Assembly (NCBI GenBank): GCA_021841005.1
Contig: JAKBVZ010000013.1
Span: 9,364-73,363 of the forward strand
Source: Actinomycetes bacterium
Lineage (GTDB): Bacteria > Actinomycetota > Acidimicrobiia > Acidimicrobiales > JAMCPL01
Length of the DNA stretch: 64,000 nucleotides
Direction of reading: 5' to 3'
The notes beneath the pieces are model-generated. The model saw nothing but the letters and a program-made list of their open reading frames with translations, had not been told where the DNA came from and ran no database searches. Position numbers and translations under genes: made by a program. How positions within the stretch are numbered: position 1 is the first letter of the stretch; every line of letters begins with the position of its first letter. This document shows positions 1-64,000 of the stretch, in pieces.

Positions 1-60
1 CCCCTGCCGTAACTTCACCCCCAGTATCGCCGCGATTGTATCATCGAGGCTGCTGCAAGC

Positions 61-1386
61 GTGATGAACGCAATATTCCGCGTTATGATGCTGAGCATGG
101 ACACGACTACCCAAAGCCATCCTGTGGCCGGGACCAAAGTTTCCGTAATAGGAGTGGCAGGTGACAGGATATCTCTTGTGGAGGAGGAGGCCCGTAACGC
201 TGTCGAGAACGCGGGCTGCCTGCTAGGTTCTTCGAGGCTGTTGGAGCTCGCCGTCACGAAGCTGGCGACACGGAAAGATGCCACCCTACTGTCATATGGA
301 CATGACCTGAACGGAACGCTCGGCAGGATAGCGGATATCGTGGCAGGTGGAACCAAGGTAGCCATCCTAGCATCTGGTGACCCTGGGTTCTTCGGTGTTC
401 TCCGGGGATTGTCGAGGGTAATTGACCGTGAGTCGATCGCGGTATTTCCAGCTGTTTCATCAATCGCAATGGCGTTCTCCAGGGTAGGCATTCCCTGGGA
501 TGATGCGGTGGTGGTGTCCATGCACGGAAGGCCCCCAGATCCTGCCGTAGCCCGGATACTGGCGTCCTCCAAGGTGGCTGTGCTTACATCACCCGAAACA
601 CCACCACACGCAGTGGCACGCATGCTCGTTCAGCGTAATGCCCATGCGGCGCAGGCAATCGTCTGCTCCAACCTCTCCACCGATAACGAGATCGTCGTGG
701 AAGGCGATCTGGAGACATTGGCCGAAGGCAATTCAGATCCGTATTCGGTCATGATACTGATAGGAATGAATGGCCTACCTCTCGGCGGGTACATGTCAAG
801 TGGTGATCTGATGTGTCGACCGGATGACCCTGCAATCAGCTTTGGCATGGAATCGATGCTCTACAGGCATCGGGGCAATCTGATCACTAAGGATGAAGTC
901 AGAGTAATAATCCTGTCCAAGCTGGACCTGCCCCGCTATGGCGTACTCTGGGACGTGGGATCCGGAAGCGGATCCGTAGCCATTGAAGCCGCGCACCTTT
1001 CACCAGGACTTACCGTATTCGCAATCGACCAGGACGGACAGGCAATTGCCAATATACAATCCAATGCCATCTCTCACGCGGCGCAGATACATACAGTGCA
1101 CGGCCATGCTCCCGAAATATTCTCGGATCTCCCGGTACCAGATAGGGTATTCGTGGGAGGAGGCAGGATCCCGGCACTCGAGGCCGCAACAAAACGAATT
1201 GCGCGACCAGGCAGGATTGTAGCTGCCTATACTGCGCTGGATCGAGCGGCAACAGGTGCCAAGCTACTGGGATCCATGATACAGGTATTAGTTTCCGAGT
1301 CGAGTACGCTTCCGGACGGCTCCGTGCGGCTAGTGCCACACAATCCGGTGTTTGTAGCATATGGTGATATTGACCCGGGCGACTAG
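61..1386 (+). CDS. cobL: precorrin-6Y C5,15-methyltransferase (decarboxylating), fused CbiE+CbiT domains
   Basis: 441-aa ORF. Tetrapyrrole-methylase signature VAILASGDPGFFG in the N-terminal half; SAM-MTase glycine motif VLWDVGSGSGSVAIEAA in the C-terminal half. Sits in a cob/cbi cluster. True start may be an internal Met near 88-100. Confidence 0.85.
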   Translation: MMNAIFRVMMLSMDTTTQSHPVAGTKVSVIGVAGDRISLVEEEARNAVENAGCLLGSSRLLELAVTKLATRKDATLLSYGHDLNGTLGRIADIVAGGTKVAILASGDPGFFGVLRGLSRVIDRESIAVFPAVSSIAMAFSRVGIPWDDAVVVSMHGRPPDPAVARILASSKVAVLTSPETPPHAVARMLVQRNAHAAQAIVCSNLSTDNEIVVEGDLETLAEGNSDPYSVMILIGMNGLPLGGYMSSGDLMCRPDDPAISFGMESMLYRHRGNLITKDEVRVIILSKLDLPRYGVLWDVGSGSGSVAIEAAHLSPGLTVFAIDQDGQAIANIQSNAISHAAQIHTVHGHAPEIFSDLPVPDRVFVGGGRIPALEAATKRIARPGRIVAAYTALDRAATGAKLLGSMIQVLVSESSTLPDGSVRLVPHNPVFVAYGDIDPGD

Positions 1387-1406
1387 GATCAATCAGAACA
1401 GCACTC

Positions 1407-3029
1407 ATGGCAAATACTTCACACATACTGAGCATCACTCATACATCGCAAGGTGCCATACTGGCACGTAAGTTACCGTACCCGCTCGTAGAGGGCAAGC
1501 CTTCATCTCTGATCAGGGAACATTGGCACGACTGCGATGCCTTGGTGGTGTTTCTTGCACTTGGGGCGGTAGTGCGTCTCATATCACCGCTCATATCGAA
1601 CAAGCACGACGATCCGGCAGTGGTTTGCGTCAACAGCGATGGGCGATGGGTCATCCCAGTAACCGGAGGCCATTCGCGCAACGCCAACCAGCTTGCGGTT
1701 GAAATAGCTGATCTGCTGGGAGCTATGCCCGTCATCACCACGGCATCGGATGCAGAAGCTGCTGCGGCCACTATGCCGCAGCCCGTGCTGGGAGCTATGC
1801 CCGTCATCACCACGGCATCGGAAAGCGGGTATATCGACGCCGATGGTGATGGACACGCCACGGTGGAGCATGGCTTCAAAGAAAAGATTTTTGTTGTCGG
1901 GGTTGGCCTGTCATCGTATTGTACACCGGCAGACCTCATCCAAGTCGTGGAAGGAGTCTTGTCAGAGAGCAACATTTCTCGCCAGGCAATCGAATCGCTT
2001 GCCACCATAGACACGAGAAGGGACCATCCAGCAGTAAGATCATTCAATCTACCGGTACGTTCCTATACCGCTCAACACTTGTCTCAGGTCGACATACCCA
2101 ATCCAAGCCAGGTGGTGCGTGATACAGTAGGCACACCGAGCGTAGCGGAGGCTGCCGCACTGCTGGCCGCGGGGCCAGGTGCAATTCTGGTAGTGGACAA
2201 GATCACCGCAACCACCGCCACCGTGGCAATTGCAAGGCGCATACGTCCGCGTGGATCACTGTCAATCGTCGGCATCGGGCCCGGCAGCTCTCTCCACCGC
2301 ACTCCCGCAGCGACGGCTGCCATAAGAAATGCAGAGATGGTGATTGGATACGGCGCATATGTGGATATGTGCCTGCCGATACTCGGCCCTCACCAGATCG
2401 TTGAGCGCTTTCCCATAGGAGCCGAAGTTGAAAGGGTGGACCGAGCTGTGCGGGTTGCAGCAGGCGGCATGAAGGTTGTGCTTGTATGTTCTGGAGATCC
2501 CGGAATATACGCTATGGCATCTCCGGTGTTCGAGAAGCTGGATGCTCTATCCGATGACCCATGGATACACGACATGGACATCACCGTTGTGCCGGGTGTC
2601 ACCGCGGCGCAAGCCACAGCGTCTTTGCTCGGTGCTCCGCTCGGACATGATCACGCATACATAAGCCTGTCCGACCTGCTTACTCCGTGGGACACAATAG
2701 AGAATCGCCTGCGCGCTGCTGCATCTTCGGGCATGTCCATCGCCCTTTACAACCCTGCATCATCCAGGCGACGCGCCCAGCTGGAACTAGCCCGGAACAT
2801 ACTCCTGGAGATCCTCCCGCCCGATACACCTGTAGGCGTGGTCGACAACGCCATGAGGCCAGCAGAGCGGCAACAGGTGGTAACCCTGGAAACCCTGGAC
2901 GCAGAGAGCTGCACTATGACCAGTTGCCTCTTGATCGGATCCAAAGATACACGGCTATCCAGTATCTCCACGGGTACGAGCACTAAGTCGGCAGGGATGT
3001 ACACACCGCGTGGATATGTCGCTAGATGA
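1407..3029 (+). CDS. cobJ: CbiG-like domain fused to precorrin-3B C17-methyltransferase (CobJ/CbiH)
   Basis: 540-aa ORF. The C-terminal half has the tetrapyrrole methylase pattern SIVGIGPGS...MVIGYGAYVD...LVCSGDPGIYAMAS. The N-terminal half is CbiG-like. Carries an in-frame 72-bp duplication/insert at 1714-1822. Confidence 0.8.
   Translation: MANTSHILSITHTSQGAILARKLPYPLVEGKPSSLIREHWHDCDALVVFLALGAVVRLISPLISNKHDDPAVVCVNSDGRWVIPVTGGHSRNANQLAVEIADLLGAMPVITTASDAEAAAATMPQPVLGAMPVITTASESGYIDADGDGHATVEHGFKEKIFVVGVGLSSYCTPADLIQVVEGVLSESNISRQAIESLATIDTRRDHPAVRSFNLPVRSYTAQHLSQVDIPNPSQVVRDTVGTPSVAEAAALLAAGPGAILVVDKITATTATVAIARRIRPRGSLSIVGIGPGSSLHRTPAATAAIRNAEMVIGYGAYVDMCLPILGPHQIVERFPIGAEVERVDRAVRVAAGGMKVVLVCSGDPGIYAMASPVFEKLDALSDDPWIHDMDITVVPGVTAAQATASLLGAPLGHDHAYISLSDLLTPWDTIENRLRAAASSGMSIALYNPASSRRRAQLELARNILLEILPPDTPVGVVDNAMRPAERQQVVTLETLDAESCTMTSCLLIGSKDTRLSSISTGTSTKSAGMYTPRGYVAR
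1714..1822. repeat. duplication-insert locus A: 37-bp direct repeats (1714-1750, 1786-1822) flanking a 35-bp insert with hairpin core CTGCGGCCACTATGCCGCAG (1762-1781)
   Basis: Read directly from the sequence. Period 72 bp, in frame inside cbiG-cobJ. Confidence 0.9.
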
Positions 3030-3099
3030 GAAGCGGCCTAGTGCATACTTCGGGTTCGACCGGCACATGTACACACCGCGTGGATATGTCGCTAGATGA
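2997..3099. repeat. duplication-insert locus E: perfect 33-bp direct repeats (2997-3029, 3067-3099) flanking a 37-bp unrelated insert
   Basis: ATGTACACACCGCGTGGATATGTCGCTAGATGA occurs twice with a 70-bp period. The left copy holds the last codons and stop of cobJ. Confidence 0.9.
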
Positions 3100-3355
3100 C
3101 GACCTAGGCGCCAAGATGCCTGAACATTGTATGGCGCGCCACAACGAGCTACCGACACCGATCCCCCCTGCCGGCCCGAGGGTCATTCTCGATCCCTACC
3201 TATGTCGGGGTTGCGGAGCGTGCATCATTACATGTCACACCAGGGCCATCCTGCCTGCAGGTCGCACCCTGCTGTTGGATGCGAGCAGGTGCGATTGCTG
3301 CCTTGAGTGCCTGGAGGTGTGTCCTGCCGACGCATTCTCTCTTTGGCAAGGCTGA
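3026..3355 (+). CDS. small 4Fe-4S ferredoxin-domain protein
   Basis: Two cysteine clusters, CRGCGACIITC and CDCCLECLEVCP. Start is uncertain: the 5' 70 nt lie inside duplication-insert locus E, so 3086, 3116 or 3131 are alternative starts. Confidence 0.55.
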   Translation: MRSGLVHTSGSTGTCTHRVDMSLDDDLGAKMPEHCMARHNELPTPIPPAGPRVILDPYLCRGCGACIITCHTRAILPAGRTLLLDASRCDCCLECLEVCPADAFSLWQG

Positions 3356-3466
3356 CTTGAAACTCTTGTTCGACCACCTGGCCCCAAGTCCTCGTCTGAT
3401 ACCGGCTATGCAAAGCAACAAGGCTAGCTGGGCATTCTCGCCAACCTTGCGCACTACACTGGCAGT

Positions 3467-5068
3467 ATGACACTACATCCCGTACATCCCATAGAGAAGG
3501 AGAGCTATGCAATCATCCAGCCACTGATTGACGCCATCGATCTACCCGCAGAATTGATCCCACTTGCAGCCAGAGTACTGCACGCCACCACCGACACTGA
3601 TCTGGCCAGGTCGCTCCGCTGCACCAAAGGTGCAGTTGACAAGGTCAGAACTGCGCTTCTCCTGGAACATCCGATAGTCACTGACGTGGAAATGACCCGA
3701 TCGGGCATCAGCCCAAAACCCAGAGACAGGGCGGTATGTGCACTTTCGTTGTTACCATCTACTGCGTCTGACGCAGGCGACGCCTTCCAGAGAGATGACA
3801 TCTTTCCAAGCCGCTCGGCCACGGCAATGTCACTGGCAGCATCAAGCTATCCCCGCGATGCCCTTTACGTCATAGGCTGCGCTCCAACCGCCCTTGATCA
3901 GCTCCTTGACATGATGGAGAACGGCAGTGTGCATCCGCTCGGCGTCATAGCGCTTCCCGTAGGATTCGTGGGAGCGGAACAGGCCAAGAATCGTCTAATG
4001 ACCGTAGCGTCCGCGCACGGCATTCCCGTTATCACCAACTCCGGTCCAAAGGGAGGATCGGCAGCTACCGCCGCGTGCGTAAATGCTGTTCATAGACTCG
4101 CCATGGATACGGATACGGATACGGATACGGATACGGATACGGATAGAACCCCCGTCCCTGTCCAGACCATAGATCACAGACCTGGCATGCTCATAATTGG
4201 ACATGGTACAAGATCCCTGGATGGCGTTGCCCAGTTGAAGCAGTTTTCAGATGACGTCCAGAGCGTCAGGCCGGAGATTCCGGTAACCTATGGACTCATA
4301 GAGTTTGCCGACGAGACTGGTGGCCCGACCCTGGAACAAGCCGTAAATGCATTGGTCGATCGCGGCGTGAACAGCATAGTAGCGGTTCCGCTGGTGCTCC
4401 TTGGTGCTGGACATATGAAGGATGACGGGCCGGAAATCCTGCGCAACGCCCGCCTGGCGCACCCGAGCGTACACGCCACTTATGCACGAAACCTCGGTAT
4501 CCATCCACTGGTTCTCGACGCAGCTGAAGCAAGTGCAGCCACGGCGGGGGCATACGAATCAGATGCAGTAGTACTGGTGGGAAGGGGGTCCACCGATCCT
4601 GATGCGAATTCCGACCTGGCAAAAGTGGCACGCCTGCTGGCAGATGGCCGTGGCATCGGATCCAAGGGTCAGTCACGCGGAATGCCCGCGATCACGCCAC
4701 CAGGCGGCAGCCCGCTAGGTGCTCTCGGAATGGTGGAACCAGCCTTCGTCTCCCTTGCCCCGCCCGGCGTGCCTGATGCCCTGGAGCGCTGCCACATCCT
4801 AGGCGCTGGAAACATTACCGTAGTACCATATTTTTTGTTCGCAGGCCTACTTCTTGATCGCATAAGAGAGCAGGCCTTAGGCTGGGCCGCAGGCAAGGTC
4901 AGATGCAACGTTACGGTTGCCGACGAGCTATGGCCTGACAACAGGATAATTCAGCTTACCTGGCTGCGCTACGATGAGGCTCTCCGAGGAGACGCAGCGA
5001 TGAACTGCGACTGTTGTATATACAGGGTCCCGCTACCCGGATACATATCCAAAGTTGCCGTCAGGTGA
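3467..5068 (+). CDS. cobH: precorrin-8X methylmutase (CobH/CbiC) fused to a two-domain CbiX-type cobaltochelatase
   Basis: N-terminal VIGCAPTAL motif typical of CobH/CbiC. After a (DT)n linker come two CbiX-like halves (IIGHGTRS, VLVGRGSTDPDANSD). The C-terminal MNCDCC cysteine cluster resembles long-form CbiX. Confidence 0.8.
   Translation: MTLHPVHPIEKESYAIIQPLIDAIDLPAELIPLAARVLHATTDTDLARSLRCTKGAVDKVRTALLLEHPIVTDVEMTRSGISPKPRDRAVCALSLLPSTASDAGDAFQRDDIFPSRSATAMSLAASSYPRDALYVIGCAPTALDQLLDMMENGSVHPLGVIALPVGFVGAEQAKNRLMTVASAHGIPVITNSGPKGGSAATAACVNAVHRLAMDTDTDTDTDTDTDRTPVPVQTIDHRPGMLIIGHGTRSLDGVAQLKQFSDDVQSVRPEIPVTYGLIEFADETGGPTLEQAVNALVDRGVNSIVAVPLVLLGAGHMKDDGPEILRNARLAHPSVHATYARNLGIHPLVLDAAEASAATAGAYESDAVVLVGRGSTDPDANSDLAKVARLLADGRGIGSKGQSRGMPAITPPGGSPLGALGMVEPAFVSLAPPGVPDALERCHILGAGNITVVPYFLFAGLLLDRIREQALGWAAGKVRCNVTVADELWPDNRIIQLTWLRYDEALRGDAAMNCDCCIYRVPLPGYISKVAVR
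4105..4146 (+). repeat. hexanucleotide tandem repeat (GGATAC)x6 plus a partial unit, encoding (Asp-Thr)n
   Basis: Read directly. Lies at the CobH/CbiX domain junction (MDTDTDTDTDTDTDR). Confidence 0.95.
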
Positions 5069-5150
5069 TGTATCATACAAATCGAGCGAATATAGGCACC
5101 GCGTTATATCGTAATATGATTATTACTCATTGGCTCCTGGTGCCGACAAC

Positions 5151-6569
5151 TTAGCGCTGGAAAGACTTGACCTCCAGGTACTCTTCCAGCCCGAAATGGC
5201 CTAGTTCGCGACCGACGCCTGACTGCTTGTAGCCTCCAAAGGGGGCCAGTGGGTTGAATCCTCCACCGTTGAGATCGACCTGTCCGGTACGCATCTTCCG
5301 ACCAAACCTCTCGGCGGCATCAAGATCTGAGGCCCAAACAGCACCTGCGAGTCCATATATCGAGTCATTAGCTATCCTGACCGCGTCCTTTTCGTCATCG
5401 TAAGGCAAGATCGACAGTACCGGCCCGAATATCTCCTCCTGCGCTATGGTCATAGAACTCTCCACTTCAGAGAACACCGTGGGCTTTACAAAGAATCCCT
5501 TGTCCAGGCCCTCTGGATGCTCTGCACCACCGGTAAGCAGCTTTGCCCCTTCGTCCAGGCCCTTGGTAATGTATCCACGTACCCGATCCCGCTGTGCAGC
5601 TGAAACGAGCGGACCGATCCTGGTGGTGAAATCGAACGGATCTCCCACCTTGTAGTTGGCCGTTTCTGCAACCACCAGCTCCTCTATCTCACCGAGAGTG
5701 CTCCTCGGTACGACCATCCGCGTCAACGCTGAGCAGGTCTGCCCGGAATTGAGGAAACACATGGAGACTCCGCCGGCGACGGCGGCACTGTAATCGGCTC
5801 CAGGTAGGATGACACAGGCAGATTTTCCACCGAGTTCAAGGGTCACCTTTTTCACGTTTTCCGCGCCGAGCTGCATAACCCGCTTGCCTGCACGTGTAGA
5901 TCCGGTAAAGGACACCATATCCACTCCATGGTGCATGGCAATTGCTTCACCGACCACGGTTCCCGGTCCACTTACCAGATTGAACACCCCAGCAGGTATT
6001 CCAACTTCATCCATTATGTCCGCAAGCAGGAATGCATTGAGGGGAGCTACATCGGATGGCTTGAGCACCACGGTGCAGCCCGCTGCCAATGCAGGTGCAA
6101 CCTTCGCCGCTATCTGATGGAGTGGATAGTTCCATGGCGTGATGGCGCCGGCCACACCGATAGGTTCCCGTACCACGAGCGAGTTGGATATCTCCTCCTC
6201 GAAGTTGAAGTCGCTCAAGAGCTGGGACATCGATGCAAAGCTCATTACAGGCAATCCCACCTGCACCAGATTGGAGATTGCCAGAGGAGTGCCGACCTCA
6301 CTCGAGATCAACGACGCCATCTCTTCTATGCGAGAGCTCAGCCCTTCCTGCAACCTGGAGAGGAACTTGGCACGCTCCTCCTTCGACGTGCACGACCACT
6401 CGCCAAATGCATTCACCGCTGCAGCAACCGCACGATCGACATCATCTGCATTTCCTAATGGAATCGTACCCATTACCTCCTCGGTCGTAGAATTGACGAC
6501 CTCCATGGTAGATGATTCTGACGGTTCCACCCAGGAACCGCCTATATACAACTTGTCACGAGTAATCAT
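5151..6569 (-). CDS. NAD(P)+-dependent aldehyde dehydrogenase
   Basis: ALDH family motifs ELGGKSA and [10 protein letters not shown] (catalytic Cys). The ORF extends to 6620, but [14 protein letters not shown] at 6569 matches the usual family N-terminus. Confidence 0.9.
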
Positions 6570-6703
6570 ACTGACTCTCCTTATCTTTCTCCTTTTTGCA
6601 GTACCGTAACCGGACTGCAACTACCGCTCGCACCACCACGGCAAAACCATGATACCAACCATCCTGATCTATCGCATAATCTGGCAAAATATCCGCTGAG
6701 CCA

Positions 6704-7564
6704 CTAATCTTCTATGTCCTCCCCTACCTGCAATCCATGCATATCCGGTTTCAAGCGTACAACATGACCCTGCATTCCAGCCTGGTAAAGTGAACTTCTC
6801 GCTCCGTCTAGGACATTAGCAGCCGACCGTGAATCGCATATGGCCAGCAGTGTCGGTCCTGCGCCGGACCAGCAGGCAGCCAGCGCTCCGGCTTCCAGCA
6901 TGGCGCTCATCAGACCGGGGGCCTGCGGAAAGAGCGGGCTACGGTAATCCTGATGCAACCTGTCTGCGCACGCCTCCCTGTCCAGCATCGACCTGTCCCC
7001 CAAGCCTGCCAAGAGCATAGCCATCCTTCCCAGATTGAAGGTTGCATCCGACCTGTGAACCATCTCGGGCAGGACCGTCCTCGCCTTCTTGGTGGACAGC
7101 GATCGGCTGGGGATCAGTGCCACAAAAGCCAAGTCCTCATCGAGAGGGAATCGGACCACCCTTACCTTGCCCCTCATCACCGTCGCCGCCACAAGACCGC
7201 CATAGAAGGAGGCAGCAGCGTTCTCGGGATGTCCATCCACGGCCACGCCAGCAGCGAGCGGGTCCGGCGAGCCGGCGGCTGCAGCGGCGGCTACCGCAAG
7301 CGCCGCAGATGATCCGAGTCCCCTTGCAACGGGAATGGACGAGTGCACAGATACGGAAAGATGATCGTGACCTGCCACCTCCATGGCAACCATTGCAGCA
7401 AGGTGATTTGCATCGCCAGAATACTCTGCCCCCTCGCCGTAACTGCTCACTGTAAGCCGTGGAGCAGGATTGACCTCCACTTCCACGTACAGATCAAGCG
7501 CTAGGGCAAGCACGTCGAATCCGGGTCCAAGGTTGGCGGCTGATGCAGGCGCTCTCGCTCTCAT
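6704..7564 (-). CDS. thrB: homoserine kinase
   Basis: N-terminal APASAANLGPGFDVLALAL and GHMP-kinase motif PVARGLGSSAA. Start set at MRARAP (7564), which has a GAGGA upstream. The ORF is open to 7636. Confidence 0.85.
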   Translation of the reverse strand: MRARAPASAANLGPGFDVLALALDLYVEVEVNPAPRLTVSSYGEGAEYSGDANHLAAMVAMEVAGHDHLSVSVHSSIPVARGLGSSAALAVAAAAAAGSPDPLAAGVAVDGHPENAAASFYGGLVAATVMRGKVRVVRFPLDEDLAFVALIPSRSLSTKKARTVLPEMVHRSDATFNLGRMAMLLAGLGDRSMLDREACADRLHQDYRSPLFPQAPGLMSAMLEAGALAACWSGAGPTLLAICDSRSAANVLDGARSSLYQAGMQGHVVRLKPDMHGLQVGEDIED

Positions 7565-7577
7565 GGTATCCTCATGG

Positions 7578-7613
7578 GTACTGTGTTGCTCATGGTTATC
7601 AGCAACATAGTAC
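7578..7613 (-). promoter_or_regulatory. 13-bp-stem hairpin in the thrB leader
   Basis: GTACTGTGTTGCT (7578-7590) pairs with AGCAACATAGTAC (7601-7613) with 1 mismatch. It ends about 14 nt upstream of the thrB start. Function unknown. Confidence 0.25.
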
Positions 7614-7822
7614 CAGCTATCGAGTATTATTACCAACGGTAATGCGGTAAAACGACATATAGTGAACGGACATGTGAATCACTTCCGGAGTAATTCGCAT
7701 CAGGTGCATATATTGAGGAGGAAACACCAGAGCATGGACATACCTGGCCAGAGGGCGACCGCCTAGAAAACAATGGTCCGGAAAGCAGGCATACCGGTAT
7801 ACAACACCGTAAGATCGGTACA

Positions 7823-9322
7823 ATGAAGCGCCTGGATATACGACACTTGGACATACATGTGCCACATTTTGGCATACCCCACTTGGGCACTGGTGTCTAC
7901 GTGCGTATTGCCATCGCCATAGTGTTGAGTATTGCGATAGTGGTGATTGCTGCGCGCCTCTCCCGCCCGACTCCTGCACTCATGCTGGCCCCAGCGTACA
8001 CGCTCGGCACGGCATCCCGTTACCCAGCGACACTGGACGTCATCACAGTGCCGCATGATCAACGGCCACGATCAAATATGTCCAAAGAACCCCGCATGGA
8101 TGCTTCACCGCCAGCTACCAGTGCGCCCGCCGGTACCTCTGCAGACCTATCTGCAACGACAACCAACGGCGCACCTTTCAATGCTACGCCACAATCGCCA
8201 CCCACGTTCTTCCCTACCGCCGCAATACAGGGGCTGCCCTGGCCGCAAAGCGGCGGAGCGGCAATCGGCATACCTGGGCCCAATGTCATCATGAGCCATG
8301 GACAGCTCGGGTCTGTGCCCATCGCCAGTCTCACGAAGATGATGACCGCATACGTCATCCTCCAGGATCATCCACTTGCTCCGGGCCAGAGCGGTCCAAC
8401 GATCAGGATTGACAGTACGGACGTAGATATCACATATAACGACGAATTGAACGACGAGACCATGGTGCCGGTTGCCCGTGGCGAGCTGCTCACCGAGAAG
8501 CAGGCACTGGAGGGCTTACTGGTACACTCGGCATGCAACCTCGCCTATGCACTGGCAAGATGGGACAGCGGCAGTGTGAACGTATTCGTCGCCAAGATGA
8601 ACACCACCGCTAGGGAGCTGGGACTTGACTCGACCAGATATGCGGGACCGGCGGGGTTCTCCCCGGCATCGGTCAGCACTCCTGCTGACTTGATAAAGCT
8701 GGCCACCGTGGCGATGTCCATACCGGCTTTCGCTGAGATTGTCGACCATCCCACTGTCGATCTGCCGGTTGCCGGAACTCTTTACAACTACGTAAGTGCG
8801 ATAGGCCAGAACGGGGTCATCGGCATCAAATCTGGGTTCAATTACCAGTCCCAAGGATGCGTGGTTCTTGCAGCGACGCGTTATGTGGACGGTCGGCCGG
8901 TACTGCTCATAGCGGCGGTTACCGGTCAGGGCGGGATGGATCCTCTCGGTAGCGCCCAGGCTGACGCGCTCGGGTTGATCGACTCACTTCCAGCCAGGCT
9001 GCATCGCCAGAGGGTGATATCAAAGGGCCAGACTTTCATGCACGCTGTTCTGATGGCACCGTGGCGATCCCACGGCCAGGCACGCTACGACGTTATGGCA
9101 GGAGAGTCCATCAGCATACTCGAGTGGCCAGGAGCCTCACCGGCAATATCCGTTCACTTCGTAAAGAGATCCTATGCGTGCAGGACGACCAGAATAGATG
9201 CGGATACTGGAACCATAATGGTCAGGATAGGTGCATTGACCCGAAGCGTACCTCTGGTACTTCGCCGGACACCTCACATGCCGCAGTGCCCCTCACTGCT
9301 CTGGCGACTGATCCACGCCTGA
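7823..9322 (+). CDS. D-alanyl-D-alanine carboxypeptidase (serine-type, PBP5/S11-like) with N-terminal membrane anchor
   Basis: SxxK motif in ASLTKMMT, SxN in HSACN, KxG in IKSGF, plus a hydrophobic N-terminal segment. Start uncertain. Confidence 0.75.
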   Translation: MKRLDIRHLDIHVPHFGIPHLGTGVYVRIAIAIVLSIAIVVIAARLSRPTPALMLAPAYTLGTASRYPATLDVITVPHDQRPRSNMSKEPRMDASPPATSAPAGTSADLSATTTNGAPFNATPQSPPTFFPTAAIQGLPWPQSGGAAIGIPGPNVIMSHGQLGSVPIASLTKMMTAYVILQDHPLAPGQSGPTIRIDSTDVDITYNDELNDETMVPVARGELLTEKQALEGLLVHSACNLAYALARWDSGSVNVFVAKMNTTARELGLDSTRYAGPAGFSPASVSTPADLIKLATVAMSIPAFAEIVDHPTVDLPVAGTLYNYVSAIGQNGVIGIKSGFNYQSQGCVVLAATRYVDGRPVLLIAAVTGQGGMDPLGSAQADALGLIDSLPARLHRQRVISKGQTFMHAVLMAPWRSHGQARYDVMAGESISILEWPGASPAISVHFVKRSYACRTTRIDADTGTIMVRIGALTRSVPLVLRRTPHMPQCPSLLWRLIHA

Positions 9323-9413
9323 CCTGCTCCCCACTCTGAAATGCACCCCATTTGTTGGACAACCTGAGGGCATTGCTAAGCCCCCTGTCCAGATATTGGG
9401 ATCCCCTTCGCTC

Positions 9414-12296
9414 TCAGCATCGAGACCTAGCGTCGGAAAGCTCCTCGGGGGTCATCAGAACGGCCCGTGCCTTGGAGCCCTCCGATGGACCGACAACCCC
9501 CTTGCGTTCGAGAAGATCCATCAGCCTACCCGCACGTGCAAAACCGACCTTCAGCTTTCGTTGCAACATAGAAGTTGAACCGATCTGCGAATTGACCACC
9601 AGTTCCAATGCGGCATCCAGCAACTCATCATCTTCTGACGACACCGTTCCTCGCGATGAGGGTGTTTGCGCACCTTCGACACCAGCCACGTATTGTGCCT
9701 GCCTCTGACGTTTCCAGTAGCCGACAATCACCTGCACTTCGCGTGAGTCCGCCCATGCGCCCTGAATGCGCCTTGGCACCGATGACGATGCAGTAAGCAT
9801 GAGCATATCTCCCTTGCTCACCAGACGTTCCGCCCCAGGCTGATCGAGGATGACCCTGCTGTCAGCTAGAGACGACACCGCGAAAGCAAGGCGGGATGGC
9901 ACGTTGGCCTTTATGACACCAGTGATGACATCCACCGAAGGCCTCTGAGTGGCAAGTACGAGATGCACGCCTACTGCTCTGGCCATTTGCGCTATCCGGC
10001 ACACCGAGTCCTCCACATCACGAGCCGCCACCATCATCAGATCATTCAATTCGTCGACCACGACCACTATGTATGGCAACGGGGAGTGCTCGACGACTGC
10101 GACTCGGTCGCTATCCTTCTCGCCATCCACATGAGCGCCGTTGGTGGCATCTTCAACATCCACCCCATCGTGCATCGCCGGTTCCAGCCGCAACGATGGA
10201 CTTGGCAGTTGCGCGCCACCGTCCGCAGTATCCGCCATCTCATCGGTCGTCCGTCGGACACCATCTGCTGCATCTCCAACCCCCACCACCTCTTCGGCCC
10301 GACCGTTCGAAATGATGATGTCATTGTACCCAGCTATATCACGCGCACCCACCTCGGCTAGAAGGCGGTACCGCCTGTCCATCTCATCCACGGCCCAGCT
10401 GAGCGCGTTTGCAGCCTTGCGGGGGTCCACGACCACTTCGGTGAGGAGGTGTGGAAGTCCGCTGTAAGGTCCGAGTTCCACCCGTTTCGGATCTATCAGG
10501 ATGAGCCGTACCTGGTCAGGCGTAGCCCTCATCAGCAGGGACGTGATCAGCGCATTGATACATGATGACTTACCGGAGCCGGTCGCACCGGATATCAGGA
10601 GATGCGGCATATCCGATAAGTTCACCATTACCGCCTTGCCCGATATATCGCGGCCGAGGGCGACGTTCAACGGATGCGTGTCTGCCCTGGCCTCCTTGCT
10701 CGACAGTATGTCACCAAGTGTGACCAACTCCCTGTCATGGTTGGGCACCTCGATGCCGATGGCGGACTTGCCGGGTATAGGTGCAATGATACGTACATCA
10801 GGGGAGGCCATCGCGTATGCTATATCCTTCGACAGGCTGGTCACCCTGGCAACCTTGACGCCGGAACCCAATTCCAGCTCGTATCTGGTAACGGTTGGCC
10901 CTACAGTGAACCCAGCCAGCCTCGTGTCCACTCCATGGGAGGCCAGCGCGCCCACCAATGCACGCCCTACGTTCTCGACATCCTGACGATCGACCGACAT
11001 CGGCCTGGATCTCGCCAGCATCTGTAGGGGGGGCAACCTCCATCCACCACGACCGGACCCCGGGAAAAGCTGCTGCTGGATGTATTCGCCGTCCAATCCA
11101 CCATCCTTGAGCATGTCCTCCGCACGCCCTTCCGCCCCTGCCTTTTCGCCACGGGAATAAAGTGCAGCTATATCTTCCGCTCCATGCTCCTGTTCACGAG
11201 AGTGACCCGGGTGGGCGGACCCATCTGGTACGTCGAGCGGGCCCGGTATATCAGCGCCACCAGTACCTCCGCGCCGTCCAGACCTAGTGCCACTAGATGC
11301 TATGCCAGCAATACCAGCTGAGCTGGCCAGATCCCCGGTAACCGCCAATCCAGATCCATCGTATGTAGCGGCATCTCCTACCATAAGATCGTTGCCAAGA
11401 TCATCTCCAGATCCCGAGAGATCATGCACGAACTCGCCAGTTGGCATTCCGGAAGCCTCGCGCGCTCCCCCCTGTCCTGCGACTTCACCCAATGGCCGGC
11501 CGCGCTTCGATCCCGCCGGGAATGTGCCGACACCCGCAGCTTGCATTCCTTCGCCCGGAGGGTTTGCACCGGTTGCGTCAGGAGCGGTATGCAGGTAAGC
11601 CCAGGCACGCCGGATACCGTTCGATACAAAGCGCACGACCTGGCGCAGTGTCATGCCCGTGATCACAAGCGTGGCAAACATGCCAAGGGCGGAAAGCAGG
11701 ATCACCGTACCGGCTGCACCCAGCCCTGCCGCCGGTAGGCCGCCGGCACCTACGCCCAGCCATCCGCCCGCCCCTGCTAGCGCGGATGGTGGATGAGCAC
11801 CAATTCCAGGAAAGCCGGCTGCCACATCGGCCAGACCGGATACGCATGCCATGACTATGGCCGTTGCACTTGCCTGCCATGGAAGGTCTCGAACAATACG
11901 CCCGGTAAACGCGTACCCCGCTGCTATGGCAAGCAGCACCGGGAGTGCGAAACGCGTTACACCGATAGACAGCCCCAGGTACCTTCTCGATACCAGTCCG
12001 ACCGGACCGAGCGAATCGCCATATAGCGCAAGCGCAAGCAGCACAGCAGCAAGAAGCAACAATATGCCTACCAGATCCATTTTGTGGCGTTCGGCGGCAG
12101 TCGATCGAAGGTGAGACCCTTGCGCTTTCGTAGTCTCTAATGCCTGCTTGCTCCTCGCTCCCCTGGAAGGCGCCGCTGCCTGCCTGATTGGCTCTCCCCT
12201 AGAGGGCGCGACAACCCTACTGCTCGTACCTGTACTGCCGGCCCGCCGCATTCTCGCGCCGACACCCTTCTTGGCCTTAGGCCGCGCCACACTCAT
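9414..12296 (-). CDS. ftsK: DNA translocase FtsK/SpoIIIE
   Basis: 960 aa. N-terminal transmembrane segments and a low-complexity linker. Motor domain has Walker A GATGSGKS and Walker B VVVVDE. C-terminal winged-helix gamma domain (STSMLQRKLKVGFARAGRLMD). Confidence 0.93.
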   Translation of the reverse strand: MSVARPKAKKGVGARMRRAGSTGTSSRVVAPSRGEPIRQAAAPSRGARSKQALETTKAQGSHLRSTAAERHKMDLVGILLLLAAVLLALALYGDSLGPVGLVSRRYLGLSIGVTRFALPVLLAIAAGYAFTGRIVRDLPWQASATAIVMACVSGLADVAAGFPGIGAHPPSALAGAGGWLGVGAGGLPAAGLGAAGTVILLSALGMFATLVITGMTLRQVVRFVSNGIRRAWAYLHTAPDATGANPPGEGMQAAGVGTFPAGSKRGRPLGEVAGQGGAREASGMPTGEFVHDLSGSGDDLGNDLMVGDAATYDGSGLAVTGDLASSAGIAGIASSGTRSGRRGGTGGADIPGPLDVPDGSAHPGHSREQEHGAEDIAALYSRGEKAGAEGRAEDMLKDGGLDGEYIQQQLFPGSGRGGWRLPPLQMLARSRPMSVDRQDVENVGRALVGALASHGVDTRLAGFTVGPTVTRYELELGSGVKVARVTSLSKDIAYAMASPDVRIIAPIPGKSAIGIEVPNHDRELVTLGDILSSKEARADTHPLNVALGRDISGKAVMVNLSDMPHLLISGATGSGKSSCINALITSLLMRATPDQVRLILIDPKRVELGPYSGLPHLLTEVVVDPRKAANALSWAVDEMDRRYRLLAEVGARDIAGYNDIIISNGRAEEVVGVGDAADGVRRTTDEMADTADGGAQLPSPSLRLEPAMHDGVDVEDATNGAHVDGEKDSDRVAVVEHSPLPYIVVVVDELNDLMMVAARDVEDSVCRIAQMARAVGVHLVLATQRPSVDVITGVIKANVPSRLAFAVSSLADSRVILDQPGAERLVSKGDMLMLTASSSVPRRIQGAWADSREVQVIVGYWKRQRQAQYVAGVEGAQTPSSRGTVSSEDDELLDAALELVVNSQIGSTSMLQRKLKVGFARAGRLMDLLERKGVVGPSEGSKARAVLMTPEELSDARSRC

Positions 12297-12381
12297 TATT
12301 GATCCTGTAACCGACAGTGCAATCCATTTACCTCACAGTTTACGCCGGAAGGCTACAAATGTGTTGGATGCTCAGCCATCC

Positions 12382-12413
12382 ATGATCACTCACATGATCA
12401 CTCACATGATCAC
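12382..12413. repeat. 12-bp tandem repeat ATGATCACTCAC x2.7
   Basis: Read directly. Overlaps the rnj stop codon. Confidence 0.9.
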
Positions 12414-14078
12414 GACAACGGGCACGATCAGCGGGCGCCTCTTGGTCCGCTCTCCTACCAGCCTGCCAAGCGCCTGGCGTGCATGGCGATGGAGCGTTTC
12501 GTCGTCAGACGCCCCATCCGCTATAGCCTTTTCGAGACTCGTGCGCACTGTGGCAGCGGCCTCTTCGAGCAGATCTTCGGCTTCTTTTGCATGCACCCAT
12601 CCTCTGGTGACTATCTCCGGAGTACCCACCACCTCCCCTGCGTGCAAATCCACCACCGCCATCACCACTATCATCCCCTCCTCAGCAAGAGCTCTCCGGT
12701 CTCTCAGGACACCGTGGCTGACATCGCCCACCGTCCCGTCGACATACAGGAAGCCGGCGGGAACATTGCCGTCGCGAACAAGACTGCTGCCGTCCAGCCT
12801 TACGCGGTTGCCATCCTCACAGATCAGAACGTGCCCTGGATCCACCCCGCTCTGCGAGGCAAGCTGGGCGTGCTGTACCAGATGGCGCAATTCGCCATGT
12901 ACCGGAATGAAATACTCCGGCCTAGTCAGGGAAAGAAGCGTACGCAGCTCGCCCCTGCGTGCGTGACCACTCACATGTACCTGCTCTATGCCTGTATGTA
13001 TAACTCCAGCTCCACGGCGGGTGAGACCATTGATCACCTTGCCAACGGCCCACTCGTTGCCGGGAATAGGGTGAGCACTGATTATCACCAGATCATCCTT
13101 GCCCAGTTTCATCACCCTGCTCTCGCCAGCCGCAAGAAGCGCCAGTGCAGAGAGGGGCTCACCCTGAGACCCGGTGCATATCACGCATACCTTGCCAGGA
13201 TCGAGACTGCTGACCGATTCGACCGGTACCTGGTCTTTTTCAGGAAGGTCCAGCAAACCGAGCCCCCTGGCAAGCTCAATGTTCTTCTCCATGGACCTTC
13301 CAAGAGCCGCAATCTTCCTGCCCGATTCCCTGGCGGCGGTGGCCACCTGCTGTATCCTGTGTATATGGCTAGCAAAACATGCAGCCACGATACGTTTGCC
13401 GGGATTGGCGACCATCACCCGGCTGATGGCCTCGCCCACCACCGACTCAGACAGGGTAAAACCTGGCTCGTCTGCATTGGTGGAGTCCGACATCAGTAGC
13501 CGTATCCCCTCGTTGTGAGCCAGAGATCCTATCCGCGAGAGATCCGTAAACCTTCCATCTATGGGCGCCAGATCGAGCTTGAAATCACCCGAATGGAGGA
13601 TGATGCCCTGGCGGGTATGGAATGCAGTGGCAAAACCGTGAGGGACCGAGTGTGTCACCGGTATGAACTCGACCCCGAAAGGACCAATCTGGACCAGATC
13701 GCCGTCCTTCACCTCCCGGAACTGCGCTCTCCCTGCAAGCCCTGCCTCTTCCACCCGGTGTCTCGCCAAGGAAAGGGTGAGTGCCGATCCGTACACCGGT
13801 ATCTTGAGTTCCCGAAGCAGGTAAGGAAGCCCGCCTGTATGGTCCTCGTGCCCATGGGTCAGTACGAGCCCATCGACCGATCCGGCCCTTTCATGGATGT
13901 AATCGAAATTGGGCAGTACGAGATCCACTCCCGGCATGTCAGGCTCCGGGAACATGACACCGCAATCGAGAATGACCATGCGGCCATCCGACTCTATGCA
14001 GGCGCAGTTGCGCCCGATCTCTCCAAGGCCACCAAGGAAGGTGATGGTTACTGCGCTCTTACGGCTCTTACGTGTCAT
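12402..14078 (-). CDS. rnj: ribonuclease J
   Basis: 558 aa. Metallo-beta-lactamase/beta-CASP fold with HGHEDHTGG; overall RNase J architecture. Confidence 0.93.
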   Translation of the reverse strand: MTRKSRKSAVTITFLGGLGEIGRNCACIESDGRMVILDCGVMFPEPDMPGVDLVLPNFDYIHERAGSVDGLVLTHGHEDHTGGLPYLLRELKIPVYGSALTLSLARHRVEEAGLAGRAQFREVKDGDLVQIGPFGVEFIPVTHSVPHGFATAFHTRQGIILHSGDFKLDLAPIDGRFTDLSRIGSLAHNEGIRLLMSDSTNADEPGFTLSESVVGEAISRVMVANPGKRIVAACFASHIHRIQQVATAARESGRKIAALGRSMEKNIELARGLGLLDLPEKDQVPVESVSSLDPGKVCVICTGSQGEPLSALALLAAGESRVMKLGKDDLVIISAHPIPGNEWAVGKVINGLTRRGAGVIHTGIEQVHVSGHARRGELRTLLSLTRPEYFIPVHGELRHLVQHAQLASQSGVDPGHVLICEDGNRVRLDGSSLVRDGNVPAGFLYVDGTVGDVSHGVLRDRRALAEEGMIVVMAVVDLHAGEVVGTPEIVTRGWVHAKEAEDLLEEAAATVRTSLEKAIADGASDDETLHRHARQALGRLVGERTKRRPLIVPVVVIM

Positions 14079-14197
14079 GGACTATCCTCTCCAGTAATAA
14101 TTGGCGGCGGCCGGCGGAACGACCTGGCAACTCGCCGGTAATCCGGCGGGTGAGAACGGACGTACCGTGGAGCACGGTCATATACCGCCAGAAACAG

Positions 14198-14230
14198 AAA
14201 GTACGGCACAATCATGCGGCCCTGTACTTT
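14198..14230 (-). terminator. putative intrinsic terminator downstream of uvrB
   Basis: On the minus strand: AAAGTAC...GTACTTT stem followed by the T-rich CTGTTTCTGG. Starts 8 nt after the uvrB stop. Confidence 0.35.
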
Positions 14231-14237
14231 GCATCCC

Positions 14238-16427
14238 TCATATACTTGCCTCCCTCACTCGCTCAGCTTCCAGGGCCATCTCCCTGTGTATCTCGAATAT
14301 CTCATCGCGTAACGCCGCCGCCTCCTCGTAACGCAACTCGCTCGCGGCACGCCTCATCTCGCTCTCGAGCAGGTCCAAGCGGGACTCCACATCCAACGAA
14401 AACCCTTCGCCTGTTCTACTTCCAACCGTCCTTGCACCTGTATCCACGGGAGCACGAGCAACGTGGCCGGGGGCGGGTAACTCCGATCCTATTGCCACAT
14501 GCATCGGGTCATCAGCCGGAATACCACTGCCGGTTGGAGTGCCGGCTTCCCTGTGAGCACCATGCCCTCGAAGCCGTAGACCACCAGCGCGCCGGACCAT
14601 CCCAGCCTGAACCCTACCGGTTCGAGCTTCCCGGGGCCGTATCCGATCCAGAATATCCGCCACAGACTTCTGCACGCTGACCGGGTCTATGCCATGTGCA
14701 ATGTTGTAAGCCCGCTGTACCTCCCTCCTGCGCTCCGTCTCGTGTATAGCATAACGCATGGCATCCGTAATGGTATCCGCATACAACACGACCCTGCCAT
14801 GGACATTCCGCGCGGCACGCCCCATTGTCTGGATAAGCGAGGATCCTGATCTCAAGAACCCTTCCTTGTCTGCATCGAGGATGGCCACAAGGGCAACCTC
14901 AGGAAGATCCAGCCCTTCTCTGAGAAGATTGATACCTACCAGTACATCAAAGACGCCGAGCCTCAAATCTCGGACCAGCTCGATACGTTCGATAGTGTTC
15001 ACATCAGAGTGCATGTAGCGTACTCGTTGCCCTGACTCAGCCAGGTAGTCCGTAAGATCCTCCGCCATCTTCTTGGTAAGGGTGGTCACGAGCGCACGCT
15101 GCCCATTGCTCGCAGCCGCTTTGAGGCGATCCAGCAAATCGTCTATCTGTCCCTTGGTTGGGCGCAGGATGACTTCTGGATCCACCAGTCCGGTAGGCCT
15201 GATGACTTGTTCGGCAACCTGCTCCGATACCTCCATCTCATACGGACCCGGAGTTGCGGACAGGAAGATAGCCTGCGGCACCTTCGATACGAACTCATCG
15301 AACGTAAGCGGCCGGTTGTCCAGCGCTGATGGCAGCCTGAAGCCGTGTTCGACAAGGGTTGCCTTTCGAGACCGGTCCCCCTCGTACTGCCCATGCAGCT
15401 GCGGAATGGCCACATGGCTCTCATCCACAACTACGAGCATGTCCTCGGGGAAATAATCCAGCAACGTGTAAGGCATCTCGCCTGGACGGCGACCATCAAG
15501 GTGGCGGCTGTAATTCTCCACCCCGTTGCAGCTTCCCACGACAGCCAGCATTTCGAGATCGTGCTCCGTACGAAGCTTCAAACGCTGGGCTTCCAGCAGC
15601 TTCCCAGCTTCGTCCAACTCGGCCAGCCTGTGCCCGAGTTCTTCCTCTATGGATGCTATGGCATTCCTGAGTCGCATCTCCCCTGCCACGTAGTGCGTAG
15701 CAGGGAGCAGTACCAGGTCGTTGAGAACTTCAAGGACCTTGCCCGTGACCGTATCAAATCGCGTGATTGAAGTCACCTCATCCCCGAAAAGCTCGATCCG
15801 TATGGCATCCTCCTCATAGGCTGGATGGATTTCGACCGTATCACCCCTCACGCGGAAGTGCCCTCGTCCGATATCCATGTCATTGCGCTTGTAGTGGATC
15901 CTTACAAAATCACGTAGCAGCTCGCGCTGGTCCACGCTCTGGCCGACGGTCAAGACCACCATATTGTTCCTGTACTCAGATGGCGAGCCTAGGCCGTATA
16001 TACAGGACACCGATGCCACGACCACTACATCGCGCCGCAACAGAAGTGCCGAGGTCGCAGAGTGGCGCAACCTATCAATTTCTTCGTTGATGGAGGAATC
16101 CTTTTCTATATAAGTGTCGCTGGTGGGCAGGTATGCCTCGGGCTGATAGTAATCATAATACGATACGAAGTATTCGACCCTGTTCTTTGGCATCAGCTCC
16201 TTGAGCTCGGAAGAGAGTTGGGCAGCTAACGACTTGTTGGGCTCGATGACAAGAGTGGGACGCTGGACCGCCTCTATCACCCATGCGATGGTTGCAGTCT
16301 TGCCGCTGCCCGTAACACCCAGAAGAGTCTGGAAGCGCATACCGCTGTCGATCCCCCTGGAAAGCGCCTCTATGGCCTGCGGCTGATCACCAGCAGGTCT
16401 GAATGGGGAAATTACCTCTATATCCAT
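14238..16427 (-). CDS. uvrB: excinuclease ABC subunit B
   Basis: 729 aa. GVTGSGKT Walker A, DESH box (VVVDESHV), and a C-terminal UVR domain ([13 protein letters not shown]) after a roughly 90-aa low-complexity linker. Confidence 0.95.
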
Positions 16428-16428
16428 G

Positions 16429-17040
16429 TCATCGTGACCACTGCAACAGCCAATCCCACAGGCGTTCCACTTGCCTCGACAGCCTGTCCAGGGTGCCGGA
16501 ATTGTCCAGCACGTAATCTGCTAACGACAGCCTCTCGGTTCGACCCATCTGAGCGGCAAGCCTTGCCTCAGCCTCATCGCGAGTCATGTTCCTAGCGGAC
16601 ATAATGCGAGATACGGCCACTTCACTCGGACAATCCACCACCACCACCACGTCCAAGCGAAGGATCTTCTTATGATCGGCTGAGAGGAGTGGAATATCAA
16701 ACACACCTACGCCACCCGTATGATCGAGCGCTTCCCTACGTCCGATCAGCACGGCCCCGATCTCTGGATGGGTAATCGCATTGAGAGCATCGAGCATCTC
16801 CCGATTCCCAAACACAAGCGATGCCAACTTTTTCCTATCCACCTCCCCGTTGCCAGCCAGGATGCCGCTACCGAACTCGGCAACTAGCGAGTCGAATGCG
16901 GGCATACCCGGGCGGCATACATCCCTTGCAATCAGGTCGGCATCGACTACCGTAGCACCCCTAGAAGCCAATGCACGTGCTACCGTAGATTTGCCGCTGC
17001 CTATGCCACCACTGAGGCCAACAGCGAGAACCGGAATCAT
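16429..17040 (-). CDS. coaE: dephospho-CoA kinase
   Basis: 203 aa. P-loop [12 protein letters not shown] at the N-terminus. Immediately upstream of uvrB (1-nt gap). Confidence 0.9.
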
Positions 17041-17234
17041 CTATACTACGGCTGCCTTCGTTCCACGGTAGGAGAATCCTGGACGACTTCCGCCGGCTGC
17101 GCGGCTTGTGCCGGTTGGATAACCCATGCAGTCATGACACTGGGCAAGCTGACCTCGTTCTCACGGCAACCACTCTGTATGTGGACAGACCTTGCAGCAG
17201 TACGCTGCACACGCTCGACACCTGACCAAGTGAC

Positions 17235-18026
17235 TCATGACACCGTATTCGGCTTGCCCGCCACTGCAAAAAGCGCCAGTGTCGTGCTGTCCACCTCATT
17301 GGTCACAAAAAAATCATCAGCCGATATCCCCGTAGTGCCCCCTACGTCACCCCTGGCCACCAAGCGGTATGCGAATGGCAGCAACTTCTCATAAGCAGCC
17401 ACATACCACGCTTCGGGTATCTTGTGGCGGATACCGAGAAAATCCAGGGCCAGTAGCCTCCTGCCCCACACTCTCCTCGAACGAAAATCCGCCTTCACTT
17501 CCTCATCTCCATCCAAGCCACCAACCCATACGCTGGAGAAGTAACGACCGAGCAATTCTTGAAGGCTCGCCTTAGTGAACGGATGGAGGTGAAACGGATT
17601 CTCGAAATCAGCCGGCTGGTTTGGAGTGATGAAGAATGCGGTTCCACCAGGCTTGAGTATCCTGGCCACCTCGGCCACATGCAGTTCCGGCTCCTTGAAG
17701 TGCTCGATCAGGTGCGATGAGCAAGTCCAGTCAAAGCCACCTCCATGAAGCGCAAGGCGCGTAGCGTCCATCCTGGCCACATGCAACCCTGATTCATGGT
17801 AATTCTCCAGTGCAGCAAGGACAGCACCCTCGTCGTAGTCCACACCCAGCACCTCACGGCCGGGAGTGATGAAACCTGCGGACTCAAAACCCTCACCACA
17901 ACCCAGATCCAGTAGGCGACCCGTACCGAGCCGGGATCGTATTTCCCTGTAGCCAGCTGCGTGGAAAGCCAGCAGCGAATCAGGCGTACGTCCGGGAAGT
18001 GGGCGCTCCCCGGTTAGCCCTGCCAC
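17235..18026 (-). CDS. class I SAM-dependent methyltransferase
   Basis: Motif I LLDLGCGEGF and the typical downstream acidic and LKPGG motifs. Confidence 0.75.
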   Translation of the reverse strand: MAGLTGERPLPGRTPDSLLAFHAAGYREIRSRLGTGRLLDLGCGEGFESAGFITPGREVLGVDYDEGAVLAALENYHESGLHVARMDATRLALHGGGFDWTCSSHLIEHFKEPELHVAEVARILKPGGTAFFITPNQPADFENPFHLHPFTKASLQELLGRYFSSVWVGGLDGDEEVKADFRSRRVWGRRLLALDFLGIRHKIPEAWYVAAYEKLLPFAYRLVARGDVGGTTGISADDFFVTNEVDSTTLALFAVAGKPNTVS

Positions 18027-18357
18027 GCCGGCTCCGGCATGACATCATAGACATGAAGCCTGGACAACGCCGCTCGCGACACACATAGGCACGCCATATG
18101 ATTCGAGCCCGCACGCGCTCGCAAACCTGCTAGCAGGCAGGAAGGGTACGTACCTGCCCCCGTCCGGTGGGTACCTGATAGTAAGCTGGCACTCTTGTGA
18201 TTAGGCATATAGCATAATCTAGTCCATGGAATGCAGTGTTGTGTATACGTCCGTTGGTTCTGGGCACGCTACACGGCCCTGCAGCAAGAATACCGTGAAC
18301 TCCGGGGAGGTTGGATGAGCCACACATGAACAATTGCGAGAGAGATAGACCGATCCG

Positions 18358-21300
18358 TTGAAACAGTTGAAAACAGTCTTTGGTACCACCAAGAACGCCA
18401 GGCACGTAAAAGTACGCACGAGGTCGCCATGGTACAGATCGGCAGGGTATGTGGTTGTCGCACTGGTGGCATACATCCCCCAGTTGCTGGCACAGCCCGG
18501 AGTGGTCGTATCTGATACCAAGAGCTACCTTTACCTGGACCCGGGCCGCTTTCTCGCCCAGTCTATGTATATGTGGTACCCCGGCATGGCGGCGGGAACA
18601 GTGACCCACGAGCGCATCGGCTACCTTTTCCCGATGGGTCCATTCTTCCTTGCCACCCGCCTCATGGGCATCCCGTTATGGGTAGCCGAACGCCTATGGA
18701 TGGGCAGTATCTTATTGGCAGCCGGTGCAGGCGTACTCTACATGGCAAACGTGATCGGAATCAATGGGCCCGGACGGATTGTGGCGGCACTGGCCTACAT
18801 GATTTCACCGTACTTCCTCCAGTACGTGGGAAGGGAATCGGTCATCACGCTGGCCTGGGCAGGACTCCCTTTCATGATAGCGTATGCTGAAAAATCGCTT
18901 AGGAACGTAGAAGCCAGGCGTGCAGGCAAAGTGAACACCGGCAATGCTAAAGATGGCCCAGCTGTCGCTGGCAGCGCTCCAGCAAGCACCAGCGCTCCAG
19001 CAAGCACCAGCGCTCCAGCAAGCACTAATTCAGGCGTCACGACGAGCGTAAGTGCTCATTCGGGCACTGCCCTTCCCGCATGCACCGGCAACTCCGAGAA
19101 AATGCACCAGGGACACCCCTGGCGGTATCCAGCCCTTTTCGCCATCGTCGTTGCCACCGTGAGCGGGATCAACGCGACGGCGATACTCTACCTGGGTCTG
19201 GCCCCCGTACTGTGGATAATATTTCAGGCAAGGGTCACCAGAGAACATGACTGGAAAACCGCGTGGGGCGCCGTATGGAGAATCGGGCTCCTGACCACAT
19301 GGCTGTCACTATGGTGGGCCGCCGGTTTGCAGGTGGAGGCAGGCTACGGAATCAACGTCCTGAAATACACCGAAACAGTGCCGGCTGTGGCGTCGTCATC
19401 GCTGGCTTCAGAAGTACTTAGAGGGCTTGGATACTGGTACTTCTACGGCGGCGGCAGGCTCGGGCCATGGGTAGTCACCTCGGTAGAGATGACCCAGCAC
19501 ATTTCCACCCTGGCATTCAGCTTTGCCGTTCCCGCACTGGCATTTCTCTCCGCGATCTGGGTGTCATTCAGGTACCGCTCATACTTTGCCTTCCTGGTGG
19601 CATTTGGCATGGTATTCGCAGTTGGAACATACCCATACCTGCACCCCTCCCTGATCGGCGAATTGCTCAAACTCTTCATGACCAGAACGACTGCCGGATT
19701 TGCAATACGCTCCACGGACAGGGCGACACCCATGGTGATATTGGGAACTTCAATCCTACTGGGCCTGGGAGTGACCGCTCTGTGGAAGCACAGGCGAGCC
19801 GCCGGACTGGCGGCGGCAGCACTCTGCGCCGCTGCGATAGCACTTGCCAACCCTGCAGTATGGAATGGTACGACAGTGCCCGATCACTTTACACAGCCTC
19901 ATCCACTGCCGTCCTACGAGTACAAGGTCGCATCCTGGCTCGATACCCATGGAAAGGGAACACGGGTACTGGTCGAGCCAGGAGAGGACTTTGCCGCATA
20001 CCGGTGGGGCGATACCATAGACACCATCTACCCTGGCATATCTACGCGACAGTTCATAGTGCGTGAACAGCTCATCATGGGTTCGCTGCCTACAGCGGAC
20101 ATGATGTACGCCATCGACAGCCCTATCCAGGAAGGAGCCTACAACTGGAAAGCGCTGGCGGGAATGGCCAGGCTGTTTTCCGCCGGCGATCTTCTGGTGC
20201 AGAACAACCTGCAGTACGAACGCTACGGTATGCCACATCCACGCATACTGTGGCAGCATTTCCTGAAACCTATACCCGGCTTAGGAGCTCCTATCGGTTT
20301 CGGGAAGCCCGTTCCAAACAGATCCACCATACCCTGGGTGGACGAGCAGGTATTGAAGTCACCGGCTGACCTTCCCTGGCCATCGCCGGTCGAGGTGCTG
20401 CCGGTCAAGAACCCGCGGCCTATTGTCAGGGGAGAGTCCACCTCCAATGCCCTCATAGTGGATGGTGACGCAAGCGGCATAGCAGATGCTGCAAGCGTGG
20501 GGCTTCTGAATGGTAATCCTGCCGTGCTCTACGCAGGTACCCTGGACGGCCACCCAGGTCAGCTGGCATCCGCCATGAAGCAAGGCGCCGTGCTGGTGGT
20601 AACCGATTCAAATAAGTTGCGTGCCTTCAAGTGGGACCTGCTACATGGAAATGTGGGATACACCGAGACGGCATCCGAACATTACGCAAGCAAGCATCCG
20701 AGCGACGCACCTCTACGCATCTTCGGCAAGCAGCCGGCATCAGCAATGACGACGGCCAGGTTCACCGGAGATGTTTCATCAGTAACTGCATCGTCATACG
20801 GGAACGCGGTGGCCTATAACCCAGAATACCAACCGGCAATGGCCATCGATGGCAACCTGAATACCAGCTGGCAGGTTGGAGCATTTGGGGTTGCCTCAGG
20901 GCAGTGGTGGCAGCTCCATCTGCGCCGTCCCCTCACTGCAGACAAGGTCAATCTGGTACAGCCGTTTGGTAGCCTCACTCGCTACATCACCAAAGTCACT
21001 CTCTTTTTCAGCTCATCCAAGCATCCCAACTTCCCTAATGGCTCCAGCGCACCGGACAAAGGACTGACCGTCGATCTCAACGCAGCTTCCCTCACCCCTC
21101 AAGGCCAGACCATCACCTTTCATAAGAGATCATTTACTACGCTACGAATCCGCATCGATCGGACCAATAGAAGCCAGCTGAAGTCAAAGACGGCCGTGCC
21201 ACCGGTAGGATTCTCCGAAATACGAATACCCGGCGTAACGACACAACGTTACCTGGCCATGCCGAAGGATCTGCTCACCCTGGCCGGTCCTGCGTCAATC

Positions 21301-23346
21301 CACAACCAGCTCGTGGTCATCATGGATCGTCACCGCCTCTCTCCCTACCCGCCGCACAGCGATCCAGAGCACCAGCTCCAACGCATACTATGGTTGCCCG
21401 GATCCCGTAGGTTCGCCATCTCTGGAACTGCCCGAATCAGTACCCTCATACCGGACAATATGATCAACCAGCTCGTAGGAGTACCAGGAACGAATGGGTC
21501 AGGGATCGTGGCGTATTCCAACGGCCGGCTCCCTGGTGACCTCCGCGATACCGCATCCGCAGCGCTGTCCGGCCAGCCCACGGGCAAGACTTCCGTCATG
21601 TGGTCGCCAGGATTCGGTCAGTCGCATCAGATCGGGGATTGGATACAGGTAAACACACCGGCACCGGTGACGCTCAATCATCTGAACATGAGGATAGTTG
21701 CAGATGGCTACCACTCGGTACCGACCTCTATGCGCATTACAAATGGCAGCGGTCAGCAAGTGAATGTAAACCTACCGCCTATTGCCAATCGAAAGGGAAG
21801 GGACTCCGCTACGCTCGTACCGCTCAGCTTTCCCTCTATCAGTGGTAGGCACCTGCGGTTCACCTTCACCGGCGTGCGCTTTGTGTATACCAAGGATTAT
21901 TATTCGTCAGCACCCATAGCAATGCCCCTTGGTATTGCATCCCTTGGGATCCCTGGCGTAACCATGCCTCCCCCACCCAAAGATATCCCGGCAGTCTGCA
22001 GGAAAGGACTCGTGTCGATAAATGGCAATCCTGTTTGGCTGGAAATTAGCGGCTCGAGTTCGACGGCGCTGTCCGGCGGAGGGCTCCAGTTCAAAGGATG
22101 TGGGCCGGATGCTGGCGGCGTAACGCTCAGCGCGGGAAACAACACCATAACTTCAGCTAATGGACACGTCACCGGCTTCAATATCGACAGGCTGGTACTG
22201 GATTCCGCACCTGGCGGCGGGCCGGAGCATCCCACACCGCCCGGGAGTGCACTCAACGCTTCCAGCATGGACAGCGCCGGCACGACCGCGGCCAACTCAC
22301 CTGGATCCGCCGCCCCAGCCGTAAAAGTGCTGTCAAAGACTCCGGTCTCCATGCACCTGGAGGTCAGGAACGCCACGAAGCCATTCTGGCTCGTTCTCGG
22401 TGAGAGTTACAACTTGGGTTGGCAGGCAAGCGTGCAGGGCTCGGGCAATCTACCGCCACCCGAGCTAATGGATGGGTTTGCCAATGGATGGCTTGTCAAT
22501 CCGGCCAAGCTTACCAGTGCCCGCGATGGCGCCTTCTACGTAACCCTGAACTGGCAGCCTCAGAACAACGTCTGGATAGCCCTGTGGCTCTCTGCACTCG
22601 GGTTTGTGCTTTGCTTGATCATCGTAGCTTTTTCCTATGCTAGCCGTAGGAGGCGTAAAACTTACCAGCCACGCTACCTGCGCAGGCACTCGCTGGCAGG
22701 CGATTCCAGCCAAGAAGCATCCCAGAACAGCGCCCCAGTCCTAGGAACCACCATGCCTGGGGAAGCATCCATCATCGGCGCACCTGCAGGCGTTGAAGCC
22801 GTATCGTCCAGCCGGCCGGAGAACGACTCCATAACGGCCCGTACCGCCGTCATACCTGTCCAGACGGTGGTTGGAGGTATCCGCACTCCGAGAGACGGCG
22901 TACCGACCTTGACGTCACCGCTCTCCTGGCAACGCAAATCCATGAGATGGTGGAGCGTACCGGTAGTGGCGGCGATTACGGGACTTCTGGGAGGGGCGGT
23001 CAGTACGCCGGAGGTGGGAGCAGGTCTCTTCCTGGCCGTACTCGCGTGCATGGTCTTTTCCTGGGGACGCACATTCCTCACTCTTACCGCCCTCACCACC
23101 GTGGTGGCAACCGGGACATACGTGGTCTATCGCCAGGCGGTGGAACGTTTCCTACCTGGCGCAGGCTGGGCGCCCCAGTTCGCCACTGCAAACACCCTTA
23201 CCTGGATAGCTGTGGTCTTCCTAGCCGCCGATGCCATGATAATCGCTCTCTTCGGAAAGTCTGACGATCTTAGCCAGGTGGGAGATGAGACAGTGGGAGA
23301 TGAGACAGTGGGAGATGAGACAGTGGGAGATGAGACGATAAGATAG
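18358..23346 (+). CDS. giant polytopic membrane glycosyltransferase, AftD/DUF3367-like, with a discoidin (F5/8 type C)-like domain
   Basis: 1662 aa. N-terminal DTKSYLYLDPGRFL followed by many TM helices. A large extracytoplasmic region contains AIDGNLNTSWQ. C-terminal TM helices. Family assignment is from recalled motif patterns. Confidence 0.65.
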   Translation: MKQLKTVFGTTKNARHVKVRTRSPWYRSAGYVVVALVAYIPQLLAQPGVVVSDTKSYLYLDPGRFLAQSMYMWYPGMAAGTVTHERIGYLFPMGPFFLATRLMGIPLWVAERLWMGSILLAAGAGVLYMANVIGINGPGRIVAALAYMISPYFLQYVGRESVITLAWAGLPFMIAYAEKSLRNVEARRAGKVNTGNAKDGPAVAGSAPASTSAPASTSAPASTNSGVTTSVSAHSGTALPACTGNSEKMHQGHPWRYPALFAIVVATVSGINATAILYLGLAPVLWIIFQARVTREHDWKTAWGAVWRIGLLTTWLSLWWAAGLQVEAGYGINVLKYTETVPAVASSSLASEVLRGLGYWYFYGGGRLGPWVVTSVEMTQHISTLAFSFAVPALAFLSAIWVSFRYRSYFAFLVAFGMVFAVGTYPYLHPSLIGELLKLFMTRTTAGFAIRSTDRATPMVILGTSILLGLGVTALWKHRRAAGLAAAALCAAAIALANPAVWNGTTVPDHFTQPHPLPSYEYKVASWLDTHGKGTRVLVEPGEDFAAYRWGDTIDTIYPGISTRQFIVREQLIMGSLPTADMMYAIDSPIQEGAYNWKALAGMARLFSAGDLLVQNNLQYERYGMPHPRILWQHFLKPIPGLGAPIGFGKPVPNRSTIPWVDEQVLKSPADLPWPSPVEVLPVKNPRPIVRGESTSNALIVDGDASGIADAASVGLLNGNPAVLYAGTLDGHPGQLASAMKQGAVLVVTDSNKLRAFKWDLLHGNVGYTETASEHYASKHPSDAPLRIFGKQPASAMTTARFTGDVSSVTASSYGNAVAYNPEYQPAMAIDGNLNTSWQVGAFGVASGQWWQLHLRRPLTADKVNLVQPFGSLTRYITKVTLFFSSSKHPNFPNGSSAPDKGLTVDLNAASLTPQGQTITFHKRSFTTLRIRIDRTNRSQLKSKTAVPPVGFSEIRIPGVTTQRYLAMPKDLLTLAGPASIHNQLVVIMDRHRLSPYPPHSDPEHQLQRILWLPGSRRFAISGTARISTLIPDNMINQLVGVPGTNGSGIVAYSNGRLPGDLRDTASAALSGQPTGKTSVMWSPGFGQSHQIGDWIQVNTPAPVTLNHLNMRIVADGYHSVPTSMRITNGSGQQVNVNLPPIANRKGRDSATLVPLSFPSISGRHLRFTFTGVRFVYTKDYYSSAPIAMPLGIASLGIPGVTMPPPPKDIPAVCRKGLVSINGNPVWLEISGSSSTALSGGGLQFKGCGPDAGGVTLSAGNNTITSANGHVTGFNIDRLVLDSAPGGGPEHPTPPGSALNASSMDSAGTTAANSPGSAAPAVKVLSKTPVSMHLEVRNATKPFWLVLGESYNLGWQASVQGSGNLPPPELMDGFANGWLVNPAKLTSARDGAFYVTLNWQPQNNVWIALWLSALGFVLCLIIVAFSYASRRRRKTYQPRYLRRHSLAGDSSQEASQNSAPVLGTTMPGEASIIGAPAGVEAVSSSRPENDSITARTAVIPVQTVVGGIRTPRDGVPTLTSPLSWQRKSMRWWSVPVVAAITGLLGGAVSTPEVGAGLFLAVLACMVFSWGRTFLTLTALTTVVATGTYVVYRQAVERFLPGAGWAPQFATANTLTWIAVVFLAADAMIIALFGKSDDLSQVGDETVGDETVGDETVGDETIR
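18973..19026 (+). repeat. 18-bp tandem repeat AGCGCTCCAGCAAGCACC x3 (APASTS x3)
   Basis: Read directly. In frame within the AftD-like ORF. Confidence 0.95.
23278..23337 (+). repeat. 15-bp tandem repeat GTGGGAGATGAGACA x4 (GDETV x4)
   Basis: Read directly. In frame at the extreme C-terminus of the AftD-like ORF. Confidence 0.95.
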
Positions 23347-23350
23347 GTGA

Positions 23351-24811
23351 ATGAGCATACTGGTCATTGACGTTGGTACCACTTCCATTCGGGCCGGGCT
23401 CGTAACGCCTGAAGGCGAAGTCAGGCACCTCCAGCAAAAAAGACTTACTTCCTCCATACCTGCGCCAGGCATGCTCGAACTGGATGCGGAGGCCCTTGCG
23501 CGTGACGCCGTAGAACTGGCAATCTCAGTGCTGCAGCGGGCCGGATCGGTGGCAGCCGTTGGCATCACCAACCAGCGCTCCACCACGGTGGTATGGGACC
23601 GTGCAACCGGCAAGCTGGTTGCACCTGCCATTGGATGGCAGGACCTGCGCACGGTATTCAGGTGCGTGGAACTGGCAGGCATGGGTTACCATGTCCCGCC
23701 AAACGCCTCGGCCACAAAGATAGAGGCGATTATGGACTCGGTCGATCCGGAGAGAACCAGGGACCTCTGTTTTGGTACGGTGGATTCCTGGATGGCCCTG
23801 AAACTTTCCGGCGGAGCTGTCCATGTGACTGACCCGAGCAATGCAGCCATGACCGCCCTGCTACGCGATGATGGCACAAGCTGGAACGAAGAGCTCCTGT
23901 CAGTGCTGCGAATACCTGAGCGCTGCCTGCCACAGGTGGTGGACACCTCTGGTGTGGCGGGTATTGCCTCTATCCTGCCAGGTCATCCTCCGGTAACGGC
24001 AATGGTCGGCGATCAACAGGCATCCATGGCTGGGCAGGGCTGCACGCTTGCCGGATCAGCGAAGATCACATTTGGAACCGGAGCAATGCTCGACTGCTGC
24101 ACGGGTGATATGCACCCCCAGTTCTCGTACATGGGCCCTGTGGGCGGCACCATACCGATAATAGCCTGGCAGCGCAATGCCGCACTTACCTGGGGAGTGG
24201 AAGCTCTCATGCTGGCAGCAGGAGCGTCGGTGACCTGGCTCGTCGATGATCTCAGTATAATCGACTCTCCGGAGGAATCCGCCTCCGTAGCTGCATCGTG
24301 TGCCGATACGGAAGACGTATACTTCGTGCCAGCGCTCATGGGTCTGGGTACGCCCGTATGGGACTTCGGAGCCAGGGGAGCGTTCTTCGGCATCACGGGC
24401 GGAACCACTAGGGCTCAGCTGGTCCGGGCTGTCCTGGAAGGTATCGCACATCGTGGCGTGGACCTTATCGATGCGGCCGAGCGGGACACGGGTCTCACGA
24501 TACCTACCGTGAGAGTGGACGGCGGCATGTCCACCAACGAGATATTCGTCCAGATGCTGGCCGATCTGTCCGGACGTCCCGTGGAAGTGTCCCGGGTTAC
24601 GGAGGCCACCACGCTCGGTGCCGGCTTGTTGGCAGGCATGGCTGTAGGTATATGGCGTGACACGGGCGACCTTGCGAAATTGTACCGTCCGGCAAAAGTG
24701 GTGGAACCCAGATACAGTGATGATGAGCGCACCCTGCGGCGTAGTCGCTTCCTGGCTGCTCGCGACAGGGCATGCCGTACGGTACCCGAACTCTCCGATC
24801 TGCATTTCTAG
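23351..24811 (+). CDS. glpK: glycerol kinase (FGGY carbohydrate kinase family)
   Basis: N-terminal ILVIDVGTTSIRAG and GDQQASMAGQGC...KITFGTG, matching the glycerol kinase signature regions. Confidence 0.8.
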   Translation: MSILVIDVGTTSIRAGLVTPEGEVRHLQQKRLTSSIPAPGMLELDAEALARDAVELAISVLQRAGSVAAVGITNQRSTTVVWDRATGKLVAPAIGWQDLRTVFRCVELAGMGYHVPPNASATKIEAIMDSVDPERTRDLCFGTVDSWMALKLSGGAVHVTDPSNAAMTALLRDDGTSWNEELLSVLRIPERCLPQVVDTSGVAGIASILPGHPPVTAMVGDQQASMAGQGCTLAGSAKITFGTGAMLDCCTGDMHPQFSYMGPVGGTIPIIAWQRNAALTWGVEALMLAAGASVTWLVDDLSIIDSPEESASVAASCADTEDVYFVPALMGLGTPVWDFGARGAFFGITGGTTRAQLVRAVLEGIAHRGVDLIDAAERDTGLTIPTVRVDGGMSTNEIFVQMLADLSGRPVEVSRVTEATTLGAGLLAGMAVGIWRDTGDLAKLYRPAKVVEPRYSDDERTLRRSRFLAARDRACRTVPELSDLHF

Positions 24812-24813
24812 TG

Positions 24814-24900
24814 ATCTGTCCCGTAAATAGCGTGACGTTATCCGGCAACTCAGGGGCGTCATCTGGCTGGCGGGAACCCATGGTTATTTGCGGGACAGAC
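24814..24900. terminator. long imperfect inverted repeat between convergent glpK and merR
   Basis: ATCTGTCCCGTAAATA (24814-24829) and TATTTGCGGGACAGAC (24885-24900) are complementary at 14 of 16 positions, with a nested smaller TGACG/CGTCA pairing inside. May act as a bidirectional terminator. Confidence 0.3.
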
Positions 24901-24975
24901 CACTAGCCCCGGCCTCGCCCCGCAAGCCTATGGTTTACATCCATGGGAAGAATGTCAGCCCAGCGCTTCGAGCAC

Positions 24976-25395
24976 TTACAGCTTTGCCTGGATGCGTTCG
25001 ATGCGACCGGCAATCTCGTCATCGAATACTTTGAGCCGGCCTGCCTGCACGGCTATTCTCTCTCTCACACCCTCAAGTATACGTATTGCTTCTAGGCGTA
25101 TCTGGCGTCTCCTCTCGGATTCGACACCGCCTGAATTCACTTCTTCCTTGAGTAGAGCCAACTCATCTTCGGCAGCCAGAATACCTTTTATCTCATCAAG
25201 ATTGAATCCCATGAGAGACTTCAATTCCCTGATACGCAGCACTCTCTCAATATCGGTGGTGCTGTACCGCCGCTCCCCTCCGGAGGAGCGCGAGGAAGGT
25301 TCGAGTAAGCCCACCTCCTCGTAGTATCTCAGTGTCCTTACCGACGCATCTGCCCTTGCAGCGGCTTCTCCTATTCTTATGCCTGGCTGGACCAC
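24976..25395 (-). CDS. MerR family transcriptional regulator
   Basis: N-terminal HTH IGEAAARADASVRTLRYYEEVGLL plus a coiled-coil C-terminus. Confidence 0.85.
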   Translation of the reverse strand: MVQPGIRIGEAAARADASVRTLRYYEEVGLLEPSSRSSGGERRYSTTDIERVLRIRELKSLMGFNLDEIKGILAAEDELALLKEEVNSGGVESERRRQIRLEAIRILEGVRERIAVQAGRLKVFDDEIAGRIERIQAKL

Positions 25396-25403
25396 CTAAT
25401 AGA

Positions 25404-25493
25404 TCATAGCTTGTCAGGGAAGAGCATGGCATAGAAGAGGAACACGAGCAACGCCACGCTCACAACCAGTCCTATCCATTCGAATGCACTCAC
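25404..25493 (-). CDS. kdpF: K+-transporting ATPase subunit F-like 29-aa peptide
   Basis: Not in the ORF track because it is too short. The reverse strand reads (V/M)SAFEWIGLVVSVALLVFLFYAMLFPDKL, with GAGGAG 9 nt upstream of the GTG start. A single TM helix and the ...LFPDKL ending resemble actinobacterial KdpF (...LLFPEKF). Confidence 0.6.
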   Translation of the reverse strand: MSAFEWIGLVVSVALLVFLFYAMLFPDKL

Positions 25494-25534
25494 AGTCTGC
25501 CACTCCTCACGATCTCAAAAACCCTGGACATGTC

Positions 25535-25641
25535 GATCCCACACCCGACCCGGCTCAAGCCTATCAATACAGTGCACGAGCTGCGGCATAGCGGCCGCAG
25601 CAGACTGATCCCACACCCGACCCGGCTCATAGCCTATCAAT
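25535..25641. repeat. duplication-insert locus D: 34/35-bp direct repeats (25535-25568, 25607-25641) flanking a 38-bp insert with hairpin core CTGCGGCATAGCGGCCGCAG (25581-25600)
   Basis: Read directly. Period 72 bp. The copies differ by 1 substitution and a 1-nt indel (CTCAAGCC vs CTCATAGCC). Confidence 0.9.
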
Positions 25642-25719
25642 GCCCTTGGCATAAGCGACAAACAACCAAAAGATTATACCGATGGCAGCTATCGCAAGTA
25701 TGTAATAGACAGCGTACAT
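25627..25719 (-). CDS. 30-aa hydrophobic peptide immediately downstream of kdpC
   Basis: The reverse strand reads MYAVYYILAIAAIGIIFWLFVAYAKGIDRL, with GAGGAA upstream. Its last codons and stop lie in the right repeat of locus D. No family recognised. Confidence 0.3.
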   Translation of the reverse strand: MYAVYYILAIAAIGIIFWLFVAYAKGIDRL

Positions 25720-25731
25720 TTCCTCAGCCTT

Positions 25732-26412
25732 TCATCTCTTTCGCGCTCCTAGGTCGACACGAGGGTCAATGTGACCAGTTGCGCTTGCAGGTGCAGAGAT
25801 GCTGTGCGTTCCCGCACCTGCACTCACGCCATTGGTGGCTTGCGCCCTCAGCAGCGCCAGATTCATCTCGAGCACGTTCACGTAGGTGTGGCCAAATATT
25901 CCAAGGAACCTCCCATGTATGTTTTCAGTGATTACCTTGCGAACGGTGGCCTGCGATAAATGATCAGCCCTGGCTACCCTTGGGACCTGCACGTAGGCAT
26001 CTGCCAGCGTAATGTCAGGATCGAGACCGCTGTCGGAACTCTCTACGAGGCTGGGTGGTATCTGGTCGGTTTTGATCCCTGGATTTTCCTTCAGAAATGC
26101 CTGGATGCGAGCCTTTACGTGCTCTACGAGAAGCTTGTTGGTGGGACCCAGATTCGATGCCGAGGAATCCGCTGCGTTGTACGCCGGCGAGGTAGCGCTT
26201 GGCCTCCCCTGGAAAAAGCCCGGCAAGGTAAACTGCTCTCCAATCAGCCTGGAACCGACCACATGTCCATGGTAATGCACCAGACTCCCGTTGGCCTGGC
26301 TAGGAAATACCACCTCGGCAAACCCGGTCATTGCCAGCATGTACACTATCCCAAGGAATATACACGACAGCAGCACGAGCTTTGTACTGGTCCACAACAT
26401 TCGAGATGTCAT
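25732..26412 (-). CDS. kdpC: K+-transporting ATPase subunit C
   Basis: N-terminal TM helix, SGLDPDI motif, and position after kdpB. Has a roughly 40-aa C-terminal tail beyond the usual end. Confidence 0.9.
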   Translation of the reverse strand: MTSRMLWTSTKLVLLSCIFLGIVYMLAMTGFAEVVFPSQANGSLVHYHGHVVGSRLIGEQFTLPGFFQGRPSATSPAYNAADSSASNLGPTNKLLVEHVKARIQAFLKENPGIKTDQIPPSLVESSDSGLDPDITLADAYVQVPRVARADHLSQATVRKVITENIHGRFLGIFGHTYVNVLEMNLALLRAQATNGVSAGAGTHSISAPASATGHIDPRVDLGARKR

Positions 26413-26452
26413 CGTATTCTCCTTTCTACGTTGCCACTTGCGCTGCCGGCCA

Positions 26453-28561
26453 TCAGTGCACCGTTGTAGACACTAGGTGAAGTGCTGTAACCACCATATC
26501 TATGAGCTTTATCCCCACGAAAGGCACGATCAGACCGCCTAGGCCATAGACAAACAAGTTCCGGCGTAACAGTACTGCCGCCGATGACGGACGGTATTTC
26601 ACCCCTTTGAGGGCCAGTGGTATGAGCACGGGGATGATAAGCGCATTGAAGATGATCGCCGAAAGGATGGCGGTCTGGGGCGAGGTGAGACGCATGATGT
26701 TGAGCGCTCCCAGACTGACTGCCTTGTGCCCGGCTATATAGAGTGATACAAACATTGCAGGTATGATGGCAAAATACTTCGCAATGTCATTGGTGACGGA
26801 AAATGTGGTCAACGCACCTCTAGTTATGAGAATCTGCTTACCGACTTCTACGATCTCTATGAGCTTGGTTGGATTGGAATCCAGATCGATCATGTTGCCT
26901 GCCTCACGGGCAGCCATGGTGCCGGTATTCATGGCAACCGCAACATCGGCATTGGCCAGTGCGGGAGCGTCGTTGGTACCATCGCCCACCATGGCCACCA
27001 TATATCCCTCGGCCTTCATCTGCCTCACGTAATCCATCTTCTTCTCGGGAGTGGCCTCGGAGAGGAAGTCGTCCACCCCTACCTCTTTTGCAATCGCTTC
27101 GGCGGTAACCGGGTTGTCCCCTGTGATCATGACCGTCTTGATGCCAGCTTCTCGCAGAGCATTGAGCTTTTCGTGGATCCCCTCCTTCACCACGTCCTTC
27201 AGATGTATCGCACCAAGTATCCTTCTGCCCTCCGAGACCAGTAACGGAGTACCGCCCGATCTCGCTATACGATCTATGGCAAGCCCCAGTGCCGTATCGG
27301 TCTGGCATCCCGTCCAGCTGCACACCGAATCGACTGCACCCTTTCGTATCTCCCTTCCCTTATAATTTACACCGCTCATGCGCGTCTCGGCACTGAACGG
27401 AACAAACTCCACTTCGTTCTCCGGAAGATCCACTTCCCTGAGCCCGTAGCGCTCTTTCGCAAGCACTACAATGGAGCGTCCTTCCGGGGTCTCATCGGCC
27501 AGTGATGACAGTTGCGCGGCCTCAGCCAGGTCACGCTCCGATATGCCCGATGTAGGTATGAACTCGGTTGCCTGGCGATTACCTATGGTCAGCGTTCCAG
27601 TCTTGTCGAGCATGATCACATTGGCATCGCCGGCAGCCTCTACGGCCCTCCCAGACAGCGCAAGGACGTTTCGTTCGAACAGCCTATTCATACCGGAAAT
27701 GCCAATAGCCGAGAGCAGGCCACCTATCGTAGTCGGAGCGAGCGCCACCAGGAGGGCTATGAGCACTGTAATTCCGACCGGGGATTTTGCATATACTGAC
27801 ATGGGCTCCAGCGTGACGGTCACAACCAGGAATATCAGAGTCAGGCCAGCAAGCAGCAACGCCAGCGCTATCTCGTTGGGCGTCTTGTAGCGCTTGGCCG
27901 ACTCTATCAGATCTATCATCTTGTCCAGGAATGACTCACCCCTACCTGCAGTGATTTCTATGCGCAGTTCGTCGGATATGACTTTGGTGCCACCGGTGAC
28001 GGCGCTGCGATCACCACCGGACTCTCGGATTACCGGAGCGGACTCACCGGTGATGGCTGACTCGTCAACTGCTGCAATTCCCTCCTTCACCTCACCATCA
28101 CCGGGAATCACCTCCCCTGCCGAGACGACCACAACGTCGCCCTTTTGGAGGTCAGTCGCTGGAATGTCCTGAATCGACCCATCGGGCATGACCTTACGTG
28201 CCACCGTCTCTGTCCTGGACTGGCGCAGGAACTCGGCATGGGCCGCTCCCCTCCCCTCCGCCATAGCCTCAGCAAACGTTGCAAACAGCACGGTGAGCCA
28301 TAACCAGATGGTGATCTGGCCGACAAAAGCGAGGGATGTGGCATTCCCGTCAACCAGGTAACGCAACGTATCGATAGTGGTAAGAGCTGCCCCTACCTCC
28401 ACTGCAAACATGACCGGATTGTGCATTAGGTCCTTCGGGTTGAGCTTGAGGACAGCCTGCTTGAACCCGTGCACCACAGATTCCCTGGTCCAGAATGACT
28501 CCTGCTTGGGTCGCCGGTCTCCGGCTCCGGTTTCAACCGCTGTAAGCGTGTCGCCACTCAT
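26453..28561 (-). CDS. kdpB: K+-transporting P-type ATPase subunit B
   Basis: DKTGTLT phosphorylation motif, TGDN and [10 protein letters not shown] motifs; 702 aa. Confidence 0.95.
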
Positions 28562-30348
28562 CAGAACAGCCTCCCTGCATGCATGGCCACCTGCTCGGCT
28601 ATGGGTCCGAGCGCAAGGGCCGGAAAGAACACGAGAGCTCCGACAATGACCACCGTCCCAATGAGCAATCCCACAAAGAGTGGAGTATGGGTAGGAAAGG
28701 TACCGGCACTCGCAGGTATTCTCTGCTTGGCCGCCAGAGAGCCGCCAAGAGCGATCAGCGGTATGTACATGGCATAGCGCCCCAGCAGCATGGCTATACC
28801 CACCGTTGCCGCATACCAGGGGGACGCCGCGTTAAGGCCACCAAAAGCCGAACCGTTGTTGCCCACACCCGAGCTGAATGCATAGAGCACCTCTGAGAGG
28901 CCATGCGGACCCGGATTATAGATGCCAGCCAACCCTGGACCTATCACCACCGATATCGCAGCCAGAATGAGTATGACGAAGCTGGGCACCACCATAGCCA
29001 GCACGGACATCTTCACCTCGAACGACTCGATCTTCTTGCCAAGGTACTCCGGCGTACGCCCCACCATGAGGCCTGCAAGAAAGACGGCAAGCACCGCATA
29101 GGCGAGCATCCCAATCATCCCTGCCCCCCAGGACCCAAAGATGACCTCGCCCGTTTTCATGTTGAAAAGCAACACAAGACCCGCCAAGGGCGTGAGCGAG
29201 TCATTTGCCGCAGCCGTAGAGCCCCACGATATGGTCGTGGTGGAGTTCTCGAACAGCGAACTGGATCCTATCCCGAACCTGCTCTCCTTCCCCACCCAAT
29301 TGCTGTGTCCTGCAAGATGCAGTGCATTGATTATCGGATTTCCCGCCGCTTCGAATGCATATATTAATAGCGCACCTGCAACAAAGAGTACCGCCATTGC
29401 CGCAAAGATGGCCCATGCCTGGCGAATGTCCGCCACCATCCTGCCAAAAAGATATATACATCCCGATGGAACTGCAAAACCAAGAATAAGTTGGAACAAG
29501 AGCGATGCCATATTGGGACCGGCGAAGGGTTGGCCAGCATTCATATTGAAAAATCCGCCGCCATTGTTGCCGAGTTGCATGATTGATGTCATTGAGGCTA
29601 CCGGGCCCTGTGCAATGGTCTGATGCACTCCCTGGATGGTGGTGACATGAGTGTAAGCGTGCAGGTTCTGCGGGGAACCAAGGGCTATGAGCACGATGGT
29701 GCCGATGATCGCACCCGGAACGGCGACCCACAGCAGGGTCCTCACAAAATCGCGCCAGAAGTTACCGAGCGTCTTGGTGCTGTGCCTGGAAAATCCCCTG
29801 GCAACAGCCAGAAAGAGGCATATGCCGGTCACTGGGGAAAGGAACTGCTGGACCACGAGCCACGCCTGGCTCAGGTAGCTGAGTGTCGCCTCCCCCGCGT
29901 AAGCCTGCCAGTTGGTATTGGTCGTGAAACTGATTGCCGTATTCAAGCTTACCCAGAACGGGATCTTCGGCATGTGGGCGGGATTGAGCGGCAGCCACTG
30001 CTGGAGCCCGAGAAGTATAAAAAGCACTGCAAACCCGATAAGGTTCACGGCAAGCAATGCAAATGCGTAGGTGGTCCAGCGCATCTCCTGATCGGGATCT
30101 ATGCCGCACACCCTGTATATTCCATGCTCTATAGGCTCTATCACCCGGTCCAGTACGGACTTTATCGCCCCGATCCAGGTATCCAACAGGGGTGTGCGCA
30201 TGGCCTGCCCGGTGCCGCCGGCGGACCTAGCCGATCTGACATCACCTTCCCTGGCGAGCACCAAGAACATGTAGCCACCGACCACTCGTGCGAGGATAGC
30301 CGCTATCCCCATCAGGACAAATATCTGGAGTACGCCCTGCCAGGTCAT
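28561..30348 (-). CDS. kdpA: K+-transporting ATPase subunit A
   Basis: 595-aa polytopic protein with KdpA-type selectivity-filter-like repeats (TNTNWQ, NNGGGF, GNNGSAF). Overlaps the kdpB start by 1 nt. Confidence 0.93.
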
Positions 30349-30430
30349 GACTCTCCAGATCCGCTGCGGCCACTATGCCGCAGCCCGTAAACCATCTGTG
30401 ATACCTCAGGCCAGGTCATAGTCTGCATCC
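30331..30430. repeat. duplication-insert locus B (diverged): repeats around CCAGGTCAT (30340-30362 vs 30411-30430) flanking an insert with hairpin core CTGCGGCCACTATGCCGCAG (30364-30383)
   Basis: Read directly. Period 71 bp. The left copy contains the kdpA start codon; the upstream copy has diverged by indels. Confidence 0.7.
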
Positions 30431-30486
30431 GTCAATCAGTAACATATGCACTGTTATACACGCGTAGCTACCGGAATGGAAGGCTT

Positions 30487-30535
30487 TTAACGCGTTGTTA
30501 GCGCGAATGCCTGGTTTCTTAACGCTTTCTACGCG
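30487..30535. promoter_or_regulatory. two direct repeats TTAACGCGTTGTTAGCGCG / TTAACGCTTTCTACGCG spaced 32 bp, upstream of kdpA
   Basis: Read directly (30487-30505 and 30519-30535). Candidate regulator binding sites. No cognate regulator identified. Confidence 0.25.
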
Positions 30536-30644
30536 TCAGGCTATGGTGATCCGGGGGTCAGCAAAGACACCGGGCTGCGGCATAGTGGCCGCAGCGGACC
30601 AAAGAACGTCAGGCTATGGTGATCCGGGGGTCAGCAAAGACACC
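30534..30644. repeat. duplication-insert locus C: perfect 38-bp direct repeats (30534-30571, 30607-30644) flanking a 35-bp insert with hairpin core CTGCGGCATAGTGGCCGCAG (30575-30594)
   Basis: Read directly. Period 73 bp. The right copy contains the last 11 sense codons and stop of fbaB. The core is the reverse complement of the cores in loci A and B. Confidence 0.92.
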
Positions 30645-31697
30645 CTGGATGGCATGGAGGAGCTTCACTCCTTCATCCATGGGACGCTGGAAGGATTTCC
30701 GCCCTACAATGAGCCCGGTCCCGCCGGCTCGCTTGTTGATGACGGCTGTCCGCACGGCCTGTGCCAGATCAGTGTCCCCCTTTGACTCACCACCAGAATT
30801 GATCAACCCGATACGACCCGAATAGCAGTTGACCACCTGCCAACGGGTAAGGTCCACGGGATGATCCGTGGTAAGGGTATTGTACACAAGAGGATCGGTC
30901 TTGCCGAAGTGCAACGCCGTATAGCCACCGTTCAGCTCAGGCTGTTTCTGTTTTATCAGATCCGCCTCCAAGGTCACACCAATATGGTTGGCCTGTCCGG
31001 TGAGATCGGCTGCGACATGGTAATCCGCCTCCGGCGTCTTGAACGCGTTGTTACGTAGGTAGCACCACAGCACGGTGAACATCCCCAGCCTATGAGCCTC
31101 GGCAAACGCACTTGACACCTCCTGCAACTGCCGCGAGGACTCCTCCGATCCAAAGTATATCGTAGCACCGACACCCACCGCACCCAGGTCTGCGGCCTGG
31201 CGAACCGACGCGAACATGATCTGATCGTACCGATTGGGGTAGACAAGCAGATCATTGTGGTTGAGCTTGACTATGAACGGTATCTTGTGGACATACTTCC
31301 TCGCAGTCATGCCAAGCACTCCTAGGGTGGTTGCGATACCGGAGCAACCCCCTTCCACGGCCAGCTCGCAGAGTTTGAATGGATCGAAATAAGCGGGATT
31401 CTTTGAAAAGCTCGCTGCGGCGGAGTGCTCGATGCCCTGATCCACCGGGAGAATGGACAGGTATCCCGTCCCTCCAAGGTTGCCATGCGAATAGAGCGTG
31501 CCCAGATTGCGTAGGACGGTTGCGTTACGGTCACTGACCGACATCACCCTGTCCAGGTAATCCGGCCCTGGCAACTCCAGCATATCCTTAGGAATACCCT
31601 TGCAAGTATGGGTCAGCAGGTCCTCGGCATCCGCACCAAGCAGAGCCTCCAAATCCATCGTGCTTGCGATATTCCCCGTACTGGGTACTCCGAACAT
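30609..31697 (-). CDS. fbaB: class I fructose-bisphosphate aldolase (FbaB/DhnA family)
   Basis: Collinear similarity to E. coli FbaB as recalled: [58 protein letters not shown], ending ITIA. Confidence 0.85.
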
Positions 31698-31920
31698 CTG
31701 TATTTTCCTCCTTCACTAGTCTTCTCCCGCCTATACGACCACGCCGACCACAAGGCCATTCAACAGCCCGCACCCACAGCCTTGTCGCATAGCGTCACTT
31801 GATGTCATAACAGCAAGAAACCCGGCCATTATAGCCACAACTCCTTCCATGACCACAACCAGGCTCGCACTGTCCTGCCCGGCCGCTGCAATCACGGACG
31901 TCACCTATCACTATAGTGCA

Positions 31921-31959
31921 GTCACTCCGGAACTGTCACTCCGGAACTGTCACTCCGGT
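31921..31959. repeat. 14-bp tandem repeat GTCACTCCGGAACT x2.8
   Basis: Read directly. Spans the stop codon of the TPR-like ORF. Confidence 0.9.
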
Positions 31960-32796
31960 AATTGCGCTACGGTGACGCGGTCGCCTCGCAGTCTCCTTCC
32001 CCCCTATGAAGTCGAGCCTCTCCTTTGCATCGGTTGCACCGCCATCACACTCGCTCACCCGCTTGAACATGAGCCTTGCCGTGGCGATATGCTCAGCCTT
32101 CTCGTAGAGATCACCAAGGACATACCACTGCCTGTAATGCCTCTCTTTGGGATTGCGGATCATCTTACGTACACCGGCCCGTTCGAGCAATTCGATCCCC
32201 TCCATTATCCTACCTTCATCAGCGAGAGCCTCCGCAGCAACTATACGTCCCTCTGCAAGCACCTCGGGCAGAGGTGACGACCGACGAAGCAAATCGTACA
32301 GATCGGCAACCTCACTGTAGTTGCCCATTGCCCTGTGGCAGTCCATCAGAACCGGAACCTGACTCATATCTCCAGTCGTATCGACCACCCATTGCAACCT
32401 TGTCGATGCCTCGTGCCATTTGCCAAGACCGTAATAGGAGAGACCGGCAAGTTCGCGTGCAGACACAGAAGCCGGCAATTGCCTCAGCACCTTACCGGCA
32501 TACTGCAACGATTCCTTGAAATATCCCCTGTCATATGCCCGCGCCGCTATTGCCAGCATATCGAGTATCCTCTGCCTGGCGCCGGATTCCTTGCCGGCGG
32601 TAAGGCCAGCAATCTCCTCCTCGACTTCCGCGGGAAGTTTGAAATCACCCCTATAAGATTGCGCAGGCCGGCTTTGCCTCTCTGCGGTATCGCGTAAGCC
32701 CGCAGCCGATGTGGCAGGATCCGTGGGAGGTATGCGTTTCACGGTACCCATAGTAGCCGCTCCGTTGCAGCACTCCCGTAGCGGCTGGTCGGCCAC
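31936..32796 (-). CDS. TPR-like repeat protein
   Basis: 286-aa ORF directly downstream of the MarR gene. Helical repeat pattern with A/Y/L spacing (AARAYDRGYFKESLQYAGKVL, GLSYYGLGKWHEA, LGDLYEKAEHIATA). Start uncertain. Confidence 0.5.
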   Translation of the reverse strand: MADQPLRECCNGAATMGTVKRIPPTDPATSAAGLRDTAERQSRPAQSYRGDFKLPAEVEEEIAGLTAGKESGARQRILDMLAIAARAYDRGYFKESLQYAGKVLRQLPASVSARELAGLSYYGLGKWHEASTRLQWVVDTTGDMSQVPVLMDCHRAMGNYSEVADLYDLLRRSSPLPEVLAEGRIVAAEALADEGRIMEGIELLERAGVRKMIRNPKERHYRQWYVLGDLYEKAEHIATARLMFKRVSECDGGATDAKERLDFIGGKETARRPRHRSAITGVTVPE

Positions 32797-32805
32797 CGCT
32801 ATTCT

Positions 32806-33498
32806 TTATCCTTCCGGTCCACACGAAGCCACTGCTACCGCCTCGACCAGCCTCCGCAATGCAGATTCGAGCACGTCACGTTCCTGTACACTGATGGAGG
32901 CAAGCACCTGCTCTATGGGTTCCAGGAGCCCCTTGAACATGCCAGATGTGATGTTATCGAATCGCTCAGGAATCCGTATCAATGTACGCCGATGATCCTC
33001 AGGGTCCTCCTTCCGCTCCACCAATCCCTGCGAAGCCAGCTGAGAAGCAAGTAGGCTGGCAGTGGTCAGGGCGACCCCCAGCCGTTCCGCCAGCAGGCTC
33101 ACGCTCATCTCCCCTGCCGCTGCTATCTGTACAAGGGCAGTGATGTGTCTTGGGGCCAACCCTGCATTCCTCACCATCGTACGGAGGTCCTCGGGTATCT
33201 GCGATCCGTGCCACCGGAGTCCTCTGGCGAGATGCACTATCAGAAGAAATATGTCGACAGCTTCAGTAGACACATCGCCATTGCCGTTATGTAAAATGTC
33301 GGCTGGGTACTCACCAGTGTGCCGCTGTGACACATCCATGTCCATGCCACTGTCTCCACTTTCATCGCTGATGGGTTGGCCGTCACCCTTGACGCCAACG
33401 CTGCCGTCATCCTCGGCCATGCAGCCGTGTTCGCTGTTGCCTTCGCCGCCATTCATGCCGTCGCCGCCAGTACCTCCAGAGTTCCTCACCATGGACAT
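32806..33498 (-). CDS. MarR family transcriptional regulator with a roughly 85-aa Gly/Asp-rich N-terminal extension
   Basis: C-terminal 140 aa form a winged HTH (ITALVQIAAAGEMSVSLLAERLGVALTTASLLASQLASQGLVERKEDPEDHRRTLI). The N-terminal part is low complexity. Confidence 0.75.
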   Translation of the reverse strand: MSMVRNSGGTGGDGMNGGEGNSEHGCMAEDDGSVGVKGDGQPISDESGDSGMDMDVSQRHTGEYPADILHNGNGDVSTEAVDIFLLIVHLARGLRWHGSQIPEDLRTMVRNAGLAPRHITALVQIAAAGEMSVSLLAERLGVALTTASLLASQLASQGLVERKEDPEDHRRTLIRIPERFDNITSGMFKGLLEPIEQVLASISVQERDVLESALRRLVEAVAVASCGPEG

Positions 33499-33527
33499 AT
33501 TATAGCTAAACTATTTTATCTTACAAA

Positions 33528-33565
33528 TAATGATGCACCGGACGACTAATGATGCACCGGACGAC
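33528..33565. repeat. 19-bp tandem repeat TAATGATGCACCGGACGAC x2
   Basis: Read directly. Lies in the marR/lysR divergent intergenic region. Confidence 0.9.
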
Positions 33566-33638
33566 CGGCACGTACAGCAAAACAGCAAGCGCTGTGCGGT
33601 ATGGTATGATATGGAAAGTAGATCTCCACCAAAATAGC

Positions 33639-33676
33639 GATGGAGAAGCCAAGGGGGGGCGCTCGACTTCTCCATC
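33639..33676 (-). terminator. 10-bp-stem hairpin followed by a T-rich tract on the minus strand, upstream of marR
   Basis: GATGGAGAAG (33639-33648) pairs with CTTCTCCATC (33667-33676). On the minus strand the hairpin is followed by GCTATTTTGG. Confidence 0.3.
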
Positions 33677-33790
33677 TGTATAGTCAGGAAACGGAGAGGG
33701 GGTATCCAGCTCCTGCTATCTATGTAAATATTATGCACCTTATGCCTCAATCTGTCAAGCAGCTATCATAGATACTTGATATCATAATAA

Positions 33791-34714
33791 GTGATGGACA
33801 TAAAACAGCTACGAGCCCTACTGGCAGTACATGAAAAAGGTTCCTTTTCCAGCGCAGCGGATCTGCTTGGAACAGTTCAATCAAATATCTCAGCACACGT
33901 GACAAAGCTGGAAAACGAGCTTGGCACAGTACTGATTGACAGATCGTCGTCGGGCCTCACCCCAGAAGGCGAAGCGGTTGCCGCCCGTGCGTACAGGATA
34001 CTCGGAGAGATGGAAGCCATATGGGACGACGTAGGAGCGCTGAAAGCAGAACTGTCCGGTACCGTCCGGATCGGAATGATAGGAACCACGGCACGATGGA
34101 TCACGCCAAGGCTGTATGCCACCTTGAAACGGGCTCACCCTGCCATTCGTTTGGTAATACATGATGGAACCAGTACCACCCTCAGCCAGCTCCTGATTAC
34201 AGGCAGGCTGGACTTTGCTGTCATGACGCTTCCAGTGGTCAACAAGGAGCTGACTGCCACCCCTCTCTTCACGGAGGAAATCAACCTCGTGGTACCGCGT
34301 GACACGGATCCGGTTCCCGGCATGGACTCCATCCAGATGGCGGATCTGGCTCACCTTGAACTGCTGCTGCCTGCGCCTGGAACCACATTCCGTAACGAAC
34401 TGGATCAGGCGGCAATGTCCCACGGTGTCAATCTAAAGGCTGCCGCCGAGTTGGACGGCGTACGCCTGATAGCATCGCTCGCCTTCGACGGTAACGGATT
34501 TGCCCTGTTGCCCACCAGCGCGGTCCCATTCCATCTAAAAGATCGTGTCAGGCTGGTAAAGGTGGATGGCATAGCCACTCGTGAAGTCGGGATAGCCCGC
34601 CGCTCACGGAGCATCCCGTCGGCATCGACCAAGGCGGCAATCGCTTCACTGCAAAAAGTGACGAGAACAGCCAAACATGGGCAACCCATGCCTGAAGGTG
34701 TCGAACCCGTGTAG
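33791..34714 (+). CDS. LysR family transcriptional regulator
   Basis: N-terminal HTH MDIKQLRALLAVHEKGSFSSAADLLGTVQSNISAHVTKLE plus a LysR substrate-binding domain. GTG-ATG start. Confidence 0.88.
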   Translation: MMDIKQLRALLAVHEKGSFSSAADLLGTVQSNISAHVTKLENELGTVLIDRSSSGLTPEGEAVAARAYRILGEMEAIWDDVGALKAELSGTVRIGMIGTTARWITPRLYATLKRAHPAIRLVIHDGTSTTLSQLLITGRLDFAVMTLPVVNKELTATPLFTEEINLVVPRDTDPVPGMDSIQMADLAHLELLLPAPGTTFRNELDQAAMSHGVNLKAAAELDGVRLIASLAFDGNGFALLPTSAVPFHLKDRVRLVKVDGIATREVGIARRSRSIPSASTKAAIASLQKVTRTAKHGQPMPEGVEPV

Positions 34715-34918
34715 ACCGCTGATTCGGCATTACAACACAAATTGTGCTCAAGTATTCACATAGCAAGCAAACCCGTGCCACCTGGGGCTATACTGGAAAT
34801 ACTGGATATGGTTTCCTGGATGGTTCCGAGGGGTAATCATCGGACTATCCCGGATTGCTTACGGAACGGATTGAGGTAATATGGCAATACGAGTGGTCTG
34901 TTGTAGGAAAGCGGCACG

Positions 34919-37633
34919 ATGACCAGCGTATCGGGCAGCAGGTTCACTCTCGCGCCTTCCCGGCTGACACGGGATCTCAAGATAAAGTACAAGGCCAGCG
35001 TCGTAGTTGGAGTGCCATTGCTCATACTCGTCGGCTACCTGGCATTGGTCAGTTTCGCAGTCAATCCATCCATCGCAAGTGCACAATCAGCTTACGACAA
35101 CACGATCAGAGCCGAGAATGTAGCTCATGACGCCGAATCGGATCTGGGACAGATACTGGTAAAACTGGCCCAGCCCCTTGGAAGCACTCCTCACGCCACC
35201 ACTGGTCGCCAGACCGTGATGGCCGCGCTCGCAGACATTCACGCTGAACGCATCGACATCACGGCCAACGTAAGCAATCTCCAATCCTTATCTGCGCACC
35301 ACCCCAAATTAATTACCATGGCAGGCACCCTCTCTGGGCAATTGTCATCCATACTGTCCAAGCTGGCCGCGCTTACCTCCGATGCCGCTTCGCTCAGCGC
35401 TTCCACGGGACCCGGCCATTCATCGGTATCCCTACCTAGCCCAGTACGAAACCTACTTGCAGGAGTGTTTGGAGGGATAACGTCGGCGGAATCCACGGTC
35501 AAGCGCTTCATCATTCATGAGAACGGCATAATGTCAGACGCAAAGGCGACGCTGGCGGAGCGGCACGATACCGGTGGATCCGTGTCCCTTGCCGCCATGC
35601 TGATAGCCACCATAGGCGGCGTAGTGGTAATGCTGATAATATCATCGGGAGTGTCCAAGAGATTGACAGCAATTGAAATGGCGTCCCTCCGGCTGCATAA
35701 GGGAGAGGAACTGACGGACCTACCCGTTGGCAAGGACGAGATCGGGCAAATCGCCGCTGGATTGAAGGAAGCCTCGAAGGAGCTTCGCCATCGTGAAAGG
35801 AGTTTGCGCGACCAGAGGGACGAAATCCTTGACCGTGAGCGCCTCATAAGTTCGATCTTCGAGGCTGTCCCTGATGTCATTACCGTGAGGGATACGGCCG
35901 GCAAGGTAATCAGGGTAAGCCCGGAGGTGGAACGCTCACTTGGTATCACTATGGATGGAGCAAGAGAGCTGATGCGCAACTTCCAACATGTCCTGCCAGA
36001 GGACCGCCAGCCCTCACTCGAACTGCAAGCGGCCACCATTGCCTCGCCGCACACTACGTCCTTGCCCATGAGGGTTCGGGCACGTGGAAAAACTGGGGAA
36101 GTCAAAACCTACGAGATACGCTGCAGGCCACTGATAAGCAAGGGCGGCGAGGTGATCGGTACGGTTACCGCTGCGCGGGACATATCGGATCAGGTGACGA
36201 AAGAAGATGAGCTCACGCGGGCGAAGCAGGAGGCGGACAAAGCCAACCAGGCAAAGTCGGAGTTCCTGTCCAGGATGAGCCACGAACTCCGCACCCCATT
36301 GAATTCCATCCTCGGCTTCAGCCAACTCATCAAGATGGACGAAATCCCCGATCAGATCCGTGAATATGTCATCCAGATCGAAAAAGGTGGGAAACACCTT
36401 CTATCGCTGATCAACGAAGTGCTCGATCTCGCACGCGTCGAAGCCGGACGTCTCAGCCTTTCCATCGAACCGGTCATAGTGGTACCAAACATCCGTGAGG
36501 CGATGGACATCATCTCCCCACTGGCATTCACCAGCAATGTTTCACTGGCGTTCAATCGTAACGATGTGGGAAATTACCTGGCCGTAAAGGCAGACAGCCA
36601 GCGGCTCATGCAGGTGCTGCTGAACCTTCTGGACAACGCCATCAAATACAACATAAAAGGAGGAAGCGTCATGGTCAATCTGGAGCAACGGCAATGTGAT
36701 AAGGGCCGCACCGTCAGGATATCCGTAGTCGATACAGGAAGGGGCATCCCGGCCAATGCGCTGGAAGCCATATTCACGCCATTTACCAGGCTGAGCGCGG
36801 ACAGCACATCGATACCTGGTACGGGAATCGGCCTTGCCCTCACCAGGAGGCTCGTAGAGGCGATGGGAGGTACGATCACTGTCACCAGCGAGCCTGGCAA
36901 GGGAAGCACATTTTGTGTGGAAGTACCCATGGACGAAAGTACCGCCTCTGCAGGCTTGAACGAAAATCCTGCTGGCGACCCCATGGAAGCAGTAATTATA
37001 AGCGGCTCGCAGGCGGTGGATGCCGTCCACGCCTCCGGAAATGCCGGCTCCGAAACTTCACCGGACGGCAGCCTGGACTCCGCAGTAGCGGGCAACGAGG
37101 TCGAGCGGCTCTTCACCGTGCTGTACATAGAGGACAACGTTGCAAGTGCAAGGCTCATGGAAGAGATACTCTCCAAGCGGCCTTCGGTCAGACTCATCCC
37201 TACGGCGCTCGGGCGCCTGGGAATCGATATCGCTCGCCAGTACCACCCGGATCTCATCCTGCTCGACCTTCATCTGGAAGACATGTCAGGAGAGGATGTA
37301 CTACGCGAAATTACCGCCGACAGCGACCTTGCAAGCATACCTGTAGTCATAGTGTCTGCTGATGCTACACCTAGCACTCTCAAACGCCTTGTCAACGATG
37401 GTGCTTGCAGGTACATGACCAAACCTGTGGATGTGCAAGTCATGCTCGAGATGGTCGATACATTCCGCAGCCAAGCATCCGACCGGGACGAGACATGCGA
37501 GCGGGCATCACACGGGCAGGCAACCTACAGCCCGGAGCCACAAGAGGATGACCTGCCCTCACACTCATTCACCTGGAGGCATTACGAGATTGCCCCAGCC
37601 CAGGAAAATGATGGTGGGCAGCCATCTGCGTAA
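34919..37633 (+). CDS. hybrid sensor histidine kinase (TM/HAMP, PAS, HisKA, HATPase_c, receiver)
   Basis: H-box SRMSHELRTPLNSILGF, N-box LLNLLDNAIKY, G-boxes DTGRGI and GTGIGLAL, and a C-terminal receiver domain (LILLDLHLEDMSG...KP). Confidence 0.88.
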   Translation: MTSVSGSRFTLAPSRLTRDLKIKYKASVVVGVPLLILVGYLALVSFAVNPSIASAQSAYDNTIRAENVAHDAESDLGQILVKLAQPLGSTPHATTGRQTVMAALADIHAERIDITANVSNLQSLSAHHPKLITMAGTLSGQLSSILSKLAALTSDAASLSASTGPGHSSVSLPSPVRNLLAGVFGGITSAESTVKRFIIHENGIMSDAKATLAERHDTGGSVSLAAMLIATIGGVVVMLIISSGVSKRLTAIEMASLRLHKGEELTDLPVGKDEIGQIAAGLKEASKELRHRERSLRDQRDEILDRERLISSIFEAVPDVITVRDTAGKVIRVSPEVERSLGITMDGARELMRNFQHVLPEDRQPSLELQAATIASPHTTSLPMRVRARGKTGEVKTYEIRCRPLISKGGEVIGTVTAARDISDQVTKEDELTRAKQEADKANQAKSEFLSRMSHELRTPLNSILGFSQLIKMDEIPDQIREYVIQIEKGGKHLLSLINEVLDLARVEAGRLSLSIEPVIVVPNIREAMDIISPLAFTSNVSLAFNRNDVGNYLAVKADSQRLMQVLLNLLDNAIKYNIKGGSVMVNLEQRQCDKGRTVRISVVDTGRGIPANALEAIFTPFTRLSADSTSIPGTGIGLALTRRLVEAMGGTITVTSEPGKGSTFCVEVPMDESTASAGLNENPAGDPMEAVIISGSQAVDAVHASGNAGSETSPDGSLDSAVAGNEVERLFTVLYIEDNVASARLMEEILSKRPSVRLIPTALGRLGIDIARQYHPDLILLDLHLEDMSGEDVLREITADSDLASIPVVIVSADATPSTLKRLVNDGACRYMTKPVDVQVMLEMVDTFRSQASDRDETCERASHGQATYSPEPQEDDLPSHSFTWRHYEIAPAQENDGGQPSA

Positions 37634-37697
37634 GCATCCGGTGGGACATCCATCCGTGGTGTGAACGTTGGGTGCATGGATACGAGACGGAACGCAC

Positions 37698-38951
37698 TCA
37701 GCCATTCAGGTAAGCCACAAAAGGCACCATGATCTCTTCACGGGTAAGAGATCCGTGCCTGGCTTTCAACCTGCTCTCGCCGACATCCGCAGGATCCATG
37801 AAGGCAACCGGTTCCCTGGCAACCAGCGCAATGTCGCCCAATCGTTCCGCCACCGCTGCCGTCATGCCTTGCCCCATCCATGCCTCATCCATGATCTGGG
37901 TACGGCTACAAACCCATGCCAGATCGCCGTAAATGTACTCTGCGGCTTCCAGTAAATCCGGCAGCACATCGCCCTTGCAGTGCAACCAGCGAAACCTTCC
38001 TTCACCTGATATCAGGTCAACCATCTCCAGGATGGTCGGATCCATCTCGATAGCAGGTCCATCCATATGCACCTGCCCGTGGTCGGCAGTAACCACTAGG
38101 GCGGCACCATCAGGCAGCACTTCCAGTATGCCCGCGATAAGGTCGTCCACATACCCCAGTTCGGCCTCATAATGGTCTCCGAGCCCGTAAGCATGCGCAA
38201 CCCTGTCCACGCCATCGTAATATATATATACCAGAGATTCGCCGGACTTCAGTAGCCTCTCCACTTCCACCGGAATCGAGGATGGCACTTTCCAGGATAC
38301 GTGACGAGATCCGTAGAGATGAGCTGCCGTGAAACCGGTACCGCACAGATCCGCTCTTGCCACCACCGGCACGCTCTTATCACCAAATGGCGCCGCCGGC
38401 TGGAACTCCCTCGGCCTTACCTGGGTTCTCGCGTCACCTCCAGACTCCGTCCTCCATCGCAGTGCGTTGAGCACATCGTCGGTATCATGTTGCCGCACCT
38501 TCATCCGGTAGCCGACCATTCCATGTACACTCGGAGGCAGGCCAGTAGTAAGCGATGTCAGTGCCGCTGCAGTAGTGGTGGGCGCCACCGATGTGATCCA
38601 CCCACCTTCCATCTCTCTTAACGTGTCCGGCGACTCGTACCGTTGCATTTGAAGCCATCCAAGACCATCGACCACGAGTACGGCAATCTGCCGAGCCTCG
38701 AAGAGACATGACGGTACCCAGTCGGGTGTATCGCCATCATCCAACGGCACAGCACTACTATTACCGTCACGATATAGTGGTAAGCTTGGCGTAAGTATGC
38801 TCCGCGGTCCACCACCACCGACACTGTCAATCCCTCCTGTATCGTTTGCTGCGGCCAGTATATCCGTAATGACCGGCATGACATTGGAGATGCAAGCCCC
38901 ACTATAAATAGGCAGCACGGGATCTTTGTCGATAGTGTTCATGGGTACCAC
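37698..38951 (-). CDS. alkaline-phosphatase superfamily protein (nucleotide pyrophosphatase/phosphodiesterase-like)
   Basis: VLVVDGLGW, the nucleophile region APTTTAAALTSLTTGLPPSVHG, and VVTADHG, typical of the AP/NPP fold. Confidence 0.7.
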   Translation of the reverse strand: MVPMNTIDKDPVLPIYSGACISNVMPVITDILAAANDTGGIDSVGGGGPRSILTPSLPLYRDGNSSAVPLDDGDTPDWVPSCLFEARQIAVLVVDGLGWLQMQRYESPDTLREMEGGWITSVAPTTTAAALTSLTTGLPPSVHGMVGYRMKVRQHDTDDVLNALRWRTESGGDARTQVRPREFQPAAPFGDKSVPVVARADLCGTGFTAAHLYGSRHVSWKVPSSIPVEVERLLKSGESLVYIYYDGVDRVAHAYGLGDHYEAELGYVDDLIAGILEVLPDGAALVVTADHGQVHMDGPAIEMDPTILEMVDLISGEGRFRWLHCKGDVLPDLLEAAEYIYGDLAWVCSRTQIMDEAWMGQGMTAAVAERLGDIALVAREPVAFMDPADVGESRLKARHGSLTREEIMVPFVAYLNG

Positions 38952-38967
38952 GCCAGGGAAGTAACAT

Positions 38968-39396
38968 TTGAGTGTGAGAGTTTCGACACGAGGCGACTAT
39001 GCAAGCAGGGCACTTCTCTCCCTGGCGCTGCACTCAGATGAGACCGGGCCGACATCGGTAAAGGACATTGCCGAGCGTACCGGGTTACCGCAACCATATC
39101 TGGAGCAGATACTGCTGTCATTGAAGGGAGCCGGCCTGGTACGATCCAAGCGAGGGATAGGCGGTGGGTATGTCCTTGGACACCCACCGGAGGACATCAC
39201 CCTTGCACAGGTGGTAAGTGCTGTCGATGGGCCAATCACTGCTGGTGATTTCGGGAAACCTCACGAGGACGGAGCCTGCGAACACGAAGGACAATGTGTC
39301 TTGCTGGCGGTCTGGCAGGACGTAGGAAGGCACATGCATGACCACCTCGCCTCCTTCACGCTGGCTGATATGGTGAAAAAAGCCCGTGGCCAGTAG
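38968..39396 (+). CDS. Rrf2 family transcriptional regulator
   Basis: VRVSTRGDYASRALLSLAL plus HTH VKDIAERTGLPQPYLEQILLSLKGAGLVRSKRGIGGGY. Start may be the GTG at 38974. Confidence 0.85.
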   Translation: MSVRVSTRGDYASRALLSLALHSDETGPTSVKDIAERTGLPQPYLEQILLSLKGAGLVRSKRGIGGGYVLGHPPEDITLAQVVSAVDGPITAGDFGKPHEDGACEHEGQCVLLAVWQDVGRHMHDHLASFTLADMVKKARGQ

Positions 39397-39494
39397 CGCC
39401 CTCCCACCGCTCAATGCCGACTTCTTGGCTCGCCTGGCATCCCTCTTTCCAGTGTAGTTGCTACGCTGGGACCGCCATCTGCGAGCAGGCAGTA

Positions 39495-40268
39495 TCATCG
39501 ACTGATGCCCCCACTAGGCATTACCATTGCCCCCCCGTCGATGATAAAGACATTACCGGTAATCCACGAAGCGGCATCCGACACGACAAACAACGCCAGC
39601 CTGGCGATGTCGTCAGGTTCGCCAAGTCGTTTCAACGGCAAATTTCCTGCAATGGCATTCCCGTGCGGGCCATCCCAAAGTATCCTGGCGAAGTCGGTCT
39701 TCACCAATCCAGGCGCCAATGCATTGACTCTGACGCCTGGCGACATCTCATATGCCATCTGGCGCGTGAGGTGGAGGACGGCCGCCTTGGTGACGTTGTA
39801 CCATCCTATAGCGGGCTCCACCTCCAAGCCGCCCACGGAGGCCATATTCAAGATGCAGCCACCGTTCTCCTCCATCCATTCATGCCAGGCACACTTTGAC
39901 CACATGAGAATCCCCTGCTGATTGACTTCGACGGTCTTCGATGCCATCTGCTCGTCAATGTCCATTATATGCCCGAAGTACGGATTGGTGGCAGCATTGT
40001 TCACGAGGATGTCGACGCTTCCAAGCCTACGAATAGTTTCCTTGACGCACTCTGATGCCTGGTGGGGGTCTCCTGCATGAGCCGTCATCCACTCCACCCT
40101 CCGACTCGCTGCAGCCAACCTGTCGGCTGCAGCAGACAATGCATCAGCCTTGCGCGAGGTGATCATCACGTCTGCTCCTGCTTCCACAAGCCTGGATGCT
40201 ATGGCAAGCCCGATACCCCTGGAACCGCCGGTAACCAGGGCAACCTTCCCATCAAGTCTGATCTCCAT
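39495..40268 (-). CDS. SDR family oxidoreductase
   Basis: TGGSRGIG cofactor motif, NNAA, and YxxxK (YNVTKAA). The ORF is open to 40310; start set at MEIRLDGKVALVTGG. Confidence 0.88.
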   Translation of the reverse strand: MEIRLDGKVALVTGGSRGIGLAIASRLVEAGADVMITSRKADALSAAADRLAAASRRVEWMTAHAGDPHQASECVKETIRRLGSVDILVNNAATNPYFGHIMDIDEQMASKTVEVNQQGILMWSKCAWHEWMEENGGCILNMASVGGLEVEPAIGWYNVTKAAVLHLTRQMAYEMSPGVRVNALAPGLVKTDFARILWDGPHGNAIAGNLPLKRLGEPDDIARLALFVVSDAASWITGNVFIIDGGAMVMPSGGISR

Positions 40269-40464
40269 TCCTGTAATCATAGTCATATCGAGGCTCATTG
40301 CGCTAAACAAGCAGCTGGAGGCGGGCGATAGGCATCTCGGGCTCGTCGCCCCCCTGACTTCGCATTGGGTGAAGTCGTGCGTTGTCCATGTACGGAAGCT
40401 GGCCCCTCCGCCTCCGCTGGCCCAGCCCTAATAAATCGGGCTTGGGTTCATGGTTCTGCCATTA

Positions 40465-40492
40465 TTGGATACACACCGGGCATGAGTATAAT
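40465..40492 (+). promoter_or_regulatory. sigma-70-like promoter TTGGAT-16 nt-TATAAT
   Basis: Read directly. The -10 region is duplicated 58 bp downstream (40546-40551) within a 26-28 bp direct repeat (40472-40497 and 40530-40557). Confidence 0.4.
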
Positions 40493-40613
40493 TGCACTCC
40501 CTCGACACCGCCTGCGCCGGTAATAAGCGCACACCGGGCATGAGTATAATGGCGCACATGCATAGATGGGAATTACACATGTCCAGCCAACCGCCACTTG
40601 AAAGGCATCACGT

Positions 40614-41366
40614 TTGAAGAGATCCAAGTCACTCACGGGCAGGCACCTGCGTTCTCTCCGCCCAAAACTCTCTGGTAAGCAAATCATCGTGTACCTTGCC
40701 AATGTTGGCGATGATGTCATAGGAATCGACCCCTACAAGCACAGTATGATTCGACTACGAGATGATCATTATACGGGCAATCACATTTCACATATGGGCG
40801 GCAGCACTAGCTGGCAAGCTGGTATGTTGCCAGATGCCGAATCAGCTCCCACCCAGGAAGAGAAGCTGTTTGACGTCCTCTCGGGGATGCGTTCCACAGA
40901 AACAAGTGCCGAGGATCCAGCATTCCCAGACGCCATTGCCATTACCGGCACTCCCCAGCTGCACGGCTTCCTGGCAGCTCGATTCGCGCGGACGCTGCTG
41001 AAGGAGGTTGCGACTCCCCTCTCGAAGAACTTGCTCGGATTTCCGGGCTGGTCGGCACCATATTGGGATTTCAACGGGCAGTACCCGTCGGTCGCTCTAA
41101 TCAAGAAGGTAGACCACATATTACTGTTTCTACGGGACGACGGCTCATCGTGGGCAAGGCTGACTTCCAGGACGGTGGACACAATAATGCCGGTCTCCAG
41201 CAGAGATCTGCAACGCTCTCTCAGCATGAGCAAGAGCGGAACACTCCAAGCCAAGGAACTCGAGGAAGCAATAGGATTTCGCCCCTATTGCCTGCTGGTA
41301 GCCCTAGATGCACCACATGACGGCCATTGCTACAAGACTCTGGCAACGTTGATTCCCCGTCCTTGA
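40614..41366 (+). CDS. hypothetical protein
   Basis: 250-aa ORF with protein-like composition, unlike the S/P/R-rich antisense ORF. No recognisable motif. Start uncertain (TTG at 40614; the first ATG-encoded Met, MIRL, is at 40746). Confidence 0.4.
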   Translation: MKRSKSLTGRHLRSLRPKLSGKQIIVYLANVGDDVIGIDPYKHSMIRLRDDHYTGNHISHMGGSTSWQAGMLPDAESAPTQEEKLFDVLSGMRSTETSAEDPAFPDAIAITGTPQLHGFLAARFARTLLKEVATPLSKNLLGFPGWSAPYWDFNGQYPSVALIKKVDHILLFLRDDGSSWARLTSRTVDTIMPVSSRDLQRSLSMSKSGTLQAKELEEAIGFRPYCLLVALDAPHDGHCYKTLATLIPRP

Positions 41367-41463
41367 ACAGGATATCGTGACAAGCTTCATGCCGCGTCGT
41401 ACAATCCGACCACCGGTACGCCACTCCAAGAACAGCTCGTCCTGACGTCCTGACGTCCTGAGG

Positions 41464-41572
41464 CTTATGATACCTCTGGAAACACACACTGGCACTCTCA
41501 CTCTCTGACTGGCACTGTGGCTTCAGAGATGGAAGTAGAACTTATGACACCTCTGGAAACACACACCGGCAC
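41464..41572. repeat. 32-bp direct repeats (41464-41495, 41541-41572; 2 mismatches) flanking a 45-bp spacer
   Basis: CTTATGA(T/C)ACCTCTGGAAACACACAC(T/C)GGCAC occurs twice with a 77-bp period. Lies between the two convergent hypothetical genes. Confidence 0.85.
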
Positions 41573-41590
41573 GGCGGGCCTAGAGCGTGG

Positions 41591-42289
41591 CTACCCGCCT
41601 GGCCTCTTGAGCAATGCCCCCGATGCTAGGTCTTCGGCCATAGCCCACCCGCACACCACAATCCTATCGCCAGAAGCATGGTCTATCCCTCCAAAGAGCG
41701 ACATGATTTCACGATCTGGTTCCTCGCCTGTACGGCTCTTCCCCAGATTGAGCACCCCTGTAGTGGACCGACCACCGCAGTTCAACACGAAGTTCCTGTC
41801 ATCTATCTGGCCATCAGCACTGAACCGTCTTGCAATACGCCTAGCCCACGCTCTTTCCTCGCCAGTCGGCTTGTATCCAGGCCTTGGAACGACATCATTC
41901 AGACCGCCGAACACCGAGTATACGGCAGGAGAGATCGCCATCCCGCACACCAGTACATCCTCATCGGGAAAGGCCAGTACCGCCTTTCTGAAGTGCTCCG
42001 CCAGTAGCAAATCCACCGCCTTTGCAGACTTCCCGGTTCCGTCGCTATCGGCCACACCGATCAGCACCGCCGGTGTACCACCGATCCGCTCGAGGGTGAA
42101 AAAGGAATAAGCCCTCAACTTCGAGCCTTCCTTGACCGTACAGACCAGCACCCACTCGTCCCTCTGCTTGGAAAGAAACCCTATATCGAACAATCCAGCT
42201 CTTCCGCCTACCAGCTCAGCCATGGCTTCGAACTCCGAATCGCTCAGGATCGAACAATCTCTTGTGTCAACTTCAAATCCCATAACCAC
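41591..42289 (-). CDS. hypothetical protein (possible acyltransferase-like fold)
   Basis: 232-aa ORF with balanced composition. The overlapping plus-strand ORF 41517-42110 is S/P-rich and judged antisense noise. No diagnostic motif. Confidence 0.5.
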   Translation of the reverse strand: MVMGFEVDTRDCSILSDSEFEAMAELVGGRAGLFDIGFLSKQRDEWVLVCTVKEGSKLRAYSFFTLERIGGTPAVLIGVADSDGTGKSAKAVDLLLAEHFRKAVLAFPDEDVLVCGMAISPAVYSVFGGLNDVVPRPGYKPTGEERAWARRIARRFSADGQIDDRNFVLNCGGRSTTGVLNLGKSRTGEEPDREIMSLFGGIDHASGDRIVVCGWAMAEDLASGALLKRPGG

Positions 42290-42472
42290 TCTCCACTAAG
42301 TAGCTTATCACACCCCTAATACTCAGAACCAAGTCACCCGTCCAACTTGCGTGCTCCATCAGTCCTGACTTGCGTTGAGCAGCAGAACCCGGCCTCGGTT
42401 CGCGCCACCAGCCGTACCGGATACCTATGGACAGCGCTAGGCCGCCCGTTCGACCTGCGCCGGTGCATACAG

Positions 42473-45400
42473 TTAGGCCACCTTTATTGAATCACCGAAC
42501 AGTTCTCTGAGCTCAGCCAGCAGACCTCTCCTTGAATCGACTTTGACCGATGGCGGCAATCTGAACGTCCTCTCGCCGGCGGTAACCACCACCCTCTCTT
42601 CTCCAGGATAACCAGCCAACAGCTTCTGCAGTTGTTCCACCCTGGAACGATCCAAAAGTTCACCTGGAATGCTTATGTGCAGATCACGATCGGCGAGACG
42701 CAACTGTGGATCCGACAACGAGATCGCAATCACTTTCGGCTCATCATCACGAGTATCCAGCCGACCCTTGACCAGCAGTATCCTATCATCCACCACATCG
42801 ATCTGTGACGTCTCCAGCGCCTTGGAGAAAGCCGTCACCTCTATGGAAGCGGTGGTGTCATCAAGGATAAAAGTCATCATCAGGTCGCCTTTCTTGGTCC
42901 GCTTGGGTTTCGTGGAGGTAACGACACCACACAGTGTGACCGTCATACCTTCGCGTGCCTGCGCGAGGTCCTCATCACCGGTCAGGATAGGCAGGATCAA
43001 ATCAGCTATACTCATGCCGGCCGCCGCCCTTACCGCTCTCTCGAAACCATCCAGTGGATGCCCACTCACGTAAAGGCCAAGCATCTCCTTCTCGCGAGCC
43101 AGCTTTTCACTGATCCCCATCTCGACATCCGGTATCTCCATCGACTCGGGATCATAAGCGGCATCACCGCCCGCCCCGTTCTCCTCCAACATCGTGAAGA
43201 GAGTCATCACCCCCGCTTCCTCTTCCTTCCGCCTTTCGAGCACCTGCCTGGAGATAGCCTCTGCACTGTCTAGCAAGCCCTTTCGCCTGTGCCCAAGTGA
43301 GTCGAATCCACCCGCGAGGATCAACGACTGCAGCGGTTTCTGTCCCAGTACGGCTTGCGGCACTCTCGCACAGAAATCATAAAAATCCCGGAATGCACCA
43401 CCCCGATCACGCGTCTCGATGATCTTCTCTACAATAGAGGTACCTACGTTGCGTACGGCCGCCAACCCAAAGAGTATGCAGTCCTTTCCACCCTGATGCA
43501 GCGGGGTGAAGTCTACCTGAGACCGGTTGACATCGGGCACCAAGACCTCGATATTCATGGACTTGCACTCCGACAGGTAAACGGCGGTCTTGTCCTTATC
43601 GTCTCTCACTGATGACAACAAGGCACACATGTATTCCACTGGGTAATGTACCTTCAGCCAGGCATTCTGATATGCAATAAGCCCATAGCCATACGAGTGG
43701 GACTTGTTGAACGCATAATCGGCAAATGGCTCTATGATGTCAAACAGCTGGGTGCCAAGCTTCTCTCCGTAGCCGCTCTCCCTGCACCCGGAAACAAACT
43801 TGTCCCGTTCCTTGGCAATCAGGTCACGATCCTTCTTGCCACATGCCTTGCGCAAATTATCCGCCTCCGAGAGCGTGTAGCCGGCGAATCGCTGTGCCAC
43901 CCTCATCACTGACTCCTGATAGATCATCAAGCCGTAGGTATCTTTCAATATCGGTTCGAGGTCATCATGAAGGTACGTGATCGGAGCACGGCCATTTTTC
44001 CTCATCGCATAGTCACGATGCATATTGGCAGCCATAGGGCCAGGCCTGTAAAGAGCCACCAAGGCCGCGATGTCGTCGAAACAGGTAGGCTGTAGAGACC
44101 TCATCAAGCTACGCATCTGGCTACCTTCTAGCTGGAAAATACCTATGGAGTTGCCCTTGCATAGCATGGAATAGACCTCGGTGTCGTCCAATGGCACCTT
44201 GTCGATGTCGACTTTCTCTCCTGTGGCCTGCTCAATGATTTCAACGGCACGCGTGATCACGGAAAGATTGCGCAGACCCAGAAAGTCCATCTTCAAGAGC
44301 CCTAATCTCTCCACCCCGTGCATCTCGTACTGCGTGACCAAAGGAGCTTCCATCAAGTCCCTTCCCTGCTCAGGCTTACGCTGTACGGGTAGATATTCCA
44401 TAAGCGGCTCCCGGGTGATCACCACCGCCGCTGCATGTATGCTGTCCTGGCGACGCAATCCTTCCAGCCCGCGTGCGACGTCCACCACCTGCTTGACATC
44501 CTCGTCCGTCTCGTACATCTCTCGTAGATCACCCGCTACCCTGTACCCGTCCTCATAACCCGGCACATTTTCAAAACAGGCCTTTAGTGGCGTATCGCGG
44601 CCCATGACCAGGGGAGGCATCGCCTTTGCAATCTTGTCGCCCACTGCATATGGATATCCAAGCACCCTTGCAGCGTCCCTCACCGCAGCCCGGGCCTTTA
44701 TGGTGGAAAACGTTATTATCTGGGCAACATGGTCCTCTCCGTAACGCCTAGCGGCATAATTGATCATCTCGCCGCGATAACGTTCGTCAAAATCCATATC
44801 GATGTCGGGCATCTGCTTACGGCCAGGATTGAGAAACCGCTCGAACAGAAGATCGTAGCGAATGGGATCGAGCTCCACTATCCCAAGGCAATATGCCACG
44901 CAGCACCCCGCCGCCGACCCACGGCCCGGACCTACCCTGATGCCGGACTTCTTGGCATGGTCCACCAGGTCCGCCACAATCAGGAAATACGAGGAAAACC
45001 CCATCTGCGAGATCACAGACAATTCATAAGAAATGCGCTGCTTCACATGTTCCTCCAGCGGTGAACCGTACCGTTTCTCCGCTCCCTCGTAAGTGATCTG
45101 TTTCAAGTATGCATCACCACGATCCTTGTACGAGGCGCCTGGCATGGAGACGGTGATATGCTCAGGAAGAGGATACTCCGGCAATGCGTCATAACCGAAG
45201 TCGATTTCCACGTGAGTGCGTTCGGCGATCTCGATGGTGGTGTCGCATGCCTCAGGTAATTCCCGGAAGACATCACGCATCTCTTGATTCGTTTTCAGGT
45301 AATGCTCACTGCCTTCGAACTTGAGACGGCTTGGATCGTCTTTGGGCTTGCGCGTCTGTATGCAAAGCAGAGCATCATGAGCCAACGCGTCTTCCCTATG

Positions 45401-46084
45401 TATGTAGTGGCTGTCATTGGTAGCAACAAGCGGAGCGTCCAGTTTGCGGGCAAGGGTGACCAGGGCCGGCAATATACGGCGCTGATCGGCAATCCCATGG
45501 TCCTGTATCTCGACAAAAAAGTGATCTTTCCCGAAGATGTCCTGCAAACGTCCTGCCAGCTTCTCGGCCCTTTGGGTATCTTCTGCAATAAGCGCTTGTG
45601 GCACGAGCCCTCCCAAGCACGCTGTAGTGACGTTCAGGCCTTCGTGAAACGCTTCCAGTATTTCCCAATCGATCCGGGGCTTATAGTAGTAGCCACCGTC
45701 CACGGAACCATAAGAGGCTATCTTCATGAGATTTTTGTATCCGGCAGATGTCTCCGCCAAGACTATGAGATGGTAATAAACCTTGGAGCCCTTCTCCGAT
45801 TCACCACCCATGTCATCGTCCAGCCTGCCCCTGGCAACAGGCCGCTCGAAGCGGGATTCAGCGGCCATGTATGCCTCTAGGCCGATGATCGGTTTTATGC
45901 CCTTGTTCCTGCAGGCTTCGTAAAAGTCGAGAACCCCGTACATGTTACCGTGGTCGGTAATGGCGATTGCCGGCTGGCCATCCGTCAAGCATGCGTCGAC
46001 GAGATCGTCGATTCTGGACGCGCCATCAAGCATGGAAAACTCAGTGTGAGTATGCAGGTGAACAAATGGCTTCGTACCGCTCAA
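42473..46084 (-). CDS. dnaE: DNA polymerase III subunit alpha
   Basis: 1203 aa. PHP domain FVHLHTHTEFSMLDGA, and the PDIDMDF polymerase active site. C-terminal OB-fold region assigned from position and length only. Confidence 0.96.
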   Translation of the reverse strand: MSGTKPFVHLHTHTEFSMLDGASRIDDLVDACLTDGQPAIAITDHGNMYGVLDFYEACRNKGIKPIIGLEAYMAAESRFERPVARGRLDDDMGGESEKGSKVYYHLIVLAETSAGYKNLMKIASYGSVDGGYYYKPRIDWEILEAFHEGLNVTTACLGGLVPQALIAEDTQRAEKLAGRLQDIFGKDHFFVEIQDHGIADQRRILPALVTLARKLDAPLVATNDSHYIHREDALAHDALLCIQTRKPKDDPSRLKFEGSEHYLKTNQEMRDVFRELPEACDTTIEIAERTHVEIDFGYDALPEYPLPEHITVSMPGASYKDRGDAYLKQITYEGAEKRYGSPLEEHVKQRISYELSVISQMGFSSYFLIVADLVDHAKKSGIRVGPGRGSAAGCCVAYCLGIVELDPIRYDLLFERFLNPGRKQMPDIDMDFDERYRGEMINYAARRYGEDHVAQIITFSTIKARAAVRDAARVLGYPYAVGDKIAKAMPPLVMGRDTPLKACFENVPGYEDGYRVAGDLREMYETDEDVKQVVDVARGLEGLRRQDSIHAAAVVITREPLMEYLPVQRKPEQGRDLMEAPLVTQYEMHGVERLGLLKMDFLGLRNLSVITRAVEIIEQATGEKVDIDKVPLDDTEVYSMLCKGNSIGIFQLEGSQMRSLMRSLQPTCFDDIAALVALYRPGPMAANMHRDYAMRKNGRAPITYLHDDLEPILKDTYGLMIYQESVMRVAQRFAGYTLSEADNLRKACGKKDRDLIAKERDKFVSGCRESGYGEKLGTQLFDIIEPFADYAFNKSHSYGYGLIAYQNAWLKVHYPVEYMCALLSSVRDDKDKTAVYLSECKSMNIEVLVPDVNRSQVDFTPLHQGGKDCILFGLAAVRNVGTSIVEKIIETRDRGGAFRDFYDFCARVPQAVLGQKPLQSLILAGGFDSLGHRRKGLLDSAEAISRQVLERRKEEEAGVMTLFTMLEENGAGGDAAYDPESMEIPDVEMGISEKLAREKEMLGLYVSGHPLDGFERAVRAAAGMSIADLILPILTGDEDLAQAREGMTVTLCGVVTSTKPKRTKKGDLMMTFILDDTTASIEVTAFSKALETSQIDVVDDRILLVKGRLDTRDDEPKVIAISLSDPQLRLADRDLHISIPGELLDRSRVEQLQKLLAGYPGEERVVVTAGERTFRLPPSVKVDSRRGLLAELRELFGDSIKVA

Positions 46085-46199
46085 TATGGACCTCCTTCGT
46101 CACTAGTAGTTATGGCCACGCAGACCACGGAGCCGGTTCGCCGGTGGTCGCGGCCTATGGTTACAATCATTATCACAGCCCGCGTCCCGACGCATCCTC

Positions 46200-46305
46200 G
46201 GTCGTCACGCGACTCAATGCACCTCGCGCAATGGATCCGGACCCGGCCGAAACACCAAGACGTGGTTTTCGGTCGCGAAGCGACACGATGCACCTGGCGC
46301 AATAG
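46200..46305. repeat. duplication-insert locus F (diverged): 35-bp direct repeats (46200-46234, 46271-46305; about 27/35 identical) flanking a 36-bp insert with a different hairpin
   Basis: Period 71 bp. The insert ATCCGGACCCGGCCGAAACACCAAGACGTGGTTTTC forms CCGAAACAC/GTGGTTTTCGG. Lies in the dnaE upstream region. Confidence 0.6.
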
Positions 46306-46385
46306 CTGTTGAAGCTACAAAACGGACCGTATGGCTAGCGCACAGGTTCACAGATGATCAGTTAGGAGTCGGAATACGACAAAGG

Positions 46386-46943
46386 TCAGAGATAGGTGCC
46401 CGGTCTATGCGAAACCGTGTCCTGCATGCCAGAGGGCAACTCCCGGCTCCGCATCTCCTCCAGCTGAGCCCTAGCGGCCATCTGCTGGGCCACCAGTGTG
46501 GCCTGGATGCCATGAAAGAGCCCCTCCAGCCACCCCACAAGCTGGGCCTGAGCCACCCGAAGCTCAGCCTCCGAGGGTGCGGTCCCCTCGAAAGGTATGG
46601 ACAGCCGATCGAGTTCCTCGGAGAGCTCGGGACTCAGGGCTCCAGCCAGCTCAGCGACAGAGGTCTCATATATCTCCTTCATTCGCACCCTGCTGGCTTC
46701 GTCGAGCGGTGCCTGGCGTACCTCTTCCAGCAACTGCCTGACCATCATCCCGATTCTCATGACCTTGGCAGGCTGGCCTACCATCTCTGTGGCAGCCTGC
46801 TGATCATCGCCGCCACCGTTGTTGCCACCGTTGCCTGTATCGCTACCGCCACCCGTACCACCGTTGCCGGCGCCAGCGCCGCCTAGGACCGAACCGGTCT
46901 CGAGTATGCCCGAGCCGTCATCTGACCTCCCTGCCTGCTCCAT
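46386..46943 (-). CDS. bpa: bacterial proteasome activator Bpa/PafE
   Basis: Strong collinear similarity to mycobacterial Bpa as recalled (QPAKVMRIGMMVRQLLEEVRQAPLDEASR...AELRVAQAQLVGWLEGLFHGIQ...QQMAARAQLEEMR) and a C-terminal GTYL tail. Start set at MEQAG (46943), preceded by AAGGAG. The ORF is open to 47015. Confidence 0.8.
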   Translation of the reverse strand: MEQAGRSDDGSGILETGSVLGGAGAGNGGTGGGSDTGNGGNNGGGDDQQAATEMVGQPAKVMRIGMMVRQLLEEVRQAPLDEASRVRMKEIYETSVAELAGALSPELSEELDRLSIPFEGTAPSEAELRVAQAQLVGWLEGLFHGIQATLVAQQMAARAQLEEMRSRELPSGMQDTVSHRPGTYL

Positions 46944-47142
46944 ACTCTCCTTGCCGGAAGGGTTATCGATTGTCACGTATTTCCGTATCATGGCACCACT
47001 ATAGCAATGTAGCAATGTAATGCGCCTCCAGCGGGAATTACTGCAGGCATTCCGGCGTTGTATAGATACAGGAACGGTATACGGACTCTGGATGCAAGTA
47101 CGTCAGATGAACCGCAATAGTGAGGAGATAGTTACATAAAAG

Positions 47143-47985
47143 ATGAATACACAACATACGGGAACAGTAGACACAATGCACACTTTCCTAGAAACTCTTG
47201 ACCGATACCCTATGCCAACGGCCTACGAGCAAACCGAGTTAGCTCGTAAGGTGACTCTTGGTGATGAAGATGCACGGACCAAAATGGTCGAGGCAAATAT
47301 CAGGCTAGTGATCCACTGGGCACGAAGGTATCAGAACCGGGGCGTGGAGCTCGCAGATCTTATTCAAGAAGGCACTTTTGGTCTGATGAGAGCTGTAGAA
47401 AAATTCGACTTCACGCGAGGATTCAAATTTTCCACTTATGCCAGCTGGTGGATCCGCCAGTCCTTGCAGCGGGCGATACAAAGCCAGGCAAACGCTATCC
47501 GCCTTCCTATGGAGGTGGCGGAGCAGGCGCACAGAATCGAGAGGGCATCCTGGGATCTTACTGCAGGCGGCCAGGAAAAGCCATCCCTGGACCACCTGGC
47601 CATGGAAACCGGCCAGAGCGTCGAGCAAGTCAGCCGCTTCACCAGTTTGGCCAAAGTGGTTGCAAGTCTCGATCAGCCTACCGGAGAAGATACGGGAACT
47701 ACTATCGGCGATCTCCTGAAAGATAAGGAGTCGAGCGATTTCGAAGAGAGTGTAGAGATGCAAATCTTGTGCGATGAGATAAAGAAGGCAATCAAGAATC
47801 TCCCTGACCTTGAACAGCGCGTGATCACCCTGCGATTTGCGCTGGATGGAGGAAAGCCTGCATCACTGCAAAAGTGCGCACGTGAACTGGGTATGGGAGT
47901 CCGCCGCGTGAGGGCGCTCGAAGCTAGAGCTCTGCAGTCTTTAGCTACGTTACCTGCCCTGGCTGAGGCATACCGGGCCGCCTGA
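47143..47985 (+). CDS. RNA polymerase sigma-70 family factor (group 2/3-like)
   Basis: Region 2 [40 protein letters not shown]; regions 3 and 4 are present ([23 protein letters not shown]). Confidence 0.88.
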
Positions 47986-48007
47986 TCATCGCTCGCCCTT
48001 TGCCACG

Positions 48008-48760
48008 CTAGCTCTGCTCGGCCATGGACCACATGGTCCAGAGGGTCGTGCGCAAGCGTCTCGGCTGTTCCAGCACCGTTACGATCGCGTGAGCAACGTC
48101 TTCCGGGCGCAGTAATTCGTCCAGGGCCGGATCTCCTGCAGTCCGACCAAGACCGAGTGCGAACTCAGTACTTACACCTGCCGGGCAGATCGCACTTACA
48201 CGTATCCCCTTCTCGCGTAACTCCCTGTCGAGCGAACCAGCCAAGCCGACCTGAGCGAATTTCGTGGAGGCATACACAGCTTCATTGCCGCCACCACGCA
48301 AGCCTGCCACTGACGCAACGATGACTATGTCACCCCCGCCATGCCCGACAAAATGCCGTACAGCGGCCCGCACCGGCCAGACCGTTCCGGCTACATTGGT
48401 GACGATCATGTCTTCCAATAGATCGTCGGAATGATCCAAAATACTACCATACGCTCCAAATCCTGCGCTCGCCACCAGGCTGTCGCAGCGGCCGAATACC
48501 TGAACAGCCTTGCTCACCAGTCCCTGGGCTTGATCACGATCCTTGACATCGTAAGGATACGCCACCACGCCTTCCCCTCCAAACTCGGACACGAGCGATT
48601 CAAGGCGATCGGCCCTGCGCGCTGAAGCGACCACGCTCGCGCCAGAGCGTACAAGCAAACGGACGGTAGCCAGCCCTATGCCCGAACTTGCACCCGTCAC
48701 CACAGCCACAGTTCCATGTAGATCCCTTTTCTCTGGCAATCCTGATTGTTCAGAACTCAT
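48008..48760 (-). CDS. SDR family oxidoreductase
   Basis: TGASSGIG, an NAG-like segment, and the YASTK active-site motif. Confidence 0.88.
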   Translation of the reverse strand: MSSEQSGLPEKRDLHGTVAVVTGASSGIGLATVRLLVRSGASVVASARRADRLESLVSEFGGEGVVAYPYDVKDRDQAQGLVSKAVQVFGRCDSLVASAGFGAYGSILDHSDDLLEDMIVTNVAGTVWPVRAAVRHFVGHGGGDIVIVASVAGLRGGGNEAVYASTKFAQVGLAGSLDRELREKGIRVSAICPAGVSTEFALGLGRTAGDPALDELLRPEDVAHAIVTVLEQPRRLRTTLWTMWSMAEQS

Positions 48761-48935
48761 ATATCCACCTCATCTCCTTTATATCGAACTTTATATCGAA
48801 CTTCACGAAACAGCTCTATCCGAAACACCTCCGTGAGACCTGCCGGCAATGCAGGTTGAGCACGCCGCACCGCAATGCAGCGCATACGATATGGGCACAG
48901 CAAAATGTACCGTCATGCCTCTTGCCTGGTACGGC

Positions 48936-49952
48936 CTACTTGACATTCACGCCGCCACGAGCTTGCAATCCGGCCACTACAAGCACAAGAGCAACAAAGA
49001 TGTACTCCCATAAGGCGGGCAACCCGAGTAGGACAATAAGGTCGTTCACGATCCCTATGACGATGGCGCCTATAGCGGCGCCCACTACGGTTCCCCTGCC
49101 TCCCGTGAACGGGATGCCTCCGAGAATGACAGCCGCTATGGCCTCTAGAGACAGCCCCGTACCACTGTTCGGATAGATCGATTGTGCCCACGCAGTCATC
49201 ATCACGCCCGCAAGAGCTGCCAGAACGCCAGAAACGACAAACGCAAGTATCTTGAGTCGCGCCGTATTGAGGCCAACCACCCTGGCGGAAGTTTCGTTGG
49301 AACCTACCGACTTTATCCATGTCCCTAGAGGCGTGACGGATAACAGCAACTGCCCGAGTATCACGACGCCAAAACTGAGCAAAATAAGGCGCGACAGGCC
49401 AAAAGTTGACCCAGCTATGCTTCCGAATCCAAGAGCTCGCGTAGGCGTAACCGAAAAGGGGCTTATATAACTACCGTTGTTGATAAGGAGGGCCACACCT
49501 TCGAATCCCCAGTAACTTCCCAGCGTTACTATGAATGACGGGATCCTGCCTTTCGTGACAAGAAGTCCCACAAATACCCCGATGACAACACCTATAAGCA
49601 ACGTGAGCAGAACCGCCGGAATAGCAGGCATCCTCTGATAAATCGTGAAGAAGGCAGCCAGCATGCCGCTGGCGGCCAGCACGCTCTCCACTCCAAGGTC
49701 GATCATTCCCATCAGTATGACAAATGCTTCGCCAACGGTGATCACTACCAGAAAGCTGGACGATATGAGCAATGACTTGATGTTAGCGACAGTAAAAAAT
49801 GAATGAGATAGAAATGTGGATATGATCACCGTTACAATTAAGAATACGATCGGTCTCTTGACGCTACCGGCGCCTCCGAAGATCACCCTACCGGTATAAC
49901 GTAGCCTGTCACCATAGCTTGCAGGTCTTACAGTAGTAGCCAACGTACTCAT
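48936..49952 (-). CDS. sugar ABC transporter permease (RbsC/CUT2-type)
   Basis: 338-aa polytopic protein. Typical CUT2 permease pattern (IDLGVESV, GGIPFTGGRGTVVGA). Confidence 0.85.
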   Translation of the reverse strand: MSTLATTVRPASYGDRLRYTGRVIFGGAGSVKRPIVFLIVTVIISTFLSHSFFTVANIKSLLISSSFLVVITVGEAFVILMGMIDLGVESVLAASGMLAAFFTIYQRMPAIPAVLLTLLIGVVIGVFVGLLVTKGRIPSFIVTLGSYWGFEGVALLINNGSYISPFSVTPTRALGFGSIAGSTFGLSRLILLSFGVVILGQLLLSVTPLGTWIKSVGSNETSARVVGLNTARLKILAFVVSGVLAALAGVMMTAWAQSIYPNSGTGLSLEAIAAVILGGIPFTGGRGTVVGAAIGAIVIGIVNDLIVLLGLPALWEYIFVALVLVVAGLQARGGVNVK

Positions 49953-50822
49953 CTAAACTCCCTCTGATGTCTTCCCGTTTTCGCCGCCTGCTGCGCGGTA
50001 AACCGCACCCTCGAACATCATGCGCGCCAAGTCGGTCACGCTGATCTGATGATCGTTGTCCACGATCTGAGCAATCGCTCCACGGCTCAGGATGGCTATC
50101 CTGTCTGATACTTCCAAGATATCCTCCAAGCGATGGCTAACCAGTACGACCGCCTTGCCCAGCCTCTTGAGTCTGAGTACCAAATCCAGGACATCGCGTA
50201 CCTTGTTGAGCGATATGGCGGCCGTCGGCTCATCCATGAGCACTATGTCGCGCTCGAACAATAAGGCACGTGCAATGGCCACCACCTGCTGTTCACCACC
50301 GGAAAGGGCTCCCACGAGATCATCCGGCCTTATCTTGGATGCCAGCTCTTCAAGCACCTGAGTAGCACGATGCCTCATGGAGTGCTTGTCCAACAGTATC
50401 TTGAATCTCCTCTTCTCCTCGGCAAGGAAGAGGTTCTGCCAGACAGTAAGGTCCGGGGCCAAGTCCAAGTGCTGGTAGATCATTTCGATTTTCAGGGATT
50501 TGCGCGACGTCGAAGGCGAGGTGTGGGTAACCAGCTTCCCACGGTACCGGAAGACACCGCTGTCCGCATGGTTATATCCCGTCAGGAGGGACAACAGCGT
50601 GGATTTACCGGCTCCATTATCCCCCACCAAGCCGAGTACCTCGCCCTCATAGAAATCCAGGCTCACGTCATCCACCGCACGGACCGGACCGAAATTCTTC
50701 ACGAGATGTTCCACCGACAGCAACGGTGGAACTCCCTGATGGCCTGTAGCTTTACCGCCTGTGACTTCCGTCGGCATCTGGGCTAATTGCACCGCGATGT
50801 CTGGATCAGTCGCCATTTTCAT
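49953..50822 (-). CDS. sugar ABC transporter ATP-binding protein (single NBD)
   Basis: Walker A GDNGAGKST, signature LSGGEQQ, Walker B IVLMDEPT. Confidence 0.88.
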   Translation of the reverse strand: MKMATDPDIAVQLAQMPTEVTGGKATGHQGVPPLLSVEHLVKNFGPVRAVDDVSLDFYEGEVLGLVGDNGAGKSTLLSLLTGYNHADSGVFRYRGKLVTHTSPSTSRKSLKIEMIYQHLDLAPDLTVWQNLFLAEEKRRFKILLDKHSMRHRATQVLEELASKIRPDDLVGALSGGEQQVVAIARALLFERDIVLMDEPTAAISLNKVRDVLDLVLRLKRLGKAVVLVSHRLEDILEVSDRIAILSRGAIAQIVDNDHQISVTDLARMMFEGAVYRAAGGENGKTSEGV

Positions 50823-51801
50823 CCACTTCCTCTCCTGATCGTCTGATGGAGCTTGAATGCCTGGATATCACCGGCAACTCTGTCTCTATATCTACGATAT
50901 CGTGAATCGATGGCAGTGCGTCCTGCGTGCCTGGCCGCGTAGTGGCCATGGCGCTCGCACGGACGGCAAAATCGAACGACCTCTTCATGGTCCACCCGCT
51001 CGACACACCAACGGATAGTGCCCCCACGAAAGCATCGCCCGCTCCCGTGGTGTCCACAGCCTCCACCGGCGGCGGTTCGACTGCAATGGTGTCTCCATCG
51101 TCGTACATCACCGCACCCAACCGACCAAGCGTAACGATGACTGTCATGATGCCATAAGATGCAATGACTGCTGCAGCATCGAGTGCCTGTGAATGTGACT
51201 CGACCATCCTCGTACTCCAGGCAAGCTGTCCTGCTTCCACTTCATTCGCCACAAGAATATCCACACCGTGTAGTACCTCTAGCGACACGCCAGAAACAGG
51301 GGATGGATTAAGTATGGTAACAACGCCATCCATCTCACGAAACTCATGCACTGCATCTGTTACGGTCTTTTCGGGCACTTCCATTTGCGCAACCGCCACT
51401 CCCCCTTCCAGTGCCAGTACATCAGCAGCCGACTTGATATGGCTGGTACCGACCTCACTGTTCGCACCAGGAGCAACCGCTATCATGTTCTCACCACGGT
51501 CATCGACAAGTATTGTTGCAATGCCCGTAAGCCTACCGGAAGCCACGGCAACCATGGATACGTCTACGCCCTTGCTCGCTATCTGAGCGATCATCTGATT
51601 GCCGGCACTGTCATCACCGACCATACCGGTAAGGGACACCCGGCCACCGAGCAGGGATGCCGCCACCGATTGATTGGCTCCTTTGCCGCCTGGCCGGATC
51701 TCCAGCGATCTCCCCAGAACGGTTTCACCAGGCGCAGGTAAGTCAGGTACCCGTATTATCATGTCCTGGTTGATACTGCCAAGCACTACAATCGGCTTCA
51801 A
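50806..51801 (-). CDS. rbsK: ribokinase (PfkB family)
   Basis: GGKGANQS and DTTGAGDAFVGAL motifs. Overlaps both neighbouring genes, suggesting an operon. Confidence 0.85.
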   Translation of the reverse strand: MKPIVVLGSINQDMIIRVPDLPAPGETVLGRSLEIRPGGKGANQSVAASLLGGRVSLTGMVGDDSAGNQMIAQIASKGVDVSMVAVASGRLTGIATILVDDRGENMIAVAPGANSEVGTSHIKSAADVLALEGGVAVAQMEVPEKTVTDAVHEFREMDGVVTILNPSPVSGVSLEVLHGVDILVANEVEAGQLAWSTRMVESHSQALDAAAVIASYGIMTVIVTLGRLGAVMYDDGDTIAVEPPPVEAVDTTGAGDAFVGALSVGVSSGWTMKRSFDFAVRASAMATTRPGTQDALPSIHDIVDIETELPVISRHSSSIRRSGEEVDENGD

Positions 51802-53213
51802 TCTACGACTCCTGCAACAGGACGCATCTCGGTTCGGCGTCCGCGACGAGTGCCCTGATCACTGCTCACCACTCCAGGAACGACCCCGGCGGTTCTAGAC
51901 AACGCTCTCCTGGTATTGACAGCCGAGGTGGAACCACGTACGACAAGCGATCCGCCGAACGTGATAACCGTACGTCCATCAAGCCAGGATTCATATGCCA
52001 GACCCCTGGACAGTATGGATTGCAGCTGACTACTGGAAAGATCACCGCCGGACTCCACCGGCGGTAGCCTGCCCAGCCTACGATCTCGATACATGGCATC
52101 GGATCTACCGGCACCCTTAGACGCATTGCCGGCCATCGAGACCGGCGCACGCGCACTCTGCTCGCTCGTTGTGCTTTCCGCTCCGCCGGCAACCGACCGG
52201 CTACGCGAACCGGCAGAGCTACGCCGGTACCTGCCTTCCACCTCGGCTATAGCGACTTCAGCTGCAACAGCCCCCATAAGATCCACTGGCTGGTGAATCG
52301 TAGTCAGGCCTGGAGACACGTAGGCTGCAATAGTGATATCGTCGAATCCGGCGACAGACACGTCCTCGGGCACGACCAAACCTGCATTCCTCAGCGCCGA
52401 CATGGCTCCTATGGCCATTAGGTCGTTGGCGGCAAACACAGCGGTGAAAGACAGACCTCGCACCAGGGATTCGCTGATCACCCTGTACCCGCTGGCCTCA
52501 CTCAGGTCGCCGCGTAATACCGGCAAACCACCGCTGCCGTTATTGACACCCCGCATGACATCCTCGTAACCAAGCCTTCTCTGCGTTGACAGCTCGAGAC
52601 CATCCGGTCCATCTATATACAAGATTTCCCTGTGCCCGTGCGACACCAGATGGGACACCACCATCCGTGCGCACAAACGATGATCCACGGCAATAAGCGT
52701 GGAGCCAGGCAGTGCGGAGTCTCGATCCAGGCAGACGAGAGCCACGCTGCCCGGCAAGGATGGTGCAGCTCCAGCAAGTTTGCCTGTATCGAGCTGGCCC
52801 ACCGAGAGGCCGACCGTGATGATGCCATCAACCCTGCCCGCACCGAGCAACTCCAGCTGATGCGGGAACGACGTATCACCGATGACTTGAGACAGCAACG
52901 TGCCATAACCCTCCTGCTCCGCCCTCACCTGGATGGCTTTTACCAGCTCCGGAAAGAATGGGTTGCTGATATCGGGAACGATAATGCCGAGTAGCCAGGT
53001 ACGCCGCTTCACAAGGCTCCGCGCAACCAGGTGAGGCTTGTAGCCCGTAAGCTCAGCAGCATGCCTTACCCGCTCTTCAACAGTGCTGGAAACGTTGCCC
53101 CGACCAGACAACACCCTCGACACAGAAGCCGTGGACACTCCCGCAATTCTGGCGACATCGTGAATGGTGGGCCTTATATTGTCCGTTTTCCTATCCGTTC
53201 GACCGGACCTCAT
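51798..53213 (-). CDS. LacI family transcriptional regulator with low-complexity insertion and tail
   Basis: HTH TIHDVARIAGVSTASVSRVLSG plus a periplasmic-binding-like core. A roughly 70-aa S/R/G-rich insert precedes the family-typical ...LVVRGST ending, and a roughly 45-aa tail follows it. The ORF is open to 53285. Confidence 0.85.
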   Translation of the reverse strand: MRSGRTDRKTDNIRPTIHDVARIAGVSTASVSRVLSGRGNVSSTVEERVRHAAELTGYKPHLVARSLVKRRTWLLGIIVPDISNPFFPELVKAIQVRAEQEGYGTLLSQVIGDTSFPHQLELLGAGRVDGIITVGLSVGQLDTGKLAGAAPSLPGSVALVCLDRDSALPGSTLIAVDHRLCARMVVSHLVSHGHREILYIDGPDGLELSTQRRLGYEDVMRGVNNGSGGLPVLRGDLSEASGYRVISESLVRGLSFTAVFAANDLMAIGAMSALRNAGLVVPEDVSVAGFDDITIAAYVSPGLTTIHQPVDLMGAVAAEVAIAEVEGRYRRSSAGSRSRSVAGGAESTTSEQSARAPVSMAGNASKGAGRSDAMYRDRRLGRLPPVESGGDLSSSQLQSILSRGLAYESWLDGRTVITFGGSLVVRGSTSAVNTRRALSRTAGVVPGVVSSDQGTRRGRRTEMRPVAGVVD

Positions 53214-53316
53214 TTCTTTGCCGACATGTAGTGCCTGCCGTTTCCGATGCCCGCTCCATCTCCCGTAGAGAGCAGGCATCGGCAAACAAGCACTATCCAG
53301 TCAGTCCAATCCTTAG

Positions 53317-54426
53317 CTATACCTTGTGGGAGGTCGACACCCCGTATGGCAATGGTGGAACCACTGGCGGGGTACCCCATGGTCCTATGGAAGCCACATT
53401 GGCCTTTGTCACCAGAGTCATAGGAATGAGCACCTTGCCACCAGGGAACTTGGAAGATGGCGGGAGGGTCTTGTGATACAGGTAATTCCACATGGCCTCG
53501 ACCGCCCAATATGCTTCGATAAATGGCGCGTGCGTCACTGTATCCACCTGAGTGCCGTTGGCAACATCGGTCAGGCTCTGGGGCTGGGCATCCGCTCCGG
53601 CCACTAGGACATGCTTGCCCGGAGTAATTCCATGGGACTCGAGGGCGGCTATGGCCCCAAGCGCCATGGCATCATTGGCTGCGGCAACAAGCTGGATATT
53701 GGTGGTCTTGGCCAGCTCGGTACTCATGATTCCCTGCGCAGTGCTGGTAGCGAAATTGCCCGATTGGTTGAGTATTACCCTGGCTTTCCCGCTCTTGATG
53801 TAAGGCTGGAGCGCTGCCATCGTGCCATTCTCCCTACCAATGCTCACGCTGGCTCCCAGCGTTCCCTGTAAAACGACGACATTCCAAGGCGTCGGTATAT
53901 GGAGAGCCTTGAGCTGGCTGATCGCATACGACGTCATGTCGTTTCCGAGCGTAAAGTCATTGTCGCCTATGAATGCAACACGTGCGGAGGGCGTGGACAC
54001 ATCCCTATCAATTGTGATCACGGGAACGTGCTGAGACATGGCCTGCTGGGCGGCCGTAGTGTCGGTTTCACTGATCGTGTTCAGGATGATACCCTTCGCA
54101 CCAGCACCTAACGCCTCACTGACGTCTGACGCCTCAGTCGTGGCGGACCCGTTTGCATTGATAGTCTTGATATCCAACGTTGGATAATATTTACTCACAT
54201 CTGCGATGGCCTGCGCCATCGGTGCAAAATACGGGGGCGTCGGTCCGTTGTAAATAAAGTAGACCAGCTTCCTCGCAGCCGTAGGCTTTGCCTTCGAAGA
54301 CGGCGTCGACGAGCTACAAGCCGTCAGCAAGAGGGCCGATGCCATAAGAAGCACCAGTGTGCTCATCCATTTCTTCAGTCTCACGGGACTGTGTGAACCA
54401 TGTAACTTACCTCTCATCATTCTCAT
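53317..54426 (-). CDS. sugar ABC transporter substrate-binding lipoprotein (RbsB-like)
   Basis: Lipobox LLTAC after a signal peptide, then a type I periplasmic binding fold. Start may be the MSTLVLL Met near 54366. Confidence 0.85.
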   Translation of the reverse strand: MRMMRGKLHGSHSPVRLKKWMSTLVLLMASALLLTACSSSTPSSKAKPTAARKLVYFIYNGPTPPYFAPMAQAIADVSKYYPTLDIKTINANGSATTEASDVSEALGAGAKGIILNTISETDTTAAQQAMSQHVPVITIDRDVSTPSARVAFIGDNDFTLGNDMTSYAISQLKALHIPTPWNVVVLQGTLGASVSIGRENGTMAALQPYIKSGKARVILNQSGNFATSTAQGIMSTELAKTTNIQLVAAANDAMALGAIAALESHGITPGKHVLVAGADAQPQSLTDVANGTQVDTVTHAPFIEAYWAVEAMWNYLYHKTLPPSSKFPGGKVLIPMTLVTKANVASIGPWGTPPVVPPLPYGVSTSHKV

Positions 54427-54510
54427 CCTTTCATCTAATTATCCTGCTAACCGACAACCGTACCGCTATAAGACAGCCAGTCATCCCTCTCACATAGTGC
54501 GGATGGCAAG

Positions 54511-54526
54511 CTGTAAACGTTTACAG
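54511..54526. promoter_or_regulatory. perfect 16-bp palindrome CTGTAAACGTTTACAG, LacI/GalR-type operator
   Basis: Read directly. Lies about 85 bp upstream of the substrate-binding protein gene. Matches the TGTAAACGTTTACA-type consensus for LacI-family operators. Confidence 0.6.
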
Positions 54527-54564
54527 ACTCGTATAATTCATTATGAATCAAAGTCGGCCTGATG

Positions 54565-56088
54565 TCAAGTACCTCGAGAAATATCCCACACGTCAGAGGA
54601 TGCAACCCGCCTGAACCTCTCCCTTACCTCCTGCGCAGTCACTCCCCGCATGGAAGCACTCCGGCCCGATGCCCCGTCTCCAGGTGACACAAGTGAGCCT
54701 TTCCTCAGCCCCCATGCCTCGATCACCTGGCTCATGTAGCATGCTGCAACCACCGAAGCAGCCTGCACGCAAGCACCGGCAGCAACTGTTTCCGGCTCAC
54801 TGCTGACGGTCACCTCCATCTGCGCCAGATCAGCAACCACCTGCTGGTAGGCATGCGAACGGGACCCACCACCTACGAGGAACAGCGATCCGCGTATATC
54901 CGGCAAATGATCCATTGCGTCGAGTATGCTGCATACGACACCTTCAAATGCCGCCCTGGCAAGCTGTGCAATACTCGTACTCGTAGATAGTCCTACTACG
55001 CCACCACAGGCACGAGGTCTGTTTGGAGTACGCTCTCCATCGAAGTACGGAACCACCACCAGCTCACCGGACCCAAGCGATTCATTCAATGCCATATGCG
55101 ACATCGTGTCGCGATCTATTGACAGCAGCGCTCCAATGGTATCCGTCACTCTCGTAGCGTTGAGGGTACATACCAGTGGTAGGAACCGCCCCGTTGCATC
55201 AGCAAAGCCGGAAACATACCCTGACGGATCACATGCAGGCACCTCCGACACGGTAAAAGCGGTACCTGAGGTACCGAGCGAAATTGCCATATCACCGGGT
55301 GCCAGCCCTATGCCTAGTGCAGATGCCATGTTGTCGCCAGTACCCGGTCCTACGGTAATGCCATTCCAATCGCCTGCTGCTTCCAGCGGTCCAAGCACCT
55401 CGGGAACCAGCGCGGGCCAATCCATGTCTGGATCCACGAGGGACAGTAGATCCAAACGCCACCTACCCTCGCTCGGAGACCAGTAGCCCGTACCGGAAGC
55501 GTCACCCCTGTCAGTACAGAATCTGCCCGTCAACTTGTACGTCAACCAGTCATGCGGCAGCAATATCTTCGCCACGCGGGAAAATGAATCGGGCTCATTT
55601 CGCTCGAGCCAGGCCAGTTTTGATATGGTCAATGCGGCAACCGGAACGCTGCCGCAAGCCTTGGCCCACCCGTAGTCCCCCTCGCTCAACTTGCCACGTA
55701 GATCGTCAGCATCCTTTGCTGATTCCGTATCATTCCACAGCTTGGCCGGGCGAATCGTATTTCCTGATGAGTCCAGAACGACCAATCCATGCTGCTGCCC
55801 ACCAATGGATATCGCATCAATATCCCTAGGCATTACCGCTCTATTCACTCTCGAAGCACTGTCCGACAGAGCACCAGCAAACGCTTCATTGAATGCAACC
55901 CACCACTCCTGTGGATCCTGTTCCGACACCGGCGGCGAGACAGGCGAATGCGCCGCCCTGCCCTGCCCAACCACCTCTCCTGTATCCAGGTCCCTCAGCT
56001 CGACCTTGGTCGATTGAGTGGAAGAATCGACCCCTGCGATCACTCCCATACTCTCGTACCTCTGATCTGCGAGTTCCGCCAACTGCAA
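54565..56088 (-). CDS. xylB: xylulokinase (FGGY family)
   Basis: GVDSSTQSTKV N-terminal motif and the FGGY C-terminal domain. Likely start MGVIAGVD at 56049. Confidence 0.8.
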   Translation of the reverse strand: MQLAELADQRYESMGVIAGVDSSTQSTKVELRDLDTGEVVGQGRAAHSPVSPPVSEQDPQEWWVAFNEAFAGALSDSASRVNRAVMPRDIDAISIGGQQHGLVVLDSSGNTIRPAKLWNDTESAKDADDLRGKLSEGDYGWAKACGSVPVAALTISKLAWLERNEPDSFSRVAKILLPHDWLTYKLTGRFCTDRGDASGTGYWSPSEGRWRLDLLSLVDPDMDWPALVPEVLGPLEAAGDWNGITVGPGTGDNMASALGIGLAPGDMAISLGTSGTAFTVSEVPACDPSGYVSGFADATGRFLPLVCTLNATRVTDTIGALLSIDRDTMSHMALNESLGSGELVVVPYFDGERTPNRPRACGGVVGLSTSTSIAQLARAAFEGVVCSILDAMDHLPDIRGSLFLVGGGSRSHAYQQVVADLAQMEVTVSSEPETVAAGACVQAASVVAACYMSQVIEAWGLRKGSLVSPGDGASGRSASMRGVTAQEVRERFRRVASSDVWDISRGT

Positions 56089-56127
56089 GCCATCCTCATC
56101 TACGATCCCCGTTCATTCGCAACTTCC

Positions 56128-56178
56128 CCACCAGCTGCAATCCGCCACCAGCTGCAATCCGCCACCAGCTGCAATCCG
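56128..56178. repeat. 17-bp tandem repeat CCACCAGCTGCAATCCG x3
   Basis: Read directly. Intergenic, upstream of xylB. Confidence 0.95.
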
Positions 56179-56298
56179 CCGGATGCCCGGAGGCTGCCGT
56201 CAGCTCCGCGCCTGCGATACGCCCAGCCGTGTTAGCGGATACATCATGGGAATAATTCCGGAAGCCACTGACCGCAGTCCTACGGCTGCAAAGCACCT

Positions 56299-57342
56299 CT
56301 ATAGCGATGGAACGACCATTGGCTTTATGCACGATGGATCTTCTTTCGATGCTCTGAGCGCAGCAGACACGTCATCAAGACCATATCTCGTCCCGACTAA
56401 AGGGGCAATTTGGATCAAGCCATGCTCGAATAGTTCGATCGCAACAGGATAGGTGTTGGCATACCGGAATACCCCGGTGAGCACGATTTCCCTTACTTGT
56501 ATAGTCGCCACCGGAAGCGCCTGATCCTTCTCGGGCGACATCCCCACCAGAACCACTCGACCCGCAGGAGCCAGTACTGAGATGGAGCGAACGACTACAT
56601 CCGCTACGCCAGTGCATTCCATTAGAACGTCGGCTGTAATTCCAGATTCATCGATCGGTGCGGATGCGGGATCATGTAGTTCGTCAAAGCCGAGAGCTCT
56701 GGCGGCGTTCAGCCTCGACGGTACTACATCGCTGAGGATGACGCGAGCGCCACGCGCTCGTGACACCTGGGCCACCATCAAGCCAATTGGACCGCAACCT
56801 GTCACAAGTACACGATCCCCCGGAGAGACATCAGCACGCCGGTTGGCCCATATCCCAACCGAAAGCGGCTCGCATAAGGCCGCCTGGTCATCGCTCATAC
56901 CATCAGGAATGTCATAGAGGAAATCACCATTATGGACGATATAGTCTGAAAACGCACCATCGACAGGAGGCGTAGCCAGAAAACGGACAGACGGGCAAAG
57001 ATTGTACCTACCCATCCTGCACTGCATGCAACGACCGCATGGTACCCCCGGCTCGATGGCCACCCTATTGCCGACCCTATCCTGGTCGGCGCCCGGCCCT
57101 GCTTCCACAATTACGCCCGAAGCTTCGTGGCCCAGTACAAGCGGAGACTCCACCACAAAGTTACCTATCCTGCCGTGTTCGAAGTAGTGGACATCGGATC
57201 CACACACCCCTACAGAGCTAATCTTGACAAGATACTCATTTTCACCAGGCACAGGTATGTCTTCGGATTCGACAATCAATTTACCTATGTCCACCAGCTT
57301 GACTCTACGATTGGATGTCATATCACCGTCCTGTACTCCCAT
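56299..57342 (-). CDS. zinc-dependent polyol dehydrogenase (sorbitol/xylitol dehydrogenase-like, MDR family)
   Basis: GVCGSDVHYFEHGRIG, GHEASG and GCGPIG motifs. Likely start MTSNRR at 57321. Confidence 0.85.
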   Translation of the reverse strand: MGVQDGDMTSNRRVKLVDIGKLIVESEDIPVPGENEYLVKISSVGVCGSDVHYFEHGRIGNFVVESPLVLGHEASGVIVEAGPGADQDRVGNRVAIEPGVPCGRCMQCRMGRYNLCPSVRFLATPPVDGAFSDYIVHNGDFLYDIPDGMSDDQAALCEPLSVGIWANRRADVSPGDRVLVTGCGPIGLMVAQVSRARGARVILSDVVPSRLNAARALGFDELHDPASAPIDESGITADVLMECTGVADVVVRSISVLAPAGRVVLVGMSPEKDQALPVATIQVREIVLTGVFRYANTYPVAIELFEHGLIQIAPLVGTRYGLDDVSAALRASKEDPSCIKPMVVPSL

Positions 57343-57372
57343 GTCTACGTCTACTTGGTCTACGTCTACTTG
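57343..57372. repeat. 15-bp tandem repeat GTCTACGTCTACTTG x2
   Basis: Read directly. In the leader of the polyol dehydrogenase gene. Confidence 0.9.
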
Positions 57373-57542
57373 GGTAATTTCTACATAATCTTACACGTGC
57401 GCACTCTGTATGTTGCCTGCACTAAGGCTGCTTGCGCCGTCCTAGCCTCGATCATCACTGTTCCGAGCCGGCAAGCCTAATGCATTTGTACAGAGAGATA
57501 TACAGAGAGATTTTTCGCCACCCACGACCCGCGACCCGGTAA

Positions 57543-58556
57543 TCACATTTTCAAAACCGCCCTTGCCCGTATCTCTCCATGCTTCAAGCGCAAGAGCACG
57601 TCAGGAGCGTCCTCCAACGCAAATGTATCGCACACTGGCTTCACCTTTCCCGCAGCTGCAAGCGCCAGGACTTCCATCATTCCCTGCCTGGGCCCGATCA
57701 CGGACCCAACAATCCTCTTCTCGTCGGCGAACGCAAAACGGCTGATATCGGCGGACACTCCCACCACAATTGTACCCCCGGGCTTTGTGGCTTCAACAGC
57801 CTGCTGCACCACGTCACTCGCGGGAGCGAATACTATACTCGAGTCAACCCCGCCAATCTCCTTCAAGGCACGGACTGGATCCACGTTCGCGGCATCGATC
57901 ACCCGGGCTGCTCCTAGGTCGCCTGCAATGCCACCATGCACCGCACTACGAGTCACCGCGATCACCTCAGCCCCGGTAAGCCCGGCAAACTGCAACACCA
58001 TATGGCCAACTCCGCCAATGCCGAATACCCCTACAGTACGTCCTGGGGCCAAGCGCGCTCTCGAAACAGCGCTGTACGCCGTGATGCCTGGACAAAAGAG
58101 AGGAGCCGCCTCCACGTCATCTATCTCGTCAGGTACGGGATAGCAGTGCAGTGCCTTTGCAAGCATATACTCTGCATACCCTCCATTCACGGTCTCGCCC
58201 GTAATGTCCTTGCTCTGGCAGAGTTCCTCGCGTCCGGTCAGGCAGTACTCGCATCTGCCGCAAGTGGTCCACAACGGCTGGACTCCTACACGCTGGCCGG
58301 TATGCAACCAGTCAACACCTGTTCCCAATGTGTCTACGATGCCCATGACCTCATGTCCCGGGATGATGGGCATGAACGCCGGCACGCCATTTTCCACCCA
58401 GTCACCCTCTATCATATGGAGGTTCGAATGGCAGACTCCGCAGGTGGATACCTTGATCACGACTTCTCCTGGACCAGGATCCGGCTTTTCCACTTCCGCC
58501 AGCCTTAGCACCGGCGAGTCGACAGGCCCTGTAGACTCCAGTAATACAGCACGCAT
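57543..58556 (-). CDS. zinc-dependent alcohol dehydrogenase (MDR family)
   Basis: CGVCHSNLH, GHEVMG, structural-zinc cysteines CGRCEYC, and GIGGVGH. Confidence 0.88.
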   Translation of the reverse strand: MRAVLLESTGPVDSPVLRLAEVEKPDPGPGEVVIKVSTCGVCHSNLHMIEGDWVENGVPAFMPIIPGHEVMGIVDTLGTGVDWLHTGQRVGVQPLWTTCGRCEYCLTGREELCQSKDITGETVNGGYAEYMLAKALHCYPVPDEIDDVEAAPLFCPGITAYSAVSRARLAPGRTVGVFGIGGVGHMVLQFAGLTGAEVIAVTRSAVHGGIAGDLGAARVIDAANVDPVRALKEIGGVDSSIVFAPASDVVQQAVEATKPGGTIVVGVSADISRFAFADEKRIVGSVIGPRQGMMEVLALAAAGKVKPVCDTFALEDAPDVLLRLKHGEIRARAVLKM

Positions 58557-58622
58557 AACAAGTCCTTTCCAGCCAGACCGTTCATCAGGCTGGCTTTCGC
58601 TTACAGCTAATAATAGTCCAAC

Positions 58623-59972
58623 TTATGGAGACAGCAACCGGCCATGGAAGGTAAGCGCACTCATACCTGCAAGAAGGACCACTTCCACGGCAGTAAACAG
58701 CTTCAACGACTTCCCTTCGAGATGATCCGCCCACACTACTATGGCAGGAAAAGCAACTATCAGCATGCGAGCATTCGGCGGCGTACGTATCGACCACAGC
58801 GTAAGTAACCCTATCCCGGCAACCCAGGCAAACACTTCAATGGGTAACGCCGGCAGACGGCGCCACAGCAGGACCAACGCCATCACCAAGAAAACAGCTC
58901 CAGCCAACCCGTTGACGAAATCAAGGTTGATGGCATGGTGCGACAGGAACCTGGCAGGGTTGGACGCGACCCCTGCAAGAATTTGGACGATCAACGCTAT
59001 AGGGTTTCCTGACTGGTGCCACCCAGATGCCTGAGCGTCGAGCGTAGCAAACGGAGTTCCCGTCCATGCCCATAGAAAGAGGGCAAACCCGCCAATACCC
59101 AATGGGGCGATAGCGGGCGCCAGCATGCTTCGCTTTGCCTCTTTACGATTGACACCGTCACCGAAATACATCATGCAGGCTACGAGGATGCACACTGGTA
59201 TGGCCACCAGTCCAACAGGTTCGACAGCTCCAGCCAGTGCGGCGCTGATTCCGGCCACCACCCAGCGACGTTTCGCAAGAGCCAAAAGGCAACCTGCACC
59301 GAGAGCTGCGGTAAGGCCCTCAGGGTAGACCATGGAGAATACGATGGAACCCGGGAACAGGCACAGAACGATGACGGCCCACTTACCGGCATCCTTTCCC
59401 CACCATCTATTCACCAGGCTCTCCACCAGTACAACTGTCACAAATCCGGCCACCCCAGATACAACAAGCCCCGCAATCAGAGGCGATGTGAAAGTCAGGC
59501 GTGACACGATCAGGATCAGTAGCGGGTATACAGGCAGGAATCCGAGGGTCGACTGGCCCGCAGGCACGTGAGCAGGATAGCCGTGATGGACTATGGCCAG
59601 GTACCACACTCCGTCCCAGTTGGAAAGCTCAGAGCTGAGAGACGTATGCATCACTATGGCCTCAGCCAGCGCAACCCATAGAATCAGCAAGCGTGAGCAA
59701 GCGTACACGGCCGCTTCCCACCGCCATGCCCGGAGCTTGACATATACCGCGCCTGCAACAGTTCGCGGCGACGAAGCGTGATGTCTCCCAGACCATGCCT
59801 GCCGCCGCATATTACGCTCGGAGGATACCGGTGAGGCACCGCCACCTGGGCTATCGTACCCGCCCTGGCTCAATGCTCGTATGCCGGACCCTCGTGAACC
59901 GATCTTGCCGGCAGGCACATCCTTGCCATTCACGTCCATGCTCATGCTCATGCCATCCATGCTCATGCTCAT
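58623..59972 (-). CDS. integral-membrane glycosyltransferase, PIG-V-like mannosyltransferase family
   Basis: Multiple TM helices and the NWDGVWYLAIVHHGYP motif. The ORF is open to 60335, but its first roughly 120 codons are R/C/P-rich and overlap the opposite-strand gene. Start placed at Met 59972; 59810 is an alternative. Confidence 0.55.
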   Translation of the reverse strand: MSMSMDGMSMSMDVNGKDVPAGKIGSRGSGIRALSQGGYDSPGGGASPVSSERNMRRQAWSGRHHASSPRTVAGAVYVKLRAWRWEAAVYACSRLLILWVALAEAIVMHTSLSSELSNWDGVWYLAIVHHGYPAHVPAGQSTLGFLPVYPLLILIVSRLTFTSPLIAGLVVSGVAGFVTVVLVESLVNRWWGKDAGKWAVIVLCLFPGSIVFSMVYPEGLTAALGAGCLLALAKRRWVVAGISAALAGAVEPVGLVAIPVCILVACMMYFGDGVNRKEAKRSMLAPAIAPLGIGGFALFLWAWTGTPFATLDAQASGWHQSGNPIALIVQILAGVASNPARFLSHHAINLDFVNGLAGAVFLVMALVLLWRRLPALPIEVFAWVAGIGLLTLWSIRTPPNARMLIVAFPAIVVWADHLEGKSLKLFTAVEVVLLAGMSALTFHGRLLSP

Positions 59973-59974
59973 GC
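59935..59974. repeat. 21-bp period repeat TCCATGCTCATGCTCATGC x2 (MSMSMD x2 on the minus strand)
   Basis: Read directly. Confidence 0.85.
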
Positions 59975-60118
59975 GATATCCGGTCCGGCTCTTTGTGCCA
60001 CATATAGACAGTACAGCAGGAGCCGAGTCGGTGCATAGGCACTTACGCAACGATCTGCGCCGACCGGTCCTATCCACTCTCCGCTGGATGCTGAAGAGCC
60101 AAGCCAGGCCGCGAAGAC

Positions 60119-61045
60119 TTGGCCCAGATTGCAACGCGCCTTTCAGTACTGGCGCGGCAGGCCGGCATGGCGGCCGTAGCAGTAGACGCAGTACACACCA
60201 AGGTACAGATGATTGACCAGATCTTCTTCTCCGTTGCCCGCACGCTCGATTGGGACAGGCTGGCCAGAACCACCGTGAATCGAATCTGCCACATGTTGGG
60301 CTACGAGATTCCGGTCGGCAATCCACGGATCTCACTCGCGGAACTTGCAGAACTCTACAGCTATGACCTACACGAGTTGCGCCGAGACGTCAACCGGGGC
60401 CTCCAATCTGAAATCTTCAAGAACTACAAGATGGTCCAAGACTTCCGAATTGCGATGATACGACTCTGCCAGTTCGAATTCAAGACAGGCCAATTTACCG
60501 ATGCCGAGGCCGAGGCCGTCAAGGCATGGCTTCGTGGCCAGCTTAGCCAGATCTCCCTACTTCGCAACACTCGTATATTCCGCCGAATCACACGAACCAA
60601 CGCAAGGGCTATGCTGTTCTCGCTCGTCCACTGGCTGACAAGCAATGAATATACGGGGTTGTTGCTCACCCTTGATCTACAGCAGTTCTTCAAAGGACGG
60701 GAGCGCGACGCGACCGGCATGCGCATCATGTACACCCGGGCGGCAATTATAGATACCTACGAGTCCATGCGCCAGCTTATCGACAACACCGATGAGTTCC
60801 AGTCCATGGCAACAGTTGTCTGCCTGCCACCAGATTTTACCATCGACCGTACTCGGGGCATGGATCTCTACCAGGCTCTCAAGTTGCGGATCTATGACGA
60901 GGTACGAGATGAGGCCCGAGACAATCCGTTCGGAACGCTCGTTCGGCTTGGAGGATTGAAGAATGATGTCGATTATGACCTCGCCGGCCAGGGAATGGCT
61001 CCATGGCAGCAACAGATGCTCAGAAGAGTTCTGCCGCAACGGTAG
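60119..61045 (+). CDS. BrxD/DUF2791-like ATPase paralog lacking the Walker A region and with a degenerate Walker B (possibly 5'-truncated)
   Basis: The frame is closed by TGA at 60092. The first residues (LARQAGMAAVAVDAV) align with the segment just after the P-loop of the downstream paralog (AQRALQEHFVVSSVV). LFSLVHWLTSNEYTGLLLTLDLQQ parallels LSFVSRLIAAASYSGWVILLDEVE. Confidence 0.45.
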   Translation: MAQIATRLSVLARQAGMAAVAVDAVHTKVQMIDQIFFSVARTLDWDRLARTTVNRICHMLGYEIPVGNPRISLAELAELYSYDLHELRRDVNRGLQSEIFKNYKMVQDFRIAMIRLCQFEFKTGQFTDAEAEAVKAWLRGQLSQISLLRNTRIFRRITRTNARAMLFSLVHWLTSNEYTGLLLTLDLQQFFKGRERDATGMRIMYTRAAIIDTYESMRQLIDNTDEFQSMATVVCLPPDFTIDRTRGMDLYQALKLRIYDEVRDEARDNPFGTLVRLGGLKNDVDYDLAGQGMAPWQQQMLRRVLPQR

Positions 61046-61523
61046 CCGCGCTTCGCGCGCTCGAGGCTTTGCGTGCGGGATTACCGAATAGGGAAAGCGT
61101 CCTTTATCTGGGGACCATGCAGGACCAGGTCGTCGACAAGTACCTGGCAAATCTCGAGTTCACCAAGCGTCGGGCAAACTGGGAACCTGTAGAGGGCGTC
61201 TACGATGGCCTATTGCTCGCCAGCGGATTCGGAAGCGGCAAGAGCCACCTTCTCGAGTACCTGGCGCAACGAGCGTTGCAGGAACACTTTGTTGTCTCCA
61301 GCGTCGTTATCTCAAAGGAGACTCCTCTTCACAACATATCTGCGGTTTACCGAGCGGCCATCAACGACGCGCGAGTCCAGGCAGGCCCGGGTCGGCCATC
61401 AGCGAAATCGCTATGGGCCTCAAGACGGACCCACTCCGGTTCGCTAAGCTCTACCGATGGTTGGCCACGGACGGCAGGTTCGTCGACCACCGGCTCACCG
61501 CGACGCTGCTAATGTTTGACCAG

Positions 61524-61565
61524 TTTGGAGGAGGTGATGAGGAGTTTGGAGGAGGTGATGAGGAG
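61524..61565 (+). repeat. 21-bp tandem repeat TTTGGAGGAGGTGATGAGGAG x2 (FGGGDEE x2)
   Basis: Read directly. In frame in the ATPase. Confidence 0.95.
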
Positions 61566-62258
61566 TTTGATGACAAGATCCTGCAATTCTGGGCCGGCGA
61601 TACCTTCGCTATCGCCGAGATCCGGAAACGGCTGCGAGAGGCAGGGTGGTTGGGCGAGTATGACATCCGGTCAACTCGAGAAGACGCACTCTGCCGGGAC
61701 AGGCTGTCATTCGTGTCACGTCTCATCGCTGCTGCCAGCTATTCCGGTTGGGTAATCCTCCTTGACGAAGTTGAGCTGATCGGAAGGTATTCACTCCTTC
61801 AAAGAGGTCGTTCTTACGCAGAAATCGCACAGTGGCTGCAAGGACAGGATCGTGATCCGAACGCCCCCTGGACCGCGGTTCTTACCACGGTCGATGACTT
61901 CGAGACCGAAGTCCTGATAGCAAGAAACGATCTCGAGAAGTTCCCAACGAGACTCTCCTCGGTCGCCCAAGGCGCACAGCAACTCGTTGACTCGGCCAAG
62001 CGTGGTATGGAACTCCTGCGCGAGGGCTCGATGCGTCTAGAACCACCAACCAGCGACGAACTCGACACAACCTATCGTGCAATCAAGTCAATTCATGGTG
62101 AAGCACTCGACTGGGTACCGCCGGATGTGCACGGGATAGAGCGCCTACCCTCGAACAGGATGCGCCAGTACGTGAGGTCGTGGATAAACGAGTGGGGTCT
62201 GGTCTATCTCGATCCAAGCTACTCCCCGGTTACGATTTCAACCGATGTCAAGGTCGAT

Positions 62259-62336
62259 CTCAGCGCGGAAACCCAGGTGGACGCTGAAGGTTATCTCAGC
62301 GCGGAAACCCAGGTGGACGCTGAAGGTTATCTCAGC
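62259..62336 (+). repeat. 36-bp tandem repeat x2.2 (LSAETQVDAEGY x2)
   Basis: Read directly. In frame near the ATPase C-terminus. Confidence 0.95.
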
Positions 62337-62355
62337 CTTGAAGCACTAGGCCGCG

Positions 62356-63888
62356 GTGCTCTCGGAATCGCTTGCGAAGATTCTAAGTAACGGCAGGTGC
62401 CTCACGGCCGACGAGCTTGCCACGGTCCGGACGCCGCGACGCTCTGAGCATGGAGCTACGCGCCAATCGGTCCTTACCACCGTGATGTCGCTCTCCACCT
62501 TCGAGCAGTGTTGGAAGACGGGAGAGGCTTGGTCTCTTGCGGGACAGTGCCCCCATTGGCATCGCGATGCCTTGGACGACCCTGAACCAGTACTGGAATC
62601 CCTCCCGTCAATGTTCGCTTGGCAAACCGAGGCACTTGTTGCATGGCATGAGGCAGGATCTCGAGGTCTGATCGAGGCGGTCACCGGAGCGGGGAAGAGC
62701 ATGATCGCTCTGCATGCAATCCATGAAATCGTATTGTCGGGCGGGCGTGCACTGGTTGTGGTTCCAACGATAGAACTCCAGGCCCAGTGGCTGGTCCTGT
62801 TGCAATCAGCTTTCGCCAGACGGTTTATCGTTGAGAAGCTACTCGATCGGGTGGCAAGGATCTACACCGAACCTCACATTGTAGTTGCCGTGATCAACTC
62901 CGCCAGGGACGGCAGTTTTTCGGTCACCGGCAACGGCAACCTGCTGGTTGTCGACGAAGTCCATCGTTGCGCGTCACCGGTGAATGCACGCGTCTTGGAC
63001 GACCGCTTCGATTACCGGCTCGGACTTAGCGCTACCGTCGCTCGACCCGACGCAGGACATCATCGGTATCTCGAGCCATACTTCGGCCCCATCGTCTACA
63101 GATATCTTTACGCCGAGGCGGTGCACGATAATGTTGTAGCAAGGTTCCGGCTCACTTTACGTGCCGTTACGATGTACCGGGACGAGTGGGATGGATATTT
63201 GGAACTTGGCCGGCTCGTAAGAATGCTCCACCGGGCATTCTTATCTAAATACGACCTCCCCATACCAGACGGCGAGTTCGTCGCGGTACTTATCAAGGCA
63301 TGTGCGGGTCACTTCAGCACTAGGTCGCCAGAACTCCAAGAAGTCGCCATCAAACTCCGGCAAGCTCTCTTTCAACGCCGTACTTTTCTGGATGGCCTCA
63401 GATCCAAACTGGATGAACTTGCACGGCTCGTCCCCCTTATTCACAGGGCAAAACGCTGCCTGATCTTTGGCCAAACAATCGCATCCGCGGAAGCCTCCGC
63501 GGCCGCCCTTCTGCAGCAGGGCGTCAGGGCAGCATCCATCCACTCCGGGACACCGCGTTCGCTCAGGCGCGAGCAACTTTATCGCTTTGAAAGAGGTGAC
63601 CTAGAAGTCTTAGCAGCACCCCGGATACTACATGAGGGGATTGATGTTCCAGAGGTTGGACTTGCAGTAATCGCAACAGCCTCGAGTTCGGAGCGTCAGC
63701 TCATCCAACGCCTTGGCCGGATTCTACGACGTAAGCCCGATGGGAGCGCAGCACAACTGGTCGTGCTCTTTGCCAGTGGAACTGTTGAAGACCCCACCTT
63801 CGGCGCCCAAGCGGATCTGCTGCCACAGCTCATCGCGTCAGCAAAGAGCTTCGAGATACTCGGGCAGCCGTCCACTCCCATGAGCTGA
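62356..63888 (+). CDS. superfamily 2 helicase (DEAD/DEAH, ResIII/XPB-like)
   Basis: Motif I AVTGAGKS (62677-62700), motif II DEVH (62953-62964), motif III SAT, motif VI QRLGRILRR. Start may instead be Met 62485. Confidence 0.85.
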   Translation: MLSESLAKILSNGRCLTADELATVRTPRRSEHGATRQSVLTTVMSLSTFEQCWKTGEAWSLAGQCPHWHRDALDDPEPVLESLPSMFAWQTEALVAWHEAGSRGLIEAVTGAGKSMIALHAIHEIVLSGGRALVVVPTIELQAQWLVLLQSAFARRFIVEKLLDRVARIYTEPHIVVAVINSARDGSFSVTGNGNLLVVDEVHRCASPVNARVLDDRFDYRLGLSATVARPDAGHHRYLEPYFGPIVYRYLYAEAVHDNVVARFRLTLRAVTMYRDEWDGYLELGRLVRMLHRAFLSKYDLPIPDGEFVAVLIKACAGHFSTRSPELQEVAIKLRQALFQRRTFLDGLRSKLDELARLVPLIHRAKRCLIFGQTIASAEASAAALLQQGVRAASIHSGTPRSLRREQLYRFERGDLEVLAAPRILHEGIDVPEVGLAVIATASSSERQLIQRLGRILRRKPDGSAAQLVVLFASGTVEDPTFGAQADLLPQLIASAKSFEILGQPSTPMS

Positions 63889-64000
63889 TCGTCCGCCACG
63901 GGCGCCCTGCCTCGCACCGATGCAGGTGTCATTTCGCGTTTTCCTCCAATGCTCTCCGAGCAATGTCACTGCTACGGTGCTGATCCGTACCAGTTGCACA

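Follow-up and report, generated by a model that had tools for sequence, protein, structure and literature searches.

A 38-bp repeat at the end of an aldolase gene and a dispersed family of hairpin inserts with long target duplications in an actinobacterial genome

Why does the 3' end of a class I fructose-bisphosphate aldolase gene (fbaB) occur twice, without a single difference, on the two sides of a short hairpin? In the window, by which we mean the whole stretch of 64,000 nucleotides analysed here, a repeat search finds CGTCAGGCTATGGTGATCCGGGGGTCAGCAAAGACACC at 30534-30571 and again at 30607-30644, with an identity of 38/38 and a start-to-start distance of 73. The 35 nt that separate the two copies (30572-30606) read GGGCTGCGGCATAGTGGCCGCAGCGGACCAAAGAA. 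The perfect 38-bp duplication around a 35-nt hairpin insert that the earlier note on this DNA had described is thus confirmed. The ORF coordinates also bear out its statement that fbaB is intact and that the spare copy lies in the spacer towards kdpA. The stop codon (30609-30611) and the last 11 codons (30612-30644) are all contained in the right repeat copy, and the spacer of 260 nt between fbaB and kdpA (28561-30348, minus strand) holds the left one. The 22-nt core of the insert, GCTGCGGCATAGTGGCCGCAGC, forms a hairpin with an 8-bp stem and a 6-nt loop (folding energy -11 kcal/mol as DNA, z about -3). We conclude that the 38-bp repeat is the target-site duplication of a tiny non-coding hairpin DNA that entered the aldolase gene just within its 3' end. 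The insertion nature of the structure we regard as highly probable.

The hairpin at fbaB belongs to a family. With up to three mismatches allowed, the core occurs four times in the window, with 0 copies expected, namely at 1761-1782 (minus; locus A), 25580-25601 (plus; locus D), 30363-30384 (minus; locus B) and 30574-30595 (plus; locus C, the fbaB site). Each of the four stands between direct repeats of the local sequence, spaced 71-73 nt from start to start. A scan for repeat-insert-repeat structures returns six in the window and none in each of five shuffles. The copies at B and C lie on opposite strands, are complementary at 28/28 positions and stand 183 nt apart. Two further sites come from a sister species (S2; contigs L001, L010, L014 and L027-L030, grouped by protein-guided look-ups), which has a nucleotide identity of 89.4% to the window species (W) over 22 kb. 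Locus E is a hairpin copy in the methyltransferase gene that neighbours cbiG/cobJ, and locus F is a copy inside an L,D-transpeptidase gene of L001. Together, W and S2 contain at least six independent hairpin sites. The coordinates of the features in the window are collected in Table 1.

Table 1. Coordinates of the repeat-insert-repeat loci in the window and of the gene at locus C.
Feature	Position	Strand	Remarks
Locus A, left 37-bp duplication, inside the cbiG/cobJ fusion gene (1407-3029, +)	1714..1750		37/37 identity, spacing 72
Locus A, 35-nt hairpin insert, in frame	1751..1785	-	insert plus one repeat copy = 24 added codons
Locus A, right 37-bp duplication	1786..1822		37/37 identity to left copy
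Non-hairpin event, 33-bp perfect repeat around 37-nt insert	2997..3099		repeat = last 10 cbiG/cobJ codons and stop; spacing 70; absent from S2
Locus D, left duplication copy, 3' end of a 29-codon ORF downstream of kdpC	25535..25568		spacing 72/73, one indel
Locus D, hairpin insert	25569..25606	+	loop ATAGCG
Locus D, right duplication copy	25607..25641		
Locus B, functional duplication copy, first 26 nt of kdpA including ATG	30323..30348		
Locus B, hairpin insert directly upstream of the kdpA start codon	30349..30393	-	stem-loop 30363-30384
Locus B, decayed spare copy of the kdpA 5' end	30394..30419		73% identity to 30323-30348, spacing 71
Locus C, spare repeat copy, fbaB-kdpA spacer	30534..30571		38/38 identity to 30607-30644
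Locus C, 35-nt hairpin insert	30572..30606	+	profile match E = 1e-9
Locus C, parts of the insert			head GG; stem-loop 30574-30595 (GCTGCGGC-ATAGTG-GCCGCAGC); tail GGACCAAAGAA
Locus C, gene-side repeat copy	30607..30644		2 nt past stop, stop codon and last 11 fbaB codons
Class I fructose-bisphosphate aldolase gene (fbaB), intact	30609..31697	-	ORF; PF01791; homologue source names

The anatomy of these units is close to constant. Once the borders are refined against empty sites, duplications measure 36-38 bp and inserts 35-36 nt, with 71-73 nt gained per event. Duplication and insert are 37 + 35 at A, 38 + 35 at C, 36 + 36 at E and about 37 + 35 at D, and the units at B and F span 71 and 72, respectively. 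Locus F looks like an array of two units, with repeat, hairpin, repeat and half-hairpin, and has three repeat copies. Within the insert, a conserved head, (C)ACGG(G), is followed by the invariant 8-bp stem with its 6-nt loop and by a tail of about 10 nt that differs between loci. The hairpin had been described as sitting at the same offset in loci A and C. Its offset is near-equal at the two loci and not exactly the same, as the head is 2 nt at C and 3 nt at A and the tail 11 nt at C and 10 nt at A.

Among the intergenic copies, 4/18 loop positions carry substitutions against 0/48 stem positions (p = 0.004). Compensatory base pairs or other RNA-type covariation are absent from the stem because the stem is invariant in sequence. 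A comparison with Rfam gives no family, and a terminator-like T tract is absent. There is a likeness between the variable tail and the final 10-16 nt of the target duplication at the same locus (AGCTTCTGCA compared with AGCTCCCAGCA at A, CAAAGA at C, CAAG at E). Of 265 derangements, 0 attain the matched-pair score for tail and target under a scoring devised post hoc, when the pattern had already been noticed, and for this reason we treat the resemblance only as a lead. It could reflect microhomology or a guide-like choice of target. A profile search over 137 kb finds no diverged copies beyond the known ones; a weak match at 60154-60184 (E = 0.21) is without the 72-nt repeat pattern.

In the collections scanned, no true copy of the hairpin is found outside the two species. 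Judged by the source names of homologues, the lineage that carries it is Acidimicrobiia-like. An exact-core scan of 185,579 species-representative genomes yields one true copy, in L001 (Actinomycetota MAG JAMCPL01, S2), and one further match, in L002. A corresponding scan of metagenomes yields four matches. The match in L002 and the four metagenome matches are due to chance, since none of them has flanking repeats. Viral contigs hold no match to the exact core, and plasmid and phage collections give only insignificant hairpin matches (E >= 2). Among more distant relatives, no hairpin copies are found in L015 and L016 (22 kb, profile search), in the compared sequence of L013, or at the kdpA site in L022.

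The relatives do contain empty sites. At locus A, the orthologue in L013 lacks exactly 72 nt and keeps a single repeat copy. Locus E is empty in the window, where exactly 72 nt are missing relative to S2. Locus B is empty in L015 and L022, and locus D is empty in L015 and, cleanly, in S2. For locus C an empty site is not found, and the hairpin-free contigs L015 and L022 are without the fbaB-kdpA adjacency. Loci A, B and C are common to W and S2. D occurs in W alone and E in S2 alone, and F has been seen in S2 only. It follows that the element was active before the split of W and S2 as well as after it. The S2 representative genome retains one exact core and all four W copies fit the core pattern, from which the family seems to be decaying in S2 and to be maintained or active in W. 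The four window copies and the empty sites support what the earlier note had proposed for the elements in this region, a dispersed family in both orientations and true insertion with target duplication. They do not agree with simple tandem duplication by slippage, which we rejected: the empty sites are without hairpin and the same core is common to unrelated loci.

Presence and absence of a unit can also be followed among near-clonal strains, as the note had suggested. In the 90%-identity protein cluster of cbiG/cobJ, the 516-aa member P0361 equals the window protein P0001 minus the 24 residues of locus A. At the nucleotide level, L023 (ERZ27237009) and window positions 1-11470 show 0 mismatches in 11.4 kb except for a 72-nt gap at 1714-1785 and a 12-nt microsatellite difference. 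The gap is clean and leaves one repeat copy. Among the 24 contigs read, about 16, represented by L023, are empty and 8 filled according to the gene tables, with the sequence inspected for representative contigs. The polymorphism is thus found at locus A between L023 and the window, in addition to the empty sites at B, D and E in relatives.

Every sequence used here is metagenome-assembled, which would be in line with a chimera or other assembly artefact. We consider this possibility negligible. The window is 100% identical over the compared stretches to the JGI contig Ga0373184_0000157 (3300033990) and near-identical to several ENA and NCBI MAG contigs. Because the same structure is present in independent JGI, ENA and NCBI assemblies, i.e. 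in different pipelines and samples (JGI 3300033990, several ENA ERZ samples, three NCBI MAGs), it is not an assembly artefact. Diverged orthologous copies in the second species argue in the same direction.

The perfect identity of the repeats at fbaB had been taken to imply a recent event. Comparison with S2 contradicts this. S2 carries locus C at the same nucleotide position and with a related tail, and the insertion at C therefore predates the split of W and S2. The spare copy in S2 differs from the gene copy at 10/38 positions and is split by a nested second insertion. Between W and S2, identity amounts to 95.6% in the aldolase coding sequence and 93.9% in the adjacent spacer, compared with 73.7% (28/38) in the spare repeat (Fisher p = 0.0017 against the spacer). 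At locus A, the two repeat copies differ at 4/37 positions in S2 and are identical in W, and at three positions both copies agree within a genome and differ between the genomes.

An old insertion at C together with perfect repeats in the window means that a later homogenisation or re-insertion is needed. Most simply, the unit at C would have been inserted well before W and S2 separated, its spare copy would have decayed, and in W the gene copy would later have overwritten that decayed copy. Alternatively, the unit was lost and then inserted again at exactly the same site. Re-insertion at the exact nucleotide, at A or at C, would require site specificity, and no such specificity is detected. 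Perfect repeats are no evidence of a recent primary insertion at A and C; something recent did happen at these two loci in W. For annotators, perfect flanking repeats are here unreliable as the sign of a recent event.

The position of the fbaB and kdpA inserts at gene termini had also suggested a target preference for gene boundaries. The wider set of loci does not sustain this claim. Three of the six independent loci (A, E and F) lie inside ORFs, and each of these adds exactly 72 nt, or 24 codons, in frame. The three intergenic loci add 71-73 nt and each overlaps a gene end that is rebuilt by the duplication. No target motif is found in common among the six duplications: compared in register, pairs of them are on average no more alike than under the null (p = 0.84), and the A-C pair taken alone reaches p = 0.03, uncorrected. 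Resemblance of the targets to the hairpin itself was ruled out (p = 0.3-0.9 per locus). The bias for gene ends looks like a survival filter imposed by purifying selection in a gene-dense genome and not like targeting. Out-of-frame or disruptive insertions would be purged, so the distribution of loci is as selection alone would leave it, and an insertion up to 37 nt into a gene end is harmless because the 37-bp duplication rebuilds the end.

Hairpins are not the only cargo that occurs with long duplications. Three non-hairpin events, with inserts of 37-44 nt and duplications of 33-36 bp, are each missing from the sister species. One of them lies at the end of the cbiG/cobJ gene (Table 1). The second is the nested S2 event at locus C, a perfect 36-bp duplication around a 44-nt insert that is unrelated to the hairpin. 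The third, in S2 contig L029 (5469-5580), combines 36 with 40, and the window is empty at the corresponding site (34690-34730). Looser examples in the window are found at 41463 (34 + 43) and 40471 (27 + 31), and the hairpin-free contig L015 also has a repeat-insert-repeat structure. Two of the non-hairpin inserts are similar to their target sequence, in direct orientation in one case and inverted in the other (p about 0.02 each); the others are not. In a test of foreign origin, the non-hairpin inserts share no exact 22-mers with viral contigs.

Which activity could produce such units? A long and constant stagger across unrelated targets points to an integrase that measures distance, and a mobile hairpin insert placed by an integrase with a ruler of about 37 bp is, in our assessment, the probable explanation of the observations as a whole. 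A short DNA would be joined into a target whose two strands are broken about 37 bp apart, and filling of the gaps would then duplicate the target. Selection would keep the harmless events, i.e. 72-nt in-frame additions in tolerant protein regions and insertions at gene ends that the duplication rebuilds, as at fbaB. The repeat-hairpin-repeat unit would stay dynamic, with precise loss being possible, as the empty allele at A suggests. In the W lineage, the old repeat pairs at A and C would have been made identical by gene conversion or by excision and re-insertion.

To our knowledge, spacer integration by Cas1-Cas2 (or by a casposase-like Cas1) is the sole chemistry that pairs a duplication of 30-40 bp with an insert of about 35 nt, and the insertion geometry fits integration of the Cas1-Cas2 type best. 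The missing terminal inverted repeats, the spacer-length insert, the unrelated cargo with the same duplication length and the array-like look of F all favour a spacer-type integrase over a transposase. That a Cas1-family enzyme is responsible is a prediction from this comparison, which we put forward as possible and no more than tentative. Within 81 kb of this genome, we find no cas1, cas2, CRISPR array, transposase, recombinase or reverse transcriptase, and Pfam scans of the main window ORFs (three batches) return only housekeeping genes, a BrxC/D-like pair and a helicase. No reported product of adaptation resembles one 'spacer' that recurs at six or more sites, and this speaks against the Cas1 reading. 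Insert lengths of 35-44 nt across hairpin and non-hairpin events are looser than is typical for a Cas1-Cas2 ruler. For the integrase explanation in general, the absence of a target motif among the six duplications is unfavourable, as is the lack of the site specificity that re-insertion at A and C would need, and simple cut-and-paste of a fixed element does not predict the resemblance between tail and target. The locally templated look of some non-hairpin inserts hints at a component of repair or template switching.

An IS1202-like transposase is the main rival to Cas1-Cas2-type integration. The hairpin would then be a minimal MITE that is moved by a DDE transposase with unusually long duplications, from an IS1202-family relative or a new family that acts on a sharply bent target. 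A dispersed family in both orientations with a fixed duplication length would suit this reading. The duplications of IS1202 subgroups measure 5-6, 16-17 and 27-28(29) bp (bioRxiv 10.1101/2022.12.17.520857). As these steps correspond to about one helical turn, a next step near 38 bp is conceivable, which is our own extrapolation. The anatomy of the element disagrees with a MITE: terminal inverted repeats are lacking, the palindrome is confined to the central 8 bp, the head (CACGG) bears no relation to the tail (GGATCCCAA), and the tail is poorly conserved next to an invariant core. Unrelated inserts of 37-44 nt with the same 33-36-bp duplication would not be expected either. A transposase gene or a longer parent with these ends is found neither in 137 kb from these lineages nor in plasmid or phage collections, and we judge this rival unlikely. 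The units may also have arisen without a dedicated integrase, through template switching or Ku/LigD-type joining of breaks with long overhangs in which an abundant hairpin nucleic acid served as filler. Perfect short tandem duplications abound in this genome, and some vary between strains. These duplications, the non-hairpin events, the two inserts that resemble their own target, the likeness of hairpin tails to the adjacent target end and the structure in hairpin-free L015 are all in line with such repair. Template switching driven by microhomology should, however, yield scattered lengths and local filler, and we observe six independent events with the same 24-28-nt core and near-constant duplication (36-38 bp) and insert (35-36 nt). 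An abundant free hairpin would also need a source, and elsewhere the core appears only as single chance matches without flanking repeats. Repair as the sole cause is, to our mind, improbable.

The structure at fbaB could instead be a functional gene-end cassette, either a pair like that of a diversity-generating retroelement or a regulatory 3' module, and no footprint of insertion. Its layout of gene 3' end, hairpin and spare gene end is superficially similar to such a cassette, and the intergenic stems are conserved relative to their loops. The same hairpin, however, occurs with other duplications inside genes and at a 5' end; compensatory changes, an Rfam family and a terminator-like T tract are absent, and the empty sites and the multiple unrelated targets contradict a cassette. 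We therefore regard this explanation as very improbable. A diversity-generating retroelement proper was rejected separately, with repeats of 38 bp compared with at least 100 bp, only 4/10 of the S2 differences at spare-copy adenines, and no reverse transcriptase in the window.

The distance-measuring integrase thus remains our preferred explanation, and it can be carried one step further. The hairpin might be a self-propagating 'selfish spacer', a DNA of about 36 nt that a Cas1-family enzyme, or an undescribed distance-measuring integrase, inserts chromosome-wide with duplications as long as CRISPR repeats. The variable tail would help it to return to a target or to choose one, and units would cycle through precise loss and re-insertion. 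Such cycling would account for both the perfect repeats at old sites and the presence/absence alleles. We offer this extension as a speculation that is rather unlikely to hold. If it is true, spacer-type transposition is alive outside CRISPR arrays and provides a natural source of proto-arrays.

Mobile elements that are small and palindromic are common. None that we know of has a target duplication longer than the element itself, or one beyond the 27-29 bp of the longest transposase footprints. In their geometry the hairpin insertions correspond to CRISPR adaptation, but they are found at ordinary genes and always bring in one and the same sequence. Should a Cas1-family enzyme be responsible, natural spacer integration would be acting as transposition, the de novo origin of repeat-spacer-repeat units would be shown, and the finding would bear on the origin of CRISPR arrays from casposon-like integration. 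Should a different enzyme be responsible, it would be a new kind of integrase with a ruler of about 37 bp. There is a real chance that the integration machinery is new. The long duplication renders the insertions scarless in two senses: it restores gene ends, and it allows precise deletion of the unit. The outcome, as at cbiG/cobJ, is reversible 24-codon in-frame variants of housekeeping proteins within a population.

In the literature on long target duplications, palindromic in-frame insertions and off-target spacer integration, we find no such element described. REP and REPIN sequences, which are mobilised by RAYT, are dispersed GC-rich palindromes of 20-40 nt, situated mostly near gene ends and sometimes inside genes; at the stem foot, REPs have a GTAG or CGTC tag, and their insertion duplicates no target sequence (PMC3733652, PMC3686654). 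The hairpin element shares with them the small, dispersed palindromes near gene ends and in some genes. It differs in that GTAG or CGTC is absent from the foot of its stem and that all copies have long duplications of 36-38 bp. Rickettsia palindromic elements and other in-frame MITEs are selfish palindromic DNA of 100-150 bp with at most short duplications. Like the hairpin, they are tolerated as in-frame additions to protein genes. In contrast to the Rickettsia elements, most of the peptide added here copies the host protein's own sequence. Nor does the element have the terminal inverted repeats of a MITE, as only the internal 8-bp stem is inverted and head and tail are not complementary.

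IS1202 elements are 1.5 kb long, with terminal inverted repeats of 24-26 bp and a transposase gene, and the 27-29 bp of this family are the longest known transposase duplications, with a length that is fixed for each subgroup (bioRxiv 10.1101/2022.12.17.520857; PMC10132070). The hairpin element resembles them in its long duplication of fixed length. It is without terminal repeats, and its duplication of 36-38 bp is about 10 bp longer than this maximum among described transposase families. Casposons span several kb, end in terminal inverted repeats of 25-602 nt, encode PolB and Cas1, and produce duplications of 1-27 nt (median 15); one is reported in the actinobacterium Streptomyces albulus (PMC4046053). 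They share with the hairpin family that they are mobile DNA, and their Cas1-family integration proceeds with staggered cuts and target duplication. At 35-36 nt, non-coding and with a duplication of 36-38 bp, the hairpin element does not qualify as a casposon.

The closest comparison is with CRISPR. As arrays, the two are different. Each hairpin locus duplicates its own local gene or spacer sequence in only two copies (three at F), the same hairpin core recurs at six loci in place of diverse foreign-derived spacers, and the inserts sit in and beside housekeeping genes with no leader in view; Tandem Repeats Finder detects no array with a unit near 72 nt. As integration products, they are alike in geometry. 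Off-target integration by Cas1-Cas2 in E. coli creates new repeat-spacer-repeat loci (Nivala 2018, as cited in PMC7054753, bioRxiv 10.1101/148544). The CRISPR geometry of a spacer-length insert with a duplicated repeat of about 23-50 bp is found at A, C, D and E. An insert of about 35 nt combined with a target duplication of about 30-40 bp, a repeat-insert-repeat unit of about 72 nt, differing cargo with the same duplication length, and a locus F that resembles a two-unit array are the features that the hairpin loci have in common with CRISPR adaptation.

In the sister species S2, the gene for an L,D-transpeptidase contains an array-like hairpin copy, locus F (contig L001, 3575-3700). The hairpin, an insert of 35-36 nt with an 8-bp stem, is followed there by the second copy of its flanking repeat and then by a second half-hairpin that keeps the register in 13 of 13 nt, and the array possibly closes with a third, decayed repeat. 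The locus F hairpin codes for AAATMPQP and is read in the same frame as the copy in cbiG/cobJ, locus A.

Inserts between direct repeats are also found with sequences other than the hairpin. At the 3' end of cbiG/cobJ, a 37-nt non-hairpin insert lies between perfect 33-bp repeats at a spacing of 70 (window 2997-3099), where the repeat comprises the final 10 codons and the stop of the gene. This structure is missing from S2. By eye, GCGGCCTAGTG within the insert matches GCGGCATAGTG of the hairpin at 10 of 11 positions; comparison over the whole insert gave no significant similarity to the hairpin. The same gene end carries a tandem 15-nt repeat (PRGYA x3) in the orthologue of a hairpin-free relative (L013, 1949-2009). 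Two further structures of this kind are listed in the table: the 34+43 insert forms a 6-bp-stem hairpin of its own and bears a likeness to its inverted target, and the repeat of the 27+31 structure includes a TATAAT-like box. At window 60154-60184, CGGCATGGCGGCCG resembles the hairpin weakly (profile E = 0.21); no repeats spaced near 72 nt flank it, and it is either a decayed hairpin copy or a chance match.

Downstream of fbaB in S2, an event is nested inside locus C, the hairpin copy behind this gene (L014 1485-1604, equivalent to L029 about 9669-9790). Its perfect 36-bp duplication consists of half the hairpin together with 15 nt from the start of the spare repeat, the duplication copy in the fbaB-kdpA spacer, and its 44-nt insert is of unrelated sequence with a TACAAT motif. 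Also in S2, a 40-nt insert within a perfect 36-bp repeat is located downstream of a LysR-type regulator gene (L029 5469-5580). The window lacks this structure and has the empty site at 34690-34730; the insert resembles its own target, as a noisy copy would (p = 0.02).

Features of the window by position, with repeat plus insert length where applicable
Feature	Window position	Detail
Repeat-insert-repeat	41463-41573	34+43
Repeat-insert-repeat	40471-40555	27+31
Perfect short tandem repeats	4105-4145, 12381-12413, 18972-19025, 23278-23336, 56128-56180, 62257-62336 and others	
KdpA low-complexity insertion	30150-30260	kdpA codons about 33-66

The window is unusually rich in perfect short tandem repeats, whose units measure 6-36 nt and are 100% identical. 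Several of these repeats differ between its species and S2, and those at 4105 (GGATAC) and 12381 (a 12-mer) vary in copy number among otherwise identical strains. A MITE-like element of 98 bp with 22-nt terminal inverted repeats, CTAGTGATCTGTCCCGTAAATA and TATTTGCGGGACAGACCACTAG, lies at 24809-24906, just downstream of an FGGY kinase gene (23351-24811), and is missing from S2. At the window edge, two ORFs weakly similar to BrxC/BrxD (BREX ATPase) and a following DEAD/ResIII helicase (60119-63888) may form a small defence island.

In KdpA of the window lineage, a low-complexity stretch roughly 25-50 residues long is inserted behind the first transmembrane segment. It is missing from other Acidimicrobiia KdpA proteins, and its length differs among close relatives (KdpA of 595-627 aa). 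Upstream of kdpA, paired sequences with the palindrome AACGCGTT (TTAACGCGTTGTTAGCGCG) occupy 30440-30520. They are kept in S2 and in the hairpin-free relatives L015 and L022, so they probably serve as an operator that regulates kdp. Within fbaB there is a similar 15-mer (31039-31053). Downstream of kdpC (25410-25720), a 29-codon membrane ORF precedes a KdpF-like ORF, also of 29 codons, which is assigned to PF09604 in relatives. In E. coli, the operon begins with kdpF, whereas the position of the KdpF-like ORF places kdpF after kdpC in the window.

Follow-up and report, generated by a model that had tools for sequence, protein, structure and literature searches.

DUF2791-type ATPases and SF2 helicases occur together in Shango, which consists of the TerB protein SngA, the ATPase SngB and the helicase SngC (10.1101/2022.11.11.516204). 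In type 2 BREX (Pgl), BrxD, an ORC-Cdc6 AAA+ protein, is tightly linked to the BrxHI helicase and was proposed to act as a loader or activator (PMC12839542). A further SF2 helicase, that of PbeA, is fused to an N-terminal HKD endonuclease (PMC10853773). A locus resembling each of these in part lies at 60098-63888 of the window, that is, of the whole 64,000-nucleotide stretch of actinobacterial DNA analysed here. With a probability of about 85%, we consider it to be what is left, at the 3' end, of a conserved c2-g1-g2-helicase operon that has spread horizontally and is optionally headed by c8; this copy is most likely non-functional and decaying. Its features are the following.

60095-60118, plus strand: left breakpoint; from here on, directly behind the in-frame TGA at 60092-60094, the sequence is homologous to the g1 family and to L003, a locus of the sister species
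60098-61045, plus strand: g1 (first read as the ORF 60119-61045), a 5'-truncated, P-loop-less DUF2791 (ORC/Cdc6-like AAA+) paralog
61003-61376, plus strand: N-terminal part of g2, frame 1, with Walker A GFGSGKSH (PF10923, family alignment)
61376/61377, plus strand: 1-bp deletion in g2; L003 has GTACCAGG and the window GTCCAGG (pairwise alignment)
61377-62390, plus strand: C-terminal part of g2, frame 3, with Walker B VILLDEVE (PF10923, 22.4 bits)
61522-61569, plus strand: perfect in-frame 21-bp tandem duplication in g2, 2.3 copies, duplicating GGGDEEF (TRF)
62257-62336, plus strand: perfect in-frame 36-bp tandem duplication at the g2 C-terminus, 2.2 copies, duplicating LSAETQVDAEGY (TRF)
62356-63888, plus strand: g3, an SF2 helicase related to the PbeA helicase module and XPB

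The original prediction of three co-oriented genes, two for BrxD-like ATPases and one for an SF2 helicase, is borne out in its coordinates and motifs. As had been expected for both ATPases, Pfam searches placed g1 (E 1.5e-10, 41.1 bits), the N-terminal fragment of g2 (ORF 61003-61512; E 3e-10, 40.0 bits; BrxD E 1.8e-8) and, marginally, its C-terminal fragment (ORF 61413-62390; 22.4 bits) above the gathering threshold of PF10923 (DUF2791, BrxC_BrxD), which is 22.2 bits; the ATPases of intact relatives reach 50 and 86 bits. The P-loop is absent from g1, and LLLTLDLQQ stands at the Walker B position; in the g1 family GGAAVKF and LTLDL take the places of Walker A and B, and the GGAAVKF segment is missing from the window copy. 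GFGSGKSH and ILLDEVE are kept in g2, but the frameshift separates the two motifs. Paralogy of g1 and g2 is supported by the shared Pfam family but only weakly backed by direct profile comparison (hhalign probability 20%, E 1e-3). The reading frame of g3 is intact (88% identity to L003, 63% to Ferrimicrobium) and encodes Helicase_C, ResIII and DEAD domains, the motifs AVTGAGKS, DEVH, SAT and QRLGRILRR, and no nuclease domain.

With Shango the operon family shares the plan of a small operon in which a DUF2791-type ATPase and an SF2 helicase are accompanied by an upstream partner of non-enzymatic appearance. The PADLOC model of SngB matched the window g2 N-terminal fragment at E 1.4e-4, g1 at 0.015 and the intact g2 of the relative L017 at 3.6e-10, BrxD being always the stronger match. 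However, TerB is not encoded in the window, and the upstream c2 of relatives is not TerB: none was detected in 30 c2 members at E values up to 10, nor was there any match to SngA. Two DUF2791 paralogs, one of them inactive, stand against the single ATPase of Shango, and g3 matches SngC only at E 8.4e-4, in the C-terminal core alone, against 1.1e-57 for PbeA. Shango was ruled out as the identity of the family because TerB is lacking.

The likeness to BrxD-BrxHI of type 2 BREX lies in a stand-alone PF10923 ATPase linked to an SF2 helicase, and both g1 and g2 have BrxD as their best match in PADLOC and NCBIfam. The cut-off of the BrxD equivalog NF033438 (350 bits) is not reached by the window proteins (33.9 and 33.1 bits) or by intact relatives (39 and 62.7 bits). 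Neither the window flank nor the regions within +/-10 kb of relatives contain PglX, PglZ, BrxC (PglY) or PglW. Unlike in type 2 BREX, the ATPase is present as a duplicated pair, one member active and the other inactive, and g3 is not a Lhr/Ski2-like BrxHI (E 1e-8, C-terminal core only). Type 2 BREX was likewise rejected, given the missing core genes and the low equivalog score, so that the layout, which the earlier reading, noting the lack of TerB, PglX and PglZ, had not recognised, matches neither Shango nor BREX. The helicase module closest to g3 is that of PbeA from the DndCDEA-PbeABCD system, which is built around a CxC ABC ATPase; the PADLOC match covers only PbeA positions ~250-672, and the match to TIGR04095 (E 4.6e-42, 144.6 bits) is below its cut-off of 600. 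In contrast to PbeA, g3 begins with an unrelated 85 aa and has no HKD endonuclease. No PADLOC match to PbeB, PbeC (the CxC ABC ATPase) or the DndE-like PbeD was obtained among the operon proteins, dnd genes are absent, and Pbe was discarded as an assignment for want of the HKD endonuclease, PbeC and PbeD.

Matching operons are carried by 324 of 185,579 species representatives, mostly Acidimicrobiia, with a patchy spread over Actinomycetota, Dormibacterota, Gemmatimonadota, Nitrospirota, Syntrophales, Chloroflexia and others. Most carriers have not been cultured and belong to Acidimicrobiia or to other lineages of soil, peat or the subsurface; cultured carriers include Ferrimicrobium acidiphilum and Acidithrix ferrooxidans. 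Practically all of the 80 loci fetched out of these 324 genomes have g2 after g1. By ORF clustering, the order is c8-c2-g1-g2-SF2 helicase in 29 loci and c2-g1-g2-SF2 helicase in 9, and a second form, c2-g1-g2-c13-SNF2/Mrr, occurs in 14; start and stop codons overlap within the operon, for example in L017. The proposed co-occurrence survey of the trio returned a longer operon, with c2 before g1 and often c8 before c2. The only fetched loci without c2 ahead of g1 are those cut off by a contig edge and two decayed ones (L051 and L082). The arrangement of two ATPases, one degenerate, and a helicase, earlier put forward as a system layout, is what remained after the 5' part of the operon had been lost.

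Upstream of g1 in the window, the place of c2 is taken by 146 bp of intergenic sequence and a divergently oriented mannosyltransferase gene on the minus strand (PF04188), the membrane glycosyltransferase already recognised as the left border. In tblastn with the Ferrimicrobium homolog P0002 the match opens at residue 32, which corresponds to window position 60098, and blastn against L003 starts at 60116, the alignment failing upstream of ~60106. The reading of 60119-61045 as a full gene has thus to be revised: according to the family alignment, g1 is without its first ~31 codons, including the conserved segment 'Y..F...EYL......GGAAVKF', where full-length members have ~317-339 aa, and TTG at 60119 or ATG at 60167 may serve as its start. 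Its native stop is also lost, TGA having become TGG at 61001-61003 where L003 has an ATGA overlap, with a 14-codon read-through as the consequence. After the 1-bp deletion the N-terminal ORF of g2, a gene of ~415-430 aa when uninterrupted, runs out of register to a stop at 61512. The 21-bp duplication is missing in L003 and in every aligned family member, and the 36-bp duplication is polymorphic between strains, with a single copy in the L090 strain (L089 versus L090). L003, which is 91% identical, has neither the deletion nor the two duplications, and its g2 is a single 426-aa ORF. The original prediction had overlooked both duplications as well as the lost stop codon of g1.

We propose that a local deletion or a larger rearrangement, with one breakpoint at ~60095-60116, took away c2, c8 if there was one, the promoter-proximal region and the first ~31 codons of g1, and that g1 would later have lost its stop codon and g2 acquired its deletion and duplications. 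With g1 truncated and deprived of its stop, g2 carrying a deletion and duplications, and only g3 intact, the copy is most likely non-functional, although g3 alone may have some residual function. Mending only the frameshift would not make the system whole again, because c2, the N-terminal end of g1 and its stop codon would still be lacking. The dN/dS ratio between the window and L003 is 0.18-0.23; against the deeper Ferrimicrobium locus L004 it is 0.05-0.09 (g2, and g1 for L003 versus L004), given where dS could be estimated, the dS of g3 being saturated. A ratio of ~0.2 means that the divergence from L003 took place mostly under purifying selection, and therefore that the decay is recent.

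The same ratio could also be expected if the trio were a functional reduced defence system, with an internal start in g1, g2 produced as two polypeptides or by -1 slippage, and the helicase as its motor. The invariant motifs of g2 and g3 have indeed all been retained, and the truncated state is common to all sampled strains, being found in 24 of 24 contigs bearing the flanking mannosyltransferase. Moreover, a heptamer C CCG GGT (X XXY YYZ) at 61386-61392 lies in frame ~10 nt past the deletion, and a slip there would restore the g2 frame, altering only about five residues. However, in L003 this heptamer is ordinary coding sequence in a different frame, and the change of frame amounts to the loss of 1 bp compared with L003 and does not mark a conserved recoding site. 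In most relatives g2 is one uninterrupted match, the few split copies coming mainly from a single MAG series (MFD isolates), in which they may result from sequencing error. The near-constant presence of c2 in relatives also argues against a functional trio, as do the loss from g1 of the conserved N-terminal strand/GGAAVKF segment and of the stop; the fresh in-frame duplications in g2, one of them polymorphic, suggest relaxed constraint. We regard a working reduced system as very improbable.

Even less credence is due to the view that errors of assembly or sequencing produced the frameshift and duplications and that the true genome has an intact g2. It is true that the source is a metagenome-assembled genome and that some relatives from the MFD series also show split genes. 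At the same time, the frameshift is present in other assemblies, the same 169-aa and 292-aa calls recurring in independent NCBI and ENA assemblies (24 of 24 contigs). The deletion is outside any long homopolymer, and in one strain the number of copies of the 36-bp repeat is the sole difference, which is what a real polymorphism would produce. Such artefacts, even if they existed, would not bring back c2 or the g1 N-terminus, and decay remains the preferred explanation of the window copy.

As to the other members of the operon, c2 (~265 aa) was matched by nothing in Pfam, PADLOC or NCBIfam and lacks structural neighbours among PDB entries. Its predicted structure is confident, with a helical hairpin, an alpha/beta domain and a winged-helix-like C-terminus, from which c2 looks DNA-binding, as does c8, which carries a sigma-70 region-4-type HTH. 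No recognisable catalytic domain was detected in c2, c8 or c13. In the second form of the operon the helicase place is taken by c15 (for example, L058 12738-14972), an SNF2 helicase that ends in an Mrr_cat nuclease domain and matches ZorD at E 1.4e-69 and DpdE at E 8e-60. This likeness to ZorD of Zorya, where an Mrr-like nuclease is also fused to the helicase, and to DpdE does not concern the window; c15 is found without other Zorya or Dpd genes, and its NCBIfam ZorD score is 147 bits against a cut-off of 1500. The earlier statement that no effector is evident thus holds for the SF2-helicase variant, in which no nuclease could be seen, and fails for the variant with the SNF2-Mrr_cat nuclease.

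In the intact family, the inactive g1 and the active g2 could form a hetero-oligomer of ORC/Cdc6-like AAA+ proteins that, with c2 and c8, would recognise foreign or aberrant DNA. This complex would then load or activate an SF2 translocase, the PbeA/XPB-like helicase in one variant, whereas in the other the SNF2 helicase-Mrr nuclease fusion would cut the target. The loader step would mirror the role proposed for BrxD with BrxHI. Judging from gene content and distribution, a putative defence role of the intact family is plausible because of the nuclease-bearing variant, the patchy occurrence in different phyla, and neighbours that include toxin-antitoxin genes, transposases and an integrase. The match of g3 to the helicase part of PbeA and the lack of a conserved neighbour outside the operon also speak for such a role.

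Another possible, though unlikely, function is DNA repair, replication restart or chromosome maintenance, in which ORC/Cdc6-like loaders and an XPB-like helicase would serve purposes other than protection against phages or plasmids. It would fit the resemblance of g3 to the helicase cores of XPB, Hef and RecG and the ORC/Cdc6-like nature of BrxD-type proteins (PMC12839542). No relatives were detected in 2.9 million viral contigs, and plasmids gave only one weak match; c2, c8 and c13 match no PADLOC or NCBIfam defence model. The genomic setting bears on both functions. A defence-island location had been envisaged, but the window copy sits amid core sugar-metabolism genes and tRNA/dapD genes, outside any defence island, and several other copies also lie among housekeeping genes. 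On the parent contig just past the window end, genes for tRNA-Lys and tRNA-His (minus strand) and tRNA-Arg (plus strand) are found in place of the convergent protein gene that had been anticipated. Against a maintenance function, only 324 species representatives from unrelated phyla have the operon, and its location changes even among sister species, the left flank of L003 differing from that of the window. No conserved neighbour outside the operon was found among the fetched loci, and AbiEii, PIN/VapBC, transposases and a phage integrase are among the neighbours. Copies are readily lost or decayed (the window, L003, L051 and L082), and one variant swaps the helicase for a ZorD/DpdE-like SNF2-Mrr nuclease.

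We would give about even odds to the proposal that the c2-g1-g2 core with a PbeA/XPB-like SF2 helicase or with c13/SNF2-Mrr forms an undescribed anti-mobile-element family, in which the heteromeric pair of active and inactive ORC/Cdc6-like ATPases, guided by c2 as a putative new-fold partner, would load a translocase or nuclease onto invading DNA, the window copy being dead.

The trio of the window is therefore better annotated as a decaying remnant, made of pseudogenes and one intact helicase frame, than as a defence system of three genes. It points to an unnamed operon in 324 species-representative genomes, in which two BrxD-like AAA+ proteins, one active and one inactive, are combined with c2 and with interchangeable helicase or helicase-nuclease modules, and which offers a simpler setting than type 2 BREX or Shango for the question of DUF2791 proteins as helicase loaders.

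The three co-oriented plus-strand genes that the original prediction had read as a candidate defence module of two ATPases and a helicase are borne out by the ORF listing, the second of them being divided between two frames:

60119-61045, plus strand: g1, a DUF2791 paralog with a TTG start; PF10923 (BrxC_BrxD), E 1.5e-10, 41 bits
61003-61512, plus strand: N-terminal part of the DUF2791 ATPase g2, with GFGSGKSH (Walker A); PF10923, E 3e-10
61413-62390, plus strand: C-terminal part of g2, with VILLDEVE (Walker B); PF10923, 22.4 bits, barely past threshold
62356-63888, plus strand: g3, an SF2 helicase; Helicase_C, ResIII and DEAD domains

The PF10923 matches expected for both ATPase genes were thus obtained (gathering score 22.2 bits), and the motifs quoted for g3 are present, with its helicase domains recognized by Pfam. 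The g1 product has no P-loop and carries LLLTLDLQQ at the Walker B position. For both g1 and g2 the best PADLOC/NCBIfam match is BrxD, at only 33-35 bits against an equivalog cut-off of 350 bits, and the SngB matches are weaker (1.4e-4 and 0.015). The g3 product matches PbeA (E 1.1e-57), aligned solely from PbeA position ~250 on; since PbeA joins an HKD endonuclease to an SF2 helicase (PMC10853773), g3 corresponds to the helicase module without the nuclease. Its match to TIGR04095 ('dnd_restrict_1') is 144.6 bits, the cut-off being 600. No promoter or terminator consensus in window 59700-64000 exceeded the shuffled expectation.

All relatives of g1 in the protein collection (n = 88) belong to PF10923 and are 260-339 aa long, most of them 312-339 aa, the closest coming from Ferrimicrobium (73-76% identity). 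With each GTDB species represented by one genome, the scan found a g1 relative encoded in 324 genomes, from which 80 loci were taken for architecture. Acidimicrobiia predominate among the latter, the other carriers including Dormibacterota, Gemmatimonadota, Nitrospirota, Syntrophales, Chloroflexia, a Pseudomonadota MAG and an Oscillospiraceae MAG. In essentially all fetched loci g1 is followed by g2, which in most relatives is a single uninterrupted match, as it is in the sister species at 91% identity (locus L003) and in Ferrimicrobium acidiphilum, a cultured carrier (L004). Clustering of all ORFs in these loci yielded the following architectures, where c2 and c8 are clusters upstream of g1, c13 lies downstream of g2, and SNF2/Mrr is cluster c15:

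c8-c2-g1-g2-SF2 helicase: 29 loci
c2-g1-g2-SF2 helicase: 9 loci
c2-g1-g2-c13-SNF2/Mrr: 14 loci, plus 5 partial (4 without the SNF2/Mrr ORF, mostly contig-end cuts, and 1 without c13)
c2-g1-g2 only: 9 loci, some cut by the contig end

c2 is missing only where g1 lies at a contig edge and in two visibly decayed loci (L051, L082). The genes overlap at their starts and stops, as in L017 (7342-9108 / 9105-9890 / 9887-10840 / 10837-12093 / 12083-13699), and ORF clustering found no gene family outside the operon conserved among the fetched loci. The loci L007, L010 (Acidithrix ferrooxidans PY-F3), L071, L076 and L078 hold c2-g1-g2 with no recognisable helicase downstream despite available sequence; the next gene after g2 is a convergent aldehyde dehydrogenase in L010 and a convergent N6-adenine methyltransferase-like gene in L076. 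In these loci the helicase may have been lost, may be unnecessary or may be encoded at another site.

The window copy is best read as a pseudogenised remnant, and we put the probability that it is the 3' remnant of this operon at about 85-90%. The conserved N-terminus of g1 relatives ('MI..Y..F...EYL......GGAAVKF.V') is absent from the aligned window g1. By tblastn, homology starts at residue 32 of the Ferrimicrobium homolog P0002, at window 60098, right after an in-frame TGA, and no trace of the missing part was found upstream in any frame. A naturally short g1 was ruled out, as homologs of 317-339 aa have the conserved N-terminus missing here. Homology to L003 begins only at ~60106-60116, the left flanks being unrelated, and the truncated layout is identical in 24 of the 24 contigs having the flanking mannosyltransferase gene. 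Upstream of c2, which is present but seemingly split in L003, lie a CPBP-type membrane protease gene, tRNA-Arg and argS. The two c2 pieces there (9016-9558 and 9664-9900 within 9016-9900) precede intact g1 and g2, and the contig stops inside g3; the operon may have decayed independently in this sister species too.

Further lesions lie within the retained genes. The g1 stop codon, TGA in L003, where it overlaps the g2 ATG as ATGA, is TGG in the window, resulting in a 14-codon read-through of g1. At 61376/7 one A has been lost (L003, GTACCAGG; window, GTCCAGG), which shifts the g2 frame. A programmed -1 frameshift was ruled out as the main explanation, given this simple one-A loss relative to L003 and the single uninterrupted g2 match in most relatives. 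About 10 nt past the deletion, the heptamer C CCG GGT (61386-61392) conforms, when read in the upstream frame, to the slippery pattern X XXY YYZ, and a -1 slip there would regain the g2 frame, altering only about five residues; the heptamer is probably a coincidence, as in L003 these bases belong to ordinary coding sequence. Tandem Repeats Finder located two perfect in-frame duplications in g2, of 21 bp (61522-61569) and 36 bp (62257-62336), both window-specific relative to L003. The 36-bp unit has two copies in the window and in the strains of the same species L001 and L002 and a single copy in another, L090 (GCA_027390625.1), so this duplication arose recently and is polymorphic. Another perfect tandem repeat (21-bp unit, 1.9 copies, CATGCT-rich) occupies 59935-59974, the third recent tandem duplication in 2.5 kb. 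Its position is at the beginning of the minus-strand mannosyltransferase gene or slightly upstream of it: the repeat falls inside the longest ORF, encoding MSMSMDGMSMSMD there, and spans the shorter start that was called in L001 (59972).

The dN/dS ratio is 0.18-0.23 between the window and L003 and 0.05-0.09 against the more distant Ferrimicrobium L004 for those pairs whose dS was estimable (it was saturated for g3 and one g1 pair), values that fit a recent relaxation of selection. Most departures of g3 from family-conserved positions are common to L003 and L004 and are therefore a clade feature. Four, at positions 344, 426, 467 and 485, are not found in L004, and L003 ends before that region; at 426, H replaces D within a stretch read as helicase motif V. 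Most likely, the remnant is inactive. The original prediction named the protein families correctly and was right that the layout is not a recognised one; the trio layout itself is a product of gene loss.

The surroundings were followed on contig DAHYFJ010000007.1 of GCA_027390655.1 (L001), to which the window is 100% identical:

left flank, nearest, minus strand: PF04188 mannosyltransferase
left flank, further out: alcohol dehydrogenases, xylulokinase-type FGGY kinase, sugar-binding/LacI genes
right flank, just past the window end: tRNA-Lys(ctt), tRNA-His, tRNA-Arg, then dapD- and dapE-type genes
L001 11724-11798, about window 64079-64153, just past the window end: tRNA-Lys(ctt), the site of divergence between strains

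The convergent downstream gene of the original prediction did not materialize, tRNA genes standing in place of any convergent protein gene, and neither flank in L001 holds a defence island. L002 and L090 diverge from L001 exactly within the tRNA-Lys gene, of which they retain 47 nt from one end (the 3' end, given its minus-strand orientation). Past the break they carry unrelated genes, among them one weakly matching sigma-70 region 2, genes for proteins of 816 and 875 aa, and one for a large Big_3_5/MG2 surface-type protein. This suggests an element or island integrated at tRNA-Lys and adjoining the remnant.

Of the partner proteins, c2 (~265 aa; e.g. L017 9105-9890, P0181) matches nothing in Pfam, PADLOC or NCBIfam, and none of its at least 982 clusters in the protein collection has an informative name or Pfam domain. 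Its AlphaFold2 model is confident (pLDDT 89.5, 30-sequence alignment) and predicts an N-terminal helical hairpin, an alpha/beta domain and a winged-helix-like C-terminus. Foldseek against the PDB gave no match under E = 1 for the whole model or under E = 2.2 for the domain alone, and the PDB sequence-profile search returned only coiled-coil noise; by its model, c2 may have a fold, or a combination of domains, that is new. A TerB identity, which would point to Shango, was ruled out, with no TerB or SngA signal. A PD-(D/E)xK nuclease is unsupported, with Foldseek E values of 1-3 (full-length and domain-only) and atypical motif spacing. The invariant residues E89, D105 and D127-K128 and a top structural match to MutH, itself at noise level, allow a nuclease-like domain only as speculation.

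For c8 (~450-600 aa; e.g. L017 7342-9108), which is absent from the Ferrimicrobium clade and the SNF2 variant, sigma-70 region 4 was the only match (9/22 members, best E 4.6e-6). Its conserved stretch '...ERxLDAHGxARTxxEIAADLAxGGRxV...RRFxR...GAVxLxxWG' has the look, by eye rather than by Pfam, of a winged helix of the HARE-HTH type. No match to c13 (~185 aa) came from Pfam, PADLOC or NCBIfam. In c15, an SNF2 helicase is followed at the C-terminus by an Mrr_cat nuclease (Pfam 8e-44 and 1.6e-26); in PADLOC the protein matches ZorD (1.4e-69) and DpdE (8e-60). Across the g2 family GFGxGKSH is invariant and the Walker B segment LL[IL]DE[VA]EL conserved, with D255 and E256 invariant. The g1 and g2 profiles, although of the same Pfam family, compare weakly (hhalign probability 20%, E 1e-3), the g1 LTLDL being aligned with the g2 Walker B.

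The operon differs from Shango (10.1101/2022.11.11.516204) in having no TerB, weak SngB and SngC matches and two ATPase paralogs; from type 2 BREX in lacking PglX, PglZ, BrxC and PglW and scoring well under the BrxD equivalog cut-off; and from Pbe in lacking the HKD domain, the CxC ABC ATPase and DndE. The Hma system (SNF2-nuclease, DUF1156, DUF499) was ruled out, its proteins being different. No description of the operon was found in the literature on DUF2791/PF10923, BrxD, Shango/SngB and PbeABCD, and c2, c8 and c13 are all without a model in NCBIfam (June 2026). Judged by PADLOC, NCBIfam and the literature searched, the family is unnamed; it may have been named recently elsewhere.

The best-rated placement of the family is with the defence-type modules of DUF2791 ATPase and helicase. 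An anti-mobile-element role of the intact operon is the best-supported reading, and one we favour with some reserve, because the effector variant carries a nuclease related to ZorD/DpdE, the helicase is related to PbeA, the distribution is sparse and phylogenetically scattered, insertion sites differ between sister species, neighbours include AbiEii, VapBC/PIN, IS1595, Transposase_mut and phage integrase, and the operon decays often. Against defence, no nuclease can be recognised in the SF2 variant, housekeeping genes surround several copies, and matches were absent from IMG/VR viral contigs and limited to one weak hit in PLSDB plasmids. A loader role has been proposed for BrxD in the BrxD-BrxHI dyad (PMC12839542), and by analogy with it we infer every step of a possible mechanism: g1 and g2 would form a heteromer, c2 (and c8) would be its DNA-recognition partners, and the assembly would load or activate the helicase or helicase-nuclease on foreign DNA.
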